Positions 1 through 64,000 of a DNA stretch of 64,000 nucleotides are shown one piece after another. Positions within the stretch are counted from its first letter, which is position 1; the number at the start of each line of letters is the position of its first letter. The stretch spans positions 21,641 through 85,640 of the forward strand of contig SYHX01000055.1 of assembly GCA_005799025.1 (NCBI GenBank), in the 5' to 3' direction. The position numbers were made by a program, and so were the translations under genes. Under the pieces are notes generated by a model. That model did not search any database, had not been told where the DNA came from, and saw only the letters and a program-made list of their open reading frames with translations. This DNA comes from Bacteroidota bacterium (GTDB lineage: Bacteria; Bacteroidota; Bacteroidia; UBA7662).

Positions 1-68
1 TCGTTGCAAATTGGTGAAAGGAACCTAAGGCTGCGCAAACATCGGCAGGGGCCAGGTGTTCTACTGGC

Positions 69-1631
69 ATGCCCAAGGAAAGCCTCTGCCAAAATTTTCT
101 TTTCTTCCCCCATCAACTGGTGGTGCCGCCCAAAGGCTTCCAAGCGCAAGGCTTTGCCCTCGAATCCAGGACCAAGCCAAAACCGCGGGCATGGATTGTG
201 GAGGAATGGCTTTTTTTCAAACAATACAATTATCATCGGCAGAAGCTAATCCACCAAAGAGCCTGCATGAAAAGCTTCGGTGAAGAATTGCAGGGGATGG
301 GATGGGAAGTAGAGTACCTTGATGCGCAGGATCCTCGTGCCGAAGCCCAAGAACTGATTGAATACCTCGCTACTCAAGCGGGCCTTAAGGAGGTAACGGC
401 CTTCCGATGCTCCGACCATTGGCTGGAAAAAAAACTGCTCAATGCCTCAACGACCACGGGCCTTCGCATTGCTTGGCTCGATAATCCCCTATTCATTGAT
501 AAGCCTATGGAAGCGACTTCTTGGTTCCAAGGCCGCAAACGGTTCCTGCAGGCAGATTATTACCGTAAGCAAAGAATCCATCACGGTATTTTGGTGGATA
601 TGCAATCAGGAGGTCCCATCGGTGGACAATGGAGTTACGACGAAGATAACCGTAAAACATATCCAAAGGATACGGTACCCCCATCACCTCCACCCATTGA
701 ATGGAACAAAGCTTGGCAAGAAGCCGAAAAGTATGTCCAAAAACATTTCCCCAATGCCCCTGGTTCGAATCGTGGAGAATGGGCTTGGCCGGTCCAACGT
801 AAGGATGCAGCACATTGGCTGAAGTCCTTTGTGCAGGAGCGTTTGGCCTTGTTTGGCCCATACGAAGACGCTATAGATCAACGTTTTAGTTTAATTCATC
901 ATTCAGGATTGTCCCCTCTTCTCAACAACGGACTTCTCAACCCCTCCCAGGTCTTGACGGCATGTATAAAGGCCAGCGAACAACAGAAAATTCCATTGCC
1001 TAGCATAGAAGGCCTCGTGAGGCAAATTCTGGGCTGGAGGGAATTTGTGCATGGGGTGTACTTGCATGCAGGAGTTCGGCAGCGCAATGGGAATTTCTGG
1101 GGCTTTGAGCGTCCCATGCCTCAGGCTTTTTACACCGCAACAACGGGCATAGAACCCGTAGATCATTGCATCCGCGCGGTCTTGAAAAATTCTTACAACC
1201 ATCATATAGAACGTCTAATGATCTTGAGTAATTTTATGTTACTCTGCGAAATTCATCCCCATGCAGTTTACCGCTGGTTCATGGAAATGTATATCGATGC
1301 CTACGATTGGGTCATGGTACCCAACGTGTACGGAATGGGTCAATTCGCGGACGGCGGCTTGCTTTCCACCAAACCCTATATCAGTTCCAGCAATTACGTC
1401 CTCAAGATGAGCAATTATCGGCCCGACAAGATCTGGACCGAACCGTGGGACGCTTTGTATTGGCGATTTATTTCTTCCAACAAGACCTATTTCCTTCGAA
1501 ATCCCCGATCAGCCATGATGGTTCGTCAATGGGAAAAAAAACCGGCCGCTCTACAGGAGCGTTTCCTTCAGAACGCAGAGAATTTTCTGCAAAGTTTGCA
1601 TAATGGTCCAGCCTCCATGGGCAACGTATAA
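69..1631 (+). CDS. Deoxyribodipyrimidine photolyase-related protein (COG3046 / PF04244-like, cryptochrome/photolyase superfamily)
   Basis: The 520-aa ORF has a photolyase-related N-terminal alpha/beta region (IVEEWLFFKQYNYHRQKLIHQRACMKSFGEELQGMGWEVEYL) and a long helical FAD-binding-like C-terminal half. An in-frame stop at 15-17 means the N-terminus lies within the window, and the ATG is at 69. Confidence 0.65.
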   Translation: MPKESLCQNFLFFPHQLVVPPKGFQAQGFALESRTKPKPRAWIVEEWLFFKQYNYHRQKLIHQRACMKSFGEELQGMGWEVEYLDAQDPRAEAQELIEYLATQAGLKEVTAFRCSDHWLEKKLLNASTTTGLRIAWLDNPLFIDKPMEATSWFQGRKRFLQADYYRKQRIHHGILVDMQSGGPIGGQWSYDEDNRKTYPKDTVPPSPPPIEWNKAWQEAEKYVQKHFPNAPGSNRGEWAWPVQRKDAAHWLKSFVQERLALFGPYEDAIDQRFSLIHHSGLSPLLNNGLLNPSQVLTACIKASEQQKIPLPSIEGLVRQILGWREFVHGVYLHAGVRQRNGNFWGFERPMPQAFYTATTGIEPVDHCIRAVLKNSYNHHIERLMILSNFMLLCEIHPHAVYRWFMEMYIDAYDWVMVPNVYGMGQFADGGLLSTKPYISSSNYVLKMSNYRPDKIWTEPWDALYWRFISSNKTYFLRNPRSAMMVRQWEKKPAALQERFLQNAENFLQSLHNGPASMGNV

Positions 1632-1679
1632 AGACCCTTCACCCACGGACTACACCACCAACCCCCACTGTTTGACATC

Positions 1680-2192
1680 ATGCGGAAATTTTGGAATATC
1701 GCTGACGCCGCCGTTTATGCATTACTAACCCATGATGGCGTAGACTCATGGAACTATAACTGTTGCACTTATGTTTCTGCCGTCGGAATGCACCCCAAGC
1801 ATTACATGATCGCGGTTTACCATGGCAGCAAAAGTTTGGATAATCTGCGTAAAAACCCCCATCAAAGCACAGTCCTTCACTTGTTATCTCCGCAGCAAGC
1901 TCCCCTGATCCGTGTTTTGGGCCGTCAAACGGGGTATGCCGTGAACAAACATGCCAAACTATTGCGAGGGGGTCATTTGGACATCTGGCGTGGGTACCCG
2001 GTCTTAAAGGAGGCCGCCGCATGGGCTGAATTACGTAGCCTTGGCCCATTGCATGTGGATGCGGCCTTTGCGGAGACGTCGAGCGGTCCCACGGACCACG
2101 ATTTATGGCTGTGGGAATTGGTATCGACTAAGTTAAATTCCGAGAACTACCTCAATACCGGAACCATGAGGCGTTTGGGCATCCTTCGATAG
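1680..2192 (+). CDS. Flavin reductase-like (FMN-binding split-barrel) domain protein
   Basis: The 170-aa ORF shows the pattern LLTHDGVDSWNYNCCTYVSAVGMHPKHYMIAVYHGSKSLDNLRKNP....VLHLLSPQQAPLIRVLGRQTGYAVNKHAKL, typical of flavin reductase-like / RutF-like domains. The antisense ORF 1678-2049 is judged spurious. Confidence 0.45.
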   Translation: MRKFWNIADAAVYALLTHDGVDSWNYNCCTYVSAVGMHPKHYMIAVYHGSKSLDNLRKNPHQSTVLHLLSPQQAPLIRVLGRQTGYAVNKHAKLLRGGHLDIWRGYPVLKEAAAWAELRSLGPLHVDAAFAETSSGPTDHDLWLWELVSTKLNSENYLNTGTMRRLGILR

Positions 2193-2227
2193 GGCCGTAT
2201 CTTGGCGCTCCCAAAAACTTACATTTG

Positions 2228-3616
2228 ATGAATTACGATGTTATTGTATTAGGCGGTGGACCCGGAGGGTATGTTGCTGCCATTCGAGCTTCTCAATTGG
2301 GCCTCAAAGTGGCTGTAGTCGAGCGCGAATCGCTAGGCGGAATCTGCCTCAACTGGGGATGTATCCCCACCAAAGCCCTGCTCAAAAGTGCCCAGGTTTT
2401 CGAATACATCAAGCATGCTTCGGATTATGGAATCAAGGTAGGGGATGCCCAAGCAGACTTCAACGGGGTCATCCAGCGTAGCCGTGGTGTGGCCGACGGC
2501 ATGAGCAAAGGCGTGGCCTTCCTCATGAAGAAAAACAAAATCGAGGTCCACATGGGCAACGGCGTCCTCAAACCTGGAGGAAAAATCGATGTCACCCAAG
2601 CCGACGGCAAGAGCATCACCCTCACTGCACCGCATATTTTGATCGCAACCGGGGCCAGAGCCCGTGCGTTGCCCAATCTCCCCATTGACGGAGAGAAAGT
2701 CATTGAGTACCGCAAGGCCATGACCCTTCCCAAACAGCCCAAATCCTTGCTGGTTGTCGGATCGGGTGCCATCGGTGTAGAATTTGCCTATGTGTACCAA
2801 GCCATGGGCACCCATGTAACCGTAGTGGAATACTTGCCCAATATTGTTCCTGTCGAAGATGAAGAAGTCTCCAAGGCTTTAGAGAAATCCTACAAGAAAA
2901 TGGGTATGAACATCCTGACCAATTCTTCGGTCGAATCCGTGGATACCTCCGGCTCTGTATGCAAGGTCCAGGTGAAAACCCCGGGCGGCATGCAAACCCT
3001 CGAAGCGGACGTGGTACTTAGTGCTGCAGGTATTGTTCCGAACATCGAAAACATCGGCCTGGAAGCCTGCGGTATTGCCCTTGACAAAGGCAAAATTCAG
3101 GTGGACGACTTCTATCGCACCTCCACCAAAGGTTACTACGCCATTGGCGATGTGGTCAAAGGTCCTGCCTTGGCCCACGTTGCTTCGGCCGAAGGAATTA
3201 TTTGTGTAGAGAAAATCGCCGGCCATCATCCGGAGCCATTGGACTACGGCAATATCCCGGGTTGTACCTATTGCCAACCTGAAATTGCTTCGGTTGGTAT
3301 GACCGAGAAGGCCGCCAAAGAAGCAGGATACGAACTCAAAGTGGGTAAATTCCCCTTCAGTGCCTCCGGTAAAGCGAGTGCAAGCGGGCACAAAGACGGT
3401 TTCGTCAAACTCATCTTTGATGCCAAATACGGAGAACTGTTAGGTGCCCACATGATTGGCGCGAATGTCACCGAAATGATCGCTGAATTGGTCGTTGCCC
3501 GCAAACTCGAAACAACTGGACACGAACTTATCAAAGCGGTTCACCCGCATCCCACCCTCAGCGAAGCCGTCATGGAGGCGGCCGCAGCAGCTTACGGCGA
3601 AGTCATCCACCTGTAA
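2228..3616 (+). CDS. lpdA: Dihydrolipoyl dehydrogenase (E3 component)
   Basis: It has the N-terminal FAD fingerprint DVIVLGGGPGGYVAAIRASQLGLKVAVVE and the redox-active disulfide GGICLNWGCIPTKALL, plus an NAD site GSGAIGVEFA and a C-terminal interface His (HPHPTLSE). The first ATG is at 2228 (the track start at 2225 is TTG). Confidence 0.95.
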   Translation: MNYDVIVLGGGPGGYVAAIRASQLGLKVAVVERESLGGICLNWGCIPTKALLKSAQVFEYIKHASDYGIKVGDAQADFNGVIQRSRGVADGMSKGVAFLMKKNKIEVHMGNGVLKPGGKIDVTQADGKSITLTAPHILIATGARARALPNLPIDGEKVIEYRKAMTLPKQPKSLLVVGSGAIGVEFAYVYQAMGTHVTVVEYLPNIVPVEDEEVSKALEKSYKKMGMNILTNSSVESVDTSGSVCKVQVKTPGGMQTLEADVVLSAAGIVPNIENIGLEACGIALDKGKIQVDDFYRTSTKGYYAIGDVVKGPALAHVASAEGIICVEKIAGHHPEPLDYGNIPGCTYCQPEIASVGMTEKAAKEAGYELKVGKFPFSASGKASASGHKDGFVKLIFDAKYGELLGAHMIGANVTEMIAELVVARKLETTGHELIKAVHPHPTLSEAVMEAAAAAYGEVIHL

Positions 3617-3703
3617 CTTGGCGGTACTCTGCTCATAACATTAACTAAAAATTATCCATCACTTCCAGGAACCAAAATCCTCTAGAAATTAAACCAATTT
3701 GAA

Positions 3704-5893
3704 ATGAACCGCCTATCTACGCTTATGTTTCGCCCCCTGTTCATTTTCACTGCCCTATGGTGCATGGCTCCCCTCGCCCGCGCGGATAAAGGCATGTGGC
3801 TACCCATCCAAATCGCCAAGATTGAGGACCGCATGAAAGAAGCCGGCTTCCAATTATCCGCCTCGGACCTCTATCAAATTAATCAGGCCGCAGTGAAAGA
3901 TGCTATCGTTCGATTGGGTGGGGGTTTCTGTACCGCGGAAATCGTATCGGACTCGGGCCTGGTGCTGACCAATCACCACTGCGCTTACGATTTGATTCAG
4001 AACCACAGCTCGGTGGAGAAGGACTACCTCACCAACGGATTTTGGGCTATGACACGGGCAGAAGAATTGCCAAACCCCGGTCTCACAGCATCCACCTTGG
4101 TGCGTATGGAGGACATCACCAAGCGAATGAACGATTCCCTTCAGGGTGTTGCCGAGGGTCAGCGATCCGCGGTAATCGTCCGAGTGGGGAAAATCATCAC
4201 CGACGAAATCGCCAAAGAGAAAAAAGGCTACCAAGGAGATGTGCGGGCCATATTCTACGGCAATCAATTCATCCTATCCGTGTATATGGTATACAAAGAT
4301 GTTCGCCTTGTCGGAGCGCCCCCCAGCAGCGTAGGCAAGTTTGGAGGAGACACCGACAATTGGATGTGGCCACGGCATACTGGAGATTTTTCGGTATTGC
4401 GCATTTACACCGGACCAGGTGGTGAAGCGGCAGAATACGATAGTCTTCTTAACATTCCTCTCAAACCCAATCGTTACCTGGCCGTTTGTACATCAGGGGT
4501 TCGTAACGGGGATTATACTATGATAATGGGGTATCCCGGCACCACCAACCGATACCTCAGCGCCGATAACCTGGACTTCAACCTGAATACCGTGAACATG
4601 ATGGTGGAAGACATGGTCGGAGCCCGCATGCAGGCTTACAAAGAAGATATGGACAAAGACGATAAAATTCGTATTGCATTGGCTTCTACCTACGCTTCAG
4701 GTATGAATACCTACAAATACTACCAAGGCCAAACCCTGGGCCTACGCAGGGATGGATTGGGTGAGAAAAAAAGAACCTACGAAAACGGACTACGTCAATG
4801 GATAGAATCCGATCCAAGCCGCAAGGCCGAATACGGCACACCCCTCGAAAGCCTCGGCGCAATTCTCGCCGCTTACCAAAACGACTCACGCAAAATCATT
4901 TATTTTCGTCAGGCCCTCGGTAACCAGGCCTTTGCGCGCCATTACCGCCTTTTGTCCGATTTGCAGAAGCAGCTTGAAGCCTCTCCCAAGGACAAAGCCA
5001 AGATTAATGCAGAAGCGAATAAAGCAAGAAGCAGCATGAAGGAAAACATGGCGGAGTACTTTGCTTCCACCGAACAGAAAGCCTTTGCCCGTATGCTTCG
5101 CACCTATCTACAACGTATTTCTGTTCAAGACCGTCCTCCCTTCCTCACTGCATTATTGGCTGATTCCGACGGAGATGACGAGAAAGATAAAGTCAAAGAA
5201 ATAGCCAAAAACGTGTTCAAAAATTCATTGTTAGCCAATCCCGATTTGTTGGAAATTTTTCTACAGAACCCATCGATCAAGGTTTGGAAAAAAGATCCCG
5301 GTGTCAACCTTGCAGCCGCTATTTCGGATTATTCCAACAACGTACTCATGCCCTTGGAGCGCAAGGCCCAAGGAGAACAGGCCCCGATTCGTCGCAAACT
5401 TATGGCCGCCATGTTAGCCTATCAAAGCAACGAAATATTTGCACCAGATGCTAATTCCACCCTGCGAATGACCTACGGAAACGTCAAACCCTACGTTCCC
5501 CGAGATGCTGTGGACTATACCTGGTACACCACTCATCGCGGTATCCTGCAGAAAGAAGATCCCAAAAACGAAGAATTCATCGTTCCGGGCAAACTCAAGG
5601 AGGATTTAGAGAAAGGTGATTTTGCGCCCTACGGCAGGGATGATGAATTGGTAACCTGCTTCATCTCCAACAACGATATCACGGGAGGCAACAGCGGTAG
5701 CCCCGTGATGAATGCGCGTGCAGAATTGGTGGGCATTGCCTTCGATGGCAACTGGGAATCCATGACAGGAGACTTAATGTTCAATCCAGCCATGCAACGC
5801 ACCATCAGCGTGGACATCCGTTATGTACTCTATATCATCGATCGTTTTGCGGGCGCAGGACACCTGGTCCGTGAAATGAAGCTGGTTCCTTAG
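3704..5893 (+). CDS. S46 family serine peptidase (dipeptidyl-peptidase 7/11-like)
   Basis: Signal peptide MNRLSTLMFRPLFIFTALWCMAPLARA. S46 hallmarks are present: DKGMWLP, the catalytic His in LVLTNHHCAYD, and the catalytic Ser in DITGGNSGSPVMN. Length is 729 aa. Confidence 0.9.
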   Translation: MNRLSTLMFRPLFIFTALWCMAPLARADKGMWLPIQIAKIEDRMKEAGFQLSASDLYQINQAAVKDAIVRLGGGFCTAEIVSDSGLVLTNHHCAYDLIQNHSSVEKDYLTNGFWAMTRAEELPNPGLTASTLVRMEDITKRMNDSLQGVAEGQRSAVIVRVGKIITDEIAKEKKGYQGDVRAIFYGNQFILSVYMVYKDVRLVGAPPSSVGKFGGDTDNWMWPRHTGDFSVLRIYTGPGGEAAEYDSLLNIPLKPNRYLAVCTSGVRNGDYTMIMGYPGTTNRYLSADNLDFNLNTVNMMVEDMVGARMQAYKEDMDKDDKIRIALASTYASGMNTYKYYQGQTLGLRRDGLGEKKRTYENGLRQWIESDPSRKAEYGTPLESLGAILAAYQNDSRKIIYFRQALGNQAFARHYRLLSDLQKQLEASPKDKAKINAEANKARSSMKENMAEYFASTEQKAFARMLRTYLQRISVQDRPPFLTALLADSDGDDEKDKVKEIAKNVFKNSLLANPDLLEIFLQNPSIKVWKKDPGVNLAAAISDYSNNVLMPLERKAQGEQAPIRRKLMAAMLAYQSNEIFAPDANSTLRMTYGNVKPYVPRDAVDYTWYTTHRGILQKEDPKNEEFIVPGKLKEDLEKGDFAPYGRDDELVTCFISNNDITGGNSGSPVMNARAELVGIAFDGNWESMTGDLMFNPAMQRTISVDIRYVLYIIDRFAGAGHLVREMKLVP

Positions 5894-5952
5894 GGTATTC
5901 GCTCGTGCCTAAAAAAGATTCTCTCACTCCTGTTTCGTTGAAAGGATCTCTA

Positions 5953-6687
5953 CTATCGCATGTCCACCACTTCAACTCCAGGATAAATCTTGGGATTGAA
6001 TGTAAATAAATCGTCTTTCAGCGTGGGGTTTGCTTTGAAACCCGTGATAACATAGGTGTATTGGACGCCTGATTTATCAAAAACAATGGCCTTCTGAATA
6101 AGGCGCGAGGCTTTATTAACTTTTAGTCGAACTTTGAAGTAAGAAACTGATTTGTTTTGCGGGATCAAGTCGATTTGGGCGTTTCCATCTTGGTTACCAC
6201 CAGTCTCGGTGTCCATAAATGAATTAAAACCCTTATCGTATAGGGTGAACAAGTTGTCCGGAGTAATCTGATCCGGGGTCGGCTCGTAGTTACCGATGCT
6301 CACCTCGTTCATTTCTTTGAGATAGGTCCAAGAGGTTTTTCCATCACTTATTAGCAACTGCTCACCCATATCGATTCTGAATTTTCGCCCTCTGAGAAAG
6401 AGTAATCCTTTGCGCCTTTCTTTGTTTTGGTTAGCACCACCGTTCATTTCCACGGCAACTTGGGCCTCCATCGACTTCATGGAACGGTAATGCTTGCTCA
6501 TTTCTTTCAAAAGCACCTTGGACCGCGCATCCCCCGACCCTTGCTGAACTTTGGCTTTCTTGCCTGCCTTGGCAGGCCTCTCGGTTTGATTGGATTTTCG
6601 TGGCTGTGGAGAAATTCCAGCAGTTCCTGTTTCGGGAACAGCGTGAATAAGGAACGCAACCGTCGTTAAAAGAAGTAAACTACGCAT
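5953..6687 (-). CDS. LolA-like outer-membrane lipoprotein carrier/sorting protein
   Basis: It has a signal peptide and a LolA-like core (LLISDGKTSWTYLKEMNEVSI....FTLYDKGFNS), and it lies immediately downstream of ftsK on the same strand, which is the classic ftsK-lolA arrangement. Confidence 0.55.
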   Translation of the reverse strand: MRSLLLLTTVAFLIHAVPETGTAGISPQPRKSNQTERPAKAGKKAKVQQGSGDARSKVLLKEMSKHYRSMKSMEAQVAVEMNGGANQNKERRKGLLFLRGRKFRIDMGEQLLISDGKTSWTYLKEMNEVSIGNYEPTPDQITPDNLFTLYDKGFNSFMDTETGGNQDGNAQIDLIPQNKSVSYFKVRLKVNKASRLIQKAIVFDKSGVQYTYVITGFKANPTLKDDLFTFNPKIYPGVEVVDMR

Positions 6688-6767
6688 AGAATGAGGAATA
6701 TTAGACCTATCTGAGCCAATACCGCTTCGCCTGGTAAAGACCCTTGTAGATTGAAAGAACTACAAAA

Positions 6768-9221
6768 TTACATCTCCTTGAGTTGCCTGAGCCTGTCTTC
6801 GAGGTGATGGGGGTCGGAATAAAGGACCTCGCGAGGCTTGGAACCCTCGAAACGTCCCACAATACCGGCAGCCTCTAGCTGATCGATCAACCGCCCGGCT
6901 CTTGCGTAGCCGATAGTCAAGCGTCGTTGAAGCAAGGATGTTGATCCCTGCTGGTATTGAACCACCATCCGCGCAGCCTCATCAAATAATGCATCTCTGT
7001 TCGTTGAATCACCATCGCCTAAAGACCCCTTCTCGGATTCCGGGTCTTTGACTTCCGGTAGCTGAAAGGCCGTCGAATAGCCGTTTTGATCCCCGATGAA
7101 ATCGCAAACCGCTTCCACCTCCGGGGTATCTACAAAAGCGCATTGCAAACGAATCACATTGGAGGAAAGCGAAAGCAGCATATCTCCCCGACCTACCAAC
7201 TGCTCGGCACCGCCAGTATCCAGAATAGTCCTGCTATCGATTTTGGAGCTGACCTTGAAGGCTATTCTTGCAGGGAAATTCGCCTTAATGGTTCCTGTAA
7301 TGATATTTACTGAAGGCCTTTGGGTCGCCACAATTAAATGAATACCAACCGCTCTCGCCAATTGGGCCAAACGCGTGATTGGGAACTCAATTTCTTTCCC
7401 TGCGGTCATGATCAAATCCGCAAATTCATCAATAACAACCACAATATAAGGAAGATAGCGATGCCCTGCGGATGGCGATAAACGTCTTTTGCGGAATTTG
7501 ACATTGTATTCCACTAGATTACGAACCTGGGCGTCTTTGAGCAAATCATAGCGAATATCCATTTCCACACCCAGAGCATTCATAGTTTGTACGACTTGGC
7601 GGGTATCGGTAACGATAGCGTCCTCGCTTTCGGGAAGGCAAGCCAGGAAATGCTTTTCGATTCGCCGGAACAAAGAGAGCTCCACCTTCTTGGGATCGAC
7701 TAACACAAATTTGAGCTCACTAGGATGCTTTTTGTAGAGCAACGATACCAAAATTGAATTGATACCCACAGATTTTCCCTGCCCGGTAGCACCGGCCATC
7801 AGCAAATGAGGCATCTTGGTCAAATCCGCAACATAAATTTCATTGGATATGGTCTTGCCCAAGGCGATGGGCAATTCCATATCGGCGGTCACAAATCGAT
7901 CCGAGGCGAGCATCCCCCTCATGCCCACCAATTCCTTATTCTGATTCGGAACCTCGATACCAACCGTCCCTTTGCCGGGCATGGGTGCAATAATCCTAAT
8001 TCCCAAGGCCGCTAAACTGAGCGCGATATCGTCCTCCAAGTTTTTGATGCGAGAAATACGAACCCCTGCCGCCGGGATGACCTCGTAGAGTGTCACCGTT
8101 GGACCAACGGTAGCTTTGATTTTTTCGATCTCGATCCCGTACTGTTTGAGTGTGACCACAATTTGATCCTTGTTGGCCTCCAATTCCGCCGCATTAATTT
8201 GAACTTTACCTTGAGCATGTTCCGCCAACAAATCCAAGGTTGGGTAACAGTATCCGGACAGGTCAAGCTTATGATCATAAAGTTCACTCTCACTCAATGC
8301 CACAGTATGAGCGTCTGTAATGGCCTCTTCGTCGTCCGGTACCGCCACTTCCATATCCCCGATCTTACCGGTCTTGACCCAGTCAGCATCGCTTTCCTCC
8401 GTCAACACTGGCCCCGAATCATCCTCTTCCAATAGCAACTCAACCGGATTCTCCTCCATGGGGGCCTCTACTTCGGTTTCCAACACCTCTGGGAGAGGAT
8501 CAAGCTCTTGCTCTTCGACCCGCTCCGGGAGATCATCCGGAATTGCAGGAAGCGTCATATCAGGGGCAGGTGATGCCTTCTTCCATTCGGGCCATTGAAG
8601 GCGTTTATCCGATCGAATGAGGTACCATGCAAACCAATAACCGGCCAAGGCCAATCCCGCACCGGCCTTTCCTACAAATCCACATATCCAATCCGAGACA
8701 AAATTACCAAAAGCACCACCCCACGGAAAGGCTTGCGGCCAAACGACATGCAGAAAAAAGGAAAATGTTACGGAAAGTATAGATGCCATCCACAACGCCT
8801 CAACTCCCCTTGAAAGCAAATTAACCTTGAACTCTGTAAACAAACATTTTAGGCCCAATAACAGGACCCAAAACCACAACAATAATACACTAAGTCCCCA
8901 ACCACGGTACACCGTCCAATGTCCCAAAAAAGCACCGAAACGACCTAGCCAATTTTCGGCTTTTTGGTCATTTTCAAACAAATGAATCCAAGACTGATCA
9001 TGAAACAGGCTTTGGTCTTCCTTCCAGGTCATAGCATAGGATACTAAGCCCAAAATCCATGCCGCTGCGATGACCAACACTAAGGTCCCGAAACCCGTGA
9101 GCAGGGTTGGATTCTTCCAAAATTGCCAAGAACCCCCGTTTACATTCTCTTCTTTTCCTTTTCCCGACCTTGAGCCTGCACCTTTTTTATGGCCTGTACT
9201 GGATGGATTTGCTTCGGTCAT
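6768..9221 (-). CDS. ftsK: DNA translocase FtsK/SpoIIIE
   Basis: N-terminal multi-TM region, then an acidic linker, Walker A (LMAGATGQGKSVGINS), the motor domain, and a C-terminal gamma/winged-helix domain (QYQQGSTSLLQRRLTIGYARAGRLIDQLEAAGIVG). The first ATG is at 9221 (MTEANPSS); the track start at 9278 is TTG. Confidence 0.9.
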   Translation of the reverse strand: MTEANPSSTGHKKGAGSRSGKGKEENVNGGSWQFWKNPTLLTGFGTLVLVIAAAWILGLVSYAMTWKEDQSLFHDQSWIHLFENDQKAENWLGRFGAFLGHWTVYRGWGLSVLLLWFWVLLLGLKCLFTEFKVNLLSRGVEALWMASILSVTFSFFLHVVWPQAFPWGGAFGNFVSDWICGFVGKAGAGLALAGYWFAWYLIRSDKRLQWPEWKKASPAPDMTLPAIPDDLPERVEEQELDPLPEVLETEVEAPMEENPVELLLEEDDSGPVLTEESDADWVKTGKIGDMEVAVPDDEEAITDAHTVALSESELYDHKLDLSGYCYPTLDLLAEHAQGKVQINAAELEANKDQIVVTLKQYGIEIEKIKATVGPTVTLYEVIPAAGVRISRIKNLEDDIALSLAALGIRIIAPMPGKGTVGIEVPNQNKELVGMRGMLASDRFVTADMELPIALGKTISNEIYVADLTKMPHLLMAGATGQGKSVGINSILVSLLYKKHPSELKFVLVDPKKVELSLFRRIEKHFLACLPESEDAIVTDTRQVVQTMNALGVEMDIRYDLLKDAQVRNLVEYNVKFRKRRLSPSAGHRYLPYIVVVIDEFADLIMTAGKEIEFPITRLAQLARAVGIHLIVATQRPSVNIITGTIKANFPARIAFKVSSKIDSRTILDTGGAEQLVGRGDMLLSLSSNVIRLQCAFVDTPEVEAVCDFIGDQNGYSTAFQLPEVKDPESEKGSLGDGDSTNRDALFDEAARMVVQYQQGSTSLLQRRLTIGYARAGRLIDQLEAAGIVGRFEGSKPREVLYSDPHHLEDRLRQLKEM

Positions 9222-9292
9222 TACCGATTTTTGACCAGACGATGGAGCGGGACGTAGGATATTAGGAGGCACCCTCAAAAGTAAGCCGAGAA

Positions 9293-10312
9293 TTAACGGT
9301 ACAATACCTGCAGCAAGGTCTGACCGACTGCTTTGAGTGTACGCTTCGAAACGATATCCACCTTATCGGCCCGGGTATGCCAATGGGGCGGAAATCCTGT
9401 GGAGCCCTCCGATCGTAAGTCGATAATATCCACCATAGGAATCCCTGCAATGGTATTGACGTAATAATGATCGTCGGTAACTGGCTGACAAGGAACGGAA
9501 ACAAATAAATCTCCATAGCCTAGGGCCTGGGCATTTTGCCAAATTTGTCGGGTCCATTCCGGGGCAAATTGCAAGGAATGCCCCTCCCAGCAAAACCGAG
9601 CATCCACCGCCCCCACCATATCCAACAAAATTCCTTTGGCGGCCCTGTAGCCAGCCGCATGAGGATGCTTGGACCAATATTGGGCTCCAATTCCGTAGGA
9701 ATCCTTGACCTCAGACGCTCCGTAATCTTCCAAATCAAAAAAAACCAAGTCTATCCCCATATCCTTGGGCAATGAATCCAGGTGCCTGCTCAGTTCCAAC
9801 AAAACCGCTACCCCTGAAGCGCCATCGTTCGCTCCATCAAATGTTGCTTTGGGCGTAGCCGGATCCATATCGGCCAAGGGTCGTGTGTCCCAATGGGCCG
9901 CAAGAACCAAACGTTTTTCGGCCTTAGGGTGCAGCGAAGCAATCAGGTTGCGAAGTTCAAAAGTCTTCCCGTCATGCATGGTTAAGCGGTCTTTCTGTTC
10001 AATGACTTGAAGTCCGCGTTGTTTCAAGATTTGGACCATCCAATCCCCGCAATCTCGGTGAGCCTTGGTGCCCGGGATTCGAGGGCCAAATGCAACCTGC
10101 CTTTCAACCCAAGCCAATGCTGAATCTCCTTGAAAATCAGGAACTAAAACCGAGGAAATTTCGCTGGGAAGGGGCTGAGAATCCAGCTCGTTCCCCTTCT
10201 CCTCCCAGCGGCAACTTTGCATAAGAGCAATGCCCACGAAAACAGATAGTAAGAGAATTCTGCGCGCTGGTCTTCTATGGAAACCCGGGATTTTCAAAAC
10301 AAAAAAAATCAT
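9293..10312 (-). CDS. M28 family zinc peptidase (aminopeptidase / glutaminyl-cyclase-like) lipoprotein
   Basis: It carries the motifs LAAHWDTRPLAD, FDGANDGASGVAVLLELSRHL and DLVFFDLEDYG. The likely start is the internal ATG at 10312, which gives a lipoprotein-type signal (MIFFVLK...GIALMQSC) and avoids overlap with the cysS 3' end. Confidence 0.8.
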   Translation of the reverse strand: MIFFVLKIPGFHRRPARRILLLSVFVGIALMQSCRWEEKGNELDSQPLPSEISSVLVPDFQGDSALAWVERQVAFGPRIPGTKAHRDCGDWMVQILKQRGLQVIEQKDRLTMHDGKTFELRNLIASLHPKAEKRLVLAAHWDTRPLADMDPATPKATFDGANDGASGVAVLLELSRHLDSLPKDMGIDLVFFDLEDYGASEVKDSYGIGAQYWSKHPHAAGYRAAKGILLDMVGAVDARFCWEGHSLQFAPEWTRQIWQNAQALGYGDLFVSVPCQPVTDDHYYVNTIAGIPMVDIIDLRSEGSTGFPPHWHTRADKVDIVSKRTLKAVGQTLLQVLYR

Positions 10313-10349
10313 TGCTAGAAACGATACTATTTTACGTTTTCGATTGCGT

Positions 10350-11942
10350 TCAACCCAATGACCACTGACTGCCTTCCTTGCCATCCATCACCTTGATTCC
10401 AGCTTCGTTGAGTGCATTACGAATCAAATCGCTTTGAGCCCAGTTTTTGGAGTCTTTGGCTTGTTGCCTCAAATCCAAAATCAATTTCATGGCAGCTTCC
10501 AAAGCAGGGCTTAAGGAAGCGTCGCAACCTTGATCCGATAAATCGAATCCAAGTATATCCGTAACGTACACTTTGACCGTTCCTACAAGAGCATTCCAAT
10601 CGTCTGGAGTAACCACGGTTTTCCCCGATTTCACGGACTGAAATTCATTCAACAATTCATACCCCAAGGCGATCAAGATTGGTGTGTTAAGGTCATCGTT
10701 CAAGGCGGCGTAAGCTTTGGCTTCAAAAACTGTAATGTTCAAAATACTGCCAGAGTTATCTGCAATCTCCTTCCCCGCAACCGAAGGAGCATCGTTATGC
10801 AATGCTGATGCCGTAGGAGTGTAAGCTATCAACTCTTGAAGGCCTTGGATCCAACGCTTATAACCTTTGGCCGAAGCAGAGAGCGCCCCATCACTGAAAT
10901 CCAAAGTGCTGCGATATTGCGCTTGTAGGATAAAGAAACGAATACTCATAGGATCATAGGCCTGCGATAGCAATGGATGGTTGCCATTAAACAAATCGTC
11001 CAAATTGATGAAATTACCCAAAGACTTACCCATCTTCTGACCATTGATGGTCACCATATTGTTATGAACCCAATATCGGCAAGGAGCGCAGTCATGGCAA
11101 GCCGTCGTTTGAGCCATTTCACTTTCGTGGTGAGGAAAGAGCAAATCCATGCCGCCTCCGTGAATATCAAAAGGCGCATCCAAATACTTCACCCCCATTG
11201 CCGAGCATTCGATATGCCATCCCGGGAATCCAGGTCCCCACGGCGAATTCCAACGCATGATATGCTGCGGCTCAGCATTCTTCCACAGCGCAAAGTCTTC
11301 GGGCTTACGCTTCTCGGACTGACCCGCCAAGGCCCTGCGTTCGTTCCCTGCCCCTGCAACCAATTCATCCACCACTCTTCCGGACAAGACCCCGTATGGA
11401 AATTTAGCGCGGTAGGCTTCCAGATCGAAGTAAACCGACCCAGTGGACTCGTAAGCAAAACCTTTACGAATAAGCTCTTCGATCATTTCGATTTGTTCTG
11501 GGATATGCCCAGAGGCTCTTGGTTCTATCGATGGAGGCTGATTGCCTAACAAATCCATCGCTTTGTGAAAAGCAAGGGTGTAGAGCTGAACCAATTCCAT
11601 GGGCTCAAGCCTCTCCAAACGGGCTCTTTGGGCGATCTTATCCTCACCCTCGTCAGCATCGTCCACCAAATGCCCTACGTCCGTGATATTACGAACATAA
11701 CGGACCTTGTAACCCAAATGCCTCAGGTATCTGCTTAACACATCAAAAGTCACGTAGGGTCGGGCATGCCCCAAATGAGGTGGGCCGTAAACCGTTGGAC
11801 CGCAAACATACATTCCAACATGCGGAGCCTTCAAGGCCATAAAGGGCTCCTTGGTTCTACTCAATGTATTGTAAAGATGCAATGTTCCTATCTTCAGAGT
11901 TGTTCCCTTGGCTGGCGATTCAGAAAATGCAAATTGACTCAT
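10350..11942 (-). CDS. cysS: Cysteine--tRNA ligase
   Basis: Class I aaRS HIGH motif (PHLGHARPYV), KMSKS motif (KMGKSLGN), and MYVCGPTVYG near the N-terminus. Length is 530 aa. Confidence 0.95.
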   Translation of the reverse strand: MSQFAFSESPAKGTTLKIGTLHLYNTLSRTKEPFMALKAPHVGMYVCGPTVYGPPHLGHARPYVTFDVLSRYLRHLGYKVRYVRNITDVGHLVDDADEGEDKIAQRARLERLEPMELVQLYTLAFHKAMDLLGNQPPSIEPRASGHIPEQIEMIEELIRKGFAYESTGSVYFDLEAYRAKFPYGVLSGRVVDELVAGAGNERRALAGQSEKRKPEDFALWKNAEPQHIMRWNSPWGPGFPGWHIECSAMGVKYLDAPFDIHGGGMDLLFPHHESEMAQTTACHDCAPCRYWVHNNMVTINGQKMGKSLGNFINLDDLFNGNHPLLSQAYDPMSIRFFILQAQYRSTLDFSDGALSASAKGYKRWIQGLQELIAYTPTASALHNDAPSVAGKEIADNSGSILNITVFEAKAYAALNDDLNTPILIALGYELLNEFQSVKSGKTVVTPDDWNALVGTVKVYVTDILGFDLSDQGCDASLSPALEAAMKLILDLRQQAKDSKNWAQSDLIRNALNEAGIKVMDGKEGSQWSLG

Positions 11943-11971
11943 AATATATCAATTAGGGCAAAAATAGTCAT

Positions 11972-13243
11972 TTATCGACCCAGCACCGCCACCACAGGAT
12001 AGTGATCGGAGTAACAAAGCCGAACAACTTCATGTGCTAAAACTGGGAATCGTGGGTCAACCATAACATGATCGATCCGAAAACTCGGAAAACCACGGGC
12101 ATAGGTATTTCCATTCCCCTTGCCTCTACGCTCAAAACTGTCGTTCAACTTACTCTGAATGCGTTTGGCCGCAAAAGAATAAGGCAAATCATTGAAATCT
12201 CCGGTAATCAATACAGGATAGGGAGACTCCTCCATGAATACCCTGATTTGATCCGATTGCTCAGCGCGGAGTCTTGCGCTTGAGGCAATTTTACGAAGAA
12301 TCCCTTTTACAGTCTTTTGGGAACTATCACTTTTCAAATCCAAGGCCTGAACAGGACTTAATTCTGGGGGAGAAATTCGATTGGAAGCCAAATGAACATT
12401 CAACCAACGAAGGGTATCTCTGGCCATGAGAATATCAGCCCACATCATACCCGTATTATGGCCACGTTCGCCTAAGTTCTGATATCCATGATTCATTACT
12501 GGCCATCGGGTTAGCATCACCATGCCTCCTACCCATGACCTAAAATGTCCAGATCCTTCCTGGACATGATCCTTAAACTTAAGGTGTATAAGGCGAGACT
12601 CAGCAGATAATGAGGCATCCAATGAATACAAAAAAGGCCGGCGCTTCGCATCTTGACCAAGTAAGGTGTAACCTCGCAATCTAGGATGAAGCATTAAACT
12701 TCTTAATACATCAGGCCTACTTGGCTCCCAGCTGATAAAGTCCTGCAATCCAACAAAATCAGGTTGAACCACGTCCAAAAGTTTAATAAAAAAATCCCTT
12801 GAAGAAGAAATGGACTTAGGCGTTTCCTCTTGAGGATTATCATTATTGAAGTTACCCACATTGTAGGAAATTATTTTCCAGTTTCTCTGTGAGTCGAAAG
12901 GAGGCTTTTGAAAATCGGCTTGGACCAAAGCGCGGGTATAAGGCGTTAAATATGAATGCCATGGCCATTTCCAATATACAGAATGCACTTGAAATCCCAA
13001 GGCGATAACGACGAAGGAAATCCAAAATCGATGATTCTTTCGAACCAACCATAACACCGAACTAATAATCAATCCTGTGAGCAAAGGATAGTACAGAAAG
13101 CCCGCTAAGGCTAAGGGAGCAAACCAGCGCGGATCCAGCCAAGGGATAGCATAAACTCCGAGCATCGCCAAGGCCAAGAGTAGGTTAATTCCTGTCAGGG
13201 TTGCACGCAGGCTTCTCCATAGGAAATTTGCTTGAGGTCTCAT
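11972..13243 (-). CDS. Endonuclease/exonuclease/phosphatase (EEP) family protein with N-terminal transmembrane region
   Basis: About three N-terminal TM helices precede an EEP fold with WKIISYNVGNF at the start of the catalytic domain and SDHYPVVAVL at the C-terminus. The start ATG overlaps the stop of the upstream rhomboid gene (ATGA). Confidence 0.75.
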   Translation of the reverse strand: MRPQANFLWRSLRATLTGINLLLALAMLGVYAIPWLDPRWFAPLALAGFLYYPLLTGLIISSVLWLVRKNHRFWISFVVIALGFQVHSVYWKWPWHSYLTPYTRALVQADFQKPPFDSQRNWKIISYNVGNFNNDNPQEETPKSISSSRDFFIKLLDVVQPDFVGLQDFISWEPSRPDVLRSLMLHPRLRGYTLLGQDAKRRPFLYSLDASLSAESRLIHLKFKDHVQEGSGHFRSWVGGMVMLTRWPVMNHGYQNLGERGHNTGMMWADILMARDTLRWLNVHLASNRISPPELSPVQALDLKSDSSQKTVKGILRKIASSARLRAEQSDQIRVFMEESPYPVLITGDFNDLPYSFAAKRIQSKLNDSFERRGKGNGNTYARGFPSFRIDHVMVDPRFPVLAHEVVRLCYSDHYPVVAVLGR

Positions 13244-14070
13244 AAACGATGGTGCTGATCAAGCCATTGCTTCTCGCTTGCTTTCAAAGAATTAAATCCG
13301 CTTTTCGAAATTTTATCCAATAAACGATCGGTTTCAGATTGAATAAAATTGGAGTTCTTGGATTCTACTCTTATTGATTGACTTTTGGATCCTAAATTCC
13401 AGGAAAAAAGCTGGAATTGACCCTGCAAATGGCGCAAATAACCGTACCCCCACAAAGCCCCTCCGAGGTGGGCCCAATGCCCGCCAGAATTAGCCAAAAA
13501 CAAACCCGTAACATCATATAATAACAAAGCTACCCCTAACCAACGCAAACGAATAGGCAAGATTCCAAACAATCGAACCTCAAAATCTGGAGCCAGCAAT
13601 ACCGAAGCCCAGAAAAATGCCATCACCGCTGCTGATGCTCCAATTAAAGGTGGGGCATTCGCGGATTGTTCAATCCCCCCTGCGAGCCACCACCTTGACA
13701 GCCCTGTACCCAACCAGAACAACAAGGCCCCTGCCAATGCACCACCTCCATAAAACATCAAAATCACCCTTTGTCCCAAAAAACCAACCAAAAAATGAGC
13801 GGCCCAATACAACAAAAGCATATTCCACAACAAATGCCACAATCCTTGATGGCTCACCGAGTAAGTGAACAACGTCCACGGCTTCCAAAGGCATTGAAGC
13901 GGATAAGCCGGCAACGCCATCCAGCTCAGGATAAACGCCCTTGGATCGAACCAAGAGGATACCCACAGCACCATAAATACCAATACATTGACCGCTAACA
14001 AATGCTCAATCCGACCCCATCGATTCCATAGGTCTCTGGCCTCGTTCGCAAGGTGAGAAGCTCGATTCAT
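13240..14070 (-). CDS. Rhomboid family intramembrane serine protease
   Basis: Polytopic membrane protein with the Ser motif GASAAVMAFF and the His in AHLGGALWGY, plus a soluble C-terminal extension of about 60 aa. Confidence 0.8.
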   Translation of the reverse strand: MNRASHLANEARDLWNRWGRIEHLLAVNVLVFMVLWVSSWFDPRAFILSWMALPAYPLQCLWKPWTLFTYSVSHQGLWHLLWNMLLLYWAAHFLVGFLGQRVILMFYGGGALAGALLFWLGTGLSRWWLAGGIEQSANAPPLIGASAAVMAFFWASVLLAPDFEVRLFGILPIRLRWLGVALLLYDVTGLFLANSGGHWAHLGGALWGYGYLRHLQGQFQLFSWNLGSKSQSIRVESKNSNFIQSETDRLLDKISKSGFNSLKASEKQWLDQHHRL

Positions 14071-14789
14071 TCCCAGTGGCTATCCGATCGACCAAACCAA
14101 CGAACCATTGCAAAACCAAAAAGCATGCCGCCCAGATGAGCAAAATGAGCCACATTATCCGATGGATTGGCCTGGACCACAGCTAACAATTCAAAGGCCA
14201 CGTACATCACCGCCAGGTATTTAGCTTTGACCGGAACAAAGAAGAAAAGATAGAGATAATTGTTGGGAAACATAGTGGCGAAGGCGATCCATATTCCGGC
14301 AACAGCTCCGCTGGCACCAATAATATTAGGCCCGCTTAACAAATTTTCTTTTTCATTTTCCAAATCCAACAAGGTCCCTGCATTAGCCATCTTGATTTGA
14401 TCCTCAATCCGCAACAATTCTGGTCGTATATCCATCAAGAAAATGACCAAATAATGCAGAAAAGCAGCACCAACCCCTGCCACCAAATAAAAGGTCAAAA
14501 ACCGGGATGAGCCCCACACATTCTCAAGGATACTCCCGAACATCCAAAAGGAGAACATATTAAACAGCAAATGCTCAAAATTCCCGTGCATAAACAAGTG
14601 TGTCAAGGGCTGCCAATAGGCATAGGCCTTTGAACTAGGTAAATGCATTCCCAAAACCTCTATCAAGTCCATGCCAAGGCCCGTCTTTAACGCATAATTT
14701 CCTAGATAACAGAGACCGTTTATGATGACCATGTTTTTGACCACCGGAGGAAGGAATTCAAACCTTCCCGGGCTAATTGGATTGCTCAT
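14067..14789 (-). CDS. Rhomboid family intramembrane serine protease
   Basis: GASGAVAGIWIAF (Ser) and AHFAHLGGMLFGF (His). It forms a tandem with the downstream rhomboid, and its stop overlaps that gene's start (ATGA). Confidence 0.8.
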   Translation of the reverse strand: MSNPISPGRFEFLPPVVKNMVIINGLCYLGNYALKTGLGMDLIEVLGMHLPSSKAYAYWQPLTHLFMHGNFEHLLFNMFSFWMFGSILENVWGSSRFLTFYLVAGVGAAFLHYLVIFLMDIRPELLRIEDQIKMANAGTLLDLENEKENLLSGPNIIGASGAVAGIWIAFATMFPNNYLYLFFFVPVKAKYLAVMYVAFELLAVVQANPSDNVAHFAHLGGMLFGFAMVRWFGRSDSHWE

Positions 14790-14795
14790 GCGGAT

Positions 14796-16667
14796 TTAAT
14801 TTGTGATTAAGGGCTCAAAATTAGGGCCAAACAACGAATGAGGATGGACAACCTTCAAGACTGAACTACCATCGGTAGCATGGAGAGGTAATCCATCCTG
14901 TATTCTCTGGCGCACCACCAAGCCAATCTGTTTGGGAATGCCTTCATCGAGCAAAGAAGGAACCGATGCATTACCACGCCATCGCGCAAGGTGACCCAAG
15001 GTCTCCGACCTTTCGGGCAAATGACCTTCGGCAATGCAGGAGGACAGATACTCCAATAATTCAGAAACCTCTACCCATGAACTCCCCGCAGGGATTTCAA
15101 CCACATGAACCTCGCTGAATTGTTTGGAACTACGCGACGACTCTTGGTCCGGGAACATCGCTTCAAATTCCACACCAAGAGGCAAAGCGCAAGCCCTAAG
15201 TTCTTGAAAATCCAAATTCTGCGGTATGTTCCACCCTTGGGCATGTAATTTCAATCCACTTTGCGTTGGCCTGAAGATCCCATCCAAGTCCTTCAAGAGC
15301 CTTTCCGTTTTCAAAACACTGTGCAATGCCGGAACATTCACGATAAATAGCTCAAGATCGGACATGAACACCGCCCAACGTCCTCCAAGAATTCTTCCAT
15401 GATCCTCCCATTTGTGGTCCATGATCAAGTGCATCTGCGCTGTGGGCCATGGATCAGGATCCGGAGAAGCCTTCAAGAGACTTTGTGCATTCCAATAGGA
15501 TGCCGGGTCCGAAAAGGCCCTCGATGAACCTGAATCCTTATCAAAAGGATTGTATCGAGGATTCCACTGAACCTGCGGGGGCTGAATATGAGAAGGCGCA
15601 TTGGGGGCAATACCCCATGAGTCCGGTATTCTTTCTTTCTCAAAATCGAGAGAGGGCATCAATTGAAATTGACCCAAAGAACGTCGAACTGCTGCTTTGA
15701 GGATCGCGTAAATTCCTTTGTCTTCTTCAAATTTGACTTCAATTTTGGAAGGATGAACGTTCACGTCCATTTTGGAGGGATCCACCTCCAAATTCAAAAT
15801 AAAGGCCGGGAAATGCTGCGGAGGCAAAATGCCCTCCATCGCTGAACTTAAAGCATGTTGCAAGTAAGAATCTCTGAAATACCTTCCATTCACAAAGAAG
15901 TATTGTGCATACCTCGTCTTGCGGCATACGGATGGTTTGGCAACAAATCCATGTATACCAACAAGTTGCGTTTGCTCTTTCACGGGGACCACAGCGTCGG
16001 CAAAGGCTTCTCCCAACAACTGATGAATACGCTGCTTCAAATTAGCGGGCTTGAGGGAATAGATAATCTTGTCCTGGTGTTGTAACTCAAGTTGAAGTTC
16101 CGGTTTGGCCAAGGCTAATCGAATGAATTCATCTTCTAGGTTACGAAATTCTGTTTCGTCTTTTTTGAGAAAATTACGGCGGGCGGGAACGTTGAAGAAC
16201 AAGGAGCGTACCGAAATCCGGGTGCCCACAGAATGTGCAATTTCTCTTTGATCACGGACTTGCCCACCTTCGCATACCAGTGCGAAGCCGTGATCCTCTT
16301 CATTATGACGGCTGGCCAACTCCACTTGGGAGACAGCCGCTATCGAGGCCAAAGCTTCCCCTCTAAAACCGTAGGTCGCTAATCGCCTCAAATCGTCCCA
16401 TTCCGATATTTTGGAGGTGGCATGCCTCAAGAGTGCCTTGGTTGCCTGTGCGGCGCGAATACCTTTCCCGTTGTCCATGACCTCGATGAGGGTACGGCCT
16501 GCGTCGCGAATTGAAACCTTGATGCTGTTGGCCCCCGCATCTACTGAATTTTCAAGCAACTCTTTGAGCACCGAGGCCGGTCGCTGCACAACCTCCCCTG
16601 CGGCAATTTGGTTAATTACCCGATCAGGCAACAGATGTATTTCGTTCAAAAGTAACGCTTCAGCCAT
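14796..16667 (-). CDS. mutL: DNA mismatch repair protein MutL
   Basis: GHKL ATPase N-terminus: LPDRVINQIAAGEVVQRPASVLKELLENSVDAGA..IEVMDNGKGI. It has a C-terminal dimerisation domain and is 623 aa from the ATG at 16667. The longer track ORF from 16745 adds an unlikely 26-aa leader. Confidence 0.9.
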   Translation of the reverse strand: MAEALLLNEIHLLPDRVINQIAAGEVVQRPASVLKELLENSVDAGANSIKVSIRDAGRTLIEVMDNGKGIRAAQATKALLRHATSKISEWDDLRRLATYGFRGEALASIAAVSQVELASRHNEEDHGFALVCEGGQVRDQREIAHSVGTRISVRSLFFNVPARRNFLKKDETEFRNLEDEFIRLALAKPELQLELQHQDKIIYSLKPANLKQRIHQLLGEAFADAVVPVKEQTQLVGIHGFVAKPSVCRKTRYAQYFFVNGRYFRDSYLQHALSSAMEGILPPQHFPAFILNLEVDPSKMDVNVHPSKIEVKFEEDKGIYAILKAAVRRSLGQFQLMPSLDFEKERIPDSWGIAPNAPSHIQPPQVQWNPRYNPFDKDSGSSRAFSDPASYWNAQSLLKASPDPDPWPTAQMHLIMDHKWEDHGRILGGRWAVFMSDLELFIVNVPALHSVLKTERLLKDLDGIFRPTQSGLKLHAQGWNIPQNLDFQELRACALPLGVEFEAMFPDQESSRSSKQFSEVHVVEIPAGSSWVEVSELLEYLSSCIAEGHLPERSETLGHLARWRGNASVPSLLDEGIPKQIGLVVRQRIQDGLPLHATDGSSVLKVVHPHSLFGPNFEPLITN

Positions 16668-17111
16668 GGCTACCTTGGATTGGGTCGTGGGACTTGATGG
16701 ATGGCTTGTTGGGGCGAAACAGGCGCCATCCAACCCATCCTGCAAACAAAATCAAGGCATAAGAAATTTGCCGCCACTCGGAATTCCCAACCATGGCCCC
16801 GCTCAATCCAAGAATTGCAGCAAAAAGCCCCGCAAAACGCAAGCCTATTAGGTTGCGGGTTGCCCCTGTCTGGACCATGGTATTGCGTTTGAATCGTATC
16901 CTTTTGGTTACCAAAAGACCATCAACCCCGACAGTCGCCTCAGATTTGATCCCTTCTTTGGCGTACAAAGGCCTGTATGTGAATTTTTTGTGCCTAGGAG
17001 TTTTGAAAAATGAAACCAACATGCTCCACAAAGTTAAGGCCTGTGCGTGGAATGTAATTTTGAACTAATTTAGCGTTCCTTATAATCAAAGATTTTTCGT
17101 AAACTTTTCTT

Positions 17112-17660
17112 ATGAACCCTTTCTTTTCCTTACGCCTCCCGGTTTTCCAGACCCTGATGATTTTGCTATTCGGAGCAACCTTCTTTCTTCCACAAATTGC
17201 GAATTCGCAACCAGGTGGACTCAAAGTAGGCGAAAAAGCCCCCGAAATTATTCAAACCGGGGTTGATGGCAAAGACCTTAAATTAAGCAATCTCAAAGGC
17301 AAAATGGTCCTCATAGACTTCTGGGCTTCCTGGTGTCGGCCATGCCGCTACGAAAACCCCAATGTTGTCAAGGCCTACGAGTCCTTCAAAAATTCCAAAT
17401 TCAAATCTGGCGTAGGCTTTACGGTGTTCTCCGTGTCCCTCGATCAACAGAAAGACCCTTGGCTTCGGGCGATCACTGAAGACAAACTGGTTTGGAAAGA
17501 GCATGTATCGGACCTCAAAGGTTGGGGTAATGCCGCTGGCCAAATGTATGGGGTCACAGGCATCCCAATGAGCTATCTCATTGATGGAAATGGCGTGATT
17601 ATTGCCAAAAACCTTAGGGGAGCAGCATTAGAAGAGACTCTTAAGTTGCATTTGAAATAG
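17112..17660 (+). CDS. TlpA/ResA-like periplasmic thiol:disulfide oxidoreductase (thioredoxin fold)
   Basis: Signal peptide followed by LIDFWASWCRPCRYENP, which contains the thioredoxin WCxxC active site. Length is 182 aa. Confidence 0.85.
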   Translation: MNPFFSLRLPVFQTLMILLFGATFFLPQIANSQPGGLKVGEKAPEIIQTGVDGKDLKLSNLKGKMVLIDFWASWCRPCRYENPNVVKAYESFKNSKFKSGVGFTVFSVSLDQQKDPWLRAITEDKLVWKEHVSDLKGWGNAAGQMYGVTGIPMSYLIDGNGVIIAKNLRGAALEETLKLHLK

Positions 17661-17683
17661 AGGAAAATAAGTCCGGGGAAATT

Positions 17684-20566
17684 TTAAGGGGTATGATAGT
17701 TTCTGCCATCCCTATGCCCTGAACTTATTTGTGCGGTGGAATTGGAGGGCTGGTAAGAACCGTTTACATCCCCAGCACACAAGACTGCCCAGCCCAACTG
17801 CACGGAGCTAAGTCCGTTCCAAGTAAATTGAGCGGGTTCAACGAGCCAATCAGCTACTGCAAAATTGTTTATAAGGCCTGTCAAACGCCTGCTAATCAAC
17901 AAAGCATCCGTACCGTTGGTCACCAAATTACCGTTGACATCCCCGGACCTGATACGCAAAGAAGTCCAAGTGATTCCACCGCCGAAATAGCGGGCCACCT
18001 GCAAGGCATCCGATGCATTCACCCCACCCCATAGGCTGAGGGGACTGACTTCAAGCACAAAATCTCCACCGCCACCCTGCGGAACGACAAAGAGATAATT
18101 CCCCAACGTATCCGTGGTATCCACCGCCACCACTTGACCTGTACCTATTCGTCGAAGCCTGCATACTGCCCCTTGCAAATACAAAGGCGGGCTGCGGTCG
18201 TACGAAACACGACCCGAAAGCGTAGGTCCCAGACCGCATAGACGAATCAGCAAAACTTGATTTCCTTGGGCTTGCATGGCCACCGGCATAGGACTTCCCG
18301 AGCTCTGGATCCAATGAGCCCCTATTGCTGTATCCAGCCTCAAAGTTCCCATAGATCCGGCGGTTGTTAAGGACAAAACCAACAAAGACGATGCGTTGGT
18401 TGCCCTTGGCGAACCCGACCACGAAATGGTCCAAGAACCGGCAGCGCTGGTCCATTGGAGCGGTCCCCAAAAGGAATCAACCCATCCGCCTGGTGGTGTC
18501 CCAAAAGAACCAAGATCTCCCACCAATCTAATTTGCCAAGCGATTACCGCCGGCCGGGAGTTGGTCTGTATTCGGAGGATTGCGTTGCTTCCCTGACAAA
18601 CCGAATCCGCCACCATCGAAACACAAGCCGTGCCCAAACTAACCTGCTGAATCAATAGGCTATCGCATCCCCCTATGTTCCTGAGGGTGTCCACGTAGGT
18701 GCCCGATGAGGAAAAAATTCTTCCCCCTGGACCAACCACAGAAACACAGCCTTGCAAGGCAAAGGTGGAATCTGTTGCACGACATCCCGTGAGATTGTTA
18801 TTGCGGGTAACCGTGGAACTGCCTTTGAGGATAATCTGTTCCGGGTCAAGGCTGAAAGTAGAGACTGTTCCTGAAACGCTAAAGGCTTGCACAGTTGTTC
18901 CTGCTTGCAACCATATCGTTTGATTAGGAATCCCTGTATTCGAAAAGGAAAGGCGTATCGGGATTTTGTTCCGAAAAGTTGGAGTGACTGACGGCGTGGT
19001 CACTGATTGAGCCACCTGAACCCACAAATTATTGCCGGATTGATTCCAAGTCAAGCTGTAGGTTGGATGCCCCTGTCCGTAAATCCAATCCTGAAAAAAA
19101 GGCTGTAAATTAATCCCACTCCCCGCTTCCAGGTATTGCCTAAATTCATTGGTGGTTGCAACCGCATGCTGTCTTCCAAGCAAATACTGCCTCGCAGCCC
19201 TGAAGAAAACCGTATCCCCTAACTCATGCCGTAACATATGCAAAACACAAGCCCCCTTTTTGTAAGTCAATGCTGAACTAAATATGCGATTTTCGTCCGC
19301 TCCTGTTGGAACGTAGACCGATGCGTTGGTCACCGATCTTGCCGAGGATTGCGCCGAGGTCATCCAAGAATTTGCGGAACTTTGTCCCAAAGCCGCCTGG
19401 CGGTACAGGTATTCCCCATACGATGCCCAACCCTCATTCAGCCAAATATCACTCCATGTAGCGCAGGTCACAAGATCGCCAAACCACTGATGAGCAAGCT
19501 CATGAGATACCAAATCGGTGCTGAAGCCGCCCATGGTGCTCATGGTCTGGTGTTCCATCCCTCCCCCCAGAGGGGCCATCATGTGGCCATATTTCTCGGT
19601 ACGAAATGGATAGGTTATCCATTGCCCGGAAAAGCGCTCCAGCATATCCGATGTTTGATTCAAATTATTCAACCAGAAGTTGAGGCAGCTCTGTCCCGAA
19701 CTGTTGTTGGCATTGTACACCCAATGTTGAATCAAAACCGAATCCCCCGGAACCGGCCTTGCATAATTCAAATACTCCGTGTAAGGAGCCACCGAAAAGG
19801 CAATCAAATAAAAAGCCTGCGGATAACGGGTCCTCCATTCGAAGCGGCTACGGTTGTTGGGAAGAATTTGGGTGGAAAACAACAAACCGTTGGAAGCTAC
19901 TTTGTTGGGATTGGCACAGGAACCCACGAAATCCACGGAATCAATCTTATCCCAAAGATCCTGTTTACAAGGAAACCAATCCGGCGCTCCAAAGGGCTCG
20001 GATAGGGTCCAAGTCGCACGAACCCCCCAGGTCGAAGAAGCCGCCGAGGTCACCCCTGCAAAGAAACCTGTGCCCGAAGGGATTCCTCCGTAGAAAACCC
20101 TGCATTCAAGATTGGATCCAACCTGCAAGGCCTGGTTCAAAGGAAATTTAACCACCTCTCCTACACGGTTCAATTGAGAGGCCAAATAACGCTGCCCGTT
20201 GAAAACCACCGAATCAATAGTCAAAAACGACCGTAATTCAAACCAAAAAGTATCCATGGCTCCCTGCAGGACAATCGCTTTGAAAAGGACATTGCCACTT
20301 AGGGCAGTTGAAGCCGTGGTTACATTCAAATCAAAACGGTAATAATGAATGTCGTAGACATCTGCTCCCCGGTTGACAGCCGCGGCTCTTCCTAATCCAC
20401 TTTCGTGCCAGAGCCTGCTCCTTTGCATGGCACCTAACTTGGCCTCAGCACAGCCATGCTGTTCAATAGTCTGCGCCCACGAAGGTGAGCATCCAAGGAG
20501 AATGCCAAGCCAAAAAAAAGCTCCTAAGGCAACATGAACTATGCCCTGTGTTTGAATCCCTTTCAT
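17684..20566 (-). CDS. M1 family zinc aminopeptidase (gluzincin) with C-terminal CarboxypepD_reg-like and dockerin-like module
   Basis: Signal peptide, then HELAHQWFGDLVTCATWSDIWLNEGWASYGEY (the HExxH...E zinc site) and GGMEHQTM (GxMEN-like exopeptidase motif). The C-terminal ~110 aa has the pattern WGGVNASDALQVARYF....SGDVNGNLVTNGTDALLISRRL...GDVNGSYQP. The first ATG is at 20566 (the track start is TTG at 20572). Confidence 0.85.
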   Translation of the reverse strand: MKGIQTQGIVHVALGAFFWLGILLGCSPSWAQTIEQHGCAEAKLGAMQRSRLWHESGLGRAAAVNRGADVYDIHYYRFDLNVTTASTALSGNVLFKAIVLQGAMDTFWFELRSFLTIDSVVFNGQRYLASQLNRVGEVVKFPLNQALQVGSNLECRVFYGGIPSGTGFFAGVTSAASSTWGVRATWTLSEPFGAPDWFPCKQDLWDKIDSVDFVGSCANPNKVASNGLLFSTQILPNNRSRFEWRTRYPQAFYLIAFSVAPYTEYLNYARPVPGDSVLIQHWVYNANNSSGQSCLNFWLNNLNQTSDMLERFSGQWITYPFRTEKYGHMMAPLGGGMEHQTMSTMGGFSTDLVSHELAHQWFGDLVTCATWSDIWLNEGWASYGEYLYRQAALGQSSANSWMTSAQSSARSVTNASVYVPTGADENRIFSSALTYKKGACVLHMLRHELGDTVFFRAARQYLLGRQHAVATTNEFRQYLEAGSGINLQPFFQDWIYGQGHPTYSLTWNQSGNNLWVQVAQSVTTPSVTPTFRNKIPIRLSFSNTGIPNQTIWLQAGTTVQAFSVSGTVSTFSLDPEQIILKGSSTVTRNNNLTGCRATDSTFALQGCVSVVGPGGRIFSSSGTYVDTLRNIGGCDSLLIQQVSLGTACVSMVADSVCQGSNAILRIQTNSRPAVIAWQIRLVGDLGSFGTPPGGWVDSFWGPLQWTSAAGSWTISWSGSPRATNASSLLVLSLTTAGSMGTLRLDTAIGAHWIQSSGSPMPVAMQAQGNQVLLIRLCGLGPTLSGRVSYDRSPPLYLQGAVCRLRRIGTGQVVAVDTTDTLGNYLFVVPQGGGGDFVLEVSPLSLWGGVNASDALQVARYFGGGITWTSLRIRSGDVNGNLVTNGTDALLISRRLTGLINNFAVADWLVEPAQFTWNGLSSVQLGWAVLCAGDVNGSYQPSNSTAQISSGHRDGRNYHTP

Positions 20567-20630
20567 ACCCAAAGAAACGTACTTACCTCTCTGGAACGAA
20601 AGATAGAAAATTAAAAAAACTTAAGGCTTC

Positions 20631-22817
20631 TTACTTAAGAAATAACAACTCCCTGTATTTGGGGAGTGGCCACAACTCATTATCTACTAAGATTTCCAAT
20701 CGGTCGGCATGATCCCGAATGCTCTCCAAATAAGGCTTCACCTGCTCGCAATAGACCTGGGCTCTGGTTCGGGTGGACTCGATTTCGTTAGCTTTCTTGC
20801 GAGCTAAGCGCATTTTCTCGGTTTGCTCCACCATGGCGGCTATATGCTGCCCTATTGTTTCGGCCAATACTTTGAGAGAGGAATTGCTTTTGGCGGTAAT
20901 GCCCAGCTCCTTTTGCAAACGTAGATTCTCCAAACACCTTAGCTGATAAGTCATAGCGGCTGGTACAATTTGGGTAAGGCTTAATTCACCCACAACACGG
21001 GATTCGATTTGGAGCTTTTTGATATAATTCTCCAGCATAATTTCATGCCTGGCTTCGATTTCGCGTTCGGTGTACACCCCCATTTTCTCGAACAAAAGAA
21101 CGGTGGATTTGGACACCATGGCGTCCAATGCCTCCGGGGTGGTGCGAAAATTGGAAAGACCCCTTTTGGCTGCTTCTTTCTGCCATTCTTCCCCGTAACC
21201 ATTCCCCTCAAAGCGTATCTTCTTGGAGGTCTTGATGTATTTCTGCAGAACTTTGAGCAGAGCGCCTTCCCGGCTTTCGCCATCACCAATGGCTTTGTCC
21301 ACCTCTGATTTGAATGCGGTAAGGCTCTGGGCCATTGCCGAATTAAGGACAGTCATTGCCGCAGCGCAATTCGAAGCAGAACCTACCGCCCTCAATTCGA
21401 ATTTGTTACCCGTGAAGGCAAAGGGGGAGGTACGGTTTCTGTCAGTGTTATCGAGCAGAATTTCGGGGATTGCTTTGATTTGGTGCATCAGCGAGCGGAC
21501 CTCTACCTGGTCCTTATCTAATTTGCCTTTTTCGATTTCGTCCAAAACCCTGGACAATTGATCGCCCAAGAAGGCCGACATAATGGCCGGCGGTGCTTCG
21601 TTGGCACCAAGGCGGTGATCGTTCCCTGCGCTGGCTATGGACGCACGGATCAAATCGGCATGATCATGGAACGCTTTGATGGCATTGACAAAAAAAGTCA
21701 GGAACATCAAATTGCTTTTGGGAGTTTTACCCGGAGATAACAAATTTTTGCCAGTATTGGTCCCTAAAGACCAATTGTTGTGTTTGCCCGAGCCGTTGAC
21801 CCCTGCAAAAGGCTTCTCGTGCAATAACACGGTAATTCCATGTCGCTTAGATAACTTTTCCATCAAGTCCATGAGAAGCTGGTTATGGTCCACCGCTAGA
21901 TTAATTTCCTCAAACAAAGGTGCACATTCAAACTGGCCCGGGGCAACCTCGTTATGCCTTGTTTTGAGGGGAATTCCTAAACGGTAAGCCTCGTTCTCCA
22001 TGTCCACCATGAAGGTGTGCACCCGTTCCGGGATAGTTCCAAAGTAATGATCTTCAAGTTGTTGACCGCGCGCTGCGCCGTGACCGAACAAGGTGCGTCC
22101 CGACAAGACCAAATCTGGCCTGGCATCGAATAGCGCCGAATCCACCAGGAAGTACTCTTGTTCAACACCCAATGTTGGGAAAACACGAGTGATGTTCTTA
22201 TCGAAATACTGGCATACGGCAACACCTGCCTTTTCAACTGCGGCGAGGGATTTGAGCAGAGGAGATTTATAATCCAAGGACTCCCCGGTATAGGAAACGA
22301 AAATGGTGGGAATGCACAGGGTTTTGCCGGCAGGACTTTCCAGAACAAAGGCGGGAGAACTGGGATCCCATGCCGTATAACCTCTTGCTTCAAACGTGTT
22401 GCGGATACCCCCGCTGGGGAACGAAGACGCATCGGGCTCCTGCTGGACCAAGGCACCACCGCTAAAGGCCTCTATGGCCTCGCCATCGTTATTGAGGGAA
22501 AAGAAAGAATCGTGCTTCTCAGCAGTGGATCCAGTCAACGGCTGAAACCAGTGTGTGTAATGGGTGGCGCCTTTGGCCATGGCCCAATTTTTCATTCCGT
22601 TGGCAACCTGTCTAGCAATCTCTGAACTAATGCCATGACCTTGGTCGATGGCTTCGTTGAGGGCCTCGTAAATCTCCGGCGAAAGGAATTCACGCATTGC
22701 TTTCTTGTTAAAGACATTTTCGGCAAAGTGTTCTGAACTTTTGAAGGTTACGGGCATTGCAAAATGGGCCGCATTTTGACGGATGCTCTGAAGGGCTTGG
22801 TGGCGGAGATGGGCCAT
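20631..22817 (-). CDS. glnN: Glutamine synthetase type III
   Basis: Roughly 730 aa and collinear along its length with Bacteroides-type GSIII: ...THYTHWFQPLTGSTAEKHD..., ...KTRHNEVAPGQFE..., ...NGSGKHNNWSL..., ...RLGANEAPPAI... The ATG is at 22817 (MAHLRHQALQ); the track start is GTG. Confidence 0.95.
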   Translation of the reverse strand: MAHLRHQALQSIRQNAAHFAMPVTFKSSEHFAENVFNKKAMREFLSPEIYEALNEAIDQGHGISSEIARQVANGMKNWAMAKGATHYTHWFQPLTGSTAEKHDSFFSLNNDGEAIEAFSGGALVQQEPDASSFPSGGIRNTFEARGYTAWDPSSPAFVLESPAGKTLCIPTIFVSYTGESLDYKSPLLKSLAAVEKAGVAVCQYFDKNITRVFPTLGVEQEYFLVDSALFDARPDLVLSGRTLFGHGAARGQQLEDHYFGTIPERVHTFMVDMENEAYRLGIPLKTRHNEVAPGQFECAPLFEEINLAVDHNQLLMDLMEKLSKRHGITVLLHEKPFAGVNGSGKHNNWSLGTNTGKNLLSPGKTPKSNLMFLTFFVNAIKAFHDHADLIRASIASAGNDHRLGANEAPPAIMSAFLGDQLSRVLDEIEKGKLDKDQVEVRSLMHQIKAIPEILLDNTDRNRTSPFAFTGNKFELRAVGSASNCAAAMTVLNSAMAQSLTAFKSEVDKAIGDGESREGALLKVLQKYIKTSKKIRFEGNGYGEEWQKEAAKRGLSNFRTTPEALDAMVSKSTVLLFEKMGVYTEREIEARHEIMLENYIKKLQIESRVVGELSLTQIVPAAMTYQLRCLENLRLQKELGITAKSNSSLKVLAETIGQHIAAMVEQTEKMRLARKKANEIESTRTRAQVYCEQVKPYLESIRDHADRLEILVDNELWPLPKYRELLFLK

Positions 22818-22847
22818 GAGATACGAAGGTTTATGGTTTTGGATCAC

Positions 22848-23092
22848 AAATTTACTTAACTAGGATATAGAAAATCAGAATATCATCATTTTTTTTGAAA
22901 AAATCACACTTAAATCCTTTTTTTTATCAAATTTTTGGCTTTTTGGTAGGAAAAAACATTCTTTTTTCATAAAATTCATACAATAATTCATAGTTTGAGT
23001 CAAAATATTATATCTTAAAAATTAAATGTATTGATTCGTTACTTTGCCCTTCCCCTATCCCCTTCTGCCCCGTAAAACGTGTATTTTTGGCC
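22848..23092. promoter_or_regulatory. AT-rich divergent intergenic region upstream of glnN (minus strand) and of the ORF at 23093 (plus strand)
   Basis: This is the only non-coding stretch longer than 200 bp in the window. It has multiple T7-T9 runs (tcattttttttg, tccttttttttatc, cattcttttttcat) and is expected to hold the glnN promoter, 5' UTR and any nitrogen-responsive control element. Confidence 0.3.
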
Positions 23093-23818
23093 ATGCAAAG
23101 ACTATTGGAAGGTCACCACCCCGCGTGGAAATCTCTAGGGCTGCAATTTGCCATCGTTTTTTTGACGTTCGCGGTTTGGCTTCCCCCCACAACAGCGGGA
23201 ACTGACCCACAGCGGCGGCTAAACAAACCTGCTCTAGAGCTGCCAGACTCCTCCCAGACAACCAAGGTCGCACCCCGTTTGCGTAAAATTTCCGCCCGTA
23301 AATTGCCCTTGGAAATATTAGAAGAGTTCCGGAAGGATTATCCTGCCGCTGTAGAGCTGGAATGGCAATCAAGGAATGTGCTGGAATCGGAAGTATTGGG
23401 GTTTTCCCAAACCAGTACTTCGGAATCCCTTTTGGTGCTTCGTCTTGATTCCAAAATATACCGTGTTCAGGGATATAATTTAGGGCAGTATTTCACGGCA
23501 ACCTATCGCAATAACATAAGACAAAATTACGCGGTTCTCGAAAGCTGCGAAAACCTTGCGACCGTTCCGAAATCATCCTTACAAAGTAACTATCCCGGCT
23601 GGAATTGCCTCGCATTCACGCAGATTTCCACCAACGGTAAAATATCGCAACATCGAATTTTGGCTACCCAGTCTGACCAACGTCAAACCCAAATCTTCGT
23701 CGTCGATACCGATGGAAAGGTCCTGACCGTTGAATCTCTAAAGCAATGGAAAAGAATGCCTTACAAAAGATTGAAGAATGAATCTCGGCGTCTTCAACTT
23801 TTGACAACTTCCCCTTAG
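23093..23818 (+). CDS. Hypothetical exported/membrane-anchored protein, possibly PepSY-like repeat protein
   Basis: N-terminal hydrophobic segment [16 protein letters not shown]. Two segments loosely resemble PepSY-like (DUF2874) repeats: [22 protein letters not shown] and [17 protein letters not shown]. The function is unknown. Confidence 0.3.
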
Positions 23819-23838
23819 CCCGTTATTATTCCAAACCC

Positions 23839-26109
23839 ATGGCTCAACTGTCCTCTACCCTTATTCCGAACGACGGCATCCCCATGCCTTCCGTCGAAAC
23901 GGCCCAAACCTTGGGCCTTTTGGATGAAGAGTACCAAGCCATTCAGAAATATTTGGGCCGGGATCCCAATTTCACGGAACTCAGCATTTACTCCGTGATG
24001 TGGAGCGAACATTGTTCGTATAAGAATTCCATCCAATGGCTCAAAACCTTACCCCGAGAAGGTGATTGCATGCTTGCCAAAGCGGGCGAAGAAAATGCGG
24101 GCTTGGTGGATATTGGCGATGGACTCGCCTGCGCTTTCAAGATTGAGTCCCACAACCATCCATCGGCTATCGAGCCCTACCAGGGAGCAGCAACAGGGGT
24201 TGGTGGGATCAACCGGGATATTTTCACCATGGGGGCAAGACCCGTTGCTCAATTGAACAGCCTTCGCTTCGGGAAGGCGGACCATCCCAAGACCCACTGG
24301 CTTATTCGGGGCATTGTTCGAGGGATTGGCGATTACGGCAATGCCTTTGGGATTCCAACGGTGGGTGGCGAAGTGTTTTTTGATGACTGTTTTCAAGTCA
24401 ATCCCTTGGTCAATGCCATGAGCGCAGGGATTGTTCGTCACGGCGAAACGGTCAAAGCCATTTCCGAGGGCCCCGGTAACCCGGTTTTCATCGTAGGGTC
24501 CAGGACTGGCAAAGACGGAATCCATGGGGCAGCTTTCGCATCCAAAGACTTGGGCGAAAATGCCGCAGAAGATCTACCTTCGGTACAGGTCGGGGACCCC
24601 TTTCAGGAAAAGCTCTTGCTTGAGGCAACCCTTGAACTGATTCGAACAGGCTCGGTCGTAGGCATGCAAGATATGGGAGCTGCGGGAATCATATGTTCCA
24701 CCTCCGAAATGTCCGCCAAAGGCCAAGCCGGCATGCGTATCCAATTGGACCAAGTTCCCACACGTCAGGCCCGCATGCAGGGTTGGGAATTGCTGCTTTC
24801 GGAATCCCAGGAGAGGATGTTGGTTGTTGCCCATCGGGGTCGAGAACATGAAGTCATGGCAGTCTTCCACAAATGGGATATCCCCTGTGAACAAATTGGA
24901 GAAGTGATCGAAGGCGAGCATCTGGAATTTTACATGCAGGAGCAATTGATTGCCAAGGTGCCTGCAGACAGCCTAGTTTTGGGTGGAGGCGCTCCTGTCT
25001 ATACCCGGAATTACAGTCAACCGACCTATATCCAAGTGATTAAGTCCTTTGATCCTGACCAGATCCAGGTTCCGGGCAATACGGTTGAAGAAATGTTACC
25101 GATTTTGGAGCATTTAAGTGCTCATCCCAACCTTTGCTCCAAAGAATGGGTAGCCAGGCAATACGATGACACCATTGGCACTGCCCACCTCGGCACACGG
25201 AATCCCTCCGATGCTTCGTTGGTTTGGATCAAAGAAAACGGGAAAGCGTTGGCGCTTACGGTGGACTGTAATTCACGTTATGTCCATGCCGACCCGTACC
25301 AAGGAGCAGCTATTGCAGTTGCCGAAGCAGCTCGTAACATTGTTTGCTCCGGAGCCAAGCCTCTGGCCGTTACCAATTGCCTAAACTTTGGCAACCCGTA
25401 TAACCCGGAAGTGTATTGGCAATTCGTCAAGGCCATTGAGGGGATGGGCATGGCCTGCCGGGCATTGAATACTCCTGTTACGGGTGGTAATGTAAGCTTT
25501 TATAACCAATCATCTTACGAAGGACCGGTGATGCCATCCCCCGTGATCGGCATGCTGGGCCTGCTTGACGATCTGACCCATCAACAAACTTTGGACTTCA
25601 AACAAGCTGGGGATTTGATTTATCTATTAGGTCCTCTGCATAACGATCTCGGTTCTTCTCAATACCTCTATTCGTACCGCCAAGTGAAATTAAGTCCCTG
25701 CCCTTCCTTGGACATGCAGGCCGAGCAAGCTCTACACGAGGCCCTTCATGCCTTGACGCATCAACAATTGGTTTTGTCCATGCATGATGTCTCGGATGGA
25801 GGGGTTTGGATCAGCCTTCTTGAATCGGCCCTGCATCACAAATTAGGATTCGACGTTAAATCTTCGGATAAGATTCGACGGGATGCCTTTTGGTTTGGCG
25901 AAGGTCAAAGCCGAGCCCTGGTCAGCATTGACCCCTCTGAGCAATTCGCATTGGAACAATGTTTGGACGGCCTGGGACATCCTTACTTCCCAATAGGAGT
26001 AGTAACCCAAGGCTCCATCATGCTAGATGAAATAGAATTACCTAGCATTGAGCATTTTGAAACTCTGTATCGCCATAGCCTAGCGAACAAATTGAACGCT
26101 TCCTCCTGA
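23839..26109 (+). CDS. purL: Phosphoribosylformylglycinamidine synthase subunit PurL (FGAM synthase II)
   Basis: [18 protein letters not shown] and [29 protein letters not shown], with duplicated PurM-like domains. Length is 756 aa. Confidence 0.95.
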
Positions 26110-26136
26110 AGGAATTGAAATCCGATTCGTGACCCT

Positions 26137-27009
26137 TTAAAGCGGATGGATTTTGGAAATTTTGAGGCTTAAATCAAGGGCCTCCACGCTATGGGTCAAA
26201 GCCCCAATCGACAGGAAATCCACCCCAGTCTCTGCATATTCTACCAAATTATCCCAACGAATGTTACCGCTTGCTTCGGTTTGAAGCAAAGAGGTTGGCT
26301 TTTGTTCCCCTTTTTCGCTCAGGATAGCCACGGCCTCTGCCAAGAGAGGTACAGAAAAATTATCAAGTAACACGCGATCCACGGGACCGGCTTTCAGGAG
26401 GGTATTCAGTTCTTCCAAATTACGCACCTCCACAATCACCGGAATCTCAAAATTTTCCCGGGAAAGATATTTATGAACAGCTTCCAACGCCTCTTGGATA
26501 CCACCGCAAGCATCCACATGGTTATCCTTAACCAGAATCGCGTCGTAAAGGCCCATGCGGTGATTCACACCGCCCCCGCATCGTACGGCTTCTTTCTCCA
26601 TGGCGCGGTGGAGGGGAGTGGTTTTGCGGGTGTCCAATAGGCGGCAAGAGGTATGTGCGATTTTATCCGACCATGAGCGGGTCCTCGTAGCAATACCGCT
26701 CATGCGCTGAAGTATATTCAGGAAAAGTCGCTCTGCCTGCAAAATCGAAGCCACAGATCCTGTAACCTCCAGAATGATCTCCCCTTTATGAATATGGTCG
26801 CCATCATTACGCATCGTCTTGACCTCAAGACGGGGATCCACCTGCGTCAATACCTGCAGGGCTGTGGACATTCCTGCCAAGACCCCTTCGGCTTTGACCA
26901 GTAAATATGCTGAACCACTTTGTTCGGGTGGAATACAAGCCTTGGTGGTATGGTCGCCGGAACCTAAATCCTCTTGCAGGGCCCACCGTATATAGTCATC
27001 AATTTTCAT
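26137..27009 (-). CDS. nadC: Nicotinate-nucleotide diphosphorylase (carboxylating)
   Basis: QPRTase family: MKIDDYIRWALQEDLGSGDHTT at the N-terminus and LLDNFSV....IEASGNI in the TIM-barrel C-terminus. Length is 290 aa. Confidence 0.9.
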   Translation of the reverse strand: MKIDDYIRWALQEDLGSGDHTTKACIPPEQSGSAYLLVKAEGVLAGMSTALQVLTQVDPRLEVKTMRNDGDHIHKGEIILEVTGSVASILQAERLFLNILQRMSGIATRTRSWSDKIAHTSCRLLDTRKTTPLHRAMEKEAVRCGGGVNHRMGLYDAILVKDNHVDACGGIQEALEAVHKYLSRENFEIPVIVEVRNLEELNTLLKAGPVDRVLLDNFSVPLLAEAVAILSEKGEQKPTSLLQTEASGNIRWDNLVEYAETGVDFLSIGALTHSVEALDLSLKISKIHPL

Positions 27010-27081
27010 AACGAAAGGAAAAGCGCATTGAACAAGCTCTGGCGCTTTAAAAAATCAAAAAAACAAAATTATTCCAAAGGG

Positions 27082-28458
27082 TTAATTCCCCGACTGCAAA
27101 CGCACGTAATGCGCAAAGAAATGGGGAATTGTTTCGATTCCTTTGAAATAATTAAAGACGCCGTAATGTTCATTCGGGGAGTGCAAGGCATCCGAGTCCA
27201 AGCCGAAACCCATCAGGACAGATTTAAGTCCTAATTCCTTTTCAAAAAGAGCCACAATGGGAATACTTCCACCGCCTCGAGTGGGAATGGGGCTTATCCC
27301 AAAGGTATCCAGCATAGCCAAGGACGCGGCCCGAAAAGCTACGCTGTCGGTAGGGGTAACCACCGGCTCTCCACCATGATGAGGTCTGACTTCCACCTGA
27401 ACCCCTGGAGGCGCGATCGATCGAAAATAGCGACTAAACAATTCTGTGGCTGACTCGGAACTCTGATGCGGAACCAAACGCATGGATATTTTGGCATAGG
27501 CCTTGGACGGTAGCACGGTCTTGGAACCTTCGCCGATATACCCCCCCCAAATACCGTTCACATCGAGGGTTGGCCGTATCCCCGTGCGCTCCATGGTATT
27601 ATAGCCTTCCTCGCCGCGCAATGCCTTAATTCCCAAATCTTTCATGTAGGCTTCTGCATCGAAGGGGGCTCGGTTCAACTCATCGCGTTCCGATTGGGTC
27701 AATTCTTGCACTTGATCATAGAAACCCGGTATCGTAATGCGACCCTGCACATCGTGCATTTGTGCAATCATCCCGCACAGGGCGTTGATGGGGTTAGTGA
27801 CGGCACCTCCGTAAACTCCGGAATGCAAATCCCGGTTGGGGCCGGTAACTTCAACTTCCAAATACGACAAACCGCGCAGACCAGAATCAATACTTGGAAC
27901 ATCATTGGCAATCATGCTGGTATCAGAAATAAGCACAACATCTGCGCGAAGGCGCTCTTTGTTCTCAACAATAAACGACGCGAGATTGGCTGAGCCCACT
28001 TCTTCTTCGCCCTCAATCATGAATTTGATATTGCAAGGAAGTGCATCGTAACGCATCATGTATTCGAATGCTTTGACATGCATGTAAACCTGTCCCTTAT
28101 CATCGCAGGCACCGCGGGCGTAAATTTTACCATCCCGAATTTCAGGCTCAAAAGGCGGGCTATGCCACAATTCGTAAGGATCTGCCGGCTGAACATCGTA
28201 ATGACCATACACCAAGACGGTAGGCAAGGCAGGGTCCAGGATGCGTTCCCCGTATACCACGGGATAACCCGCCGTGGGACAAACCTCCACCTGGTCCGCA
28301 CCAGCTTCCTTGAGTCGATCGGCTACGAATTGAGCCGCCTCAAAAACATCCTCGCTGAAATCCGGATTGGCCGAAACAGAGGGAATTCTTAACAAATCAA
28401 ACAACTCGTCCAGTAGGCGCTGGCGGTTTTCTTCGATAAAATGCTGGGGTGTGTTCAT
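27082..28458 (-). CDS. M20 family dipeptidase/peptidase (ArgE/DapE/PepV-like)
   Basis: The metal-binding and catalytic motifs VYGHYDVQPADP and YARGACDDKGQV are present, along with GGSIP near the C-terminus. Length is 458 aa. Confidence 0.85.
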   Translation of the reverse strand: MNTPQHFIEENRQRLLDELFDLLRIPSVSANPDFSEDVFEAAQFVADRLKEAGADQVEVCPTAGYPVVYGERILDPALPTVLVYGHYDVQPADPYELWHSPPFEPEIRDGKIYARGACDDKGQVYMHVKAFEYMMRYDALPCNIKFMIEGEEEVGSANLASFIVENKERLRADVVLISDTSMIANDVPSIDSGLRGLSYLEVEVTGPNRDLHSGVYGGAVTNPINALCGMIAQMHDVQGRITIPGFYDQVQELTQSERDELNRAPFDAEAYMKDLGIKALRGEEGYNTMERTGIRPTLDVNGIWGGYIGEGSKTVLPSKAYAKISMRLVPHQSSESATELFSRYFRSIAPPGVQVEVRPHHGGEPVVTPTDSVAFRAASLAMLDTFGISPIPTRGGGSIPIVALFEKELGLKSVLMGFGLDSDALHSPNEHYGVFNYFKGIETIPHFFAHYVRLQSGN

Positions 28459-28495
28459 AGGGTAAAGTTAGCAAAGAGGCAGGAGCAAAGAAGCA

Positions 28496-29329
28496 TCAAG
28501 CTCCCTCGGGATTCAATTCTCTCCATACAAGTTCCGCCAAGGCCGACCCAGATGCCACAATCTCTGTACCATGGAGAGGATTGACCCCCTCTCGAATGCC
28601 TCGGACCACCCCTCCGGCCTCTCGAACCAGCAGGATACCCGCGGCCACATCCCAAGGTTGAAGGTTATGCTCAAAATAGGCATCGAAGCGACCGCAGGCC
28701 ACATAGGCCAAATCCAAAGCTGCCGAACCTAATCGCCGCAGACCACGGCACTGCCGCATGAGTTGCCCCAAGGAGGTCATGTACTCCTCCATACGGTCAA
28801 AGCGATAATAAGGAAAACCGGTGGCGAGCAAGGCATCCTCCAGGTGTTCCTGATCAGAAGCACGAATAGAGGCTCCGTTCAAAAAGGACCCTGCACCCTT
28901 CACGGCCGAAAACATCTCCCTCGTACAAGGCGCATAAACTACCCCAAGCAACAAATCATCATCCTGCGCAAGGGCTATGCTTATGCTGTAAAAGGGAAGG
29001 TTATGCACAAAATTGGTGGTCCCGTCTAATGGATCAATGATCCAACGTAGACCTTTAGAAACACCAACGACCACGCCCTCCTCGCTTTGAAAAGCAGCTT
29101 GAGGGCATAGTTTCGAGAGCCCCTCGATCAACCTCTTCTCGCATTCCAGGTCCGCATGAGTGACCAAATTATGTTTATCCTTGAAATGCACATGCTCCTC
29201 TTGAAGCTGTTCACGGGCTTGCATCAAATAGGCCCCGCAATCGAATACCAAAGCCTCTACTTTGGAACACAAGTCAGAATCGGGAACAAAGGAAATTGGT
29301 TTGTGTAACATACTTTTTAAAGATCGCAT
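28496..29329 (-). CDS. Inositol monophosphatase family protein (SuhB-like)
   Basis: IMPase motifs DLVTHADLECE and WIIDPLDGTTNFVH....VVYAP, plus WDVAAG. Confidence 0.85.
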   Translation of the reverse strand: MRSLKSMLHKPISFVPDSDLCSKVEALVFDCGAYLMQAREQLQEEHVHFKDKHNLVTHADLECEKRLIEGLSKLCPQAAFQSEEGVVVGVSKGLRWIIDPLDGTTNFVHNLPFYSISIALAQDDDLLLGVVYAPCTREMFSAVKGAGSFLNGASIRASDQEHLEDALLATGFPYYRFDRMEEYMTSLGQLMRQCRGLRRLGSAALDLAYVACGRFDAYFEHNLQPWDVAAGILLVREAGGVVRGIREGVNPLHGTEIVASGSALAELVWRELNPEGA

Positions 29330-29360
29330 CTACAGGCTATTCATCCGTGGAACTAAATTC

Positions 29361-31082
29361 TTACGACTTAGAAGGGGGTAGTTTGACAGGAATCTGCTTG
29401 CGCACCCAAGCAATTAACAAGATTAATGCCGTAGTCATGCATGCAATTCTTCCGATAAAATCTCCGTGACTTGCATAAAAAGTCATGGCATGGTTAAGCC
29501 GTAGCTGCCCTTTGACCAAACCCCTTTGATCCCAACCCAGAGATTCAATAAGATCTCCTCTTTGGTTTATGGTCGCAGAGATACCCGTGTTGGCAGATCG
29601 TAGCAAATCTCGACGATTTTCAATGGCACGAAGTCTGGCCCAGGCCAAATGCTGTCGATGGCCGTCCGTATTTCCCCACCACCCATCATTGGTGATAACG
29701 CATAACAAATTAGCGCCATTTCGCACAAATTCGCCGCAGAACTCTCCAAATATGGATTCGTAACATATCAATGTTGCGGCTTTCAAGGGAATTCTCCGCA
29801 AGCTGTCACCATTACCTCCCCGAATTGAAGGGCCAAACAACGGCATGGTCATGGGAATTTGTTCTGCTTGTTTTCCCAATTGCCCGCTCATTCCCCCTAA
29901 ATCAACCGAAATGACCTTGGAAACAGCCTCAAAAAACCATGGATAAGGTAATTTCTCTACCCCAATGACCAGTTTGGATTTATGGTAAATAAGGGGGGGA
30001 GTTGAATCAGTTTCTAGACCCTGAGGAGGCAGGCCCAGGGCCGAATTGTAAGCAGTATACCATTGAAGGTCGCCCTCGCTTAGGCTTCTTGAATAGGGGC
30101 CAGCGTGTTCCTTGTCCTGATGCCATTCCACGGTGCTGGCACCGACAATCCATGCCTGCTTAGGATGCAACCGATGATATGCCTTCAGTTGATCCGCATA
30201 AAGATTTGAGGGCGGACCGTACCCTGTTTGATAAAATCCAGGCAATGCCGTTTCTGGCCACAATACCAAAGCAGTCTCAGCGGCCGAATCAGATAAGGAG
30301 ACCATAATGCGCATTTGATCTGCATAGGTGGACGGATCAAACTTGACCGTGTACGGATCCATATTTGGCTGAATTGCAGCGACCTCGATAAGATTCCCGA
30401 CCGGTTGGTACGTTGCATACCGCCATTGAGAATATCCCCATGGCAAGATTAGCCAAAGTAGAGCAACCGCCCATGACCTGGACAGAAATTTGGGGGCATG
30501 TACCCAGGCCCTGTAGATCCAGAAGTTCACCGATAAAATCCACAAAGAGCCTCCGGCAACCCCAGTCCATTCGTAGAACTGTATCCACGAGGGATGATTG
30601 GCCATGGCATGGCCCAAAAGCAGCCATGGAAAATCCAAATCAATCCTATGATGCGTATATTCTATTGCCAACCATGGACTTATCCAAAAAATCCACGTAA
30701 GCCATGGCTTATTTTCCAGGGAATATCCGGAATGACGGCACAGTAATCGATAAACCAACACGGCAACAGTAACATACCCTGCATTAGCGACCACCCCCGC
30801 AACGACTCCGATAAGCGCCGCATGATAGACCCACCAGGTACCAAGTCCAAATGCAGCGAGCATAGCGCCAAAAACAAAACTCATTCGATTACCTTGTATA
30901 AAGGGATCCGCAAGCCATAGAATTGGAACCAAAGCCACCATGATCAAAAACGAAAAATCAAAGGGCGGAAATGACCCCCACCATAAACCTGCCGCCACCA
31001 AGGCGGAAAGGACGCTTTTCATCCCTGGCGCAGCGTTGGAGGCAATAGATTCCCGGATATTCCTTAAAAGGGACATGACCAT
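29361..31082 (-). CDS. lnt: Apolipoprotein N-acyltransferase
   Basis: A polytopic N-terminal membrane domain precedes a CN-hydrolase domain with the conserved Cys in ICYESIFGEF. Confidence 0.85.
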   Translation of the reverse strand: MVMSLLRNIRESIASNAAPGMKSVLSALVAAGLWWGSFPPFDFSFLIMVALVPILWLADPFIQGNRMSFVFGAMLAAFGLGTWWVYHAALIGVVAGVVANAGYVTVAVLVYRLLCRHSGYSLENKPWLTWIFWISPWLAIEYTHHRIDLDFPWLLLGHAMANHPSWIQFYEWTGVAGGSLWILSVNFWIYRAWVHAPKFLSRSWAVALLWLILPWGYSQWRYATYQPVGNLIEVAAIQPNMDPYTVKFDPSTYADQMRIMVSLSDSAAETALVLWPETALPGFYQTGYGPPSNLYADQLKAYHRLHPKQAWIVGASTVEWHQDKEHAGPYSRSLSEGDLQWYTAYNSALGLPPQGLETDSTPPLIYHKSKLVIGVEKLPYPWFFEAVSKVISVDLGGMSGQLGKQAEQIPMTMPLFGPSIRGGNGDSLRRIPLKAATLICYESIFGEFCGEFVRNGANLLCVITNDGWWGNTDGHRQHLAWARLRAIENRRDLLRSANTGISATINQRGDLIESLGWDQRGLVKGQLRLNHAMTFYASHGDFIGRIACMTTALILLIAWVRKQIPVKLPPSKS

Positions 31083-31169
31083 GGCTTATATCCTCAAAGT
31101 AACCCATACAACCCATGAGTTCACCCTTATGAGCGCAATTTGACTTATTTTTATGACAATCCAATAACC

Positions 31170-34100
31170 ATGAACTATTTGATTTCGCGAAGCAAGGCGC
31201 TTTTGAGCAATATCATTTTTTTCATACTTACCAGCGGCCTAACCGCCTTCAATTCTAACGTGTTTGCGCAAGCACAAAGATCAAGCAGCGGCCCATTTCC
31301 GATGCCTCATCAGGGCGGCGTTCAAGAACTACCTGCTATTCCCGAGAATCCTGAGTCGTTGGCGCAAATTTGGGGCTCTTACCCCTCCTTTGACAGTAGG
31401 ATTTACCTAGCCTTGGGGGTGCACCGTTTACCCAGCACGGCTGAATGGAAAAAAATGGAAGAACTTGGACTGAACTATCAGGGGTATATGCCGCCTTTGG
31501 CGTATTTGGTTTCCGTCCCTGAACAGCCAAGCCCGGCTTTGCTCGAGTATTTGTCCGGTGAACGTGGTCTTTTTGCGGCCTGTGATCTGCTGAGGGTGGA
31601 CGCCAAACGGTCCATGGAGCTGACTCTTCCCTCGGCAGGACCTGGAATTTTGACTAAAAACGGCCTCAAAGGACTGCATATCGTGCTCCATCCTGGTGCG
31701 AACCTTGAAAGGTTCAAGGAATATTTGAGGAGCCTGCCCTTGGTGGAGTCTATGGAGCCTGCACACGGACAATTGGGGTTGAGCCTCTATGCCAATGATA
31801 CGGATGCTGAAATTCTCCTCGCCCACCCAGCCGTTCAATTCATGGAACCTGCCCGAGGGCCAGGAGAACCCGAAGATCGGGAAGCCCGCAGTTTGCATCG
31901 AGGTCACGCCATTGATAATAAAATGGAAGGGGGTACAAGGTATAATGGAAGCGGCATAACGGTTGCCATCGCAGATGATGGCGCCATTGGTCCCCACATT
32001 GATTTTAATGGGAGATTAACGCAATATTCAACCAATACCTCTTCGGCCAATACCCACGGTGATATGGTCTCTGGGATCGCTGTAGGTTCAGGTAATTTGA
32101 ATCCAACCCGGATTGGGGCAGCTTACGGTTCTTACCTGCACATGTACAGTATATCGAGCTACCCCCATATCGCCAATGCAGTTGCTAATTACAACAGCTT
32201 GGGCACGACCCTGACTTCCACATCGTATTCAGAGGTTAACGGCGGGGTTTACAACAGCAGCGCCGTGACTATCGATGGGCAAATTCAAAGCAATGCCATG
32301 TTGATGCATATATTCTCGGCCGGGAATGCTGGCACAGCCGATCATGGTTACGGGGCCGGGACCGGTTGGGGCAACATTACCGGTGGGTACAAGGCCGCCA
32401 AAAATGTAATCGCTGTGGGCAATTTACGCAACACCGATGCGCTCGAAAGCTCATCCAGCAGAGGCCCTGCCAAAGACGGTCGCATCAAACCCGATATCTG
32501 TGCCAACGGATACAACCAAATGTCCACCGCACCCAACAACACCTACCAAACCGGAGGAGGAACCTCAGCGGCATCTCCCTCGGTGATGGGAACCCTTGCC
32601 CAAATCAGCCACGGCTACCGAGCCATGAACAACAATACTGTGCCACCCACAGCCTTGCTCAAAGCAGCCATCCTGAATACCGCTGAAGACTTGGGTAATC
32701 CTGGGCCCGATTATCAATTTGGTTGGGGCCGGATCAACGCATTGCGCGCTATCCAATTGTTACAAAACAACCGTTATGTTACCGGAAATCTTGCAGTCAA
32801 CGATAGTATCAACCATGTCATTGATGTTCCAGCCAATGTTCGCCAATTAAGGGTGATGGTGTATTGGGCCGACTATGCAGGGATCGCCAATGCGACCCGT
32901 GCCTTGGTGAATAACCTTGATCTCAAGGTCCTTACCCCATCCAGCGCAACCCAATTACCTTTGAAATTGGACCCCAGTCCCAATACCGCTTCTTTGAGCA
33001 GTGTTGCGGTACCTGGCCTGGATTCCCTTAATAATGTGGAGCAGGTCCGCATCAACAACCCAGCAGCGGGAACCTATACGGCTCGCATCATGGGTCAAGG
33101 AATTGCACAAGGTCCGCAAGTTTATTGGTTGGTTTACGAATGGCATACCGACCAAATCACCATGACCTATCCCATGGGCGGCGAGTCTTTCGTCAGCGGA
33201 GAAACCGAAATCCTCCGATGGGATGCCACCGGAAATACGGGGCCATTCACCTTGCAATGGAGCTCCAACAACGGACAAAGCTGGACTACGATTGCAAGCA
33301 ATCTGGCAGCATCAGTTCGGCATTACAGCTGGGTGGTGCCTACGGTCACCAGCGGACAAATCAAAATTCGGGTAAGTTCCGGGGCAATCGTCAGTGAAAG
33401 CTCTCAACCTTTGAACATCAGTCCTTTGGTCTCCGGTATTGCCTTTCCTACGGTTTGTTCAACCTCCTTGAGCTTGTCATGGTCCGCCGTATCCGGCGCG
33501 GGTCGTTATGTCATTCATCGCCTAGGTTTAAGGTACATGGACTCCGTGGGCACCACGACCTCTACCACCTTTACAGTCAATGGCACCAACCTCAGTTCGG
33601 AAGATTGGTACGCGATTACCCCCATCGGCACCAACAATGATTGGAGAGGAAGGCGTTCCAATGCAGTGGCCAAACCTTTGACAGGCCCTATCAACTGCGC
33701 GGGGGGTTCCACTATTGGTGGTACCTTGGTTTATGGCAATACGGCTCAAAGCCCCATGACCAATACCATCATCGTGCTCAAACAGAACAATACCGAAATT
33801 GGCAGGGATACCACCGATGCGCAGGGCATTTTCAGGCTTGGTAATAGTCCTGCCGGGACTTATACCTTGGAATACCAGACCAACAAGGCTTGGGGCGGGG
33901 TCAATGCCACCGATGCCTTGGGCATTAACCGGCATTTCAGCAACGTGGCCACGCTGAGTGGATTCTATGCAATGGCAGCCGATCTCAATGCGAGTAATTC
34001 AATCAATGCAACGGACGCATTAATTACTGCTCGTAGATTTTCTAATCTTATAACCAGTATACCCGCAGGGAATTGGATTTTTGAGACAGGAACGTTGAAC

Positions 34101-34190
34101 CTTATCAACGGTGGCACCTACAACAACCTTATACTTAAATCGCTGACTTTCGGGGATGTAAACGGCTCCTATATCCCACCAGGGAATTAA
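31170..34190 (+). CDS. S8 family subtilisin-like serine peptidase with Fn3-like, CarboxypepD_reg-like and dockerin-like C-terminal modules
   Basis: Signal peptide, then catalytic Asp (VAIADDGAIGPHID), His (HGDMVSGIAVG) and Ser (GGGTSAASPSVMG). The C-terminus has an Fn3-like LSLSWSAVSGAGRYVI segment, then TDAQGIFRLGNSPAGTYTLEY, then WGGVNATDALGINRHF....ADLNASNSINATDALITARRF...GDVNGSYIPPGN. The first ATG is at 31170. Confidence 0.9.
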   Translation: MNYLISRSKALLSNIIFFILTSGLTAFNSNVFAQAQRSSSGPFPMPHQGGVQELPAIPENPESLAQIWGSYPSFDSRIYLALGVHRLPSTAEWKKMEELGLNYQGYMPPLAYLVSVPEQPSPALLEYLSGERGLFAACDLLRVDAKRSMELTLPSAGPGILTKNGLKGLHIVLHPGANLERFKEYLRSLPLVESMEPAHGQLGLSLYANDTDAEILLAHPAVQFMEPARGPGEPEDREARSLHRGHAIDNKMEGGTRYNGSGITVAIADDGAIGPHIDFNGRLTQYSTNTSSANTHGDMVSGIAVGSGNLNPTRIGAAYGSYLHMYSISSYPHIANAVANYNSLGTTLTSTSYSEVNGGVYNSSAVTIDGQIQSNAMLMHIFSAGNAGTADHGYGAGTGWGNITGGYKAAKNVIAVGNLRNTDALESSSSRGPAKDGRIKPDICANGYNQMSTAPNNTYQTGGGTSAASPSVMGTLAQISHGYRAMNNNTVPPTALLKAAILNTAEDLGNPGPDYQFGWGRINALRAIQLLQNNRYVTGNLAVNDSINHVIDVPANVRQLRVMVYWADYAGIANATRALVNNLDLKVLTPSSATQLPLKLDPSPNTASLSSVAVPGLDSLNNVEQVRINNPAAGTYTARIMGQGIAQGPQVYWLVYEWHTDQITMTYPMGGESFVSGETEILRWDATGNTGPFTLQWSSNNGQSWTTIASNLAASVRHYSWVVPTVTSGQIKIRVSSGAIVSESSQPLNISPLVSGIAFPTVCSTSLSLSWSAVSGAGRYVIHRLGLRYMDSVGTTTSTTFTVNGTNLSSEDWYAITPIGTNNDWRGRRSNAVAKPLTGPINCAGGSTIGGTLVYGNTAQSPMTNTIIVLKQNNTEIGRDTTDAQGIFRLGNSPAGTYTLEYQTNKAWGGVNATDALGINRHFSNVATLSGFYAMAADLNASNSINATDALITARRFSNLITSIPAGNWIFETGTLNLINGGTYNNLILKSLTFGDVNGSYIPPGN

Positions 34191-34196
34191 TCAAGG

Positions 34197-34907
34197 TTAA
34201 TCCTTTTGGACCCCTTGCAGTACCAAGACGATTTCGCCTTTGGGGGGCCTGCTTTCACAGTGTTGGGCAAGGTCTGCTATGGATAGATGGATAATTTCCT
34301 GATGCATTTTAGTTAATTCTCGCGCAAGACAGGCGCGCCTCTCGGGGCCCAGTTTCTCGGCCAAATCCTTCACCGTACGGAGAATTCGGTGAGGGGATTC
34401 ATAAATAATAATCGTTCGGGCCTCGGTCTTCAAAGCGGCTATTCGGGTAGCTCTGCCTTTCTTGAGGGGAAGAAAACCTTCAAAAACAAAACGATCGCAC
34501 GGAAATCCCGACAAGAGCAAAGCAGGAAGGATGGCGGTGGGTCCAGGAGCGACATCGACCTTTATTCCGTGTTGCAACAAATACCGTATTAACAAAAATC
34601 CAGGGTCCGAAATCCCAGGAGTTCCTGCATCAGAAACCAAAACCATTTGGGCCCCGGATTGCAGTTGACTGAGAATTTTGTCAAGAATCACATGCTCATT
34701 GTGAGCGTGATAGGACTTCAATACGGCCTGAATACCCAAATGCTTAAGCAGCATTCCGGTAGTCCTGGTATCTTCGCACAGAACCAAATCAGCACTCCTC
34801 AGTAGCTCCAAACTACGGGCCGTAATGTCGCCCAAGTTTCCCAGCGGGGTGGAGACCACGCTAAGTAAACCGCTAGCCTTGGGCTGATCTGACTCCCTCG
34901 ATATCAC
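34197..34907 (-). CDS. rsmI: 16S rRNA (cytidine1402-2'-O)-methyltransferase
   Basis: Tetrapyrrole-methylase fold with LLSVVSTPLGNLGDITARSLELLRSADLVLCEDTRTTGMLLKHLGI. The track start is GTG, and the exact start is uncertain. Confidence 0.85.
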   Translation of the reverse strand: MISRESDQPKASGLLSVVSTPLGNLGDITARSLELLRSADLVLCEDTRTTGMLLKHLGIQAVLKSYHAHNEHVILDKILSQLQSGAQMVLVSDAGTPGISDPGFLLIRYLLQHGIKVDVAPGPTAILPALLLSGFPCDRFVFEGFLPLKKGRATRIAALKTEARTIIIYESPHRILRTVKDLAEKLGPERRACLARELTKMHQEIIHLSIADLAQHCESRPPKGEIVLVLQGVQKD

Positions 34908-35161
34908 GGCAATTCGCGAACCGCGAAAGAAAACGATTCCATCACCGGGTTAGCCAGCAGTTCTTGGCAAGCCTTACGGGCCATGGATTCGGCATCGGAG
35001 GAATTAGAAGCCTGCACTTGCATTCGAATATGTTTACCGACACGGACATCGACGACATCCGATAAATCCAAACGGGCTAAGCCAGTCAGGACCGCTTTGC
35101 CTTGAGGATCCAACAAAGCATCGTGAGGCATCACGTTAATTTCAACAAGGTATGATTTCAT
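34904..35161 (-). CDS. purS: Phosphoribosylformylglycinamidine synthase subunit PurS
   Basis: The 85-aa product MKSYLVEINVMPHDALLDPQGKAVLTGLARL...ACQELLANPVMESF is typical of PurS. Its ATG overlaps the stop of pssA (ATGA). Confidence 0.8.
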   Translation of the reverse strand: MKSYLVEINVMPHDALLDPQGKAVLTGLARLDLSDVVDVRVGKHIRMQVQASNSSDAESMARKACQELLANPVMESFSFAVRELP

Positions 35162-35937
35162 AACCAACGAAGTATAAGAATAGAAATAGGAATATACAAG
35201 AACATGACAGCAAAGAGTCCCGAGAATCCCCATACACCCACAGCTCCAGCCACCAAAACAATAATAACATAACGAAGGTATGGAAACCGTTTTGAAAGTT
35301 CGGATGGTTTCAGCGATACCATGGGCAAATTAGAAACCAGCAAGGCGGAACTCCCCAAAGCCGCAAGGGCCAAATGCCAACCCTCTAATTTCAAAAGCCA
35401 GGTCACAGGCCATGATGAAAGCGAACCGAGAAAGCCCATCCAAAGAATGGCATGCGCAGGTGTGGGCAAGCCAATGAAATGAGGCGTAGGCACCTTCATT
35501 AAATTGAAACGTGCAAGCCGCCACGCTGAGGCCAGTGGTATGGCCGCAAAACAAAGCAACCACCATGCCTCGCCGTTGGAGGGAAAAGTAGGCATGGGCC
35601 ATTGCGTATTCAATTCCAACGGCCATGGCGACATACCGTAAGAAGGCATTAGACTGCGCGAATGTACCATGAGCAAAGCCGCGGGCAGGAGCCCAAATGA
35701 AACCAAGTCTGCCAAAGAATCCAATTCACGACCCATTTCGGAAGGTGCACGCAACCACCGGGCCGTCGCCCCATCTGCAAAATCAAGAACTGCGGCAATC
35801 GCAATACAATATAAGGCCCAACCCTCTCCACCGTTAAAAGCGCCGACCAAACCCAGGCAACCGCAAAGCAAATTCCCCAAAGTCATGACATTGGGCACAA
35901 AAACCCAAAACGATTGACCTTCCTTGTGGTTATTCAT
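35158..35937 (-). CDS. pssA: CDP-alcohol phosphatidyltransferase (CDP-diacylglycerol--serine O-phosphatidyltransferase-like)
   Basis: CDP-OH_P_transf motif DFADGATARWLRAPSEMGRELDSLADLVSFG in a multi-TM protein. The ATG is at 35937; the track start is TTG at 35958. Confidence 0.8.
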   Translation of the reverse strand: MNNHKEGQSFWVFVPNVMTLGNLLCGCLGLVGAFNGGEGWALYCIAIAAVLDFADGATARWLRAPSEMGRELDSLADLVSFGLLPAALLMVHSRSLMPSYGMSPWPLELNTQWPMPTFPSNGEAWWLLCFAAIPLASAWRLARFNLMKVPTPHFIGLPTPAHAILWMGFLGSLSSWPVTWLLKLEGWHLALAALGSSALLVSNLPMVSLKPSELSKRFPYLRYVIIVLVAGAVGVWGFSGLFAVMFLYIPISILILRWL

Positions 35938-36047
35938 AGGCCGAAAATACGGCCACAACGATTATTGCAAGCATCTCTGCAAGCATCCCATTGAAGGGCC
36001 CCAAACCGTGTACTTTTGCTTTGAATTCAACATCATACCCCCTAATT

Positions 36048-36461
36048 ATGACGCCAGAAGAAATCATATCCACATTGCAGAAATCCATGATAGGCACCTT
36101 GGGCGAAACCCTAGGCATGGAAATTATTCTTGCAGAAATGGGGCTACTCAAAGGTCGAATGCCGGTGGATCACCGAACCAAACAACCTTTTGGGCTTTTG
36201 CACGGAGGCGCGTCGGTGGCTTTAGCCGAAACATTGGGCAGCATAGGCGCCAACATGTTGGCCTATCCCGACAAACATGCTGTTGGAATGGAAATCAATG
36301 CCAACCACTTACGTCCTATCAGCGATGGTTACGTCACCGGTATTGCCAAGATACTTCACCAAGGATCCACCAGCCATGTATGGGAAATACGTATCGAAGA
36401 TGAACGCGGTAATCTCTGTTGCATTTCCCGCTTCACAGCTGCAATTCGTCGCAATCCTTAA
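36048..36461 (+). CDS. Hotdog-fold PaaI/YdiI-type thioesterase (candidate 1,4-dihydroxy-2-naphthoyl-CoA hydrolase)
   Basis: A roughly 137-aa 4HBT-type hotdog protein with GLLHGGASVALAETLGS and HVWEIRIEDERGNLCCISRFT. Its stop overlaps the menF start (TAATG), so the function is inferred from operon context. Confidence 0.7.
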   Translation: MTPEEIISTLQKSMIGTLGETLGMEIILAEMGLLKGRMPVDHRTKQPFGLLHGGASVALAETLGSIGANMLAYPDKHAVGMEINANHLRPISDGYVTGIAKILHQGSTSHVWEIRIEDERGNLCCISRFTAAIRRNP

Positions 36462-37696
36462 TGCCAAACCCCTTGAAGCAAGAAGAGCTTTTTGATCGCG
36501 CCATCCGCGCAGATTTTGGCTGGGTTTCTTACCGATTACCTTCCGAGGACGGTGTTTCAGTCCCTGAACCGCAACATTTCATCGATCCAGAAGCGAAGGC
36601 TCAGCGGCCTTGGTTGGAGAGTTCCCGCGACGGGTTCGTGGTAGCCCCCTTCAGCCTTGCCCATGGACCAGAACTATGGCTCAATCCGGTGGTTCGATGG
36701 CAAGGGAACACAGCGGATTCCCAAGGCCTATCTGCTGCAGATGATTTGTTGGATGTTTATATTTCTAGTGTTGATTCCTTGAAAAGTCAAGTTGAAAATC
36801 CACAGGAAGGTGGAGCAGGTTCCATCGGCACCGAAGAAGATCCGGAACAAGTCCAATCTCAACATTATATTGATTTCTGCAAATCAGTTCGCCAAATCAC
36901 CGAGATCTTACAAGGCCAGACTTCGGTTTCGGTCCCTTGCAAAGAAACGGGTCCTCTCCAAAAAGTGGTTTGGTCTAGGACAAAGCGTCTCAGCCTGCAT
37001 CCCAACGCTCACCCGTGCTTGCTCTTTGAGGCTTTGTGCAAGGCTTACCCCACCTTGCATATTGTGTTGCTAAATCACCCTTCCTACGGTATATGGTTGG
37101 GCTGCAGCCCTGAAACCCTGGTAGAGAAGGAGGCAGAACATATTCGTAGCATGGCTCTGGCTGGGACAAGAACCCCTTCCAATGCCAGTCCTTGGGGTAA
37201 CAAAGAAATCAAAGAACAATGCCTGGTGCTTGAATATTTACAGGACCGTTTTGCCGCCAAAGCCATATCATTAGATTTGCAAGAGACCTCAACTGTTCAA
37301 AAAGGCCCTGTAGAGCATTTGTTAAATAAAATTGAAGGCATCTCTGACATTTCGTGTTATGAAATGGCGCATTCTCTGCATCCTACACCAGCTGTTGCCG
37401 GTTTACCTATTTCAGAATCCGTTGAATATATCCTTGAAAAGGAGCCGTATAGACGACTTCTCTACTCGGGCTATTGGGGTTATATCAATAAACAAGGGGA
37501 TGGTTTGCTTTCGGTTAATTTGCGGTGTTTGCATTGGGAGAACAGCCGCGTAACCCTGTATATGGGTGCGGGGATTTTACCCGAATCGGACGCGGATGCG
37601 GAATGGTTGGAGACCCGCAGAAAGTCGGAAACACTGATCAATATTCTGAAATCTTTGAACTGGATTTTTTCTCCTGCAGAGATTGATGAAGATTGA
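36461..37696 (+). CDS. menF: Isochorismate synthase
   Basis: C-terminal domain of a chorismate-utilising enzyme: PTPAVAGLP...EPYRRLLYSGYWGYI..LRCL...LYMGAGILPESDADAEWLETRRKSETL. It lies upstream of menD/menB. Confidence 0.8.
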   Translation: MPNPLKQEELFDRAIRADFGWVSYRLPSEDGVSVPEPQHFIDPEAKAQRPWLESSRDGFVVAPFSLAHGPELWLNPVVRWQGNTADSQGLSAADDLLDVYISSVDSLKSQVENPQEGGAGSIGTEEDPEQVQSQHYIDFCKSVRQITEILQGQTSVSVPCKETGPLQKVVWSRTKRLSLHPNAHPCLLFEALCKAYPTLHIVLLNHPSYGIWLGCSPETLVEKEAEHIRSMALAGTRTPSNASPWGNKEIKEQCLVLEYLQDRFAAKAISLDLQETSTVQKGPVEHLLNKIEGISDISCYEMAHSLHPTPAVAGLPISESVEYILEKEPYRRLLYSGYWGYINKQGDGLLSVNLRCLHWENSRVTLYMGAGILPESDADAEWLETRRKSETLINILKSLNWIFSPAEIDED

Positions 37697-37718
37697 ATAC
37701 GGCCTTTTTTCATAGCAA

Positions 37719-39473
37719 GTGAAATCTTCCACAATACATCTTTTGCCTCAATGGCTTTGGGATAACGGGATACGCCATGCAATCCTTTGTCCTGGTTCGC
37801 GGTCTGCCCCCTTGACCCTGGCCATTGCGCGCAGTGGATTGATGGAAATTTTCACCGGGGTAGATGAGCGATCTGCGGGCTTCGCGGCGCTAGGTCTGGC
37901 CTTGGGAACCGGTAGGCCCGTGGTGGTGGTTTGTACCTCGGGCACGGCCTTGCTCAATCTTGGACCTGCTGTGGCAGAGGCTTTTTATCTACGTTTGCCG
38001 TTGGTGATCTTGAGTGCGGATCGGCCAACCGGATATGAGGGTCAACAACGGGGACAAGTGATTCGGCAGGATGGAGCCTTGGCTCATCATGTGCGGGCTT
38101 CTCATCGTTGGGCGCCAGATGAACCGAAATGGGATCTTACGAGTTCCGAAAAATTATTCAAGCAAGCCTTAACTACAGCGACAATCGAATGCGGTCCGGT
38201 GCATATCAATATCCCTCTTGATGAACCGCTCTATGATATAGAAGAACAAGGCTTATTCCGTAGCGTCCATTCTTCACATAATGAAGACAAGAGCCCTTAC
38301 AGTCCCCCTCTTCTTACGCCTGTTCCAGTAGAACTTCAAAACGAAATCCTACATGTACTGGCTCAAGGTAAAAAGATTTGGTTTCTTGCAGGAATGGCAA
38401 GCCCCGATGAGGGTGTACAGGCCATTCTCAAGGATATCGAAAATTTGGGGAAGTCTTGTCTTTGGCGCGAGGATTTGGCGAACCTCAAGGTTGGTTTACC
38501 CGTTCGGGACGAATGGTTTAGGACTTCACCTGTCGACCCTCCCGAGCTTTTGATTTCTTGGGGTGGGCCTTTGGTTTCCAAGCATTTATTATTATTTCTG
38601 CACAGAAATCCACGATTCAAGCATTGGCGAATCGACCCACGAGGGGATGAAATTGACACCTACAGCCGTCTGGACGGAGTCTGGCAAGCCAGCCCGCAAT
38701 TCGCCCTGAAAAATATCAAAAAAATTTTTTGTGATTTCTTGCTAGAACATCCTTCCGCTACAGGTCTTGAGGTTACAGGTTTTGCATCCGATGAATCCTT
38801 TTCCGCTCCAAAACCTTCGGTTATGAAGTCAGAAAACGCGGTGCTGGATTTCGATATGTTAATGCGTGATCGCTACCACAACCTTCCTTTCTCGGATTTG
38901 CTGGCGCTATCTGTCGTCCTGCCCTTTTTGAAAAACAAGAGGGTACATTTGGGAAATTCCAGCTTGTTGCGCAAATTCTTGTCCTTGCCCTGGGACAAGG
39001 ACCAAATCAAGAGCATCCACTGCAACCGTGGGACTAGCGGAATTGAAGGCAGCATCTCGACCGCAATCGGTGAGGCATGGGCCCATCCTGACGATTCCGT
39101 TTGGATTTTGAATGGGGATTTGGCTACGGCCTATGACGCAGGTGCCTGGTTGTTGGAGCCACGGCCTTCGGTCAAAATGGTAATTCTCAACAACGGAGGG
39201 GGAGATATATTTAGGCAGCTCCCGGGTGCCTCGATACAACCTGAATGCGAGACATTGTTTGCCACCCCACGAAGTATGGATTGGTCGCCCTGGTGCCAGG
39301 GATACGGCCTGCCGCACCGTTTAACCACTGACTTGAATTCGCTACAAGACGGCCTGAAGTGGTTAGCAGACCTGGTTGGAACCGGTGTTTTGGAAATTAA
39401 AACGAGCCCATTTTGGAACCGTCAATCCGAATTCATCCTTTGCGAACGGATTGAGCCTACTTGCAAGGATTGA
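37719..39473 (+). CDS. menD: 2-succinyl-5-enolpyruvyl-6-hydroxy-3-cyclohexene-1-carboxylate (SEPHCHC) synthase
   Basis: ThDP enzyme: ILCPGSRSAPLTLAIA, VDERSAGFAALGLA, and the Mg/TPP motif GDLATAYDAGAW...LNNGGG. The likely start is GTG at 37719. Confidence 0.9.
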   Translation: MKSSTIHLLPQWLWDNGIRHAILCPGSRSAPLTLAIARSGLMEIFTGVDERSAGFAALGLALGTGRPVVVVCTSGTALLNLGPAVAEAFYLRLPLVILSADRPTGYEGQQRGQVIRQDGALAHHVRASHRWAPDEPKWDLTSSEKLFKQALTTATIECGPVHINIPLDEPLYDIEEQGLFRSVHSSHNEDKSPYSPPLLTPVPVELQNEILHVLAQGKKIWFLAGMASPDEGVQAILKDIENLGKSCLWREDLANLKVGLPVRDEWFRTSPVDPPELLISWGGPLVSKHLLLFLHRNPRFKHWRIDPRGDEIDTYSRLDGVWQASPQFALKNIKKIFCDFLLEHPSATGLEVTGFASDESFSAPKPSVMKSENAVLDFDMLMRDRYHNLPFSDLLALSVVLPFLKNKRVHLGNSSLLRKFLSLPWDKDQIKSIHCNRGTSGIEGSISTAIGEAWAHPDDSVWILNGDLATAYDAGAWLLEPRPSVKMVILNNGGGDIFRQLPGASIQPECETLFATPRSMDWSPWCQGYGLPHRLTTDLNSLQDGLKWLADLVGTGVLEIKTSPFWNRQSEFILCERIEPTCKD

Positions 39474-39567
39474 AAGATTAGGCTAAACATTGAAGCGACT
39501 CTATGCGTTAAACTTGCGCTTCTGATCCTAGAGATCATAGTGAATTATAATTTTCGATAAATCATCC

Positions 39568-40395
39568 ATGAACAAACGCGCCTACACCTGGTCTACCCTG
39601 GCTCCGTTCGAAGAAATTAAATTTGAACTCTGCGATGGGGTCGGCAAAATTTCGATCAACAGGCCCGATAAACACAACGCCTTTACCCCGCTTACGGTTC
39701 AGGAAATGTCCCAGGCGATGGAAATTTGCCGCCAAGACCCGCGCATTGGTGTTGTTGTCCTCACTGGTGAGGGGGGGGAGGCCTTCTGCAGCGGCGGAGA
39801 CCAAAGCGTAAGAGGCCACGGGGGCTATGTGGGCAAAGACCAGGTGCCCCGACTCAATGTGCTGGACTTGCAAATGCAAATTCGTCGAATCCCCAAGCCA
39901 GTCATCGCCATGGTTGCAGGGTGGGCGATTGGGGGAGGTCATGTGCTCCACGTGGTTTGTGATTTGACGATTGCCGCCGAAAATGCGCGTTTTGGACAGA
40001 CCGGGCCCAAGGTGGGAAGTTTCGATGGGGGATTTGGGGCTTCCTATTTGGCCAGAATTGTTGGGCAGAAAAAGGCCCGCGAAATCTGGTACCTCTGTGA
40101 TCAGTACAACGCCAAAGAAGCCTTGGAGATGGGCCTCGTCAACAAGGTGGTTTCCTTGGAAGACTTAGAAGAAACCACCATGGCCTGGACCCGGAAAATC
40201 CTTGCCAAAAGCCCCCTTGCGCTCCGAATGCTCAAAGCCTCCTTCAACGCAGAATTGGATGGGCAAGCCGGGATTCAGGAACTGGCTGGCAATGCCACCC
40301 TCCTCTATTACCTAAGCGACGAGGCCAAAGAGGGCAAAAACGCCTTTATCGAGAAAAGAGAACCTAATTTTGATCAATTTCCTAAATTTCCCTAA
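39568..40395 (+). CDS. menB: 1,4-dihydroxy-2-naphthoyl-CoA synthase
   Basis: Crotonase fold with the MenB-typical [63 protein letters not shown] and C-terminal [14 protein letters not shown]. Confidence 0.95.
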
Positions 40396-40955
40396 TGTTA
40401 ATCAAATCCCTTCTTGTCGCTAGCCTCGGCGTAACCCTGGCCTGCGTTTCACCTGACAACCCACAGCAAAACGCCTTATCCGATGCGCGTTTTCACGAGC
40501 TAACTTTTTTGGACATCCAGGGCAAATCCCGCAGTATGTCGGAGTTCAAGGGGCGCTATATCCTGGTGGTCAATACAGCCTCAGAATGCGGCTATACCCC
40601 GCAATACAAGGACCTACAAGCGCTGCACCAACAATTTGGCTCCAAAATCACGATCATCGGCTTTCCTTGTAACGATTTTGGGGGGCAAGAACCCGGGGAC
40701 GAAAATAGCATAGCGGGCTTTTGCGCCAAGAATTACGGTGTTGAATTCCTGATGGCCTCCAAAGTCCAAATCAAGGGCGAAAACAGGCACCCCGTTTACA
40801 ATTGGTTGATGAGCAAATCCCTGAACGGACTTTCTGATGCAGATGTTCGCTGGAATTTCACTAAATTTTTGATCAGTGGTGAGGGTCAATGGATGTCATC
40901 GTTCCCGTCTTCCGTCTCCCCGCTAGACCCCCAAATCACCAAACAGCTCCGCTAA
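40395..40955 (+). CDS. Glutathione peroxidase (Cys-type) lipoprotein
   Basis: Lipobox (VTLAC) followed by the GPx motifs LVVNTASECGYT (Cys rather than Sec) and FPCNDFGGQEPG, plus a WNFTKFL-type motif. Its start overlaps the menB stop (TAATG). Confidence 0.9.
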   Translation: MLIKSLLVASLGVTLACVSPDNPQQNALSDARFHELTFLDIQGKSRSMSEFKGRYILVVNTASECGYTPQYKDLQALHQQFGSKITIIGFPCNDFGGQEPGDENSIAGFCAKNYGVEFLMASKVQIKGENRHPVYNWLMSKSLNGLSDADVRWNFTKFLISGEGQWMSSFPSSVSPLDPQITKQLR

Positions 40956-41012
40956 AGGGATAAGCGTTTAAGACCGACTGCGGGCCAAGGAGTCTGCTTG
41001 TTTGCAGGGGCA

Positions 41013-41375
41013 ATGAGAACCCTGCTTTTACATTACACTGCGCTTGCCACAGCGCTATCGACAGCCCAAGTCTGGGGCCAGACCACAATCCATACACCGC
41101 AAGGCGCTCTTGGGGTATCAGCTCAGGTACGATCCCTGCGCCAATTCTATTGGATTCGCGAATTGCCACCCCATGACGAAACCCCTGGTAACGGAAGAAT
41201 GGGCTACTTCGGCAGCGAAACACCCATTACTCTTCTTTGGAGAAAAGGAAATGAGGCGATTTTAAGGGCCCAATGCCTTCATCCCAATGCATGGTTTAGC
41301 GAACCGGCAGAAAGCCCTATAGATTCATTGCTGAAGAAACGTGTTCATTCCACGATTCAATTGGAAATCGAATGA
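41013..41375 (+). CDS. Hypothetical small secreted protein (first gene of putative pilus-like locus)
   Basis: About 120 aa with a signal-like N-terminus MRTLLLHYTALATALSTAQVWGQ. Its stop overlaps the next ORF's ATG (ATGA). No recognisable domain was found. Confidence 0.35.
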   Translation: MRTLLLHYTALATALSTAQVWGQTTIHTPQGALGVSAQVRSLRQFYWIRELPPHDETPGNGRMGYFGSETPITLLWRKGNEAILRAQCLHPNAWFSEPAESPIDSLLKKRVHSTIQLEIE

Positions 41376-41926
41376 GGGTTTGGGTTTTCTTGCTTATTAT
41401 GTTATGGCATTGGACGGGGGGGGATAATTTCGCCCTCGCCCAAAGAGGGACCGTGCGAGCGCGTATCATGAACGGTTATGCAGGATTGATTTTTGATCAG
41501 GTTGGAACTCCCATTGTCAGCGGAAATCAACAAAGCTACAGCATCGCAATTCATGATTCAAGGACCCTGGTACTTGAAATCGCAGCCCCGGCCAGGACGC
41601 CTTTAATGATTCAAATTCAGCCTGTTACCGAGGTCTGGAACTATTCGGCTTTACCACCCACTTCCATTCCTTTTGTTTGGGAAGCGGCCTTCTGCAACGA
41701 AGGCATTAACGATGAAAGGATGGCAAGGCGTCAAGCTATTCCATTAAATACCAATCAAAATATTTTTCAATTTGAAATGGGTGATTACCAGAACATTCCA
41801 GGTAATCCTGAACCCGTTGAAAACCAGATCAAAGCCTTTTTATATATGTGTGGTCGCTTAGGCCCAGTAGGCCAGGTTACCCCTGGTTATTTCGCCAATT
41901 CCATGAATATCGAGGTTTGGTATTGA
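41372..41926 (+). CDS. Hypothetical secreted protein (candidate minor pilin-like subunit)
   Basis: Clear signal peptide MRVWVFLLIMLWHWTGGDNFALAQ, a beta-rich composition, and the aromatic C-terminus ...NIEVWY. Confidence 0.4.
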   Translation: MRVWVFLLIMLWHWTGGDNFALAQRGTVRARIMNGYAGLIFDQVGTPIVSGNQQSYSIAIHDSRTLVLEIAAPARTPLMIQIQPVTEVWNYSALPPTSIPFVWEAAFCNEGINDERMARRQAIPLNTNQNIFQFEMGDYQNIPGNPEPVENQIKAFLYMCGRLGPVGQVTPGYFANSMNIEVWY

Positions 41927-42015
41927 ACCGCGCCTTAAGCACTCGATATTCATAACACTTTATTAATTGCCCAACCAATCACCTATTTTTTTAACACTTA
42001 ACCCCCCATCCACCC

Positions 42016-42603
42016 ATGAAAAAGACCCTAACAACCAAAAACCTCATGAGCATCAGCCTTGTTGTATCAATGCTTATGGCCCATAGAATGTATGCTCAGA
42101 ACACAGGCGTCATCAACACCAACCTCAATGTTGGTGCAACCGTCCTAGCTCAACTCAAATTAACCAACAATGCGGATGTTCAATTTGGCAATCTATCTGC
42201 GACAACTCCCGGTCATGTTTTCCTATCGCCCACAGGAAGCGGCCACACCAATACCGGGGTCAGCACCTCGGTTGGCAAATTCACGGTGGAAGGATCTACC
42301 ACCGGCTCAGTCAAAGTCACATGGCCTGCCAACATTTCTCTCAACTCCTCGGTAGGAGGCAATACGTTGGTTTACAATTTACAGGTCAACGGAAATGGAA
42401 GCGACCTGGCCTCTGGATCCACCATCCTTGGAACCGGAGGCCTTGGGGTAGCCTCCACGGCAGATATTACCCTTGTGGCCGGCAAATACTACCTCTATGT
42501 AGGGGGAAAAATCGGAGGCAACGCCGGCAGCCCCGCCAATCTCAATGCCCAAGGCATAGGGGTTTATTCCGGTATCGCCAATTTCAGAGCAGAGTACAAT
42601 TGA
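42016..42603 (+). CDS. DUF4402 / spore-coat-protein-U (SCPU)-like secreted protein (candidate major pilin of archaic chaperone-usher system)
   Basis: Signal peptide ...AHRMYAQ. The mature region is low-complexity and rich in G/T/S/N/V with alternating beta pattern (...DVQFGNLSATTPG..., ...LGTGGLGVASTADITLVAGKYYLYVGGKIG...) and ends GIGVYSGIANFRAEYN. This matches my recollection of DUF4402/SCPU family architecture. Confidence 0.5.
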   Translation: MKKTLTTKNLMSISLVVSMLMAHRMYAQNTGVINTNLNVGATVLAQLKLTNNADVQFGNLSATTPGHVFLSPTGSGHTNTGVSTSVGKFTVEGSTTGSVKVTWPANISLNSSVGGNTLVYNLQVNGNGSDLASGSTILGTGGLGVASTADITLVAGKYYLYVGGKIGGNAGSPANLNAQGIGVYSGIANFRAEYN

Positions 42604-42615
42604 TCCTTTCACCAC

Positions 42616-42650
42616 CCCCCTCCTCGGTTGGGTGGAGGGGGATTTATTTA
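42616..42650 (+). terminator. Rho-independent terminator / attenuator hairpin after the DUF4402-like gene
   Basis: An 8-bp all-G/C stem cccccTCC / GGAggggg (42616-42623 paired with 42634-42641) encloses a 10-nt loop (tcggttgggt) and is immediately followed by the T-rich tract atttatttaaat. Confidence 0.5.
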
Positions 42651-42683
42651 AATAAAAAAACTATATATCAAAATACCATCATA

Positions 42684-43550
42684 ATGAACAAAATTATTTT
42701 AGTCATGAGTCTTTATACTGTATCGAATTGGTGCAAAGCGCAGGTGAGTATTGCTCCTACGGGTATCTTGCTGGACCATCAAGGTCAAGGTACCGTCTAT
42801 ATTGGAAACACGGGCAATCAAATCCAGGAAGTTCGTATTCAATTTCTATTCGGGTATCCTGTGCAAGATTCCTTGGGTGAAATTCAAATGATCTATGGCG
42901 ATACGATTCGAGAAAAATCCCATGGACTAGGAAATTCTATCAAAGCCTACCCCTCAGCTTTTACGTTACAACCTCAATCGCAACAAATGGTGAGGCTTCT
43001 TTTGAAGGAACGTCACTTCCGTGAAGAAGGTCTTTACTTCAGCCGAATCAAAATTACCTCTCAAGCAGCAGTGGGGGAGGCTGGAACCATCGACACTGCG
43101 ATGGTAGGCACGAAAGTTGCCTTTCGCTTTGAACAATTCCTGCCTGTGTTCTTCCAAGTTGGCCAACCTGAACCCGATCTTCAGGTATCCCCTCAATCCT
43201 TGCAATCGGATTACCGACACGGAGCTCTACGCTTTGATTATCAATGCGCAAGCAATTCTCCATATTTGGGACAACTGCGTTACCGACTCGTTTCAGCATT
43301 AGCCAATTCATCTACAAGCAACGTTCCTGAACCCTTGGCTAATCAAGAAAAAGTCACAGCATGGAAGGAAATGGAAATTGCATTGTATTTCAACGGTAAT
43401 CGCCGTTGCCTTTTGGCGTGGCCCAACACCCTAGAATCAGGGAAGCACTGTCTTGAACTTGAATTCCATCGAGGGCGCAGTGATTTTCCAGCGCTTGGTG
43501 CTGGAAAGGTTCCTAATTATCGGGGTAAAGTTCACTTTGAATTGCCATGA
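42684..43550 (+). CDS. PapD-like periplasmic pilus chaperone (putative)
   Basis: Signal peptide MNKIILVMSLYTVSNWCKAQ. The mature N-terminus VSIAPTGILLDHQGQGTVYIGNTGNQIQEVRIQF parallels the first-strand region of PapD/FimC/CsuC chaperones (V-S-[LI]-x-[RP]-T-[RG]-[VI]-[IL]...T[LV]x[IV]xNxG). At about 288 aa it is consistent with two Ig-like domains. The first 120 aa of track ORF 42321-43550 are an out-of-frame overlap artefact. Confidence 0.5.
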   Translation: MNKIILVMSLYTVSNWCKAQVSIAPTGILLDHQGQGTVYIGNTGNQIQEVRIQFLFGYPVQDSLGEIQMIYGDTIREKSHGLGNSIKAYPSAFTLQPQSQQMVRLLLKERHFREEGLYFSRIKITSQAAVGEAGTIDTAMVGTKVAFRFEQFLPVFFQVGQPEPDLQVSPQSLQSDYRHGALRFDYQCASNSPYLGQLRYRLVSALANSSTSNVPEPLANQEKVTAWKEMEIALYFNGNRRCLLAWPNTLESGKHCLELEFHRGRSDFPALGAGKVPNYRGKVHFELP

Positions 43551-43560
43551 AACGGAAACG

Positions 43561-46299
43561 ATGTGCAGTACAGAATGTCTTACCCTATGTTATTTTTTAT
43601 GTTCCACTCCCTACGATTCGTTGTCCAATTCCATAAGCCCTCGAGATAGCGTAGAATATCAAGTCTTGGCAAGCTACTCCGGTTACCCTGCAGGTTGGTT
43701 GACCCTCCTCAAAACAGACCAAAGATATTGGTTTCCCCTGAATCTTTGGCTTGAGCAGAGTGGATTTGCGTATTTTCATCCGCTACATAACCAATCCTTT
43801 CACCGATTGCGCCTGCGGAACCCTGTTGATCACAGGATTGGGCAATTCCAAATTGGGGGATACTCTCCCCTGCAATCCAAACCTTGGAAAATATACCATA
43901 GATTCCAGAATATATCTATGAAAAGCAACCCATTGAAGGAATATTTCTTTGATCACCGTCAAACCATATGGGTGAGCAACCATTGGATAGCGTTGCAGTA
44001 CGGCATGGCCACCAAATTCAATGAACCCGCCTTGGAGCTTGATTTTTCGGGGAAGGTCGAGGCGCCCGTAAAGGAATGGAACGATTACCATGCTCGATGG
44101 CTCAAGATAAATGCCATAAAATCTCCGACCCTATTAAAGGATTCGATGGATATTCATCGACCAAAAACAGAAAGTAAATCGATAGAGATTTCTACTTGGT
44201 CTGGACGGTATGAAATCCATTTCCAATCAGGGAAGTTCAACTCCAATATTCAATGGGATGCAGTGGGGCATCTAGGCAAGATTGGTTTTAGGGCCTTTGG
44301 AACTGCCAATGCCATCTTAGAAAGATCGACCAACATTCCAAATTATGAACCAAGAAATGCCCTCACTACAAGGAATACAAAAATAGAATGGCCCAGCCTT
44401 GAACTTGAATGGGCATGGGGATCGCAACAACAAATTAACCTTATTATTTCACCTGCTTCAGTGTCAAGTTTCTGGAAAATAACAGGAGGAAATACGCTTA
44501 TGAGTAGAACGATTGGCTTTGAAGCTCCAAAAGGGATTCATACCCGGCGATGGAAACCTCCCACAGCAATGAGTGAATGGTCTTTCAACCATGGTCCTTT
44601 CATGAATCACCCGCATTTTCCAATGACCACCTCACCCAACGCGAGTAAAGATCGTCTTGATGAAACCAAGGATCTTGTTCCTGTTGCTCTACTCCCCGGA
44701 AGCAACCAAATTGATTATCGGTACAAGAATGCATGGGGAGGAATCTCAAATCGCAGCTTGTTGTGGAATATTCCCGGTTTGATGATACCAGAAGGCCGCT
44801 GGAATTATCGCTATGAATTTTCTGCACCTCTACGGATAAGTGGTATCGTTGGCTACGGCTTAAGGCCTTCTTTAAGTCTTCAATCGGAAGCCATTGTTCA
44901 GCCGGCCAAGGATACAGGCAGAAACCTAGAATGGGATGTCAAAGGCTCCGCCATCTGGACGGCAGGACGAATATTGTATGGACAAAGCCAATATACTGTA
45001 GGCCACGACAATCAAAAATGGGAACAACGTCTTCATTTCTATTTTAGTCAAAGCCTGCAAAGCTCACTCCATTACCAATCATACACCTACTCATTTGATC
45101 CCAAACCAATTGGCGAGTTCTTGAATCTATCAGGACTTTGGATACTCCCAAAAGGTTACGGTCTCAAAATGCTACGTCTTGAATATCCTCTCATGAAGCT
45201 AATTCGGCCCCAACTTCGTCACGAGTTATACCAAGCTATCCTACAATTCGAGGGATGGGGACAGCAATGGCTTTGGCAAATTCCTGAGCACCGTTTATCA
45301 TGGCAAGGAAGAATCCAGCTCAAAGCACCCTCCCTTACCCTGGTATATCAGGCTATCGCTCACCAAGAGGGTTGGCAAGCGTTCGTACAAGGCCACCTGC
45401 GAGGGGGCCACCACTTGGGCGTTTCGTACTCTTTGAACAGGCAGAATACTTCCAACAGGCTCCCAACGACGCAACCAAAGGCAGGGAATTGGGCCTTGGA
45501 ATGGAAGTGGGTGGGGCTTCAAAGCAGCCGATCAGTGCGCGCGCTCCTCAACCGCGAGTCTTCACGATTGGAATACCATGGGCAATTCACCTTATCTCGC
45601 AATAATAACACACTGCCTATCAGCGCGACTAACGGATTAGCGTTGATTCTTCTGGATTTCTACGGAGACCAAAACGCCAATGGAACCAAGGACCCTGATG
45701 AAAATACACTTGATGCATATGGTGCTTTTGATTTGCCCGCGGGAATACCTTACCAATTGCTGGTCAATGGTTCAGCGCTGCTCGGTCCTTTCCCAAATTA
45801 TAACCATGTACGCATTCGGCTCACCCCCCATCATATGCGCAGCCCCGGATGGATTAGCGATCATCTTACAATGGAACTTCATTCCATTCCAAACTCTACC
45901 ATCAAATACCAAATTGCCTTGTTACGAGGTCGGCAAATTTTCGGTACACTCACTTTGGGCAAAATCCCTGCATCCACCATGTCTAATTCCTTGTCAACTA
46001 ACCCCGGAGGAATCCGAATTTACGTCCAACGTTGGGATGAAGGGCCATTATTGGAGTCTTGCCTAAGCGACAGCACGTCTAGCCCCGTATCCCATTCCTG
46101 CAAGCAAACCCTAACCCTTAGCGATGGGTATTTTGAATTCAATGACCTTAGGCCCGGACTCTACAAGGTTTGGGTGGATTGTTCTACCCTTCGCCGATTG
46201 GGATATTCAGGCCATTGTTCTCCGCAAATTCTAGATCTACACCAAGAAGAATCCGTTGAGGTCAATTTTAATTCACCACTAACCTTGGATATTCCCTAA
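43561..46299 (+). CDS. Large beta-rich outer-membrane usher-like protein (putative pilus usher)
   Basis: About 912 aa, located immediately after the chaperone, which is usher-like in size and position. It is aromatic-rich with alternating beta-strand patterns throughout, and its C-terminus has a CarboxypepD_reg / Ig-like beta-sandwich (GYFEFNDLRPGLYKVWVD). The start is uncertain: the ATG at 43561 has a weak signal peptide, and the reading frame stays open upstream to 43453, overlapping the chaperone. Confidence 0.4.
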   Translation: MCSTECLTLCYFLCSTPYDSLSNSISPRDSVEYQVLASYSGYPAGWLTLLKTDQRYWFPLNLWLEQSGFAYFHPLHNQSFHRLRLRNPVDHRIGQFQIGGYSPLQSKPWKIYHRFQNISMKSNPLKEYFFDHRQTIWVSNHWIALQYGMATKFNEPALELDFSGKVEAPVKEWNDYHARWLKINAIKSPTLLKDSMDIHRPKTESKSIEISTWSGRYEIHFQSGKFNSNIQWDAVGHLGKIGFRAFGTANAILERSTNIPNYEPRNALTTRNTKIEWPSLELEWAWGSQQQINLIISPASVSSFWKITGGNTLMSRTIGFEAPKGIHTRRWKPPTAMSEWSFNHGPFMNHPHFPMTTSPNASKDRLDETKDLVPVALLPGSNQIDYRYKNAWGGISNRSLLWNIPGLMIPEGRWNYRYEFSAPLRISGIVGYGLRPSLSLQSEAIVQPAKDTGRNLEWDVKGSAIWTAGRILYGQSQYTVGHDNQKWEQRLHFYFSQSLQSSLHYQSYTYSFDPKPIGEFLNLSGLWILPKGYGLKMLRLEYPLMKLIRPQLRHELYQAILQFEGWGQQWLWQIPEHRLSWQGRIQLKAPSLTLVYQAIAHQEGWQAFVQGHLRGGHHLGVSYSLNRQNTSNRLPTTQPKAGNWALEWKWVGLQSSRSVRALLNRESSRLEYHGQFTLSRNNNTLPISATNGLALILLDFYGDQNANGTKDPDENTLDAYGAFDLPAGIPYQLLVNGSALLGPFPNYNHVRIRLTPHHMRSPGWISDHLTMELHSIPNSTIKYQIALLRGRQIFGTLTLGKIPASTMSNSLSTNPGGIRIYVQRWDEGPLLESCLSDSTSSPVSHSCKQTLTLSDGYFEFNDLRPGLYKVWVDCSTLRRLGYSGHCSPQILDLHQEESVEVNFNSPLTLDIP

Positions 46300-46307
46300 A
46301 AACAAAC

Positions 46308-46853
46308 TTATGGGTTCGACTTTTGAAGCCAAGCCTGCCATCCCTTCGCTTGCAATTCATGATCCTTGGCGGTGATATCGTCGTGCATTTTCTGTTTGTA
46401 TGCTTGCATGGCGGTAAATAAAGTGGGGTTGGACGTGGCCAAAATCTGAACAGCGAGGAGACCTGCATTGGCTGCACCATTGACGGCTACGGTTGCTACC
46501 GGAACCCCCATAGGCATTTGCAGAATGGACAAGAGGGAGTCCCATCCATCGATAGAATTGGACGATCGCACCGGAACCCCGATGATCGGTAACGGCGTCG
46601 AAGCGGCCAACATACCAGGCAAATGTGCAGCCCCTCCTGCTCCGGCAATCAAAACCCGAAGGCCCCTACTGGCTGCATCCTTGGCGTAGGTTGTCATGCG
46701 ATCGGGGGTTCGATGGGCAGATAATACATGCAATTCATAAGCTACCCCAAAAGATTCCAAGACCTCCGCCGCTTGGCGCATGATTTCTAAATCCGAGGTA
46801 CTTCCCATAACAATGGCGATAAGTGCTGGCGATGAGGTAGGGTCTGGATTCAT
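46308..46853 (-). CDS. purE: 5-(carboxyamino)imidazole ribonucleotide mutase
   Basis: IAIVMGSTSDLEIMRQAAEVLESFGVAYELHVLSAHRTPD and AGGAAHLPGMLAASTPLPIIGVPV. Confidence 0.95.
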   Translation of the reverse strand: MNPDPTSSPALIAIVMGSTSDLEIMRQAAEVLESFGVAYELHVLSAHRTPDRMTTYAKDAASRGLRVLIAGAGGAAHLPGMLAASTPLPIIGVPVRSSNSIDGWDSLLSILQMPMGVPVATVAVNGAANAGLLAVQILATSNPTLFTAMQAYKQKMHDDITAKDHELQAKGWQAWLQKSNP

Positions 46854-46891
46854 AGCGTTTGGTTAGGTAGAGGGTTAAGGGCTCTTCAAAA

Positions 46892-48085
46892 TTATTCGGC
46901 TGCAATATGCAGATATTCTTCGACGTGATCGGCCAAGTCCATGGCCTTTTTAAGATCCGAGCGGACAATGGTGACATGACCCATTTTGCGGTAAGGGCGA
47001 GTTTCGGCTTTGCCGTAAAGATGAACAAAAACACCAGGCAGAGAGAGGATGCGTTCCATGCCTTGGTAAACCGCTGGTCCAACGGACCCAGGCGATCCAA
47101 CCAAATTAACCATAACGGCCGAGGAGCGCAGAGAGGTATCCCCCAAGGGCAGGCCCATAACCGCCCTAATATGCTGCTCAAATTGGGAGCAATAAGCGGC
47201 CTCAATGGTATAATGTCCTGAATTATGTGGTCGAGGCGCTGATTCGTTCACCCAAAGACGGCCCTGGGTATCCATCAAAAACTCCACCGCCAAGACCCCG
47301 ACAGTTCCTAGCCCCTCGGCCACCGCCACAGCCATTTCCTGAGCCTGATTTTGCAATTGGGGAGGCAGCCAAGACTCGATAGCCTCTACAGATCCCGCCA
47401 TAACACGTTTTACCAAATTTGCTTGGGAATCAAATTGCATGAGGCAAGGACTGTAACAACGAATGTTACCTTTTCGATCCCGAACGGTCAAGACCGCTAA
47501 TTCCAAAGCAATATCAATTTTTTGTTCAACGAGGCAAGGCCTATCAGTAACTTCCTTGGCATCTGCCAAGGAATGCAAAGTTCGTACCCCTTTGCCATCG
47601 TATCCGCCTTGGGCAGATTTCCAAACAACAGGCTTTTGAGGAAAATCAACAAAAATTTCATCGGAACTCATCAAGAAGTTGAGCAAAGCCTCTTTTCCTT
47701 CCAAAGCGCGGTAAGGTGCGGTCGGCAAGCCCAGACGATCGTAGTAGGCTTTTTGGGTGATTTTGTTTTGAAGCAGGGCCAAGGTTTCAGAGCTGTGCCA
47801 AACTTCCTTGCCCTCCTCCGCCAAACGAGCCAATGCACCAGCATGGACGGCTTCTAATTCATAGGTTAACACATCGCAACCGCGGCCAAAAGCCAGTACG
47901 GTCTCCTCGTTTGTCAAAGAACCTACAACCGTGGAAGGAAAGCGAGCGGCCACTGGTGCCTCAGGGTCAGGATCCATAAATCTAGCCTTGATCCCTAAAC
48001 GATGTAGTGGGTCTAGCATCATGCTCCCCAACTGTCCGCCCCCCAAAATTCCTAAAACCGTTTGTCGCATTGGTTGCTGGCTCAT
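46892..48085 (-). CDS. purK: N5-carboxyaminoimidazole ribonucleotide synthase
   Basis: ATP-grasp enzyme with N-terminal ILGGGQLGSMM and a PurK-like core. The start was chosen at the ATG at 48085 (MSQQPMRQTV); the track start is TTG at 48136. Confidence 0.9.
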   Translation of the reverse strand: MSQQPMRQTVLGILGGGQLGSMMLDPLHRLGIKARFMDPDPEAPVAARFPSTVVGSLTNEETVLAFGRGCDVLTYELEAVHAGALARLAEEGKEVWHSSETLALLQNKITQKAYYDRLGLPTAPYRALEGKEALLNFLMSSDEIFVDFPQKPVVWKSAQGGYDGKGVRTLHSLADAKEVTDRPCLVEQKIDIALELAVLTVRDRKGNIRCYSPCLMQFDSQANLVKRVMAGSVEAIESWLPPQLQNQAQEMAVAVAEGLGTVGVLAVEFLMDTQGRLWVNESAPRPHNSGHYTIEAAYCSQFEQHIRAVMGLPLGDTSLRSSAVMVNLVGSPGSVGPAVYQGMERILSLPGVFVHLYGKAETRPYRKMGHVTIVRSDLKKAMDLADHVEEYLHIAAE

Positions 48086-48159
48086 GAGAATCAAGCTGTT
48101 AGGGAAACCCAAGGCCAAAACGATATCATACCTCAAAATTAACCTATTTTAGCCGAGCG

Positions 48160-48972
48160 ATGGAACGTGTCCGCCCCAAAAAGAAATTAGGTCAACATTT
48201 TTTGACCAATGTCCACCTTGCCGAGAAGGTGGCACTATCCTTGACCGGTTGGGGCAACTATACCCATCTCTTGGAAATAGGGCCTGGCACTGGGCAATTG
48301 ACCCAACACCTTCGCCGACTCCCCTACCGCTTGTGGCTGGCCGAAGTTGACCAAGAGTCCATTCAATACCTCCTTGCGCATCAACTCGCCGAACCCGAAC
48401 AGTTGGTTGGTGATTTTCTTCGTTGGACGCCTACACCCTGCTCGGATCAAATTGGTCAAGCTTGTTGGGGGGTGGTCGGGAATTTTCCTTACCATATCAG
48501 CACCGAAATCGTTTTCAAAGTCCTGGAACACCACCAGCTTATCGGGGACTGTGTCGGCATGTTTCAGCGAGAAGTCGCTCAGCGAATTTGTTCACCCCAC
48601 GGCAGCAAAGTCTATGGCATAACCAGCGTTTTGACCCAAGCCTTTTTTGAGGCCGAGTATCTTTTTACGGTCAACGAAGGGTCCTTCTTTCCTCCACCTA
48701 AAGTCAAGTCCGGGGTCCTTCGCCTCAAAAATCGCTGGAATCCGCCGTCCTGTGATCACCGTTTGTTTTTTAGAGTGGTCAAGGCCGCATTTAATCAACG
48801 ACGCAAAATGTTATCGAATGCCTTGAGTCAAGTTTTACCAGAAGGATTTGAAGATCGGATGAAGATCCTTCATCTTCGTGCCGAGCAACTCCCCGTTCAG
48901 ACCTTTGTAGAGCTCACGTTGGCCATCCAAGAAGTGCTTTCCTTCGAAGGTAAAACAATACTTAAATCATGA
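48160..48972 (+). CDS. rsmA: 16S rRNA (adenine1518/1519-N6)-dimethyltransferase
   Basis: KKKLGQHFLTNVHLAEKV with SAM motif I (LLEIGPGTGQLTQHL) and NFPYHISTEIV (the NxPY catalytic motif). Confidence 0.9.
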   Translation: MERVRPKKKLGQHFLTNVHLAEKVALSLTGWGNYTHLLEIGPGTGQLTQHLRRLPYRLWLAEVDQESIQYLLAHQLAEPEQLVGDFLRWTPTPCSDQIGQACWGVVGNFPYHISTEIVFKVLEHHQLIGDCVGMFQREVAQRICSPHGSKVYGITSVLTQAFFEAEYLFTVNEGSFFPPPKVKSGVLRLKNRWNPPSCDHRLFFRVVKAAFNQRRKMLSNALSQVLPEGFEDRMKILHLRAEQLPVQTFVELTLAIQEVLSFEGKTILKS

Positions 48973-49937
48973 TATTTCAGCGTATTATGATTCTGGATGA
49001 GGTCCATCCATGGCTCCAAGAAAAGTTGCTGGAAAATGATTTTTGCGAAATTTTGGATTATGCCAAGGCTGGTCATGAAGAAATTATCGGAAGACTTTGT
49101 CAAACCGAGAAACCGGTGCACGGATTGGTCGTTCGGTCCAAAATGAAACTAGACGAGCAGGTTCTCGATGGTGCCAAAGCTTTGCAGTGGATTGCTCGGG
49201 CCGGCTCGGGGCAGGATGGGATTGATACCGAATTTACTCAAAAAAATAACATCACCTTGATTCACGCCTCCGAAGGTAATTGTCTGGCCGTCGCCGAACA
49301 TGTGACGGGCATGATTTTGGCTTGGCTCAATCGCCTTGTCTCGGGCCATCATCAAATCCAACAAGGGATTTGGGACAGGGAAGGAAATCGGGGACTTCAA
49401 TTAGCAGGTACCACGGTGGGCCTGATCGGTTATGGTCATAACGGATCCCAAACGGCTCGACTTTTGGCAGCCCTGGGTTGCAAAGTCCTCGTATACGACA
49501 AATACCTTCACGACTACGCCCCTAGCGATCTCCCCCAGGTTCTGGAATCCAACATGGACGAAATTTATCAAGAGGCTCAGATCCTCACCCTGCATGCCCC
49601 GCTTACCGATGATACCCGCAACCTGGTACAGCGGGACTATTTGGCTCGTTTTCGTAGGCTGAAGCTCTTGGTCAATGCCGCAAGGGGACCAATCGTTCAC
49701 ATGCCTGACCTTTTGTTGGCCTTGGACCAACATCACTTGGAGGGTGCCTGCCTAGACACCTTACCCATCGAAGACCCCCAACGCTGGGACCAAGAAATCA
49801 TGAATAAAATCCTTGCTCATCCTCGCATCATAATCAGTCCACACGTGGCGGGTTGGACTTGTGAATCCTATCGCGATATATCGGAAGTCCTTGCCCAAAA
49901 AATCCTTGCCCATCTCAAGCAACATGACCCAGGCTAA
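48969..49937 (+). CDS. D-isomer-specific 2-hydroxyacid dehydrogenase family protein (phosphoglycerate/erythronate-4-P dehydrogenase-like)
   Basis: Rossmann GxGxxG in GTTVGLIGYGHNGSQTARLLAALGCKVLVYD, with catalytic R/E/H positions (NAARGPIV...SPHVAGWT). Its ATG overlaps the rsmA stop (ATGA). Confidence 0.8.
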   Translation: MIFQRIMILDEVHPWLQEKLLENDFCEILDYAKAGHEEIIGRLCQTEKPVHGLVVRSKMKLDEQVLDGAKALQWIARAGSGQDGIDTEFTQKNNITLIHASEGNCLAVAEHVTGMILAWLNRLVSGHHQIQQGIWDREGNRGLQLAGTTVGLIGYGHNGSQTARLLAALGCKVLVYDKYLHDYAPSDLPQVLESNMDEIYQEAQILTLHAPLTDDTRNLVQRDYLARFRRLKLLVNAARGPIVHMPDLLLALDQHHLEGACLDTLPIEDPQRWDQEIMNKILAHPRIIISPHVAGWTCESYRDISEVLAQKILAHLKQHDPG

Positions 49938-49989
49938 GACCCCGTTCAGACACCCGCTTAGGCCTTTATAATTTGTGTAAATTCGTGGT

Positions 49990-50427
49990 ATGTCCGATAC
50001 CCAACGCAACGTTCTCAAAACCAAAGTACATGACGCCGACGTTTTGGCTTTTATTGACTCCTTTGCCTCAACCGACCAAAAACGACAGGACAGCCTCGAC
50101 ATTATCGCGCTCATGTCCAAAGTGAGCGGTTTCCCGCCCAAAATGTGGGGTGCAAGCATGATCGGCTTTGGCGCCTATCATTACAAATCCGAAAAAAGCC
50201 GACAAGAGGGAGATTGGTTCCTGTTGGGATTTTCCCCCCGTAAGGCCGCCATATCCCTCTACGTGTACACAGGTTCTCCTGAGCATGCCAGCCTTCTGGA
50301 AGGATTGGGCAAATTCAAAGCCGCCAAAGCCTGCTTGCACATCCAAAAATTAGCCGATATTGACCAGGCCGTGTTGACCAAGCTCATGAAAACGACCATT
50401 GCTTTTCTCCAAAAAAAGTACCCTTAG
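49990..50427 (+). CDS. DUF1801 (YdhG/YdeI-like) domain protein
   Basis: A 145-aa protein matching the pattern VLAFIDSFASTDQKRQDSLDIIALMSKVSGFPPKMWGASMIGFGAYHYKSEKSRQEGDWFLLGFSPRKAAISLYV, typical of DUF1801. Confidence 0.6.
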   Translation: MSDTQRNVLKTKVHDADVLAFIDSFASTDQKRQDSLDIIALMSKVSGFPPKMWGASMIGFGAYHYKSEKSRQEGDWFLLGFSPRKAAISLYVYTGSPEHASLLEGLGKFKAAKACLHIQKLADIDQAVLTKLMKTTIAFLQKKYP

Positions 50428-50431
50428 CGCA

Positions 50432-52000
50432 ATGCCTTTAACCGTGAAAGCTAATTTTTGGCCTATTTACTTCTTCGTAGGTCATCTGTTGTTATGCTAT
50501 GTAAATATAAGCAAGGCTCAAATGCCTGCGGGGCGTATTCTTGCAGGGTATTATCATAATTGGAATACCGCATCTGCACCTCATGTACCTCTGGATCAAT
50601 CCCATAATGCGTACAATCTTATTCATGTCGCCTTTGCCACTCCAATTCCCGGAACTTTGTACAAAATGGAATTCAATCCAGTAATGTACAATCCTACAAA
50701 TTTCAAAACTCAAATTCAAACGGTACAAGCCGCTGGCAAAAAGGTATTCATTAGCCTTGGAGGGGGTCTACACCCGGTGCGCATGGTGAATCTTGCCCAA
50801 AAAGACACCTTTGTAAATACCATATCCGCTATTTTGGATTATTACGGATTTGATGGTATCGATATTGATTTTGAGGGAACTTCGTTATTGGCCGCTGGTA
50901 ATAACATCAACCAACCTGCAGATTCCGGTGCCCATTACCTCATTCGCGCAATCCGACAACTTATGGAGCGTCATCGCAACATATATCAGCGAAAGTTAGG
51001 CCTCACGATGGCTCCAGAAACAGCTTTTGTTCAGGGCGGTATGGCCGCGTATGGAGGTATTTGGGGAGCATATCTACCCGTTATTCAAGCACTTAGAGAT
51101 TCGTTGGACCTTATGCAGGTACAACTCTACAATTCTGGTACTATGCCAGCGCTTAATGGTCAGAACTATGCAGCAGGTACCGCAGATTTTATTGTGGCCC
51201 TCTCAGAGGCTTTAATTAGGGGATTCCAAACCTCAGGGGGCTTGTTTCTTGGCCTGCGACCCCAGCAAATTGCTGTTGGTCTCCCCGCCTGTCCTATGGC
51301 GGCAGGTTCAGGCTATACCGATACCACCACGGTAGGTGCTGCAATGCGTTATTTGTTAGGAAGAGGCCCACGAACCGGACAATATATTTTAATCCAGAAC
51401 GGCGGTTATCCTCAACTGGGTGGGATGATGACATGGAGCATCCCTTGGGATGCTACGGCATCATGTGCAGTCCCCTATGAATTTGCACATCAATTTCAGC
51501 GGATTTTTTCATTATCACCTCCGGTTTTTGGTAGAACCCTGTATGCCAATAGTGCTCTAACCCCCTTATCTAATACAAGTATTCGTCTTGTGCAACAAAA
51601 CCTTGCCTTTGCTTCAGATACTACAGATTTTATGGGAAATTTTGATTTAGGATATATTACTCCTGGTTCTTATGGTATTGAATACCGAACATCCGTGCTT
51701 TGGGGCGGAGTCAATGCAACAGATGCATTGTTAACTGCCAGGCATTTCAGTAACATTTCTCTGTTGAACGGGATTCATCTGCAAGCGGCGGACGTCAACG
51801 CTTCAGGAACCGTGAATGCTACCGATGCCCTGACGATATCCCGCAGATTTTCCAATTTGATTCCTAATTTTCCGGCAGGCGACTGGCTATGGGAAAACAG
51901 AACCCTCCTGGTAGGACCTGGTGGAAATTACCAGAATTTAGTATGGCGCGGACTTACCTTTGGAGATGTCAATGGGTCGTATATTCCAAACGCATTATAA
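50432..52000 (+). CDS. Glycoside hydrolase family 18 (chitinase-like) with C-terminal CarboxypepD_reg-like and dockerin-like module
   Basis: Signal peptide (…CYVNISKAQ) followed by the GH18 catalytic motif in YYGFDGIDIDFEG (DxxDxDxE). The C-terminus reads DTTDFMGNFDLGYITPGSYGIEY...WGGVNATDALLTARHF....ADVNASGTVNATDALTISRRF...GDVNGSYIPNAL. Confidence 0.8.
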   Translation: MPLTVKANFWPIYFFVGHLLLCYVNISKAQMPAGRILAGYYHNWNTASAPHVPLDQSHNAYNLIHVAFATPIPGTLYKMEFNPVMYNPTNFKTQIQTVQAAGKKVFISLGGGLHPVRMVNLAQKDTFVNTISAILDYYGFDGIDIDFEGTSLLAAGNNINQPADSGAHYLIRAIRQLMERHRNIYQRKLGLTMAPETAFVQGGMAAYGGIWGAYLPVIQALRDSLDLMQVQLYNSGTMPALNGQNYAAGTADFIVALSEALIRGFQTSGGLFLGLRPQQIAVGLPACPMAAGSGYTDTTTVGAAMRYLLGRGPRTGQYILIQNGGYPQLGGMMTWSIPWDATASCAVPYEFAHQFQRIFSLSPPVFGRTLYANSALTPLSNTSIRLVQQNLAFASDTTDFMGNFDLGYITPGSYGIEYRTSVLWGGVNATDALLTARHFSNISLLNGIHLQAADVNASGTVNATDALTISRRFSNLIPNFPAGDWLWENRTLLVGPGGNYQNLVWRGLTFGDVNGSYIPNAL

Positions 52001-52011
52001 TTTTAGGTCAT

Positions 52012-53067
52012 ATGAAATACGATTTTCTTAAACAAAATCCTCGGACTTACGCCTACGCCTTGACCCTAGTTCCCGGGCTCATCACCCTGTGGGGGAATAC
52101 ATCAGCAGGCGCTTGGGCTTGGTCCAATGTCGTCTTCGTTCTGGTCATCGTGAATTCCCTCGAATGGGTTTTGGGACAACGCCGTAACAACGAAACGGTG
52201 ACCGAAACCGCCTTGCCTGACCTGTATTTATTCCTGGCCCTTCCTATGGTGGTGGCTGGGATCATGACCTTGTTATGGGGAACGTACACCGGGGTTTTGA
52301 AGGGAACTGCTCTGCTAGGCGCTGTGTTGTCCACGGGTTTTTCGAGCGGGTCTATGGGCATTGTTGCGGCCCACGAAATGATTCACCGCAAGGAGAAAAT
52401 TTGGAAAAGGGCAGGAGACTTTCTCTTGTTTTTGGTGATGAATACCTACTTTGCCATCGACCATCTGCGCGTTCATCATCGGCATGTGGCAACCCCCTTA
52501 GACCATGCCTCTGCCCATTACGGCGAACATTTTTATGCTTTTCTAATTCGAAGCATCCGGGGTCAATGGATGCAATCTCTTGAATCGGAGGCAGAAAGAC
52601 TACGCAAGGCGGGTCAAACACCCTACGGGATCGGGAATGCCATGATTCGTAACACATTGATGCATACCTCTTTGGTCGTCGGATTAGCCTTGATTCACCC
52701 AATATTGGCCTTGGCTTTTGTGGGGCAGGCTTTGTTTGCTGATCTTTTGTTGGAATACACCAATTATATCGAGCATTATGGTTTGGAGCGAGGGGTAAAC
52801 GAAAGAGTGCGGGCCCATCACTCCTGGCAAAGCGATAAGCCTTTTAGCCGATTCATGCTCTACGACTTGAGCCGGCATGCCGATCATCACATGTTCGGGG
52901 GCAAACCCTTTTATCAACTCAAAACCCACGAGGATGGCCCAACTTTACCGGGTGGATATGCCGGTTTGATCATCCCTGTTTTGATACCGCCCCTTTGGTT
53001 TACGATGATTCATCCCAAAATCAAAACCTTTCATGCCCAAAGGCAACTTACCTCTACCTCGCCTTAA
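52012..53067 (+). CDS. AlkB-type integral-membrane alkane 1-monooxygenase / fatty-acid-desaturase-superfamily hydroxylase
   Basis: All four AlkB histidine boxes are present: AAHEMIHRKE, IDHLRVHHRHVATP, NYIEHYGLERG and LSRHADHHMF. It also has multiple TM helices. The ATG is at 52012. Confidence 0.85.
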   Translation: MKYDFLKQNPRTYAYALTLVPGLITLWGNTSAGAWAWSNVVFVLVIVNSLEWVLGQRRNNETVTETALPDLYLFLALPMVVAGIMTLLWGTYTGVLKGTALLGAVLSTGFSSGSMGIVAAHEMIHRKEKIWKRAGDFLLFLVMNTYFAIDHLRVHHRHVATPLDHASAHYGEHFYAFLIRSIRGQWMQSLESEAERLRKAGQTPYGIGNAMIRNTLMHTSLVVGLALIHPILALAFVGQALFADLLLEYTNYIEHYGLERGVNERVRAHHSWQSDKPFSRFMLYDLSRHADHHMFGGKPFYQLKTHEDGPTLPGGYAGLIIPVLIPPLWFTMIHPKIKTFHAQRQLTSTSP

Positions 53068-53075
53068 CTTCTCCC

Positions 53076-53888
53076 ATGGGCTTTATCAAAAACATGTACC
53101 GCAGCCTTCTGGGCGGACCCTCTTTTCGAAAATTCAACGAGCATCTCATCCAATGGGCTTATACAGGGCTGGGGGTGGGCAATTACGAGAGCGATAGAAT
53201 CAGCGGTGAGCTTCCCTTTATACAGCAACATCTTAACCCTAAGTGCTATGCTTCGGGCATCGTATTGGACGTTGGGGCGAACATTGGCCACTATGCCACA
53301 GCATTGCATCAGGTCAACCCCTCGCTTGAAATTCTTGCCTTCGAACCGCACCCACGGACCTTTGAGGTCTTACAAAGAAATACGACATCCAATCCACAGA
53401 TTCGCTGCTTTCCTTTTGGCTTCGGACATGAACAAGGGGCGCCTATATTATTCGACCACGGCGGTGAAGAAGGTACTGAGCACGCATCATTGCACCAAGG
53501 CGCTTTGTTGCACGCTGGATACGTCAAGGAAGAAACACAGACTGTTCAAATACAACTCGACACCATTGACCATTTCCTTGAAGCCCAAGGAATCGATCGT
53601 GTTTTGTTTCTCAAAATAGACACCGAAGGCCATGAATACGCCGTCCTCCAAGGGGCCAAACAAGCCCTGCAAGAGGGCAGAATTCAATGGATTCAGTTCG
53701 AATTCAATGAAATGAATATAGCTTCCAGGGTTTTCTTCAAAGACATCTGGGATTTACTCAGCGATTATCGTCTTTTCCGACTTACACCGCACGGACTAAT
53801 GCCTATACATCGGTATTCCGTGGCAGAATGCGAGGTCTTTCGCTTTCAGAATTTTGTGGCGGCACACTCTACGGTTGTCATGCCTTAA
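53076..53888 (+). CDS. FkbM family SAM-dependent methyltransferase
   Basis: VLDVGANIGHYATAL (SAM motif I) and LFLKIDTEGHEYAVLQGAKQAL..IQFEFNE, characteristic of FkbM-family methyltransferases. Confidence 0.8.
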   Translation: MGFIKNMYRSLLGGPSFRKFNEHLIQWAYTGLGVGNYESDRISGELPFIQQHLNPKCYASGIVLDVGANIGHYATALHQVNPSLEILAFEPHPRTFEVLQRNTTSNPQIRCFPFGFGHEQGAPILFDHGGEEGTEHASLHQGALLHAGYVKEETQTVQIQLDTIDHFLEAQGIDRVLFLKIDTEGHEYAVLQGAKQALQEGRIQWIQFEFNEMNIASRVFFKDIWDLLSDYRLFRLTPHGLMPIHRYSVAECEVFRFQNFVAAHSTVVMP

Positions 53889-53909
53889 AAGCTGGGAAAG
53901 AAACCCTCT

Positions 53910-54743
53910 TTAGCGAGTGGGCAGAATGCGCAATCGAAAATAGAGTGTGGCATAAGGCTCTAAGCCTACCTCCGGTAAAGATTTGTTACCATAAGCCGCC
54001 CAAGATGGCAACACAATCCATAGTGAGTCACCTGGAGCACAGGAGGAGAGCAGAGTACCCAATCCTTCCGGCTTGATTTGATCCTGTCCTTGAACGAAAT
54101 AATAGGGCTCTTGCTCCGTGAACTCCCGTATGACTTTGCCATCCAGCGATTGCATGCTGCCTACCAAGCGGTATTTAACTCCGTTTTGAAGGATGTCCGC
54201 CTTGACTTTCTGTAAATTTCCCGATTTTACAGGAAATCGAACAGCTCCCATAGCGGTTCGGCATGAATCGGGTATGCCTTGCTGCAGCATGAACGTGGTA
54301 ATTTCTCCTTCTTCGTTCCTGATACGATGCACCCCAACCTCGAGCCTCAACTTTGAACCCGTAGCTACCCAATCTGGCTTGGGTGTTCCCAAATCAAATT
54401 TGAAAACCGAATCGGAGACCGGATAGAAGCATGCGCTGTCCCCTCTTCCCATCAGGGCCAAACCCTCTTGGATACTCCCTTTGTAGGCGGCCTGGGTGAG
54501 TTGAACCCAGAAGGGCTGACCGCTCGCAGACCCATCGTAAAGGCAGCTATCGCCTGAATAAATACGCATTCTCAACGCCATGAGATCCCCGAATTCAGCC
54601 TTGACCGAAGCGCCTTTTTTGACCCAATAATATTCCAAACCGCCTGCGGTCTTAAGGAGTGGAGGGGTCTTGCCCGATGGGCCTGTCGTACAACTTTGTA
54701 GGGTCGCCACAACCAACATGAATACAAGTAGAATTCTGCGCAT
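53910..54743 (-). CDS. Hypothetical lipoprotein with two FKBP-like beta-domain repeats (possible peptidyl-prolyl isomerase-like)
   Basis: Lipoprotein signal (…ATLQSC). Two repeats carry an FKBP-like pattern (GD.v..h..iY.gD......s...QPf......lG...vI.G..EgL.lMg.GD). The assignment is tentative. Confidence 0.35.
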   Translation of the reverse strand: MRRILLVFMLVVATLQSCTTGPSGKTPPLLKTAGGLEYYWVKKGASVKAEFGDLMALRMRIYSGDSCLYDGSASGQPFWVQLTQAAYKGSIQEGLALMGRGDSACFYPVSDSVFKFDLGTPKPDWVATGSKLRLEVGVHRIRNEEGEITTFMLQQGIPDSCRTAMGAVRFPVKSGNLQKVKADILQNGVKYRLVGSMQSLDGKVIREFTEQEPYYFVQGQDQIKPEGLGTLLSSCAPGDSLWIVLPSWAAYGNKSLPEVGLEPYATLYFRLRILPTR

Positions 54744-54759
54744 GGGGATGAACTAAAAA

Positions 54760-55770
54760 TTACATTAAATGATCCGGTGCGAAGGCCTCCAGCGCTTTGA
54801 GAAAACGGGCTTCGGTTTGTTCCAACGTATCTCCGCTTTGACCGCCTGCGGCATTCAAATGACCACCACCTTCGAAATATTGAATGGCAAAGAGGTTGGC
54901 GGGTACCTTGCCCTTGGATCGGAACGACATTTTGACCTGGACTCCACGGTCAATCATAACCGATGCGAAACGCATACCCTTGAGATTCAGAGCATAATTG
55001 ACCAATCCTTCGGTATCTCCGGTACGGACTCCAAAATCCTTAAGGTCCTGTTGAGGCACCACGATATAGGCAGTATGCCATTCCGGTAAAACCTTCAGGC
55101 GATTCAAAAAGCAATGCCCCAGGAAACGCAGGATCTCCACGGGGGTTTGGTCAAAAATGGCTTCGTGAACCTGAAAATGACGAACCCCCATTTCTTGAAG
55201 TTTGGCTGCCCAACGATGGGTATTGGGCGTGCACGATGGAAAACGGAATGATCCGGTATCGGTCACCAAGCCTGCATAAAGGCAGGTGCCAGCCTCGAGG
55301 CTCACCGCATCCATCCACCCCAATTCATTGCATAAATCCAGAATCAACTCGCATGTGGAGGAGGCCTCTACCTTGTGATAGGAATAATTAGCAAAATCTT
55401 TGGGATAGGGATGATGATCCACCATCAAAATGGGTTTCCCCGATTGCCCGATGATTTCCCCCAATTCATTGTTACGCTTGAGGTCATTGAAGTCGAGACA
55501 GCAAACCAGATCAACCCCTTGGAGTACTGCCAAGGCCTCGTCCTGGCTTTGTTCGTAATCGAGTACCGTCGAACTTCCCGGCATCCAATCAAGAAAGCCG
55601 GGGAAATCGTTGGGCACCACTACGGTCACTTCGTGCCCACGCGATTTGAGCACATGCGCCCATCCTAGTGAAGAGCCAAGGGCGTCGGCATCGGGTTTGT
55701 GATGGGTGGTGATCAAGACGCGAAGCGGTTGACTCAACCCGCTTAACAAGGAATGTAGGTCGTTCGGCAT
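54760..55770 (-). CDS. nrnA: DHH/DHHA1 family phosphoesterase (NrnA-like bifunctional oligoribonuclease / pAp phosphatase)
   Basis: VLITTHHKPDADALGSSLG (DHH motif I), VVPND, LMVDHHPYP (DHH motif) and a C-terminal DHHA1 region (GGGHLNAAGG). The start is at ATG 55770; the longer track ORF would overlap the divergent ABC gene. Confidence 0.8.
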   Translation of the reverse strand: MPNDLHSLLSGLSQPLRVLITTHHKPDADALGSSLGWAHVLKSRGHEVTVVVPNDFPGFLDWMPGSSTVLDYEQSQDEALAVLQGVDLVCCLDFNDLKRNNELGEIIGQSGKPILMVDHHPYPKDFANYSYHKVEASSTCELILDLCNELGWMDAVSLEAGTCLYAGLVTDTGSFRFPSCTPNTHRWAAKLQEMGVRHFQVHEAIFDQTPVEILRFLGHCFLNRLKVLPEWHTAYIVVPQQDLKDFGVRTGDTEGLVNYALNLKGMRFASVMIDRGVQVKMSFRSKGKVPANLFAIQYFEGGGHLNAAGGQSGDTLEQTEARFLKALEAFAPDHLM

Positions 55771-55794
55771 AACTTTGAAACTCAAAGATACCCT

Positions 55795-56757
55795 ATGTCT
55801 TTTCTGGAAATTCGTTCGGTGAGTAAAAGCTACCGACAGCATCAAGCCCTCAAGGAGGTAAGCCTCGATATTCAAAGGGGCCACATCATGGGTCTGCTCG
55901 GGCCCAACGGAGCTGGTAAAACCACCTTGATCCGCATGATCAACCGTATTCTCGCCCCGGATAGTGGGACAATCATTTTGGACGGGACGGAATTGGACCC
56001 GAAGCACTCGCGCCGAATAGGGTATTTGCCCGAAGAGCGAGGCCTTTACAAAAAAATGAAAATCGGCGAGCAATTGTTGTACTTGTCCCGCCTACGCGGC
56101 ATGAGTGCAGGCGATTCCTTGACGGCAGCCAAAAAATGGATGATCCGCTTAGAAATGCAAAGCTGGTGGAACAAGAAGGCCGAAGAGCTCTCTAAGGGAA
56201 TGCAACAGAAGGTTCAACTGGTGGCATCCTTGATGCACGACCCCGATTTATTGATTCTTGACGAACCTTTCTCCGGATTCGATCCCGTGAATGCACAGAT
56301 GCTCAAAGAAATTATCCTGGAGCGGCGGGCGGCGGGCACCACCCTTCTGATTTCAACCCACCGCATGGAAACAGTCGAAGACCTGTGCTCCGACGTGGTC
56401 CTTATCCATAAAGCCGGGGTGGTGCTGGCCGGACCGACCCAGGCCGTTCGCCGACAGCACAGCGGCAATCAAATCGAAATCCATTGCGCCGGCGACTTGG
56501 CCTCGCCGCCGCCCGCCCCCCCTGCCCATACCCCGGTCAATTCAACCTCCTCGAATAGCTTAGCTATCTCGGATGGGATAGCCTCTGAATCCACAGGAGA
56601 GGCCATCATCCGTTTGGTCTTTGAGGCGACTCCTTCCGAATGGCCAGCCATCATTGAACATTACAATCACCACAGCCGGATCGTTTATTTTGCCGAAAGA
56701 CTCCCCAGCTTCCAAGACATCTTTATCAAAGCAGTAGGACCTAACCATCAATCGTAA
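55795..56757 (+). CDS. ABC transporter ATP-binding protein (ABC-2/NatA-like) with ~90-aa C-terminal extension
   Basis: Walker A GPNGAGKTTLIRMI, signature LSKGMQQKV and Walker B LLILDEPFSGFD, followed by a Pro-rich linker PPPAPPAHTP and an extra C-terminal domain. Confidence 0.85.
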   Translation: MSFLEIRSVSKSYRQHQALKEVSLDIQRGHIMGLLGPNGAGKTTLIRMINRILAPDSGTIILDGTELDPKHSRRIGYLPEERGLYKKMKIGEQLLYLSRLRGMSAGDSLTAAKKWMIRLEMQSWWNKKAEELSKGMQQKVQLVASLMHDPDLLILDEPFSGFDPVNAQMLKEIILERRAAGTTLLISTHRMETVEDLCSDVVLIHKAGVVLAGPTQAVRRQHSGNQIEIHCAGDLASPPPAPPAHTPVNSTSSNSLAISDGIASESTGEAIIRLVFEATPSEWPAIIEHYNHHSRIVYFAERLPSFQDIFIKAVGPNHQS

Positions 56758-56767
56758 ACCACGAATA

Positions 56768-58087
56768 ATGAACAAAATCCCGCTGGTCGCCGGCCGTGAA
56801 TTTTTCACCCGCATTCAAAGCCGAACCTTCCTTGTCATGTCCTTGCTTGGCCCTCTTTTGTTTGGGTTATTCATTATGGTCCCGGTGCTAATGGCCCAAT
56901 GGGACAACGAATCCACCACCGTTTGGGTCCATGATCCCTCCGGAAATTTTGATAGCGCCTTTGCAAATGCGGATGGATTGAATTTCCAAAAATTACCCCA
57001 AGGTACCTTGAGTAATGGCCCCTTGAATGCTAAGGATAGCGCCAATATTCGCGAATTGTTACAAAACAGCGATGTCGGAGTCCTTTCCCTTCAGGTTGTG
57101 GACTCTTCGTGGAATTCCAAAATCGCCTATTTTTCGGAGCAATCCGCTGGCCTTCAAATCACCGAACGAATTAAGAATGCGGTGAACGAGCGTATTTACC
57201 AAATGCGCATGAATCAATACGGCCTTGATCCACAAACGATTGAATCTCTCAAAGCCGAATCCGACCTCAAAGCCTACGTGTGGACCGAAGAGGGCAGCCA
57301 AGACAGCCATACCGAAATGGCCACGATGCTGGGATTCGGAGCTGCTCTACTCATGTATATGTTTATCTTCCTGTATGGAAGCATGGTCATGCGCGGTGTG
57401 ATTGAGGAAAAAGCGGGAAGGGTCATGGAACTTCTAATTTCAACGACAAGCCCTTTTCAGTTGATGATGGGCAAGATTCTTGGGATTGCCTCTGTAGGGC
57501 TTTTCCAGTTTATTTTGTGGATATTGTTGGGAGCCGGAATCAGCACGTTGATTGGAACGATGGGACTTGTTGAAAGTTCCCCACAAACCGCAACCATGGG
57601 GGTGAACGCCGCCCAACTCCCCGATACCGCCACCAGCCCTAATTGGATGCAAATGCTGGGATCCATGCCTTGGGAAAGCATCGTTCCCTTGTTTCTGTTT
57701 TACTTCCTTGGCGGGTATTTCCTGTATGCTGCCCTCTTCGCAGCGGTTGGCTCGGCGGTGGATTCCGAAGGGGACTCCCAACAACTCGTCATGCCCATCA
57801 GCATGCCCATTATCCTAGCCTTCATCGCTTCTCAATTTGTGATGCAGAACCCCCACGGGTCTTTGGCCTTCTGGATGAGCATGTTCCCCCTGACCTCACC
57901 CATTGTGATGGTAGTGCGCCTACCCTTTGGGGTGCCCCTCTGGGAAATTGCACTCTCCATCAGCCTTCTGGTGACTGCCTTTGTGGGTTCGGTTTGGATC
58001 GCCGGTCGCATTTTCCGGATTGGGGTCTTGATGTACGGCCAGAAGGTCTCCTTGGGCCTTCTGCGTAAATGGCTCTTCTATCGTTAA
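56768..58087 (+). CDS. ABC-2 family transporter permease (NatB-like; one N-terminal TM, large extracytoplasmic loop, five C-terminal TMs)
   Basis: Hydropathy layout typical of ABC-2/NatB permeases, located immediately downstream of the ABC ATPase. Confidence 0.7.
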   Translation: MNKIPLVAGREFFTRIQSRTFLVMSLLGPLLFGLFIMVPVLMAQWDNESTTVWVHDPSGNFDSAFANADGLNFQKLPQGTLSNGPLNAKDSANIRELLQNSDVGVLSLQVVDSSWNSKIAYFSEQSAGLQITERIKNAVNERIYQMRMNQYGLDPQTIESLKAESDLKAYVWTEEGSQDSHTEMATMLGFGAALLMYMFIFLYGSMVMRGVIEEKAGRVMELLISTTSPFQLMMGKILGIASVGLFQFILWILLGAGISTLIGTMGLVESSPQTATMGVNAAQLPDTATSPNWMQMLGSMPWESIVPLFLFYFLGGYFLYAALFAAVGSAVDSEGDSQQLVMPISMPIILAFIASQFVMQNPHGSLAFWMSMFPLTSPIVMVVRLPFGVPLWEIALSISLLVTAFVGSVWIAGRIFRIGVLMYGQKVSLGLLRKWLFYR

Positions 58088-58125
58088 TTCGGGATAACCC
58101 CTCCAACGATTCCTCCAGCTCCCTG

Positions 58126-59130
58126 ATGATCACGACCCATCGCCGCGGGGATCGGTTAGCGGTCGTTGACATGGGGACCAATGTCTTTGGGCTTGCCGTT
58201 GGTACCTTGAACAGCAACGACTCACCGCATTGGATTCACCGCGCTGAACTTGAAGTGGGCCTGGCCTCCGAAGGTTTTGGTATCCTCACAGAGGCGGGCC
58301 AAAAGCGGGCCGAAACTGCGCTCCAACATCACCTCCAAATCGCCTTGGATCATGGAGCAACTGCATTCTACGGGTTTGGTACAGCAGCGCTGCGTCAATG
58401 GAGCCAAGCCCCTGAATGGCTTCACCGCACGGCCTTGACTCTGCACAACAACATTCCCCTCCAACAGCAAATTCCCATCAACCTCACTGTGATTTCAGGT
58501 ACTCAAGAGGCGGAATGGATTCGCTACGGGCTTCAGCAGTCAGGGCTATTGGAAAATGGACCTGTCATAATCAATGATATTGGAGGCGGCTCTGTAGAGC
58601 TTGTACTTTGCCACGGCGACAGAACCTACCTTGCCCTTTCACTTCCGCTGGGTATGCGAAAATTATTGCACCAGTTTCCAATTCGTAAACCACAGAGCCA
58701 TTCAGAAGATTCTCAAAATCCTCCTGCAAAGAGTGCCTTTTACCAGAAGGCCTTTCAAGGATGTTACGATTTCTTAATCAGGGAATTCAAAGGTCATTTG
58801 GGTGAAACCTTAGCCCAAATTCAACCCCTTCGTATACTGGGTACCGCAGGCCCATACTGTACCCTTGAACAATGGGTTCGGTCCTACCTTTCCGCAAACC
58901 ACGCATCGTTGACCCTAATTTCGAGGGATATCTGCGCAGCCTTTGGGGATGCCGCAACCCTTCGCCTGCAAGGCAAGTACCCACCTTTGCACCCCCTGTC
59001 CACCGATGCCGTGGTACATGCCTCTGCTTTGATGTTGGCCCTGAGCGACGCCTGCGGAGGCTTGCCCATACAGACCACGGATCTCTCCATGCGGGAAGGC
59101 GCCCTCCTTGCCCTGTTTCATAACAATTAA
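58126..59130 (+). CDS. Ppx/GppA family phosphatase (exopolyphosphatase / pppGpp phosphohydrolase-like, ASKHA domains only)
   Basis: LAVVDMGTNVFGLAV (equivalent to the AaIDlGSNSF motif) and VISGTQEAEWIRYGL...VIINDIGGGSVELVL (the iDIGGGStE motif). At about 335 aa it lacks a C-terminal HD extension. Confidence 0.65.
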   Translation: MITTHRRGDRLAVVDMGTNVFGLAVGTLNSNDSPHWIHRAELEVGLASEGFGILTEAGQKRAETALQHHLQIALDHGATAFYGFGTAALRQWSQAPEWLHRTALTLHNNIPLQQQIPINLTVISGTQEAEWIRYGLQQSGLLENGPVIINDIGGGSVELVLCHGDRTYLALSLPLGMRKLLHQFPIRKPQSHSEDSQNPPAKSAFYQKAFQGCYDFLIREFKGHLGETLAQIQPLRILGTAGPYCTLEQWVRSYLSANHASLTLISRDICAAFGDAATLRLQGKYPPLHPLSTDAVVHASALMLALSDACGGLPIQTTDLSMREGALLALFHNN

Positions 59131-59134
59131 AATT

Positions 59135-60589
59135 TTACACCCTTGGCTGGACCAAAATCAATCGATCCGAACAACGGGTCACGGCAGTGTACAACCATCG
59201 CAAATAGCTCACAGGATCTTGCACCGCATAAGGCTTTTCTAACAACAGATACACTCTAGACCAAGCTCCCCCCTGTGCTTTATGAACGGTCTGGGCATAG
59301 GGATACTTGACCCAAAGAGCCGACAGGTAAGGATCCTTCTCCGCCGTATCAGGGTCCACCACCCGATGCTGCCACAATGCCTGTTGCTGGACTGGATTCA
59401 GGGAGGCCTGACCAGATTGAAGGAGATCGAGGCACAATTTCCCTTCAAAAGTCCTTTCATCGCCGTCCATTCCAATCCACTCCATCATGGCATTCATCCA
59501 TGACATACCTGCATGCTGATGCGTTTTCCCGACTCGTTTCAAAAGGCGAATCTCCTCCCCATTTGCTAACAAGTGACCACCGATTAGATACTGGTTGCGT
59601 ACGACCAAAAGAGACTCCCCTTCCTGAGGTCTCCCTACCTGACCATCAAAACGCCTTAGTCTATATCCATTGTTGAACTTAGATGCCCATGCGTTTGAAT
59701 AGGCAAGCAAAACACTTTGACCAGGCTCATAATGCTTTTCAAAATCAAGTATCGCGGTGGACATCGTGGCATGCATCAAAGGCTCTTCTTGGCATGCGCC
59801 GTCCGCGTACTCTTTTATCCATTCACCGAATTCCGTCCACCAGGTACCGCTCTTGTACTCCTTATTCACGGTACCTTCAGAAAGGTCTTGTGATACCTCA
59901 ACAGATCTCTTTTCCATTTGCATCCAACCCAAAATGCAACCAGCCAAATGCAAGACCGGAGATAAGGCCGATTGACGGTACCTCCCCGCCAATTCAATTT
60001 TTCGGAAATCACAACCCCAAGGTATCCAAGAACTTGGAAGAAACGCCGGGGATTCGGTTTCACCCACAGGCGGAAGCTGGTACGGATCTCCCACCAAAAT
60101 GATTTTGTGCCACGAAGAGGACTGATAAATTTGTTGTAACAAATCTGCGATTAACGACTCGCCACCACCACTTCCATTCCCCATCATCGAAGCCTCATCC
60201 ACCACAAACACACAGGGTTCATCCCTTTCCATAGACTTTAATTCAAAACGAACTCTGGTGCCTCTACCGTTCAACAAATCATCTTCCACGGGACGGTAAA
60301 GTTGGCGATGCAAGGTATTTGCTCTACATCGCGCGGTTTGGGCAAGGACCTTCGCCGCTCGGCCTGTTGGCGCCAACAAAACCACAGGCCTATCCGCTTG
60401 ACGCATCCATCGAACCAAGGCCTTCATCATGAAGGTTTTACCACTTCCGGCAGGACCTGTCATCACCAGGACCCCTTTCTCGGTGTCGTTAAGAACAAAC
60501 TCCTCCAGAGCCTCCAGAGCCGCACGTTGAGAATCGTCCGCCTGAATTCCTGGATTGAGGCCTTCGAAAATCGTTAACATATTCTTCAT
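59135..60589 (-). CDS. SF1B RecD/Dda-like ATP-dependent DNA helicase
   Basis: Walker A VMTGPAGSGKTFMMKAL, Walker B VFVVDEASMMG, motif III ILVGDPYQLPPV, motif V AQTVHKAQGGAWSRVYLLL, and motif VI LYTAVTRCSDRLILV. Confidence 0.8.
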   Translation of the reverse strand: MKNMLTIFEGLNPGIQADDSQRAALEALEEFVLNDTEKGVLVMTGPAGSGKTFMMKALVRWMRQADRPVVLLAPTGRAAKVLAQTARCRANTLHRQLYRPVEDDLLNGRGTRVRFELKSMERDEPCVFVVDEASMMGNGSGGGESLIADLLQQIYQSSSWHKIILVGDPYQLPPVGETESPAFLPSSWIPWGCDFRKIELAGRYRQSALSPVLHLAGCILGWMQMEKRSVEVSQDLSEGTVNKEYKSGTWWTEFGEWIKEYADGACQEEPLMHATMSTAILDFEKHYEPGQSVLLAYSNAWASKFNNGYRLRRFDGQVGRPQEGESLLVVRNQYLIGGHLLANGEEIRLLKRVGKTHQHAGMSWMNAMMEWIGMDGDERTFEGKLCLDLLQSGQASLNPVQQQALWQHRVVDPDTAEKDPYLSALWVKYPYAQTVHKAQGGAWSRVYLLLEKPYAVQDPVSYLRWLYTAVTRCSDRLILVQPRV

Positions 60590-60631
60590 CGTGCGGACTG
60601 ATTCAACGCATTCACCCTCCCAAGGTAGGTG

Positions 60632-61426
60632 TCACATGGCTTCTTCCAAAATCTGCATTGCACCGGCCTCCACGATAGCATCCCACAAGGCACGGCGTGC
60701 TTGTAAAGCTTCCTTCACAGCCTCTGCAGCCTCTTGCCACAAAACAGGATCCGAACCGCAGGCCCATTCGGTCATGCGGTAGGCCAAGTGCTTATGGTGT
60801 TCTCCGTCTACCTCTATATGCCTCTCGAGATAATAGACAAAGGACGACAATTTACCAGGAAACTCCCGGTTCATCGTCCCCACCATACGAATAAACATGT
60901 CCGGGATCAAATCCTCTCTCCCCAGGGTGAATACCGCAGCCAATTCATGGGTCCCTGCACGGCGAATCAAATCAAAGGTTCGGCGATTGAATGCCAATCC
61001 CCCTTCCGGCAACCCAACAGGCTCCCCCTCGTCCGTATTCCATCGATAATCCCGCACATATCTCTCAAAGACCTCTGTTTCAAGACCCAATTCCCTCATA
61101 GCCTTGAGGTACAACTCAAAGTGAGAAATATGCCCGCCTTCCGGATCCTCATCACTCTCCTCCCCCAAAACTATTTCGTTGATCAGGAAGCGAACCTCAG
61201 GATCCCCGACAGGTTTCCATGGTAATTGCATACCCGTCAATCGCGATTGCAGGCCCTTAACCAAAGACATGAAATCCCAAACCGCATGGGCATGGTGGAC
61301 CATGAACACCTTGACATGCTCTGTACTGCGCATGGATTGATAAAGAGGATGGTCCAATAAACTTTGACGGTAAGGAGCTACGGCCTCGATCAGGCCTTGA
61401 ATGGAGTGGATGGCATTGAGGGTCAT
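60632..61426 (-). CDS. DUF3050 (heme-oxygenase/TenA-like fold) family protein
   Basis: The 264-aa helical protein has the N-terminal pattern IQGLIEAVAPYRQSLLDHPLYQSMRSTEHVKVFMVHHAHAVWDFMSLVKGLQ, matching my recollection of DUF3050. Confidence 0.5.
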   Translation of the reverse strand: MTLNAIHSIQGLIEAVAPYRQSLLDHPLYQSMRSTEHVKVFMVHHAHAVWDFMSLVKGLQSRLTGMQLPWKPVGDPEVRFLINEIVLGEESDEDPEGGHISHFELYLKAMRELGLETEVFERYVRDYRWNTDEGEPVGLPEGGLAFNRRTFDLIRRAGTHELAAVFTLGREDLIPDMFIRMVGTMNREFPGKLSSFVYYLERHIEVDGEHHKHLAYRMTEWACGSDPVLWQEAAEAVKEALQARRALWDAIVEAGAMQILEEAM

Positions 61427-61503
61427 TGGAGACGATTTTTAGCCTAAGTAGAACGCCATTCATTCGCTCAGGTTTTACCTTTGGCCAGCAAAATTTTAAA
61501 TTC

Positions 61504-62862
61504 ATGGTTGTCGCTCTCATTCTGGTCTTCGTCCTTGGCTACGCCGCCATTGCACTCGAGCACCCCATCAAAATCAACAAGACGGCCTCGGCCCTGCTCA
61601 CCGCGGTGATCTCTTGGACCCTGCTGGTCATGTTGCCCATGCCCGATGGCATTGAGGGCAGCTCCGCCTTCGCCGCTTACCTGAGCGGTTTGGGAGAGGG
61701 CGGCTTAGGCAATTTGCAGGAGCATTTCAAGCACTTTGTCGGCGATGAATTGAGCCACCATCTGGGCAGTATCTCCGAAATTCTCTTCTTTCTACTCGGC
61801 GCCATGACCATCGTGGAATTGGTCGATGCGCATCAAGGCTTCCGCATTATCACCGACCGCATCACCACCAAGAATACCGTCAAGCTCCTCTGGATCGTTT
61901 CCATCATCACCTTTTTCCTTTCGTCAGTTTTGGATAACCTGACCACTTCCATTGTAATGGTTTCCTTGCTCAGGAAGTTGATCAAAGAAGCCGAACAACG
62001 CAAATTCTTTGCCGGAATGGTCATCATCGCCGCCAATGCCGGCGGAGCTTGGACCCCCATTGGGGATGTCACCACGACGATGTTATGGATCGGTGGCCAA
62101 ATTAGCACAGGCGCCATCATGTCCAACGTTTTCCTGCCTTCATTGGTCTGTCTGATTGTTCCACTAGGGGTTCTTTCATTCAGTCTCAAAGGTGAAATCA
62201 AGGGCTTTGATCAAGCCACCACCAACGAAGGCCAAGGCAGCGTCAAAGGATCCTTGTTGATGCTCATCCTAGGCGTGGGTTCGCTGCTCTTTGTGCCCGT
62301 GTTCAAAACGGTCACTCACCACCCCCCTTACCTTGGTATCTTGTTGGGATTGGGATTGTTATGGTTGGTTTCGGAACTCCTACATTCCGGCAAAGACGAA
62401 GAAGAGCGCAAGCCTTTCACCGCCGTGCATGCCTTGTCCAAAGTTGATACCTCCAGCGTTTTATTCTTCCTCGGAATTCTTTTGGCGATCTCCGCCTTGC
62501 AAACAGCAAATATTTTATCCGCTGCAGCCACATGGCTGGACCAAACAGTGGGCGACCTGCGCATCATTGTTTACTTAATTGGTATGCTTTCGGCCATTAT
62601 TGACAATGTTCCGTTGGTGGCGGCCAGCCAAGGCATGTACGACATGACAACGTATCCCATGGATCATTGGATGTGGCAATTCATGGCCTTCTGCGCCGGC
62701 GTTGGGGGTAGTGGATTAATTATTGGTTCTGCGGCCGGTGTTGCGGTGATGGGCATGGAGAAAATTGAGTTTGGCTGGTACCTGCGCAAAATCTCCCTTT
62801 GGGCCATCCTCGGCTATACCGCCGGTGCCGTGGTTTACCTAGTGATGCAGGGTTTGTTTTAA
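61504..62862 (+). CDS. nhaD: NhaD/ArsB-superfamily Na+/H+ antiporter (ion transporter superfamily)
   Basis: About 12 TM helices, with IVSIITFFLSSVLDNLTTSIVMVSLL and AIIDNVPLVAASQGMY, typical of NhaD/CitMHS/ArsB permeases. The ATG is at 61504; the track start is TTG at 61426. Confidence 0.8.
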   Translation: MVVALILVFVLGYAAIALEHPIKINKTASALLTAVISWTLLVMLPMPDGIEGSSAFAAYLSGLGEGGLGNLQEHFKHFVGDELSHHLGSISEILFFLLGAMTIVELVDAHQGFRIITDRITTKNTVKLLWIVSIITFFLSSVLDNLTTSIVMVSLLRKLIKEAEQRKFFAGMVIIAANAGGAWTPIGDVTTTMLWIGGQISTGAIMSNVFLPSLVCLIVPLGVLSFSLKGEIKGFDQATTNEGQGSVKGSLLMLILGVGSLLFVPVFKTVTHHPPYLGILLGLGLLWLVSELLHSGKDEEERKPFTAVHALSKVDTSSVLFFLGILLAISALQTANILSAAATWLDQTVGDLRIIVYLIGMLSAIIDNVPLVAASQGMYDMTTYPMDHWMWQFMAFCAGVGGSGLIIGSAAGVAVMGMEKIEFGWYLRKISLWAILGYTAGAVVYLVMQGLF

Positions 62863-62905
62863 ACGACCACTGCCCAAACAACTACTACCCAGACCACCAG
62901 CCGCT

Positions 62906-63463
62906 ATGGATTTCCAAGCCGGACCTCTGCCTGGTCTCCTCATCATAGAGCCCCGAATTTATGGGGATGCCAGGGGCCATTTTGTGGAGACCTACCGCAA
63001 GAACCTTTTCGCGGCCAACGGTATCCACGAAGACTTTGTCCAAGACAACCAATCCATGTCCGGCAAGGGCATATTAAGAGGCTTGCACTTTCAGGCGCCC
63101 CCCCATGCCCAGGGCAAACTTGTTCGGGTCCTGCAAGGCCGTGTATTGGATGTCGTCGTGGATCTTCGGCGTTCATCCCCCACCTACGGGTGCTGGTTCA
63201 GCCTGGAACTAAGCCCCGAAAAGGGAAGAATGTTCTACATCCCCCCCGGCTTTGCGCACGGCTTCCTGACGCTAGAGGATCAAACGGTCTTTGCCTACCA
63301 ATGCACGGATTATTACCATCCATCCTCCGAAGGAGGCCTGCGATGGAACGACCCGGCGCTGGCGATTGACTGGGGTTGGAGCGACCACCAAAATCCCCCC
63401 TTGGTTTCGGACAAAGACCAAAAACTTCCGTATTTTGAGGACTTTAATAGTCCTTTTGCATGA
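62906..63463 (+). CDS. rfbC: dTDP-4-dehydrorhamnose 3,5-epimerase
   Basis: Cupin RmlC: PGLLIIEPRIYGDARGHFVETY, LRGLHFQAPPHAQGKLVRV, and YYHPSSEGGLRWNDPAL. Confidence 0.9.
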   Translation: MDFQAGPLPGLLIIEPRIYGDARGHFVETYRKNLFAANGIHEDFVQDNQSMSGKGILRGLHFQAPPHAQGKLVRVLQGRVLDVVVDLRRSSPTYGCWFSLELSPEKGRMFYIPPGFAHGFLTLEDQTVFAYQCTDYYHPSSEGGLRWNDPALAIDWGWSDHQNPPLVSDKDQKLPYFEDFNSPFA

Positions 63464-64000
63464 GTTTTTCGCCGGATATTCTTCACAAACTGGAGCTACT
63501 CCAGGCCAAATACGATGCCCTGGGGCAGGACCTGGGCTCCTACCTCGAAGGTCTTCTCCATGCCGATTTCCTGCCTTATTGGGATTATGTTCAGTTGGAT
63601 GTCCTTTTGAATCTTCAAAAACCCCGGACCGCCTTTGAGGACGAAAAGATTTTCATCCTCTACCACCAAATCACCGAGCTCTATTTCAAACTCTGCCTCA
63701 ACGAGCTGGCCCAGTTGTGCCGACCCGACGCTCACCCATCGGCCGCCACCGTTCAAGCCGAAGAAGTCCTGATGCGGGTTAAGCGGGTTAACCGATATTT
63801 TGATGCCTTGGCCTTGTCCTTCTCGATTATGACGGACGGCATGGACCCTGAACAGTTTTTGAAGTTTCGAATGGCCTTGCTGCCGGCCTCTGGATTTCAA
63901 TCCGCCCAATACCGCGAAATCGAATTGCACTGCACAGACCTCAAGAACCTAGTGCATCGGGATTTTCGCGACCGCATCCAACCGGATGCAGACATCGAAA
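63460..64000 (+). CDS. kynA: Tryptophan 2,3-dioxygenase (5' portion; 3' end beyond window)
   Basis: My own frame-1 translation from the ATG at 63460 gives MSFSPDILHKLELLQAKYDALGQDLGSYLEGLLHADFLPYWDYVQLDVLLNLQKPRTAFEDEKIFILYHQITELYFKLCLNELAQL..., which contains the TDO hallmark YxxYLxLDxLL...Q and the heme-pocket HQxxELWFK-like helix. The frame is open to the window end, so it is absent from the ORF track. The ATG overlaps the rfbC stop (ATGA). Confidence 0.75.
   Translation, partial: MSFSPDILHKLELLQAKYDALGQDLGSYLEGLLHADFLPYWDYVQLDVLLNLQKPRTAFEDEKIFILYHQITELYFKLCLNELAQLCRPDAHPSAATVQAEEVLMRVKRVNRYFDALALSFSIMTDGMDPEQFLKFRMALLPASGFQSAQYREIELHCTDLKNLVHRDFRDRIQPDADIE

Follow-up and report, generated by a model that had tools for sequence, protein, structure and literature searches.

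A predicted dockerin embedded in a β-sandwich ends an M1 aminopeptidase and other secreted hydrolases of uncultured Bacteroidota

The M1 aminopeptidase and its C-terminal module

The ORF at 17684..20572 on the minus strand of the 64-kb stretch of DNA analysed here (the window) encodes a secreted M1 aminopeptidase with a C-terminal extension of about 370 aa. It comprises 962 aa from a TTG start, with the stop codon at 17684-17686; the 100% identical database copy (P0001) starts at the ATG at 20566 and has 960 aa. Elsewhere in the window, ORF 69-1631 is a called gene that probably has another start (454 aa in locus L082). As read from the sequence, the M1 protein has a Sec-type signal peptide ending in SWAQ, the exopeptidase motif in the form GGMEH (versus GXMEN), and the zinc site HEXXH-X18-E (HELAH...E), which together with the Peptidase_M1 HMM match identifies it as an M1 (gluzincin) aminopeptidase. 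LLGC in the signal peptide was also considered as a sign of a lipoprotein and dismissed, because Gly replaces the Cys in P0002 and the other orthologues diverge in this region.

All M1 features lie on the minus strand. The catalytic region (aa ~40-588; 18809..20455; Pfam Peptidase_M1, PF01433, E 1.2e-31 over aa 352-496) is common to orthologues of ~650-700 aa that end in a T9SS CTD. It is followed by a Cys-rich β region that forms a linker domain (aa 596-650; 18623..18787; AF2 strands with pLDDT 51-72), the Cys residues of which are conserved in orthologues, by a cohesin-like domain (aa 651-783; 18224..18622) delineated with an AF2 model, Foldseek and hhalign, and finally by a module of ~160 aa that ends the protein. 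The module had been taken to start at 18080, while its conserved part opens at aa 784 (18223), ~143 nt further upstream. The C-terminal sequence quoted in the original prediction is that of ORF 17684-20572(-), with SPLS in the place of its two dots. Because the M1 stop codon is separated by merely 23 bp from the convergent thioredoxin-like gene at 17112-17660, we rejected the idea that a remnant of a lost cohesin or CTD lies downstream of it.

The module recurs on two other proteins of the window, a GH18 protein (aa 377-533; 51527..51997 on the plus strand, within ORF 50399-52000) and an S8 subtilase (aa 859-1016; 33714..34187 on the plus strand, within ORF 31140-34190). A tblastn search of the window with the last 200 aa of the M1 protein returned these copies with E-values of 1.7e-24 and 5.8e-20, at 38% and 32% identity over ~165 aa. 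Pfam Dockerin_1 (PF00404) scored 29.3 bits in the M1 copy, 34.6 in the GH18 copy and 24.7 in the S8 copy, exceeding the gathering score of 22.9 in all three, as the curated HMM for type I dockerins demands. Together, these values place the resemblance far beyond chance, exclude chance or low complexity as its source and bear out the earlier claim that the three proteins share a C-terminal module. The M1 copy, however, is not the best template for calcium binding, as had been suggested, since the GH18 copy outscores it, the loops are intact in all three copies and the low-confidence tail of the M1 protein hampers the design of constructs. All three carriers have a signal peptide and no other export tag, and neither the GH18 nor the S8 protein has a cohesin of its own according to the Pfam scan and our reading of their sequences.

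The M1 copy ends in a 20-aa tail, SNSTAQISSGHRDGRNYHTP (17687..17746), defined by the orthologue alignment and by the drop of pLDDT to 62 past model residue ~170. A tail of ~25 aa unlike the other copies had been described; the GH18 and S8 copies do have just five residues after the Tyr of the terminal GDVNGSY, and the M1 tail measures 20 aa after GDVNGSYQP, or 22 after the Tyr. Conservation of the tail among orthologues, which the original prediction had proposed to check, is confined to SNST[AS], with 0-6 identities in the 15-18 positions beyond it, and the tail is absent in the orthologue P0005. It is most likely a dispensable extension, and the model suggests that it is probably disordered.

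Predicted fold and a split first calcium loop

The AF2 model of the module (pLDDT 90.8, pTM 0.81) runs through six strands, three helices and three further strands. The first six (aa 784-847; 18032..18223) form most of a β-sandwich of the transthyretin/CnaB (CarboxypepD_reg-like) type, which is finished by the last three (aa 901-933; 17774..17872; model residues 134-157, pLDDT 93-97). The inserted dockerin between them (aa 848-900; 17873..18031) consists of a Trp and a half loop, helix 1, a short helix, loop 2 and helix 3; it adopts the three-helix dockerin fold and superposes on type I dockerins at 1.2-1.8 Å with 34% identity. As a whole domain, the module matches members of the transthyretin/CarboxypepD_reg/CnaB-like β-sandwich fold: transthyretin-like targets align over 80-100 residues, exceeding the 64-residue N-terminal part, and the long Foldseek alignments run across the dockerin insert. 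The best whole-model matches are Ca-binding SdrD-B/CnaB stalk domains, and Foldseek found no full match to the module among PDB entries (best TM on query 0.39). As modelled, the module is an 'X-dockerin', with a type-I-like dockerin predicted to be inserted between the sixth strand and the last three strands of a transthyretin/CnaB-like β-sandwich.

The second calcium loop (D878-D889, DVNGNLVTNGTD; 17906..17941) was located by the Pfam match and residue frequencies. It is a complete and canonical 12-residue EF-hand loop followed by a complete helix, in a domain that passes the Pfam threshold, and its earlier description as a near-perfect dockerin loop therefore stands. Two tandem contiguous segments of a 12-residue loop and a helix, as type I dockerins have, are not present, since the first segment opens at loop position 6 with GGVNASD (G849-D855; 18008..18028; placed by the start of the Pfam match and by residue frequencies). 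The same truncation is seen across the family: Dockerin_1 was detected in 9/9 related proteins scanned, and its match opens at profile position 8 in all 12 proteins, the three window copies included.

The missing half appears to lie at the end of the module. We propose that GGVNASD provides positions 6-12 of the first loop and that positions 1-5 come from the terminal GDVNGS, within GDVNGSY (G934-Y940; 17753..17773; pLDDT 94-97), where the Tyr flanks the loop. When GDVNGS was grafted onto the first half loop, the Dockerin_1 score rose by ~15 bits in 3/3 copies, compared with 3 bits for a scrambled control, and the match lengthened to profile position 1-2. By residue frequencies, the composite DVNGS/GGVNATD equals the loop-2 consensus, so that the first loop is complete in composition and non-contiguous. 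At the Ca ligand positions 1, 3, 5, 9 and 12, the composite loop has D, N, S, N and D and loop 2 has D, N, N, N and D, residues that would fit Ca2+ binding by both, with GDVNGS expected to lie next to GGVNASD. In P0243, a relative with three copies of the module in tandem, loop 2 is retained and the two half loops of loop 1 have both decayed. Covariation between the half loops (position 9 versus position 2) was not significant (Fisher p = 0.18), in a noisy extraction and a sample biased by the search patterns. The original prediction had overlooked the terminal GDVNGS as the other half of the loop.

Since the first loop would be built from two distant pieces, bound Ca2+ would fasten the chain end to the dockerin and thereby lock the dockerin to the sandwich. 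Drawing loop-1 positions 1-5 from the chain end, together with insertion into another domain, would also break the internal two-fold symmetry that underlies the dual binding mode of dockerins.

The module family, cohesins and type IX secretion

We found 363 tblastn-confirmed stretches of the module in species-representative genomes. The best 80 of these loci without exception belong to uncultured MAGs with several copies per genome; the label is Bacteroidota for nearly all of them (the exceptions being a few 'Sphingomonadales' and one Ignavibacteriales), and MAGs of the family Lentimicrobiaceae are among the carriers. In an exhaustive profile search of 1.84 billion representatives, the counts of 54,697, 15,369 and 3,307 are no measure of the module because giant proteins that have as many as 73 prealbumin-like repeats in tandem dominate them, and P0243 and P0259 alone matched it end to end. 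The β-sandwich part forms huge tandem arrays in unrelated giant proteins.

The length past GDVNGSY is bimodal, at either 0-7 aa or ~221-244 aa. In the short class, the module is terminal on enzymes lacking a CTD, lying 0-7 residues from the C-terminus in 28 enzyme-type proteins; the hydrolases concerned are M1, GH18, S8 and M43 proteins and a metallophosphatase, which have a signal peptide and no recognised route across the outer membrane. Long-class proteins continue past the module with a cohesin and a T9SS CTD. The cohesin profile of this class matches a PDB cohesin (2xdh) at E 1.5e-8, and the protein ends match PF18962 and TIGR04183, above threshold in 3/5 long-class proteins scanned; P0202 and P0209 are annotated with PF00963 and PF18962. 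At least 8 of the 33 genomes sampled hold both classes in one MAG. The family cohesins are mostly single and placed just before the CTD, and separate genes encode 2-4 cohesins; in at least nine loci, such genes immediately follow a module-cohesin-CTD gene on its downstream side. Three proteins (P0133, P0161 and P0164) consist of a signal peptide and the module.

The M1 family itself links the module to the T9SS. Orthologues at 71-100% identity retain the module, whereas distant ones (≤59% identity, ~650-700 aa, covering 54-68% of the query) are without it; in most of those listed, a type A CTD (PF18962) is attached at the point where the module-bearing extension is attached here, after LDPxxxILKG(T/S)S. 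Orthologues with neither module nor CTD, which were to speak against a conserved sorting role, were thus not the pattern found, and exchange of module and CTD at one junction fits a role in localisation. The view of the module as a sorting signal resembling a T9SS CTD gained no support. PF18962, TIGR04183 (type A) and TIGR04131 (type B) gave no match to the module at E ≤0.01 or even at E ≤1, while TIGR04183 scored 39.3 bits on the tail of L014 as a positive control. Moreover, a T9SS CTD is always the last domain, and the module is internal, with a cohesin and a true CTD after it, in 36-37 of ~73 family ORFs, about half of the relatives. For these reasons, docking fits the data better than sorting.

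The cohesin-like domain of the M1 protein (aa 651-783) was recognised mainly by its predicted fold. In a model of medium confidence (pLDDT 74 overall, from a 6-sequence alignment; ~80-90 over most of this domain), it has the cohesin β-sandwich fold, and the top 41 of the 50 Foldseek hits listed against the PDB are cohesin modules, with E-values of 1e-5 to 1.5e-3 and TM of 0.44-0.64 on target. At the sequence level, the resemblance is weak. The match by hhalign to the family's scaffoldin-type cohesins has E 0.004-0.02 over 103-106 columns and that to CTD-proximal cohesins E 0.08, the values for the family's cohesins spanning 0.004-0.09 in all; Pfam gave no match to the region, and its profile met only chance matches, and no cohesin, in the PDB. 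A word-indexed homologue search with this region returned nothing, not even the orthologues of the query that should match, which makes this null uninformative. We regard aa 651-783 as a cohesin-like domain of predicted structure. A cohesin followed by a terminal module is also the order in L075 and L046.

Neither a cohesin of the family's sequence type nor a T9SS CTD was detected in the window, in the 7.8 kb outside it or in six loci of the closest MAGs, so that no partner cohesin was found for this organism, and local HMMs for the family cohesin and CTD had no match in the window, L001-L004, L026, L059 or L081. A CotH protein 7.8 kb outside the window was considered as a CTD bearer and rejected; its end is CTD-like by eye and to our own HMM (E 0.0013), and neither Pfam nor NCBIfam confirmed a CTD.

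Proposed role and comparison with known systems

We favour, at a probability of roughly 0.6, the reading of the module as a dockerin through which enzymes attach to cohesins anchored by the T9SS, most likely clipping them onto the cell surface. The domain identities, the fold models, the sequence logic of the split loop and the two architectural classes with their co-occurrence are shown here; that the module binds calcium and cohesin and is located at the surface is inferred. It would bind cohesin modules in a Ca2+-dependent manner. In this group of uncultured Bacteroidota, cohesins are found on multi-cohesin scaffoldins and on proteins that have no catalytic role and a T9SS type A sorting domain at their end, and the hydrolases would attach to the T9SS-anchored cohesins through their terminal module. 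The aminopeptidase would then be held in a multi-enzyme assembly on the cell surface instead of being anchored by a T9SS CTD of its own as its distant orthologues are. Because it has a cohesin-like domain, it may in addition accept another dockerin or self-associate. Dockerin-like modules without cohesin function are described for many organisms (Peer et al. 2009, as cited in PMC6487960 and PMC8542988), which speaks against docking. One alternative, to which we give little weight, is that the module lacks a cohesin partner in this organism and serves for binding or as a spacer, stabilised by Ca2+; the β-sandwich might, for instance, bind polysaccharide or peptidoglycan with the EF-hands merely stabilising it, as in SdrD B repeats. 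The stalk-domain fold matches, the giant tandem arrays of the sandwich, the three proteins made of signal peptide and module, and the failure to detect a cohesin or CTD by sequence in the window or the closest MAG loci all speak for it, but the insert is a bona fide dockerin by the Pfam threshold and the superposition, dozens of related loci have the module fused to a cohesin or next to one, and the M1 protein itself has a cohesin-like fold.

That fold could instead be the partner. Binding of the dockerin to the cohesin-like domain of the same M1 protein, in cis as a self-capped and inert tag or in trans as head-to-tail oligomers, would agree with the position of the domain immediately upstream of the module, with the same order in L075 and L046 and with finding no other cohesin nearby. 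We nevertheless regard it as very improbable, since the GH18 and S8 copies, having no cohesin, need an external partner, the inter-domain linker as read from the sequence is very short for a cis complex, and sequence comparison supports the cohesin assignment only weakly. An export or sorting device is another unlikely reading, in which the module is a new C-terminal outer-membrane signal or else docks in the periplasm to the cohesin of a CTD-bearing protein and leaves with it as a T9SS passenger. Its standing in for the CTD in M1 orthologues, its terminal position on the 28 enzyme-type proteins, the three untagged carriers with signal peptides within 64 kb and the CTDs on all potential partners of the carriers speak for this. 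Against it, the module resembles neither type A nor type B CTD models; in the long class, being internal with a true CTD after it, it is not itself the signal, and a signal that depends on the exact chain end is hard to square with the 20 variable residues tolerated past the module in the M1 lineage. To our knowledge, passenger export through the T9SS has never been shown. A more speculative scheme, which has at best a slim chance of being right, combines such export with docking. The split EF-hand would be a Ca2+-operated clasp, with a free chain end and a loose module at low Ca2+ and a closed, cohesin-competent state at the higher Ca2+ outside the cytoplasm; the terminal-module enzymes would dock in the periplasm on the cohesin of a CTD-bearing partner and exit via the T9SS as passengers. 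Such hitch-hiking would explain why the M1 family could exchange a T9SS CTD for the module.

Cohesin-dockerin assemblies are the textbook machines of Gram-positive cellulose degraders. The docking reading suggests that uncultured Bacteroidota of freshwater, sediment and digesters possess a large counterpart, as yet uncharacterised, in which the sockets depend on the type IX system for secretion and anchoring, the cargo consists of peptidases, a chitinase-family enzyme and phosphatases, which harvest protein, chitin and phosphate, and the plug is unusual, a dockerin within a β-sandwich whose Ca loop is closed by the chain end. The module shares with type I dockerins (PF00404; C. thermocellum Xyn10B/Doc435, PDB 2ccl_B and 4dh2_D) a score above gathering, the three-helix fold and a canonical 12-residue loop 2, and with those of clostridia the C-terminal position on secreted hydrolases. 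In contrast, its loop-1 positions 1-5 appear to be supplied by the chain end, ~80 residues further on, its dockerin sits inside another domain, and it occurs in a Gram-negative Bacteroidota, on peptidases, a chitinase and a phosphatase instead of cellulases. In known X-Doc dyads, the X module is a contiguous domain that precedes the dockerin. Unlike those dyads (type II/III; C. thermocellum CipA XDoc, PDB 5g5d/5k39; R. flavefaciens), the sandwich modelled here is discontinuous, wraps around the dockerin and would supply half a Ca loop. If confirmed, this would provide a new way of building a single-mode, Ca-locked dockerin that designer scaffolds could exploit, a handle on how surface hydrolases are organised in abundant lake Bacteroidota, and a test case for how CTD-less proteins reach the surface in T9SS organisms.

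A parallel from another phylum is the cellulosome-like system of 'Ca. Stygibacter' (Cloacimonadota), also inferred from MAGs (Williams et al. 2021; PMC8542988), in which C-terminal dockerins are borne by enzymes with signal peptides, a GH18 homologue and an S8 peptidase among them, and a cohesin scaffoldin has a T9SS-type CTD for surface attachment. The two systems have a similar enzyme set (GH18, S8); a split loop, a sandwich-embedded dockerin or a module-cohesin-CTD 'adaptor' is not reported in PMC8542988, whereas the present family has mostly single CTD-proximal cohesins and separate 2-4-cohesin genes. Type A CTDs (PF18962/TIGR04183) are like the module in their position in the M1 family, in being C-terminal and roughly β-sandwiches and in occurring on secreted hydrolases of Bacteroidota; the module differs in having no HMM match to them, in holding a helical dockerin and in sharing a polypeptide with a true CTD in long-class proteins. 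The dockerins of Clostridium perfringens are contiguous. The glycosidase complexes of this Firmicute, with a cohesin on GH84C and dockerins on other enzymes, rely on sortase or non-covalent wall anchoring and have no T9SS, yet they provide a precedent for a catalytic protein bearing a cohesin, as proposed for M1, and C. perfringens cohesins (PDB 2jh2, 2vo8 and 2w1n) are among the Foldseek matches of aa 651-783.

The C-terminal module and its three carriers

The C-terminal module is a real feature of the 962-aa M1 protein, which is encoded by ORF 17684-20572 on the minus strand and is identical to a public copy (P0001) that starts two codons later. As the original prediction held, the peptide it examined is the C-terminus of this ORF, and two further proteins in the window carry the same module: a tblastn search with the last 200 aa of the M1 protein recovered both, at the ends of ORF 50399-52000 (+) (E 1.7e-24, 38% identity) and ORF 31140-34190 (+) (E 5.8e-20, 32% identity). 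Pfam assigns the carriers to Peptidase_M1, Glyco_hydro_18 and Peptidase_S8 and detects Dockerin_1 in all three, at 29.3 (M1), 34.6 (GH18) and 24.7 bits (S8) against a gathering score of 22.9. The NCBIfam search of the carriers gave no model for the module and no match to a type IX secretion system (T9SS) sorting domain, and the composite module lies outside every curated family of the two databases scanned, Pfam and NCBIfam. Each carrier opens with a hydrophobic segment whose last residues are AQ, which we read from the sequence as a putative Sec signal peptide. The start of the module had been placed at 18080; in the alignment, the conserved unit begins further upstream, at aa 784 (window 18223). 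In the M1 protein itself, both the HELAH-X18-E zinc site and the YKKG context of the catalytic Tyr are preserved, and the exopeptidase motif at aa ~336-341 (window 19500-19560) reads GGMEH, the canonical form being GXMEN.

An AlphaFold2 model of M1 aa 776-962, built from an alignment of 52 sequences, has a mean pLDDT of 90.8 and a pTM of 0.81. Six predicted strands (aa 784-843) are followed by three helices (aa 853-863, 871-877 and 887-898), three further strands (aa 909-932) and the GDVNGSY motif (pLDDT 94-97), after which pLDDT drops to 62 in the tail. Because strands stand on both flanks of the helices, the sandwich would be built from both flanks with the dockerin as an insertion. Foldseek agrees with this arrangement; among PDB chains, none spans the module in full, the best TM on the query being 0.39. 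Through its sandwich half, the module profile also matches giant metagenomic proteins (P0211-P0242) of up to 7,796 aa and up to 73 tandem prealbumin-like repeats, which bear no relation to the dockerin part.

A proposed first calcium loop in two halves

Dockerin_1 aligns from profile position 8 onward in 12 of 12 scanned family proteins, so the beginning of the first EF-hand loop is missing. A loop of 12 residues, D-V-N-G-S-G-G-V-N-A-S-D, results when the terminal GDVNGS is joined to GGVNA(S/T)D; its ligand positions 1, 3, 5, 9 and 12 are occupied by D, N, S, N and D. When GDVNGS was placed directly before GGVNA(S/T)D and the sequences were rescanned with Pfam, the score rose from 35.3 to 50.9 for the M1 copy, from 40.5 to 55.2 for GH18 and from 30.4 to 45.0 for S8, and the match now reached as far as profile position 1-2. 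For the M1 copy, scrambling the graft left the score at only 38.5. Over 104 non-redundant family modules, the composite DVNGS|GGVNATD is almost identical to the loop-2 consensus, DVNGSGxVNSTD. Some positions were preset by the search pattern, but N at loop position 9 (92%) and W preceding the half loop (91%) were free to vary. A formal test for covariation between the two half-loops gave no significance. In P0243, a 616-aa metagenomic protein composed of a signal peptide, three tandem modules and a T9SS C-terminal sorting domain (CTD), every copy has degenerate sequence in both loop 1 halves (for example GDVLGSY with WGPVSQLN) and an intact loop 2. We infer that the terminal GDVNGS is one half of the first Ca loop and that the two halves meet in space.

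The M1 extension and its tail

The tail of the M1 protein is indeed longer than those of the other copies, with 20 aa after GDVNGSYQP rather than the ~25 first estimated. The orthologues P0002, P0003, P0004 and P0005 continue after SYQP with SNSTSRVGSSAGHAQYRRTP, SNSTSRTSQGSGPNPSAATR, SNSTSRGGGRGGETLRGTPERNP and AFSTGR, respectively, and the genomic loci L001-L004 encode 20-aa tails resembling those of M1 orthologues. The module is 65-87% identical between the window M1 protein and its orthologues, and the tail 20-50%; past SNSTx there are 0-6 identities per 15-18 positions, so the tail is poorly conserved. Other terminal-module proteins have 0-7 residues past the Tyr, restricting the tail to the M1 lineage. 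The reading that fits it best is a dispensable, rapidly evolving extension, probably disordered. Only 23 bp separate the 3' side of the gene from a convergent gene, which rules out the tail as a remnant of a longer domain.

The five closest M1 orthologues (71-100% identity) retain the whole ~370-aa extension. Among the matches listed, relatives below 60% identity are ~610-710 aa long, cover the catalytic 53-68% of the query and mostly carry PF18962, the type A sorting domain of the T9SS. The exchange point, after 'LDPxxxILKG(T/S)S', is identical in the M1 sequences inspected. Loss of the module with no compensating CTD, named beforehand as the outcome that would count against a sorting role, was not found, because close orthologues keep the extension and most of the distant relatives listed have PF18962.

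Upstream of the module, a model of M1 aa 596-790 from six sequences only has a mean pLDDT of 74, with ~80-90 over most of aa 651-783. Cohesins are the top 41 of the 50 PDB matches listed by Foldseek (E 1e-5 to 1.5e-3, TM on target 0.44-0.64). The Pfam scan gave no Cohesin match for aa 651-783. In hhalign, the domain weakly matched scaffoldin-type cohesins (E 0.004-0.02, 103-106 columns) and CTD-proximal cohesins (E 0.08); with the former it shares a C-x-G start, an 'ISW' strand and an 'L.L.L...G...L..D' strand. With moderate confidence, aa 651-783 are predicted to adopt a cohesin fold.

Short and long forms, cohesins and the proposed role of the module

Two strict peptide patterns, run over 185,579 species-representative genomes with tblastn confirmation, gave 363 stretches. 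The best 80 all come from uncultured MAGs recovered from lake, sediment and digester samples. Their label is Bacteroidota or one of its subgroups in nearly every case, Sphingomonadales in a few and Ignavibacteriales in one; several genomes account for 5-12 of these 80 loci each. VHBD01, VHAW01 and VHAX01 are among several MAGs labelled 'Sphingomonadales bacterium' that hold the module and close M1 orthologues, and for these Lake Tanganyika bins the label is probably mis-assigned. The residue count past GDVNGSY is bimodal, at 0-7 aa (28 ORFs) and 221-244 aa (36 ORFs); 22 aa occur in M1 orthologues only. The short form, which ends with the module, is found on enzymes that lack a CTD (S8, M43, purple-acid/metallophosphatase). 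The long form belongs to non-catalytic proteins (fn3, PKD, DUF7619) whose last domain is a Por_Secre_tail, as at L014 (TIGR04183, 39.3 bits). The ~140 aa linking module to CTD are a divergent cohesin: the profile matches the solved Archaeoglobus cohesin 2xdh (E 1.5e-8), one long-form member reaches Pfam Cohesin, and two database proteins (P0202, P0209) were already annotated PF00963+PF18962.

Local HMMs uncovered further cohesin arrangements. At no fewer than nine loci of related Bacteroidota MAGs, genes for 2-4 tandem cohesins lie immediately 3' of module-cohesin-CTD genes (L016 2670-6155, L031 6924-10460, L033 6161-10468, L038 6177-9509, L044 5813-9169, L052 6164-9640, L065 6163-9516, L068 4275-5726 and L077 2467-4605), and the two form a conserved scaffoldin gene pair; the L044 multi-cohesin protein also ends in a CTD. 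L046 encodes a 3-cohesin protein with the module at its end, and in enzymes or large proteins at L075, L023, L028 and L048 a cohesin immediately precedes the module. Of the 33 genomes represented, at least 8 hold both forms. Elsewhere (L024 1097-1747, L079 5457-6077, P0154, L015, L041), a Cys/Trp-rich domain of ~210 aa takes the place of cohesin and CTD behind the module; in P0154 this domain is annotated as PF09603 (Fibrobacter succinogenes major paralogous domain). In L017 (1364-aa ORF) and L062 (1373-aa ORF), the module is N-terminal, directly behind the signal peptide, and precedes ~1170 aa of repeated domains; its position is therefore not limited to C-termini.

We favor, at a probability of about 0.6, the reading that the module is a Ca-dependent dockerin by which the enzyme docks onto the cohesins of scaffoldins or of T9SS-anchored proteins. 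Against it stands that the CTD-less enzymes show no recognised route over the outer membrane. With its two halves joined, the first loop would serve as a Ca clasp that holds the chain end and joins the dockerin firmly to the sandwich. Classical type I dockerins have a two-fold symmetric dual binding mode, which the split loop should remove. The local HMMs found no family-type cohesin that could be a partner, and no CTD, in the 64-kb window or 7.8 kb beyond; a Ca-stabilised binding or spacer domain that has no partner is nonetheless an unlikely role for a module that recurs beside cohesins. The whole M1 extension stands where its relatives carry their surface-anchoring signal, and an export device, passenger export through T9SS included, has a low probability. 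Binding to the M1 protein's own cohesin-like domain, in cis or in trans, would draw on the fold predicted there and seems quite improbable.

Dockerins have been noted in Bacteroidetes (PMC6487960), and a scheme of dockerin enzymes, cohesin scaffoldins and CTDs has been inferred for Cloacimonadota MAGs, where, as here, GH18 and S8 are among the dockerin-bearing cargo (PMC8542988). In the searchable literature, whose coverage is incomplete, we found neither a split-loop dockerin embedded in a sandwich nor any module-cohesin-CTD protein described. The system-level pattern is of greater interest than the single M1 copy among three.

The three module genes are dispersed among housekeeping genes (mutL, glnN, purL, cysS, ftsK, lolA, lnt and others). 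At 5456-7801 of L082/L083, 7.8 kb beyond window position 1 in the same organism, lies a 781-aa CotH-kinase-family protein with lamin-tail-like and 'choice-of-anchor X' domains; its C-terminal ~90 aa resemble a T9SS CTD (…SPNPFGEDLLLQF…KLVKGT), with no CTD match in Pfam or NCBIfam. Two adjacent ORFs, 42321-43550 (+) (409 aa) and 43453-46299 (+) (948 aa), have zero Pfam matches; for the former, an internal Met that opens a signal peptide (MNKIILVMSLY…) is the probable start, and the end of the latter has a CarboxypepD_reg-like motif (…GYFEFNDLRPGLYKVWVD…). Protein-degrading enzymes are abundant in the window, among them an S46 dipeptidyl-peptidase (3704-5893, +) and an M28 peptidase (9293-10384, -), neither with module or CTD. 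Tandem rhomboid-family protease genes (13240-14070 and 14067-14789, both minus strand), overlapping stop to start, sit between mutL and an endonuclease/exonuclease/phosphatase-family gene.

Follow-up and report, generated by a model that had tools for sequence, protein, structure and literature searches.

In textbooks, Gram-positive cellulosomes are held together by cohesin-dockerin assembly. Among the known systems closest to the locus reported here are the type I clostridial dockerins (PF00404) and the X-dockerin dyads of types II and III (PDB 4U3S, 5G5D, 2B59), in which the X domain precedes the dockerin in tandem. Non-cellulosomal cohesin-dockerin pairs on non-cellulolytic proteins are represented by the Archaeoglobus fulgidus cohesin 2XDH, the survey by Peer et al. 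(2009) and the rumen Bacteroidetes dockerins of PMC6487960. In PMC6487960, Peer et al. (2009) are cited for dockerin-like sequences outside cellulosomes frequently having no known partner.

Here we describe a C-terminal module of about 160 aa that is common to an S8 subtilase, a GH18 glycosidase and an M1 aminopeptidase encoded in a 64-kb window, that is, the whole stretch of DNA analysed. We propose, with a probability of about 0.6, that the module is a surface docking tag: a nested dockerin with a split calcium loop, which would bind cohesins after Sec export. A literature search of incomplete coverage returned no account of the nested module, of a module-cohesin-T9SS cassette or of a T9SS-linked cohesin-dockerin system.

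The S8 protein and the shared C-terminal module

The mechanical open reading frame of the S8 gene opens at TTG 31140 (1016 aa; ends 34190, plus strand), while the ATG start in Table 1 was also chosen by an independent gene call, and exactly the same product is found on five contigs. The protein matches Peptidase_S8 over the full-length Pfam profile (E = 2e-31, 109.7 bits), with the catalytic Asp-His-Ser and the oxyanion Asn within conserved motifs. A putative signal peptide was recognised by eye. The PPC-like domain reaches 28.2 bits in the S8 orthologue P0147, without any individually significant stretch. The preliminary description portrayed a large multidomain surface protease with an Fn3-like and another beta domain upstream of the module. 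This portrait agrees with the presence of a signal peptide, the integrity of the S8 motifs and the series of domains; the surface location is one that we infer. The Fn3-like domain is plausible from its sequence, which spans profile positions 7-80 of 84, but scores 16.3 bits against a gathering score of 25 for fn3 (PF00041); the other beta domain has an Fn3-like counterpart in 3mpc_A, though only at the E-value given in Table 1.

Table 1. Features of the S8 gene and of the two other module-bearing genes in the window
Feature	Position	Strand	Remarks
S8 subtilase gene	31170..34190	+	1006 aa counted from ATG
Predicted Sec signal peptide MNYLISRSKALLSNIIFFILTSGLTAFNSNVFAQA, S8	31170..31274	+	basic n-region, hydrophobic core, AxA-type site
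S8 catalytic domain	31947..32729	+	Pfam residues 270-530; motifs VAIADDG, THGDMV, SAGNAG, GGTSAASP
PPC (pre-peptidase C-terminal)-like beta domain, S8	32823..33089	+	Pfam PPC 23.8 bits vs cut-off 25.9, scanned alone
Ig-like beta domain (weak), S8	33093..33416	+	Kre9_KNH E=0.0015; Big_7 E=0.011; PDB 3mpc_A Fn3-like E=0.04
Fn3-like domain with LSLSWSAVSGAGRYVI, S8	33417..33707	+	Pfam fn3 E=0.012, sub-threshold
Module sandwich strands 1-5, S8	33708..33881	+	model residues 5-62
Module inserted dockerin, S8	33891..34061	+	W-GGVNATD (Ca loop 1, second half) + helix 1, helix 2, Ca loop 2, helix 3
Complete Ca loop 2 DLNASNSINATD, S8 dockerin	33981-34016	+	
Module sandwich strands 6-7, S8	34062..34151	+	PAGNW...NLILKSLTF; AF2 strands 127-129, 133-136, 142-151
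GDVNGSYIP, S8 C-terminus	34152..34178	+	proposed loop-1 first half (positions 1-5), then conserved Tyr-x-Pro
GH18 glycosidase gene	50399..52000	+	module copy 51530-51988; catalytic DGIDIDFE at 50852
M1 aminopeptidase gene	17684..20572	-	module copy ~17747-18238, then 20-aa tail

A six-frame search found the module motifs in two open reading frames besides S8, namely GH18 and M1, the latter with HELAH and GGMEH motifs and a possible lipobox (LLGC). Smith-Waterman alignment of the C-termini, with 500 residue shuffles as control, was significant for every pair: the score was 434 for S8-GH18 (35.2 +/- 5.8 shuffled, z = 69), 204 for S8-M1 (z = 29) and 235 for GH18-M1 (z = 36). The outcome that would have refuted the preliminary description, a lack of significance relative to shuffled sequences, thus did not occur. 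The gathering score of Dockerin_1 (PF00404; 22.9 bits) was exceeded by all three copies (S8 24.7, GH18 34.6, M1 29.3), which upholds the initial proposal that the three enzymes end in the same module. The motifs then listed as matching (WGGVNATDAL, ADxNASxxxNATDALxxxRRFSNLI, PAGxW and the terminal LTFGDVNGSYIP) are exact or nearly so between S8 and GH18; in M1 they have only approximate counterparts (WGGVNASDAL, GDVNGNLVTNGTDALLISRRLTGLI, VADW, LCAGDVNGSYQP), and about 20 further residues follow the terminal motif. In a PDB search, the module profile matched the solved dockerins 8x39_A (7e-8) and 1ohz_B (2e-5). The S8 copy falls short of the gathering score of CarboxypepD_reg (PF13620; 22.2 vs 32.3 bits), and its match covers profile positions 2-55 of 82, because the dockerin insert interrupts the domain.

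That three unrelated catalytic domains inside 35 kb share one module might mean that a mobile module cassette has recently duplicated or recombined in this genome. The S8 and GH18 modules, however, are 55% identical in amino acids and 56% in nucleotides, with 35% identity at third codon positions, the same codon at only 31 of 84 identical residues and a longest in-register exact run of 10 nt; blastn among the modules returned just one 55-nt HSP (S8-GH18) and one 30-nt HSP (S8-M1). Moreover, related MAGs contain separate orthologues of every enzyme together with its module (S8 82%, GH18 85-88%, M1 75-80% identical), whereas the paralogous modules are 30-55% identical among themselves. We reject recent within-genome duplication on the codon-level comparison together with the orthologue identities, and we regard its probability as negligible. 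Of the two histories that the preliminary description had left open, recent duplication and an ancient shared domain, the nucleotide comparison supports the second: judged on their sequences, the three copies are old paralogues.

A dockerin nested in a sandwich, with a proposed split calcium loop

The AlphaFold2 (AF2) model of the S8 module (pLDDT 94.8, pTM 0.86) runs through five strands, then three helices, then three more strands. It predicts a seven-stranded transthyretin/CarboxypepD_reg-like sandwich, with a type-I-like dockerin of three helices and two loop-helix repeats, the calcium loops being of EF-hand type, inserted between strands 5 and 6. Both the CarboxypepD_reg-like and the dockerin part named in the preliminary description are therefore present, but the model places the second inside the first and not in tandem with it. 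No solved structure spans both parts. Conservation was counted in 186 non-redundant module sequences, and W127 is kept in 181 of them.

Calcium loop 2 of the inserted dockerin is complete (D96, N98, S100, N104, D107), while loop 1 is contiguous for positions 6-12 only, and all matches to Dockerin_1 and to PDB dockerins begin at dockerin position 8. The terminal LTFGDVNGSYIP appears, from its residues, to comprise the last sandwich strand and the missing first half of loop 1. The loop would thus be assembled from GGVNATD, which follows strand 5, and DVNGS, which lies beyond the last strand, where the protein ends. When GDVNGS was grafted ahead of GGVNATD, the Dockerin_1 scores of the three copies rose by 14.4-15.4 bits (30.5 to 44.9, 40.6 to 55.1 and 35.4 to 50.8), with the match now running from profile position 1-2. 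DVNGS and GGVNATD are near-invariant across the 186 sequences and mirror the intact loop DVNASGxVNSTD. Within the terminal motif, D154 is found in 185/186, N156 as N in 156 and as D in 25, S158 in 180/186, Y159 in 147/186 and P161 in 167/186, and model residues 151-160 have a pLDDT of 97. These observations point to a split calcium site, the geometry of which we infer; with loop 1 split in this way, calcium binding would clasp the dockerin to the sandwich.

A Cys62-Cys151 pair as a staple of the two half-loops was considered and rejected: Cys151 occurs in 140/186 sequences but Cys62 in only 38/186, and the pair is therefore not consistently present. SdrD_B-type sandwiches possess their own EF-hand-like calcium sites, and 14 of 37 family members match such a sandwich; by analogy, the terminal motif could be part of the sandwich rather than of the dockerin.

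Module relatives, cohesins and the proposed docking

The module is abundant in Bacteroidota MAGs, with many copies per genome, and the cultured Roseimarinus sediminis DSM 28824 (locus L061) is among its carriers. The family comprises 1540 clusters at E<=1e-30, which is an upper bound because the top matches cover the sandwich part only. Its cargo is diverse, with 57 Pfam families in 37 proteins, including proteases, glycosidases and adhesin-like proteins. A uniform tail of about 225 aa follows the module in 63 of 92 module ORFs (80 genome loci). The first domain of this tail matches the PDB cohesin 2xdh_A (E=1e-6), and the remainder was Por_Secre_tail in all four tails tested. Further, multi-cohesin proteins (Pfam Cohesin, 44-65 bits) adjoin module genes, as at locus L040 of VHAW01, a near-relative MAG in which the S8 module has 82% identity to that of the window; L040 encodes a scaffoldin at 5218-7317 and an adaptor at 3683-5134. 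The two-gene cohesin unit is kept in other MAGs. Homologues of the relative's scaffoldin, and four candidate proteins looked up as partners, all belonged to assemblies other than that of the window. With an HMM built from 37 family tails, neither a cohesin nor a T9SS sorting domain was detected across the 64-kb window and 10 kb beyond it, and S8, GH18 and M1 had no match at E<=0.1 to the sorting-domain models PF18962, PF13585, TIGR04183 and TIGR04131; Por_Secre_tail was seen only in the module-cohesin tails of relatives.

In the proposed mechanism, Sec export would come first, after which the module would address all three enzymes (S8, GH18 and M1) to cohesins. The carriers in this clade would be multi-cohesin, scaffoldin-like proteins and adaptors of the form module-cohesin-T9SS sorting domain, anchored on the outer membrane. 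Several enzymes would in this way be assembled on the cell surface to forage on proteins or glycoproteins. Three steps of this scheme are presumptive: the binding to cohesins, the location at the surface, and the crossing of the outer membrane by proteins without a T9SS sorting domain.

T9SS sorting domains are C-terminal beta-sandwiches too, and by this analogy the module might instead be a secretion or sorting signal, either a new T9SS C-terminal domain or another outer-membrane export tag, recognised by a translocon and not by cohesins. Of 174 full-length family copies, 79 have it as their extreme C-terminus, and so do the three window proteins, which have signal peptides and lack a known T9SS sorting domain. 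However, the module is internal in 67 of the 174 copies and in the 63 tailed ORFs, where a cohesin and a bona fide Por_Secre_tail come after it, and GDVNGSYxP is unchanged in the family whether terminal or internal. In addition, tandem modules exist (three in P0130, two in P0212), and neither Por_Secre_tail nor CHU_C nor any of the NCBIfam T9SS models matches the module. We therefore consider a sorting function improbable.

A calcium-stabilised adhesion or substrate-binding, CBM-like unit for polysaccharide, peptidoglycan or the cell's own LPS, in which the insert is a structural EF-hand with no cohesin partner, is unlikely. The sandwich does resemble adhesin domains of the CnaB, SdrD_B and transthyretin-like kinds, the search of the 64-kb window gave no cohesin, and the frequent lack of partners among dockerin-like sequences outside cellulosomes, as stated in PMC6487960, fits such a unit. 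Against it stand the clade-wide fusion or adjacency of the module to Pfam-positive cohesins and the conservation of the helix positions through which type I dockerins recognise cohesins; at these positions the repeats are almost symmetric (A-T at loop positions 10-11, R/K-H at 79-80, R/K-R at 113-114).

Two results count against docking at the surface: no cohesin was found in the window or 10 kb beyond it, and S8, GH18 and M1 have no recognised T9SS sorting domain, which raises the concrete question of how such proteins get out of the periplasm. An unlikely extension is that module-only proteins such as S8 hitch-hike on a cohesin carrier through the type IX translocon. While still in the periplasm, which contains calcium, the dockerin would bind the cohesin of a carrier built as module, cohesin and T9SS sorting domain; both would leave jointly via the T9SS as a folded complex, and sortase processing would yield an LPS-anchored carrier with the enzyme docked. 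If so, secretion and display would work piggy-back, with the nested, calcium-clasped dockerin as one component; to our knowledge, this mode of secretion has not been described for the T9SS.

Comparison with known cohesin-dockerin systems

The proposed docking tag resembles the type I clostridial dockerin (e.g. C. thermocellum Xyn10B, PDB 1OHZ/2CCL). Both have two duplicated loop-helix segments with DxNxS/D...N..D calcium ligands, which in the first loop of the module appear to come from two separate stretches, and the predicted module fold superposes at 1.3-1.5 A. Likewise, both are C-terminal on secreted hydrolases, with cohesin proteins in the same lineages. In contrast to the clostridial domain, the module occurs in Gram-negative Bacteroidota, its dockerin lies inside a sandwich and is not free-standing, and its loop 1 is interrupted, the first five positions apparently being filled by residues that lie about 85 residues downstream. 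The cargo consists of proteases and GH18 rather than cellulases, and the cohesins of the clade are tied to T9SS sorting domains instead of SLH or sortase anchors.

Unlike the X-dockerin dyads, where the two domains are in tandem, the module has its dockerin nested (TMq 0.29). Among CarboxypepD_reg, transthyretin-like, CnaB and SdrD_B sandwiches (PF13620, PF17210; 5AQ0, 8BDW, 4JDZ), no solved example has a helical insert between strands 5 and 6. The profile of the clade's cohesins, by comparison, matches the non-cellulosomal Archaeoglobus fulgidus cohesin 2XDH (E=1e-6).

If the binding is true, the module would define a multi-enzyme system on the surface of abundant freshwater bacteria that forage on proteins and glycoproteins, and protein engineering would gain a docking tag that is compact and clasped by calcium. 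The pair known from Gram-positive cellulosomes recurs here in Gram-negative Bacteroidota as a large family, with the dockerin rebuilt inside a beta-sandwich and wired to type IX anchors.

A C-terminal module shared by three enzymes

Positions 33700-34190 form the 3' end of one long ORF encoding an S8 protease (table); five public contigs carry an independent gene call for it that begins at ATG 31170 and gives 1006 aa. The N-terminus, judged by eye, is signal-peptide-like, and the next ~220 aa match no Pfam family. Then come a full-length Peptidase_S8 domain (E=2e-31), whose Asp, His, Asn and Ser motifs are intact, a near-threshold PPC domain and two weak Ig/Fn3-like beta domains, before a C-terminal module of ~160 aa in which a CarboxypepD_reg-like beta-sandwich is combined with a dockerin. 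A six-frame search of the window found the motifs of this module in exactly two further ORFs, encoding an M1 peptidase and a GH18 protein that weakly resembles endo-beta-N-acetylglucosaminidase H.

The preliminary description had claimed the same module on all three proteins, and the claim withstands the comparison with shuffled sequences that the same description had named as its refuting test. Local alignment of the C-termini scored 434 for S8-GH18 (z=69), 204 for S8-M1 (z=29) and 235 for GH18-M1 (z=36), against a shuffled baseline of about 34 +/- 6. Between S8 and GH18 the module aligns collinearly and gap-free over 153 residues (55% identity); the M1 module is more diverged (~30% identity) and has a further 20 residues after it. 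This M1 tail (…SYQPSNSTAR…) is kept in orthologues. The M1 signal sequence also has an LLGC lipobox-like motif (N-terminus near 20500), which may mark M1, in contrast to S8 and GH18, as a lipoprotein.

At the nucleotide level, a comparison that the preliminary description had also proposed, the S8-GH18 pair points to an ancient shared domain: the module DNA is 56% identical (first codon positions 62%, second 71%, third 35%), the same codon is used in only 31 of 84 conserved residues, and exact matches extend over 10 nt at most. In other MAGs each enzyme, together with its module, has separate orthologues, namely for S8 L004 (82%), P0147 (66%) and L008-L012 (61%, with extra PKD domains), for GH18 L014, L016 and L018 (85-88%), and for M1 P0024 and P0037 (75-80%); therefore, the paralogues split before these lineages did. 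A recent duplication was rejected on the combined evidence of DNA identity, shared codons, short exact run and separate orthologues. The sequence comparisons indicate that the paralogues are held under purifying selection.

Features of the window and of related loci (L-numbers)
Feature	Location	Strand	Description
S8 ORF	31140-34190	+	1016 aa from TTG
GH18 ORF	50399-52000	+	Glyco_hydro_18; catalytic motif DGIDIDFE
M1 ORF	17684-20572	-	Peptidase_M1; HELAH
S46 dipeptidyl-peptidase	3704-5893		near module-bearing enzymes
M28 peptidase	9293-10384		near module-bearing enzymes
M20 peptidase	27082-28458		near module-bearing enzymes
Rhomboid-family pair	13240-14789	-	neighbouring genes; first with DUF6576 C-terminal extension
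Run with little or no annotation	41372-46299	+	184-aa ORF and 288/409-aa ORF, no Pfam match
DUF4402 protein	42016-42603	+	within the run
948-aa ORF	43453-46299	+	no Pfam family at E<=1e-3
Amylase-linked loci	L047:2084-7266; L075:2066-7202		scaffoldin-like, three cohesin-like repeats, nested dockerin module at end; then alpha-amylase with module
Adaptor locus	L040:3683-7317		signal peptide-module-cohesin-T9SS domain adaptor (~460 aa), then two-cohesin, Ig-repeat protein (681-696 aa), side by side

The window belongs to a metagenome-derived contig (NCBI GCA_005787695.1, SYAF01000237.1), and its gene content is of an ordinary housekeeping kind, with FtsK, MutL, GlnA-III, PurL and CysS among others. 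The run at 41372-46299 may encode a surface fibre or a fimbria-like structure.

Predicted nested fold and putative split calcium loop

In S8, GH18 and M1 alike, Pfam Dockerin_1 scored above the curated cut-off, and a CarboxypepD_reg match fell below threshold and ended at profile position 55 of 82. An 87-sequence alignment (A2) was built and the module (164 residues) was modelled with AlphaFold2 (mean pLDDT 94.8, pTM 0.86). The model comprises five strands (5-62), three helices (71-81, 89-95, 105-115) and three more strands (127-151), and in structure comparison at most 98 of the 164 residues align with any one chain, in agreement with Foldseek. The predicted module is therefore one sandwich whose strands 5 and 6 are separated by the inserted dockerin. 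Both components described previously are thus present, whereas their tandem order is not borne out by the model.

Matches to Dockerin_1 and to solved dockerins all start at dockerin position 8 across the module family. GGVNATD, after strand 5, supplies only positions 6-12 of calcium loop 1, and the DxNxS absent from this loop occurs after the last strand; together, DVNGS and GGVNATD mirror the intact loop 2 (family consensus DVNASGxVNSTD). Among 186 non-redundant sequences, the C-terminal half has D154 in 185, N156 as N in 156 and D in 25, and S158 in 180, and the GGVNATD half has G67 in 176, G68 in 178, N70 in 167 and D73 in 181 (module model numbering). Both halves are near-invariant whether the motif lies 3-7 or ~225 residues from the C-terminus. 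With GDVNGS grafted before GGVNATD in silico, 3/3 window copies gained 14.4-15.4 bits against Dockerin_1, the match then beginning at profile position 1-2, and the tail of the model has a pLDDT of 97. One alternative is that GDVNGS is a calcium site of the sandwich, as in SdrD_B domains. From the sequence patterns, we infer a putative site in which calcium loop 1 is split between GGVNATD and the C-terminal DVNGS, clasping the dockerin to the sandwich.

Distribution and candidate cohesin partners

A profile search over 1.84 billion representatives gave 18,998 clusters at E<=1e-3, of which 1540 reached E<=1e-30; among the multi-stretch matches, the top ones cover the sandwich part only. A one-genome-per-species scan found at least 535 module copies, often 6-9 per genome, nearly all in Bacteroidota MAGs, mostly freshwater, with one isolate (Roseimarinus sediminis DSM 28824). 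The closest copy among the matches listed is that of a Lake Lanier 'Sphingobacteriia' MAG (82%). A few Bacteroidota MAGs with the module are deposited as 'Sphingomonadales'. Those from Lake Tanganyika (L006, L007, L014-L016, L019, L021, L026, L040, L075) have genes of Bacteroidota type, namely for T9SS sorting domains and the module, and the label 'Sphingomonadales bacterium' is probably wrong.

The cargo spans 57 Pfam families in 37 proteins, including S8, M1 and C25 peptidases, PKD, BACON, CBM48, RCC1 and Kelch. Multivalent docking is suggested by certain proteins that have two or three tandem modules, or one at either end of a giant chain (P0130, 616 aa; P0212, 462 aa; P0132, 5359 aa). P0073 (349 aa, ENA) joins a ParA/MinD-type ATPase N-terminus to a complete module, which is odd for a cytoplasmic ATPase; lying on a 1.4-kb contig, it probably arose as a chimera during assembly or gene calling.

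Two arrangements prevail: the module is at the extreme C-terminus in 79/174 copies and is followed by a strikingly uniform 220-234-aa tail in 67/174 (63/92 in genome loci). The tail comprises a ~140-aa domain, whose profile matches the Archaeoglobus cohesin 2xdh_A (E=1e-6) and in which PF00963 was found in P0119, and then Por_Secre_tail (4/4 tested). Further, scaffoldin-like proteins that contain between two and four cohesin-like repeats (L047, L075, L061, L067, L040; Pfam Cohesin above cut-off, 44-65 bits) adjoin module genes, and that of L047 directly precedes its alpha-amylase. The MAG holding L040, VHAW01, also encodes an S8 module (L006) 82% identical to that of the window. Its two-gene unit recurs in other MAGs (L086-L091), the second gene being NCBI 'cohesin domain-containing protein'; the genes flanking the unit are sucA/sucB and a KdtA-like gene, and L087 has, ~3.5 kb downstream, an S8 peptidase and a further CarboxypepD_reg+dockerin protein. 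No cohesin was found in the window or its flanks.

Proposed surface assembly

We propose that Sec would export the S8 protease, GH18 and M1 aminopeptidase, and that the nested dockerins would then bind cohesins on T9SS-anchored adaptors or scaffoldins. The resulting surface assembly would suit protein and glycoprotein degradation, and the neighbouring S46, M28 and M20 peptidases fit a protein-foraging lifestyle. For proteins without a T9SS sorting domain, possible routes across the outer membrane include hitch-hiking on a carrier with cohesin and sorting domain, a lipoprotein route for M1 with its LLGC motif, and vesicles. The module could instead be a new secretion signal, a reading disfavoured because it is often internal and then followed by a genuine sorting domain. 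It is also possible that the module binds substrate or cell wall, with a purely structural EF-hand insert; however, this leaves the systematic cohesin fusion unaccounted for.

A dockerin in such proteins had already been recognised, since relatives bear the NCBI label 'dockerin type I domain-containing protein'. The sandwich-dockerin unit lacks a model in NCBIfam, and neither the nested unit with its putative split first loop nor the module-cohesin-T9SS cassette was found in Pfam, NCBIfam, PDB or the searchable literature. As for docking by the proposed assembly, type I dockerins are known for a dual binding mode, and the near-symmetric positions in the two dockerin repeats here, A-T (loop 10-11), R/K-H (79-80) and R/K-R (113-114), would by analogy permit dual cohesin binding. 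In L047 and L075, which come from Bacteroidota MAGs, the scaffoldin-like and alpha-amylase genes form a pair that resembles an amylosome.

Follow-up and report, generated by a model that had tools for sequence, protein, structure and literature searches.

Architecture and conservation of the locus

Five co-directional genes, designated here A to E, lie between gpx and purE in a Bacteroidota genome, within the 64,000-nucleotide stretch of DNA that was analysed (the window; coordinates are counted from its first letter). An ORF check of the sequence located all five open reading frames on the + strand where the first-pass annotation had placed them, and the peptide strings quoted there are correct. 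The setting described for them is also confirmed, with a GSHPx match (1.8e-34) for the upstream neighbour gpx and an AIR carboxylase/PurE match (2.9e-64) for the downstream neighbour purE, which is convergent on the - strand and ends 8 bp past E. The features are the following.

41013-41375, + strand: gene A, 120 aa
41372-41926, + strand: gene B, 184 aa
42016-42603, + strand: gene C, 195 aa
42616-42641, + strand: GC-rich hairpin in the C-D intergenic gap, CCCCCTCC-N10-GGAGGGGG
42684-43550, + strand: gene D, 288 aa
43561-46299, + strand: gene E, 912 aa

The stop codon of A and the start codon of B overlap in ATGA at 41372-41375. An alternative TTG start of E at 43537 overlaps the end of D and is used in a 920-aa database version of the protein. 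Seven related MAG contigs (L001-L007) keep the block menD-menB-gpx-A-B-C-D-E-purE-purK in synteny; across them the amino-acid identity of the A to E products is 44-89% and pairwise dN/dS values of the five genes range from 0.10 to 0.31 (menB for comparison: 0.05). Because of this synteny and these ratios, A to E are true genes under purifying selection and chance ORFs are excluded. All members of the locus are known from MAGs or metagenomes, and the data support a chromosomal locus that a lineage of Bacteroidota has kept by vertical descent.

Signal peptides had been proposed for all five products. By inspection, hydrophobic N-termini are seen in B (ending in ...LAQ/R), C (...YAQ/N) and D (...KAQ/V), in line with the AQ cleavage sites announced for these three proteins, and the leader of gene A (...STAQVWGQ) is similar. 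For E the proposal is doubtful, as its N-terminus MCSTECLTLCYFLCSTPYDS, which contains four Cys and lacks a basic n-region, is atypical as a Sec leader. The products of A, B and C each end C-terminally in an amphipathic strand.

The hairpin between C and D is followed by an A/T-rich stretch. Its arms are conserved in L001, L002, L004, L005 and L007, in contrast to the diverging flanks; in L003 they are partly broken, with no compensatory changes. The fold energy of -19.8 kcal/mol is no better than that of shuffled sequences (z -0.72), and a terminator scan did not call the element at 42616-42641. It may serve as a partial terminator or as an mRNA-stabilising element that raises the subunit-to-machinery stoichiometry.

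Putative subunit and chaperone genes

The assignment of C to DUF4402 is sound. Gene C encodes a full-length member of the family, with 30.7 bits against PF14352 (cut-off 25.2), residues 47-194 covering profile positions 1-129 of 129. It is the best conserved of the five genes (83-89% identity, dN/dS 0.11-0.13), and its product is Gly/Thr/Ser/Asn-rich and devoid of Cys. The mature N-terminus NTGVINTNLNVGATVLAQ comprises 18 residues with alternating hydrophobics ahead of the Pfam domain and is a candidate donor strand. Over the N-terminal 32 columns, the C family matches SCPU pilins (hhalign 80.6%, E 1.3e-5). C is probably the major fibre subunit.

All three small ORFs had been described as DUF4402/SCPU-like. 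In the corresponding Pfam searches C passes for DUF4402, whereas none of A, B and C matches SCPU (PF05229) at E<=1; the description holds for C, finds a weak C-terminal likeness in B and nothing in A. Gene B, whose leader ends in ALAQ, is present throughout L001-L007 (dN/dS 0.10-0.22) and has no Pfam match. The last 32 residues of its product (KAFLYMCGRLGPVGQVTPGYFANSMNIEVWY) align weakly to the C-terminal DUF4402 motif of the C family (hhalign 29.5%, E 5.7e-4), and in distant loci a B HMM weakly matches (E 4e-4 to 2e-3) the small proteins whose genes lie upstream of those for DUF4402 proteins. B is possibly a very divergent DUF4402-like protein and, as such, a candidate minor subunit. Gene A is kept at the same position in L001-L007 with 52-73% identity and dN/dS of 0.28-0.31. 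Its product has no match in Pfam or NCBIfam and shows nothing in hhalign comparisons with the B and C families, and its HMM finds no match in the distant DUF4402 loci; A looks like a secreted protein and is confined to this lineage. Neither the Cys residues of A nor those of B are conserved.

Two other identities were rejected. For C, a type V lipoprotein pilin is excluded by the lack of a lipobox Cys and by leaders that end in AQ, and no type V pilin family gives a Pfam or NCBIfam match at the locus. T9SS cargo was discarded on the lack of any T9SS C-terminal domain match in Pfam or NCBIfam.

For D, the first-pass annotation proposed a PapD-like chaperone. No PapD_N or PapD_C match is found in Pfam, and none in NCBIfam, but the fold and the profiles uphold the proposal. 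The D model retrieves dozens of chaperone-usher chaperones, Caf1M among them, with a Foldseek probability of 1.0. In hhalign comparisons the D family matches E. coli chaperones at 90.2% (E 1.5e-6) and archaic chaperones, no better than classical ones, at 83.9% (E 7.8e-6), with 0.2% for a reversed-profile control. The alignment with chaperone-usher chaperones spans both domains; for domain 1 there is also a likeness to 'PapD-like' domains that do not belong to pili (MSP, ASH, Cep192). Predicted fold and profile-level homology together support the identification of D as a periplasmic two-Ig-domain PapD-like chaperone.

An invariant proline kinking strand D1 is a hallmark of the chaperone superfamily (PMC4654587). 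In the D family, P90 is invariant in 12 sequences; eight E. coli chaperones have their invariant Pro at the aligned position, and the model has a strand break at residues 90-91. Other invariant residues are R104 and, in the F1-equivalent strand, Y118 and R121. The strand FEQFLPVFF at residues 149-157 is a candidate G1 donor strand. In archaic chaperones the carboxylate anchor is a non-classical one, Arg89 of strand F1, and the G1 motif is led by Tyr (PMC4654587); in the sequence alignments, R121, the candidate F1 arginine, falls two residues beyond Arg89 of EcpB and CsuC. Motifs of D recall those of archaic chaperones at AQVSIAPT (AASLQVAPI) and FLPVFF (SIPVF), while at the classical anchor positions D has G27 (for Arg8) and P154 (for Lys112). 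D is ∼50 residues longer than archaic chaperones, with inserts at 57-80, 129-147 and 208-221.

Gene E and the usher families

By sequence, E matches nothing in Pfam, NCBIfam or the PDB except, weakly, SdrD_B and CarboxypepD_reg, in agreement with the CarboxypepD_reg-like final domain described earlier. Neither Usher nor PapC is matched in Pfam, nor are Plug and TonB_dep_Rec. Pfam being blind to D and E, the link to chaperone-usher systems needs profile-profile or fold methods. For E, homology to ushers depends on one intermediate family and on a fold search whose query model is of low confidence, because direct comparisons of the E family with ushers gave no significant match.

The intermediate, A8, is a broad family of E-like proteins of 850-1400 aa encoded beside DUF4402 and D-like genes. 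It is matched by the E family at 99.2% (hhalign E 6.8e-20, 739 columns), and its HMM matches E itself at 9.1e-25. A8 in turn matches E. coli (classical) ushers at 98.0% (E 2.4e-13, 595 columns) and archaic ushers at 97.7% (E 1.3e-12, 598 columns), and a combined alignment that includes the E family of this locus (A6) matches ushers at 96.7% (E 3.9e-10). The alignments of the E family with A8 and of A8 with ushers are co-linear across the N-terminal domain, barrel, plug and C-terminal domains. Negative controls gave 0.1% for FhuA, 0.3% for BamA and at most 1.9% for reversed profiles. Compared with each other, classical and archaic ushers reach 6.4e-38; judged from such profile comparisons, the two lie much closer to one another than either does to the present usher family.

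The AF2 model of E is poor (pLDDT 44, pTM 0.26, residues 168-464 unmodelled). Searched against the PDB with Foldseek, it returns FimD or PapC as all of the top 11 matches (E 1.3e-9 to 3.4e-4), followed by unrelated barrels at E>1e-2. A barrel of 24 strands with a plug is not visible in the model; this architecture, together with periplasmic N- and C-terminal domains, is suggested only by the secondary-structure layout and the alignments. The approximate positions in E that follow are drawn from the alignments only.

43639-44055 (residues ∼27-165): N-terminal domain
44533-44766 (residues ∼325-402): plug-equivalent
44764-44808 (residues 402-416): WNIPGLMIPEGRWNY motif
Residues ∼420-690: C-terminal half of the barrel
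45658-45702 (residues 700-714): FYGDQNANGTKDPDE motif
Residues ∼715-905: two C-terminal beta-sandwich domains
46117-46176 (residues 853-872): CarboxypepD_reg/SdrD_B-like part, last domain

The usher of this locus carries an invariant DxNxNGxxDxxE motif. The chain through A8 and the fold search indicate that E is most likely a very divergent outer-membrane usher. The earlier reading of 43561-46299 as an usher is retained on these grounds, although the Usher and PapC checks in Pfam fail. The proposed order of subunit(s), PapD-like chaperone and usher is likewise recovered, through the DUF4402 family of C, the fold and profiles of D, and the relation of E to A8.

Proposed fibre assembly and comparison with known systems

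The locus is best explained, with a probability of roughly 0.8, as a fibre-assembly system of chaperone-usher type on a deep branch that has not been classified so far. The firm parts of this explanation are the family membership of C, the fold of D and its homology, the relation of E to ushers via the intermediate, the triad conserved in distant lineages, and purifying selection. No description of such systems in Bacteroidota was found in the literature.

The first-pass annotation had gone further and called the system archaic (sigma/Csu-type), a label that is not sustained. That the locus is a fast-evolving member of the archaic clade (sigma, Csu/CupE-type) is unlikely, even though several features lean that way: D shares its mature-start and putative G1 motifs with archaic chaperones and is without the classical Arg8/Lys112 anchors, single archaic ushers outscore single classical ones against A8 (91.7% and 69.1% versus 35.8% and 14.6%), the DUF4402 N-terminus matches that of SCPU, the subunits-chaperone-usher gene order is that of Csu, and the systems known outside Proteobacteria are archaic ones (PMC4654587). 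SCPU pilins, however, carry an invariant Cys pair (PMC4654587), seen as C42 and C71 in the reference pilins (alignment A13), which is missing from the Cys-less C, and the Pfam searches of A, B and C gave no SCPU match. The reference archaic operons (L020-L025) all have a two-domain tip-adhesin gene after the usher, whereas no CsuE-like gene stands 3' of E, where purE ends within 8 bp. The usher family is moreover equidistant from classical and archaic ushers, the D family comes no closer to archaic than to classical chaperones, and R121 is offset from Arg89.

Some chaperone-usher systems, such as Caf1, build non-pilus polymers. A machinery of this origin that makes no pilus but a DUF4402-based amorphous, capsule-like polymer or a single-layer coat is rather improbable; it would fit the absence of an encoded tip adhesin, the place of Caf1M, the chaperone of Caf1, among the fold matches of D, and the composition and high conservation of C, as expected of bulk surface material. 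Its mechanism would still be chaperone-usher polymerisation, so it is a variant of the best explanation, and sequence cannot separate fibre morphologies. A system foreign to the chaperone-usher pathway altogether, with E an unrelated barrel (TonB-dependent/SusC-like, or a T9SS or type V component) and D a generic Ig-fold periplasmic protein, is very improbable. Bacteroidota are known for type V pili and T9SS, curated HMMs (Pfam, NCBIfam) miss both D and E, domain 1 of D has its MSP, ASH and Cep192 likeness, and CarboxypepD_reg-like domains also occur in SusC-like proteins. In the latter, however, the domain is N-terminal, while in E it is C-terminal; E matches neither Plug nor TonB_dep_Rec, A8 is negative against FhuA and BamA but positive and co-linear against ushers, the top 11 fold matches of E are ushers only, and D matches chaperone-usher chaperones over both domains.

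In the favoured chaperone-usher reading, C, probably B and perhaps A would be exported by Sec and captured in the periplasm by the two-Ig-domain chaperone D. By analogy with known systems, the G1 strand of D (FEQFLPVFF) would complete the subunit fold and hold the C-terminal beta-strand of the subunit, and the complexes would be delivered to the usher E in the outer membrane. Polymerisation would proceed as the N-terminal extension of the next subunit replaces the chaperone strand, the fibre being extruded through the E barrel once the plug moves aside. Donor-strand complementation and exchange, export via E and a surface fibre are presumed from the known chaperone-usher mechanism. In freshwater plankton or biofilm, the likely role would be one in adhesion or aggregation. 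This lineage of freshwater Bacteroidota most likely builds a surface fibre of chaperone-usher type with parts that standard annotation misses.

Compared with archaic pili (Acinetobacter Csu, Pseudomonas CupE), which combine SCPU pilins with CsuC and CsuD, the present system has a DUF4402 subunit without the conserved disulphide, a usher and chaperone missed by the Pfam Usher and PapD models, and a usher with the DxNxNGxxDxxE motif and a CarboxypepD_reg-like last domain. This usher stands much further from archaic ushers (E 1e-12) than those do from classical ones (6e-38). The classical Fim/Pap systems (FimC/PapD, FimD/PapC) differ in the chaperone anchors Arg8/Lys112, replaced by G27/P154 in D, and neither Fimbrial-family pilins nor PapD_N, PapD_C or Usher are matched in Pfam at the locus. 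Type V (Mfa/FimA) pili are also surface fibres of Bacteroidota, and strand exchange is thought to be common to both; their pilins are proteolysed lipoproteins that need neither usher nor PapD-like chaperone, whereas here a Cys-less subunit is accompanied by both machinery genes.

Related, uncharacterised cassettes come from Balneolaceae and other metagenomic contigs (L008, L009, L011-L014; proteins P0038, P0043-P0047), in which the triad of a DUF4402 protein, a D-like protein and an E-like protein of 850-1400 aa recurs in the gene order of this locus. Their D-like proteins are homologous to D (E 1e-54 to 1e-109 with the D HMM) and reach sub-threshold PapD_N scores (E 0.005-0.025), and their E-like proteins are homologous to E (6.8e-20), the DxNxNG motif and last domain being common to both. 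Genes A and B have no clear counterparts there, and L012-L014 encode two chaperone paralogues and more subunit genes. The E of the present lineage is the most divergent of these ushers, with a barely recognisable plug and no direct usher signal. The Balneolaceae ushers bear one to three extra C-terminal SPOR domains, whose peptidoglycan binding puts the C-terminus of these E-like proteins in the periplasm, as for the C-terminal domains of ushers.

The five-gene block and its surroundings

Five genes lie on the + strand downstream of menD, menB and a glutathione peroxidase gene (gpx), and are followed, after a gap of 8 bp, by the convergent genes purE and purK.

Genes A-E and the neighbouring menB, with identity to the window in seven related loci and dN/dS (Nei-Gojobori, window versus the related loci L001-L003)
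41013-41375, + strand: gene A, 120 aa; identity 52-73%; dN/dS 0.28-0.31
41372-41926, + strand: gene B, 184 aa; identity 65-76%; dN/dS 0.10-0.22
42016-42603, + strand: gene C, DUF4402 protein, 195 aa; identity 83-89%; dN/dS 0.11-0.13
42684-43550, + strand: gene D, chaperone-like protein, 288 aa; identity 65-86%; dN/dS 0.10-0.13
43561-46299, + strand: gene E, usher-like protein, 912 aa; identity 44-68%; dN/dS 0.22-0.26
menB: identity 92-95%; dN/dS 0.05

Genes A and B overlap in the sequence ATGA, and the remaining gaps measure 90 bp (B-C), 81 bp (C-D) and 10 bp (D-E); if E began at the alternative TTG codon at 43537, it would overlap D. The peptide strings quoted in the first-pass annotation match the translated ORFs. 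Its assignment of signal peptides to all five products fits A, B, C and D, whose leaders are hydrophobic and end in AQ-type sites, and is doubtful for E, whose atypical N-terminus (MCSTECLTLCYFLCSTPYDS) conforms to the canonical pattern of neither a Sec leader nor a lipobox. Residues 1-15 of E (43561-43605) contain a cysteine every four residues (C2, C6, C10 and C14) and no basic residue, and a short, hydrophobic, Cys-rich N-terminal stretch is retained in its relatives.

A scan of GTDB species genomes revealed nine loci with the D family, seven of which belong to freshwater 'Bacteroidetes/Bacteroidia' MAGs, two of these with a Sphingomonadales label. The gene order menD-menB-gpx-A-B-C-D-E is common to all seven, and purE/purK follow E in the four whose contig extends that far. 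The dN/dS values indicate purifying selection on all five genes and, together with synteny, rule out that A-E are spurious ORFs. Two mechanically called ORFs, one overlapping A (40936-41223, - strand) and one extending D upstream (42321-43550, + strand, 409 aa), are probably spurious, because A and the 288-aa form of D are conserved and under selection. The earlier remark that the locus is core rather than mobile holds for the window's lineage, in which the genes form a stable syntenic block. No sharp compositional island coincides with the locus, and no second copy of the A-E families occurs elsewhere in the window. A scan for sigma-70 promoters and terminators, whose model does not cover Bacteroidota promoters, was no richer than for shuffled sequence.

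The two MAGs named 'Sphingomonadales bacterium' come from Lake Tanganyika (L002, VHBD01000008.1; L003, VHAW01000036.1). Both show Bacteroidota-type synteny and 81-95% protein identity to the window, and their label probably reflects mis-binning or a taxonomic mislabel. In L002, about 2.3 kb of extra DNA (11517-13871) separates the usher gene from purE; it is missing from the window, with its 8-bp gap, and from the related loci L005-L007.

The DUF4402 protein, its companions and the chaperone-like protein

Protein C belongs to DUF4402 (PF14352; 30.7 bits against a Pfam cut-off of 25.2), the match spanning the full profile at residues 47-194. The 18 mature residues ahead of the domain (NTGVINTNLNVGATVLAQ) alternate between hydrophobic and polar, and the C-terminal end is an amphipathic strand, IANFRAEYN; A and B likewise have an amphipathic strand at the extreme C-terminus. 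A small DUF4402 profile aligns with the SCPU pilins of plasmid-borne archaic (sigma/Csu-type) chaperone-usher (CU) operons over 32 N-terminal columns only (hhalign 80.6%, E 1.3e-5). SCPU pilins share an invariant Cys pair (PMC4654587), which is missing from C, a protein without any cysteine. No relatives of C were found among PDB sequences, and tblastn of C against plasmids gave no match; a Sphingomonas plasmid operon proved on inspection to be of the SCPU type.

Protein B has no Pfam match. Its last 32 residues resemble the DUF4402 C-terminal motif (ylyvGG...G.Y......v.Y; 29.5%, E 5.7e-4), and in distant loci its HMM weakly matches small proteins whose genes precede DUF4402 genes; some of these proteins match DUF4402 weakly themselves. 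B is probably a divergent minor subunit, an assignment held with low confidence. Protein A showed no relationship to B, C or DUF4402, and no relatives beyond the window's lineage were detected.

Directly 3' of C, in the C-D gap, lies a GC-rich hairpin (42616-42641), CCCCCTCC-N10-GGAGGGGG, followed by ATTTATTTAAATAAAAAAA. Around it the flanking sequence has diverged, but the arms are kept in five of the six related loci. Attenuators in other pilus operons raise subunit-to-machinery ratios, and one may speculate that this hairpin has the same effect. Such a role is speculative because shuffled sequence folds with equally good energy and no compensatory changes or covariation were found among the related loci.

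Protein D has no match in Pfam or NCBIfam, and its relatives among 5.8 billion proteins form about 20 clusters, all from metagenomes or MAGs. The AF2 model (pLDDT 76, pTM 0.70) consists of two beta-sandwich domains. The fold table for this model lists the CU chaperones YadV (14.9; 177), CsuC (14.4; 175), FimC and SafB (13.8 each), EcpB (13.3), CupB2 (13.1), CfaA (12.6), PapD (12.1) and FaeE (12.0), and Foldseek agrees with this list. Reference chaperone profiles were built from annotated records, eight from E. coli K-12 and four archaic ones from plasmid SCPU operons. The D family aligns with the E. coli profile (hhalign 90.2%, E 1.5e-6, 170 columns) and with the archaic profile (83.9%, E 7.8e-6, 122 columns), compared with 0.2% for a reversed profile; D against FimC as single sequences was not significant.

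Particular residues refine this picture. One proline is invariant in all CU chaperones (PMC4654587), and the invariant P90 of D aligns with it, strand D1 of the model being broken at that point. The carboxylate anchors of classical (Fim/Pap-type) chaperones, Arg8 and Lys112, are replaced in D by G27 and P154, which makes D non-classical. Segments of archaic chaperones (AASLQVAPI, SIPVF) resemble AQVSIAPT and FLPVFF of D. The invariant R121 of D, on the F1-equivalent strand, lies two residues past the aligned Arg89 of EcpB and archaic chaperones, and because of this offset the Arg89-type signature is a candidate only.

Homology of E to ushers through an intermediate family

Curated HMMs matched E only weakly, near its C-terminus (SdrD_B and CarboxypepD_reg); the Pfam searches of D and E proposed in the first-pass annotation yielded neither PapD nor Usher. 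No PDB sequence matched E, and phmmer/hmmsearch comparison of C, D, E and profiles A1, A5, A6 and A8 with the PDB gave no usher or chaperone match, FaeE appearing below threshold (E 0.7). The E family is small: word searches, even profile-based, found eight clusters of close relatives, and an exhaustive HMMER search found four representatives at E<1e-30, a few distant proteins of the same size and numerous unrelated repeat proteins with only the last domain in common.

The AF2 model of E is poor (pLDDT 44, pTM 0.26), with residues 168-464 essentially unmodelled and the barrel topology unreadable. In Foldseek, FimD and PapC account for all of its best 11 PDB matches (E 1.3e-9 to 3.4e-4, 550-1020 columns), followed by unrelated barrels at E>1e-2; given the quality of the model, these matches are supportive, not decisive.

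Stronger evidence than Foldseek is the stepwise homology of E to ushers through an intermediate sequence family. Distant D-like genes, in Balneolaceae (L008, L009) and other metagenomic contigs (L011-L014), are flanked by a DUF4402 gene and a gene for a protein of 870-1423 aa, forming a conserved triad. The exhaustive search also gave E-sized proteins co-linear with E at the C-terminus (P0038, P0043-P0047). These and the usher-like proteins of the distant loci were combined into A8, an alignment of ten sequences that excludes the window family. The E family aligns with A8 over 739 columns (99.2%, E 6.8e-20), and E is the sole match of the A8 HMM among the window ORFs (9.1e-25). A8 in turn aligns with six E. 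coli ushers (98.0%, E 2.4e-13, 595 columns), co-linearly over a stretch that starts at the first barrel strands, takes in the plug and reaches the C-terminal domains, and with five archaic ushers (97.7%, E 1.3e-12, 598 columns), here including the N-terminal domain. Controls remained low (FhuA 0.1%, BamA 0.3%, reversed usher profiles <=1.9%). A6, which adds the window family to A8, matches the E. coli ushers at 96.7% (E 3.9e-10, 587 columns). In direct hhalign comparison the E family reached significance with none of FimD, the E. coli ushers and the archaic ushers, the best alignment with archaic ushers falling at the expected post-plug strand.

Approximate domain map of E, transferred through the alignments
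Residues ~27-165: N-terminal domain
Residues ~325-402: plug-equivalent
Residues 402-416: WNIPGLMIPEG motif, equivalent of the usher 'vPy...lr.G..rY' segment
Residues ~420-690: C-terminal half of the barrel
Residues 700-714 (window 45658-45702): invariant FYGDQNANGxKDxDE motif
Up to residue ~905: two C-terminal beta-sandwiches

The plug-equivalent is strongly diverged in the window's lineage, where it carries an insertion. A staphylococcal Bap Ig-like repeat (PDB 7dm0) matches this region of A6 (E 4.7e-10) and A8 (E 2.4e-9), at profile positions ~280-350. At the junction of the barrel and the C-terminal domains, all 16 A6 sequences carry the motif F/Y-x-D-x-N-x-N/D-G-x-x-D-x-x-E, in which D703 is invariant and N705 nearly so. 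The motif looks like a calcium-binding loop, and nothing in the FimD alignment corresponds to it.

The distant loci vary around the same plan. The Balneolaceae usher-like proteins (L008:2110-6381 and L009:8792-12523; 1243-1423 aa) end in one to three SPOR (peptidoglycan-binding) domains (E 4e-22 and 1.5e-9), which implies a periplasmic C-terminus, as in ushers, and would anchor the usher at the cell wall. To our knowledge, this combination of usher and SPOR is undescribed. In L012 (1741-9487), L013 and L014, the genes ahead of the usher gene include four or five of the DUF4402-like kind and two paralogous D-like chaperone genes (products of 270 and 291 aa); where the contig runs past it (L012, L013), a PAS/GAF histidine kinase and response regulators come next and may constitute a dedicated regulatory module.

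Probable placement within the chaperone-usher superfamily

The locus probably encodes a divergent CU system of Bacteroidota/Balneolales whose subunits are DUF4402 proteins (probability about 0.8), the usher assignment being transitive through A8. At the level of homology, the chaperone and the usher that characterise the superfamily are both present, and the core idea of the first-pass annotation was right. A SusC/TonB-type transporter is rejected for E by the wrong domain order and the negative FhuA control, a type V pilus by a locus without lipoprotein pilin, and T9SS cargo by the absence of a C-terminal sorting domain.

The archaic (Csu) sub-classification put forward at the same time is not established: SCPU pilins with their Cys pair are absent from the locus, as is a CsuE-like adhesin gene. 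A classical assignment fares no better, anchor residues and Pfam models both failing. Classical and archaic families match each other at E 6.4e-38 for ushers and 1e-11 for chaperones, whereas the A8-type ushers match either at about 1e-12 to 1e-13 only. Such distances imply that the family either split off deeply as a branch of its own or is an offshoot that evolves extremely fast. Against the new family, individual archaic ushers obtain slightly higher scores than individual classical ones, a mild hint of closeness to the archaic side.

The proposed mechanism, in every biochemical step and in the fibre itself, is inferred from homology with the known CU pathway. C, with B and perhaps A, would be exported by Sec; D would bind the exported subunits by donor-strand complementation and hand them to E, where donor-strand exchange would produce a polymer, extruded as a fibre through the usher pore.

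CU pili, familiar from textbooks, have been described from Proteobacteria almost exclusively. The archaic type is known from Proteobacteria, Cyanobacteria and Deinococcus-Thermus (PMC4654587), and a full-text literature search returned nothing on DUF4402/PF14352 or on CU systems native to Bacteroidota. Some D homologues are already marked 'P pilus assembly chaperone PapD' by automated JGI annotation; NCBI names them 'hypothetical', and E is a 'hypothetical protein' in all public records. If the CU reading is true, a Pfam domain of unknown function gains a function. Its confirmation would point to an adhesion organelle so far overlooked in freshwater Bacteroidota that are abundant and uncultured, extend the usher and chaperone families well past curated-HMM detection, and provide a deep outgroup for the evolution of the usher, the chaperone and the donor-strand mechanism.

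As to rank, the evidence tips towards regarding the DUF4402/D-like/E-like cassette as an unclassified, deep-branching CU clade native to Bacteroidota/Balneolales, which would give DUF4402 a function and the phylum a third kind of pilus, beside type V pili and T9SS adhesins. Compared with known CU clades, its pilins would be Cys-free DUF4402 proteins. Its usher would be set apart by the DxNxNGxxDxxE (calcium-binding-like) motif, by a transthyretin/CarboxypepD_reg-like last domain and, in some members, by SPOR domains, and it lies farther from classical and archaic ushers than these lie from each other.

Follow-up and report, generated by a model that had tools for sequence, protein, structure and literature searches.

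Cohesin-dockerin assemblies are a textbook feature of Gram-positive cellulosomes. The type I dockerin of these cellulosomes (PF00404; C. thermocellum Xyn10B, PDB 1ohz/2ccl) is a free-standing domain of 60-70 aa in a Firmicute host, located C-terminally on diverse hydrolases and made of two symmetric segments (N9, D12, A13, L14, R/K18, F20) in a three-helix fold. In the type II X-module-dockerin (XDoc) dyad (C. thermocellum CipA, PDB 3kcp, 5g5d), the two modules are arranged in tandem and each of them is contiguous. To our knowledge, many non-cellulosomal dockerins have no known partner, and the role of cohesins and dockerins in diderm Bacteroidota is essentially untested. Secreted hydrolases of Bacteroidota can end in a beta-sandwich, the T9SS type A CTD (TIGR04183/PF18962), which always occupies the extreme C-terminus. 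Dockerins have been reported from rumen Bacteroidetes (PMC6487960, citing Peer et al. 2009), and non-cellulosomal dockerins and cohesins in Bacteroidetes were previously known. A cellulosome-like system was described, by genome inference only, in the Cloacimonadota 'Ca. Stygibacter', where GH18, S8 and C25 enzymes carry a C-terminal dockerin and a cohesin scaffoldin would be attached to the surface through its T9SS-type CTD (Williams et al. 2021, PMC8542988).

A C-terminal module on three hydrolases

The window, by which we mean the whole 64-kb stretch of DNA analysed, encodes three hydrolases whose catalytic parts are unrelated (Glyco_hydro_18, Peptidase_S8 and Peptidase_M1 in Pfam) and which have in common a C-terminal module of about 165 aa. 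No large gaps were needed to align the three copies, which are 51%, 39% and 32% identical in pairs and agree in all three at 46 columns; a six-frame HMM scan found exactly these three copies in the window. The gene for the GH18 family glycosidase is at 50432..52000 on the forward strand (Glyco_hydro_18, 47.5 bits) and its module at 51503-51997. An alternative TTG start exists at 50399; public gene calls on 7 contigs give a 522-aa product starting from the ATG at 50432. Its N-terminus reads as a Sec signal peptide (…LLLCYVNISKAQ). The S8 subtilase gene (31140..34190, forward strand; Peptidase_S8, 109.7 bits), whose orthologues define loci L004-L007, encodes a signal peptide (…LTAFNSNVFAQ) and carries its module at 33693..34187. 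The M1 aminopeptidase gene is on the reverse strand (17684..20572; Peptidase_M1, 110.5 bits), and its product starts with what reads as a Sec signal peptide with a lipobox-like LLGC. The M1 module spans 17753..18241; a range of 17684-18080 given in the preliminary description omitted the N-terminal strands.

A profile made from the three copies retrieved 100 database proteins with E-values down to 7e-70. These were mostly fragments from uncultured Bacteroidota, and matched proteins already bore the label 'dockerin type I domain-containing'. When species-representative genomes were scanned with the three-sequence alignment as the query, 136 relatives were found. The alignment and the E-values rule out chance or compositional similarity among the three modules. 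The earlier claim that the enzymes share a homologous domain rather than mere composition is therefore upheld, and the concern that only the three window proteins might carry it can be dropped.

The middle part of the module is a true dockerin, as had been proposed: Dockerin_1 (PF00404) matched all three proteins above its gathering score of 22.9 (GH18, 34.6 bits; S8, 24.7; M1, 29.3), and the isolated dockerin inserts scored 30.7-40.9 bits. In each protein the match ran from profile position 8 to 55/56, the first seven positions being absent. The module profile also matched the solved dockerins 1ohz_B, 2ccl_B, 4dh2_B and 8x39_A by sequence. Both dockerin segments retain N9, D12, A13, L14, R/K18 and F/Y20 and vary at positions 10, 11, 17 and 18, which we take to be the positions that determine cohesin specificity in cellulosomal type I dockerins. 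On the dockerin, the helix surfaces with two-fold symmetry, through which cellulosomal dockerins bind cohesins, are preserved. The flanking CarboxypepD_reg domain (PF13620) stayed below its gathering score of 32.3 in the window proteins (S8, 22.2 bits; none listed for GH18 and M1) and passed it in some relatives (34.3-34.4 bits). Its match broke off at profile position ~55, the very point at which the dockerin begins.

T9SS CTD models of type A (TIGR04183/PF18962) and type B (TIGR04131/PF13585) gave no match in the three proteins, either in NCBIfam and Pfam at E<=1 or with our own CTD profile, in agreement with the preliminary description that the enzymes have no recognisable T9SS CTD. The same NCBIfam and Pfam libraries did find CTDs in the tails of relatives. 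The module resembles the type A CTD in being a C-terminal beta-sandwich on secreted hydrolases, but shows no sequence match to it.

Predicted nested topology and a proposed split calcium loop

We modelled the GH18 module with AlphaFold2 on a 63-sequence alignment (pLDDT 95.9, pTM 0.88). In the model, five beta-strands (residues 7-63; 51521..51691) are followed by three helices (72-116) and then by three further strands (128-152; residues 127-153 are encoded at 51881..51961). The terminal GDVNGSY (51962..51982) comes after the last strand with a pLDDT of ~98. A separate model of the most divergent copy, that of M1, gave the same strand/helix/strand order (pLDDT 91.5, pTM 0.81), and the 22 residues behind the M1 module (17687-17752) formed a low-confidence tail (pLDDT 60-66). 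Two known folds were found in the predicted module, a seven-strand prealbumin-like sandwich and a three-helix dockerin that superposes on type I dockerins at 1.2-1.8 Å. The models thus place a type I dockerin of 58 residues and three helices between strands five and six of a CarboxypepD_reg/transthyretin-like beta-sandwich. The module had been described as a CarboxypepD_reg domain followed by degenerate dockerin repeats; as modelled, the dockerin instead sits inside the beta-sandwich.

In GH18 the dockerin insert is at 51704..51877. In S8 the sandwich strands before and after the insert are at 33711-33881 and 34071-34151, the insert is at 33894-34067 and GDVNGSY is at 34152-34172. On the reverse strand, the corresponding parts of M1 are at 18041-18223 and 17774-17851 for the strands, 17855-18028 for the insert and 17753-17773 for GDVNGSY.

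A simple covariation analysis of 163 sequences, suggestive rather than rigorous, gave pairs between helix 1 and helix 3 (78-112, 79-113/117), between strand E and the strands after the dockerin (63-130, 63-150), and between the end of the insert and the residue before the terminal motif (125-153). The pairs 63-130, 63-150 and 125-153 fit the nested topology and support it. When the dockerin was deleted in silico and the flanking strands were joined, the CarboxypepD_reg match was not extended across the junction. The nesting would explain why, in hundreds of proteins, the Pfam dockerin starts at profile position 8 and CarboxypepD_reg ends at ~55.

Segment 2 of the dockerin is intact and contains a complete calcium loop, DVNASGTVNATD (GH18, 51791-51826; S8, 33981-34016; M1, 17906-17941). 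Segment 1 begins at loop position 6, so the insert does not consist of two contiguous duplicated loop-helix segments. The residues GGVNATD, which follow strand E (51704-51724 in GH18), correspond to positions 6-12 of loop 1, and the DVNGS of the terminal motif, ~85 residues downstream and past the last beta-strand, corresponds to positions 1-5. Put together, the five residues of DVNGS and the seven of GGVNATD make a 12-residue EF-hand-type loop, DVNGSGGVNATD, that is nearly identical to the intact loop 2. The terminal motif was highly conserved among 99 modules taken from genomes (G and D, 99/99; S, 98/99; N/D, 99/99). It was better conserved than loop 2, and equally so where it is internal to the protein, which rules out GDVNGSY as a C-terminal sorting motif. 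We then placed xGDVNGS before GGVNATD… in silico and rescored the re-joined sequences on Dockerin_1. The scores rose from 40.9 to 55.4 bits for GH18, from 30.7 to 45.2 for S8 and from 35.7 to 51.1 for M1, a gain of 14.5-15.4 bits in all three, and the match now ran without gaps from profile position 1-2 (position 2 in GH18). These data suggest that DVNGS and GGVNATD complement each other to make up one calcium loop with a putative shared site, and do not belong to two degenerate half-sites (WGGVNATD and the terminal GDVNGSY) as previously proposed. Because positions 1-5 of loop 1 come only after the last beta-strand, calcium site 1 would be able to form only after the sandwich has closed.

The module therefore shares with the type I dockerin of cellulosomes the Pfam-level match, the fold, the two symmetric segments and the C-terminal position on diverse hydrolases, but its dockerin is predicted to be inserted in a beta-sandwich with loop 1 split, and its host is a diderm Bacteroidota. 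It also differs from the XDoc dyad in its modelled nesting of the dockerin within the sandwich and in a calcium loop to which the end of the chain would contribute.

Relatives and their cohesin-bearing neighbours

The nearest relatives were found in freshwater MAGs at 78-81% identity (RFMW01 'Sphingobacteriia LLD_074', VHBD01 and VHAW01), and further ones in Bacteroidales, Lentimicrobiaceae, Prolixibacteraceae and Ignavibacteriales. Two carriers are cultured strains, Alkalitalea saponilacus DSM 24412 and Natronoflexus pectinivorans DSM 24179. An exhaustive profile search gave 3214 matches at E<=1e-30, the top ones being giant surface proteins with dozens of CarboxypepD_reg-type repeats; because such repeat-rich proteins confound it, this count does not measure the size of the nested family.

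In 29 of 99 relatives the module was the last domain of the protein, as it is in the window enzymes. In 53 of the 99 it was internal and followed by a constant tail of ~220-238 aa (typically ~230), which combines a cohesin-like domain with a canonical CTD of T9SS type A. TIGR04183 was above its cut-off in all five tails tested. The cohesin-like domain scored 17-23.7 bits on Pfam Cohesin in three of five tails, below the cut-off of 24.1, and the sole PDB match of its profile was 2xdh_A, 'COHESIN' (E 3e-6). This non-cellulosomal domain, which we take to be a cohesin of Archaeoglobus fulgidus from a protein that also has a dockerin, is remote in sequence and involves neither a T9SS CTD nor beta-sandwich nesting. 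Proteins with a terminal module and proteins with the module-cohesin-CTD arrangement co-occurred in single genomes, for example RA.bin97.

Upstream of the module we found 52 Pfam families in 73 relatives, including Peptidase_C25, M14, S8, GH18, polysaccharide deacetylase and purple acid phosphatase, as well as PKD, HYR, SprB and GBD_T9SS_assoc. This cargo repertoire is of the surface or T9SS type. The arrangement has the same logic, and a similar cargo set, as the 'Ca. Stygibacter' system, which belongs to another phylum and for which no nested or split dockerin is mentioned (PMC8542988).

In several genomes, the gene immediately downstream of a module gene codes for a protein that lacks the module but has 1-4 cohesin-like domains; both cultured strains have such neighbours. 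In A. saponilacus (locus L032), the gene for a 1773-aa module protein (L032:1849-7167) has as its neighbour a gene for a scaffoldin-like protein of 1206 aa (L032:7171-10788), which scored 55.5 bits on Cohesin and 42.2 bits on Por_Secre_tail. Cohesin-bearing proteins were present at L032/L044 (Cohesin, 55.5 bits), L010 and L016. At L010, a gene for an adaptor with three cohesins and a module is followed by genes for a GH13 amylase and an S8 protease with a terminal module. L010 is thus a cohesin-dockerin gene cluster whose enzymes have the same architecture as those of the window. Both the fusions and the gene neighbourhoods link the module with cohesins and CTDs.

Possible roles of the module in the window enzymes

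No cohesin-like domain was found in the 64-kb window, either with our own cohesin profile at E<=10 or with Pfam on unassigned ORFs, and our own profiles detected no cohesin-like domain, CTD or further module within 10 kb beyond each window end. Neither the window nor these flanks yielded a T9SS CTD or a T9SS component. In total, ~84 kb of the genome was examined. The window lies on a 120-kb contig, SYAF01000237.1 (GCA_005787695.1). Between the three hydrolase genes are housekeeping genes (mutL, ftsK, cysS, purL, menFDB, purEK, lnt), as judged from ORF translations of which only some were confirmed by Pfam. A CotH-family protein encoded ~4 kb beyond the left window end has a CTD-looking C-terminus, which we rejected as a CTD on its sub-threshold TIGR04183 score (15.6 vs a cut-off of 23 bits). 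The loci of the closest relatives contained only CTD-less GH18 and S8 orthologues with a terminal module, and their flanks likewise gave no cohesin, CTD or T9SS component. As the search of the window and its 10-kb flanks returned no gene for a cohesin, a CTD or the T9SS, we infer the partner and the export route of the window enzymes.

The reading that we favour, with a probability of about 0.55, is that the module is a single compact, putatively calcium-dependent docking unit through which the three hydrolases would be tethered, non-covalently, to surface proteins that display cohesin domains and whose genes would lie in other parts of the genome. In related Bacteroidota, the cohesin-bearing surface proteins are T9SS substrates with a type A CTD. 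Surface-anchoring domains were seen on the cohesin proteins of relatives, namely TIGR04183 in the five tails and Por_Secre_tail in the scaffoldin-like protein of A. saponilacus. A cohesin-receptor surface complex had been one of two proposals for the module, along with a novel secretion tag. It gains over the latter from the relatives that are fused or adjacent to cohesins and type A CTDs, but the expected cohesin did not turn up in the window or within 10 kb of it.

A secretion or sorting tag, recognised by the T9SS or another outer-membrane translocon in place of the canonical CTD, would account for the terminal position of the module in the three window proteins and in the 29 relatives, and the presence of a beta-sandwich, as in CTDs, is consistent with it. 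Some proteins with a terminal module also have GBD_T9SS_assoc domains yet no CTD, and Sec-exported enzymes whose site of action is extracellular must have some means of crossing the outer membrane. We nevertheless regard such a tag as very improbable, because in the 53 relatives the module, including GDVNGSY, is internal and a real CTD follows it. Equally improbable is the idea that the enzymes are kept in the periplasm, or against the inside of the outer membrane, by docking to a periplasmic partner. M1 and S46-type peptidases of Bacteroidota are often periplasmic, the three enzymes carry no CTD, and the M1 protein has the lipobox-like LLGC; but the cohesin partners in relatives carry T9SS CTDs, which destines them for the cell surface, and the cargo spectrum is typical of surface proteins.

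It is also possible, though in our view rather doubtful, that the dockerin is an orphan with no cohesin partner in this lineage and serves as a calcium-stabilised structural or spacer domain, or binds another ligand such as a surface glycan, lipopolysaccharide or the substrate. The lack of a cohesin in the window, in the 10 kb on either side and in the flanks of relatives fits this idea, as does the finding of only terminal-module enzymes in the closest relatives. Furthermore, sandwiches of the CarboxypepD_reg/CnaB type are common structural spacers, and in the exhaustive search giant surface proteins contained dozens of repeats of this type. An orphan dockerin is, however, less in keeping with helices that retain the symmetric cohesin-binding pattern and with the tight linkage of the module to cohesins across the family, by fusion and by gene neighbourhood; the partner search, moreover, covered only the ~84 kb.

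The cohesin-docking reading may be extended to the export of the enzymes, an extension that we consider speculative and unlikely as it stands. The module would then be a calcium-gated clasp that lets CTD-less enzymes pass the T9SS on cohesin-bearing cargo. Since the two parts of loop 1 are the end of the chain and the stretch behind strand E, the dockerin would become competent for binding only once the whole sandwich has folded around calcium. The CTD-less enzymes would dock in the periplasm onto the cohesins of CTD-bearing T9SS substrates, and the docked enzymes would be co-exported across the outer membrane as folded complexes.

Our literature search turned up no account of a nested or permuted dockerin, nor of CTD-less proteins being co-exported by the T9SS. 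The nested beta-sandwich/dockerin topology, the split first calcium loop and the recurrent module-cohesin-CTD arrangement in Bacteroidota are apparently undescribed in the literature that we found. If true, the splitting of an EF-hand-type loop by an inserted domain would tie the folding of two domains to calcium in an unusual manner, and the module could serve as a compact engineered docking tag. Two carriers, A. saponilacus and N. pectinivorans, are culturable, so the docking question is open to experiment. Taken together, the module family connects dockerins, cohesins and T9SS anchors across many Bacteroidota genomes, and, if clasping and co-export on cohesin-bearing cargo do take place, Bacteroidota would gain a self-assembling, cellulosome-like enzyme coat.

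Exported peptidases and surface proteins around the modules

We found that exported peptidases are abundant in the region: an S46 dipeptidyl-peptidase (window positions 3704-5893), an M28 (9293-10384), an M1 (17684-20572) and an S8 peptidase (31140-34190) are encoded within the window, and an M16 peptidase lies just beyond it, at 3055-4311 of L086, on the contig that contains it. Of these peptidases, M1 and S8 alone have the module. The richness in exported peptidases suggests a proteolytic, chitin- or glycan-scavenging lifestyle.

Approximately 4 kb past the left end of the window, on the 120-kb contig SYAF01000237.1 that contains it, we noticed a CotH-kinase family protein (L086:6004-8349, 168.9 bits) that also bears a lamin-tail-like domain and a choice-of-anchor X motif. 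Its C-terminus (…SPNPF…AGLYTLHW…KLVKGT) resembles a T9SS type A C-terminal domain (CTD), with a sub-threshold score of 15.6 bits against a cut-off of 23 bits. This CTD-like end hints that the organism uses a T9SS.

At 40998-46299, the plus strand encodes a cluster of small secreted proteins, three in number (of 125, 184 and 195 aa), and after them a protein of 948 aa. The 195-aa protein was assigned to DUF4402 (30.7 bits); no Pfam family was found for the 948-aa protein, the C-terminal end of which bears a CarboxypepD_reg/SdrD_B-like segment. The cluster resembles a locus for a surface structure of the DUF4402 fimbria/usher type.

The terminal motif and the ends of the M1 aminopeptidase

Module position 152, two residues ahead of GDVNGSY, is Cys in 81 of the 99 modules collected from the scanned species-representative genomes. 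This Cys has no constant partner, C63 being present in only 16. In the window copies, the residue is Thr in GH18 (51956-51958) and S8, and Cys in M1 (17777-17779).

The M1 aminopeptidase, encoded on the minus strand, continues after GDVNGSY with a basic, low-confidence tail of 22 aa (17687-17752; QPSNSTAQISSGHRDGRNYHTP), and its orthologues P0005, P0008, P0009 and P0064 have similar tails. Because residues 25-28 at its N-terminus read LLGC, a lipobox-like motif, the enzyme may be a lipoprotein.

Relatives of the module and their architectures

Near-identical orthologues of the window's Bacteroidota-type GH18 and S8 genes occur at four loci (L002, L003, L006 and L007) in the MAGs VHBD01 and VHAW01, titled 'Sphingomonadales bacterium', a label that is probably wrong. 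Three full modules stand in tandem in P0147 (616 aa), and the other top matches of the exhaustive search (P0101-P0146) are giant proteins, the longest of 7796 aa, in which CarboxypepD_reg-type repeats occur 20-70 times. In protein segment 1-7587 of L075, from a MAG that bears the label Chitinophaga pinensis, the module is interrupted: HMM positions 8-162 match residues 1980-2136, and positions 141-184 match again downstream, at 2255-2298, indicating an extra insertion ahead of the terminal motif.

Four further loci (L015, L045, L056 and L079) encode enzyme-free minimal proteins of ~470 aa, in which a signal peptide region is joined by nothing more than the module, a cohesin-like domain and a T9SS CTD. 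Each of these proteins has a single plug and a single socket, and they could therefore link head to tail into chains on the cell surface.
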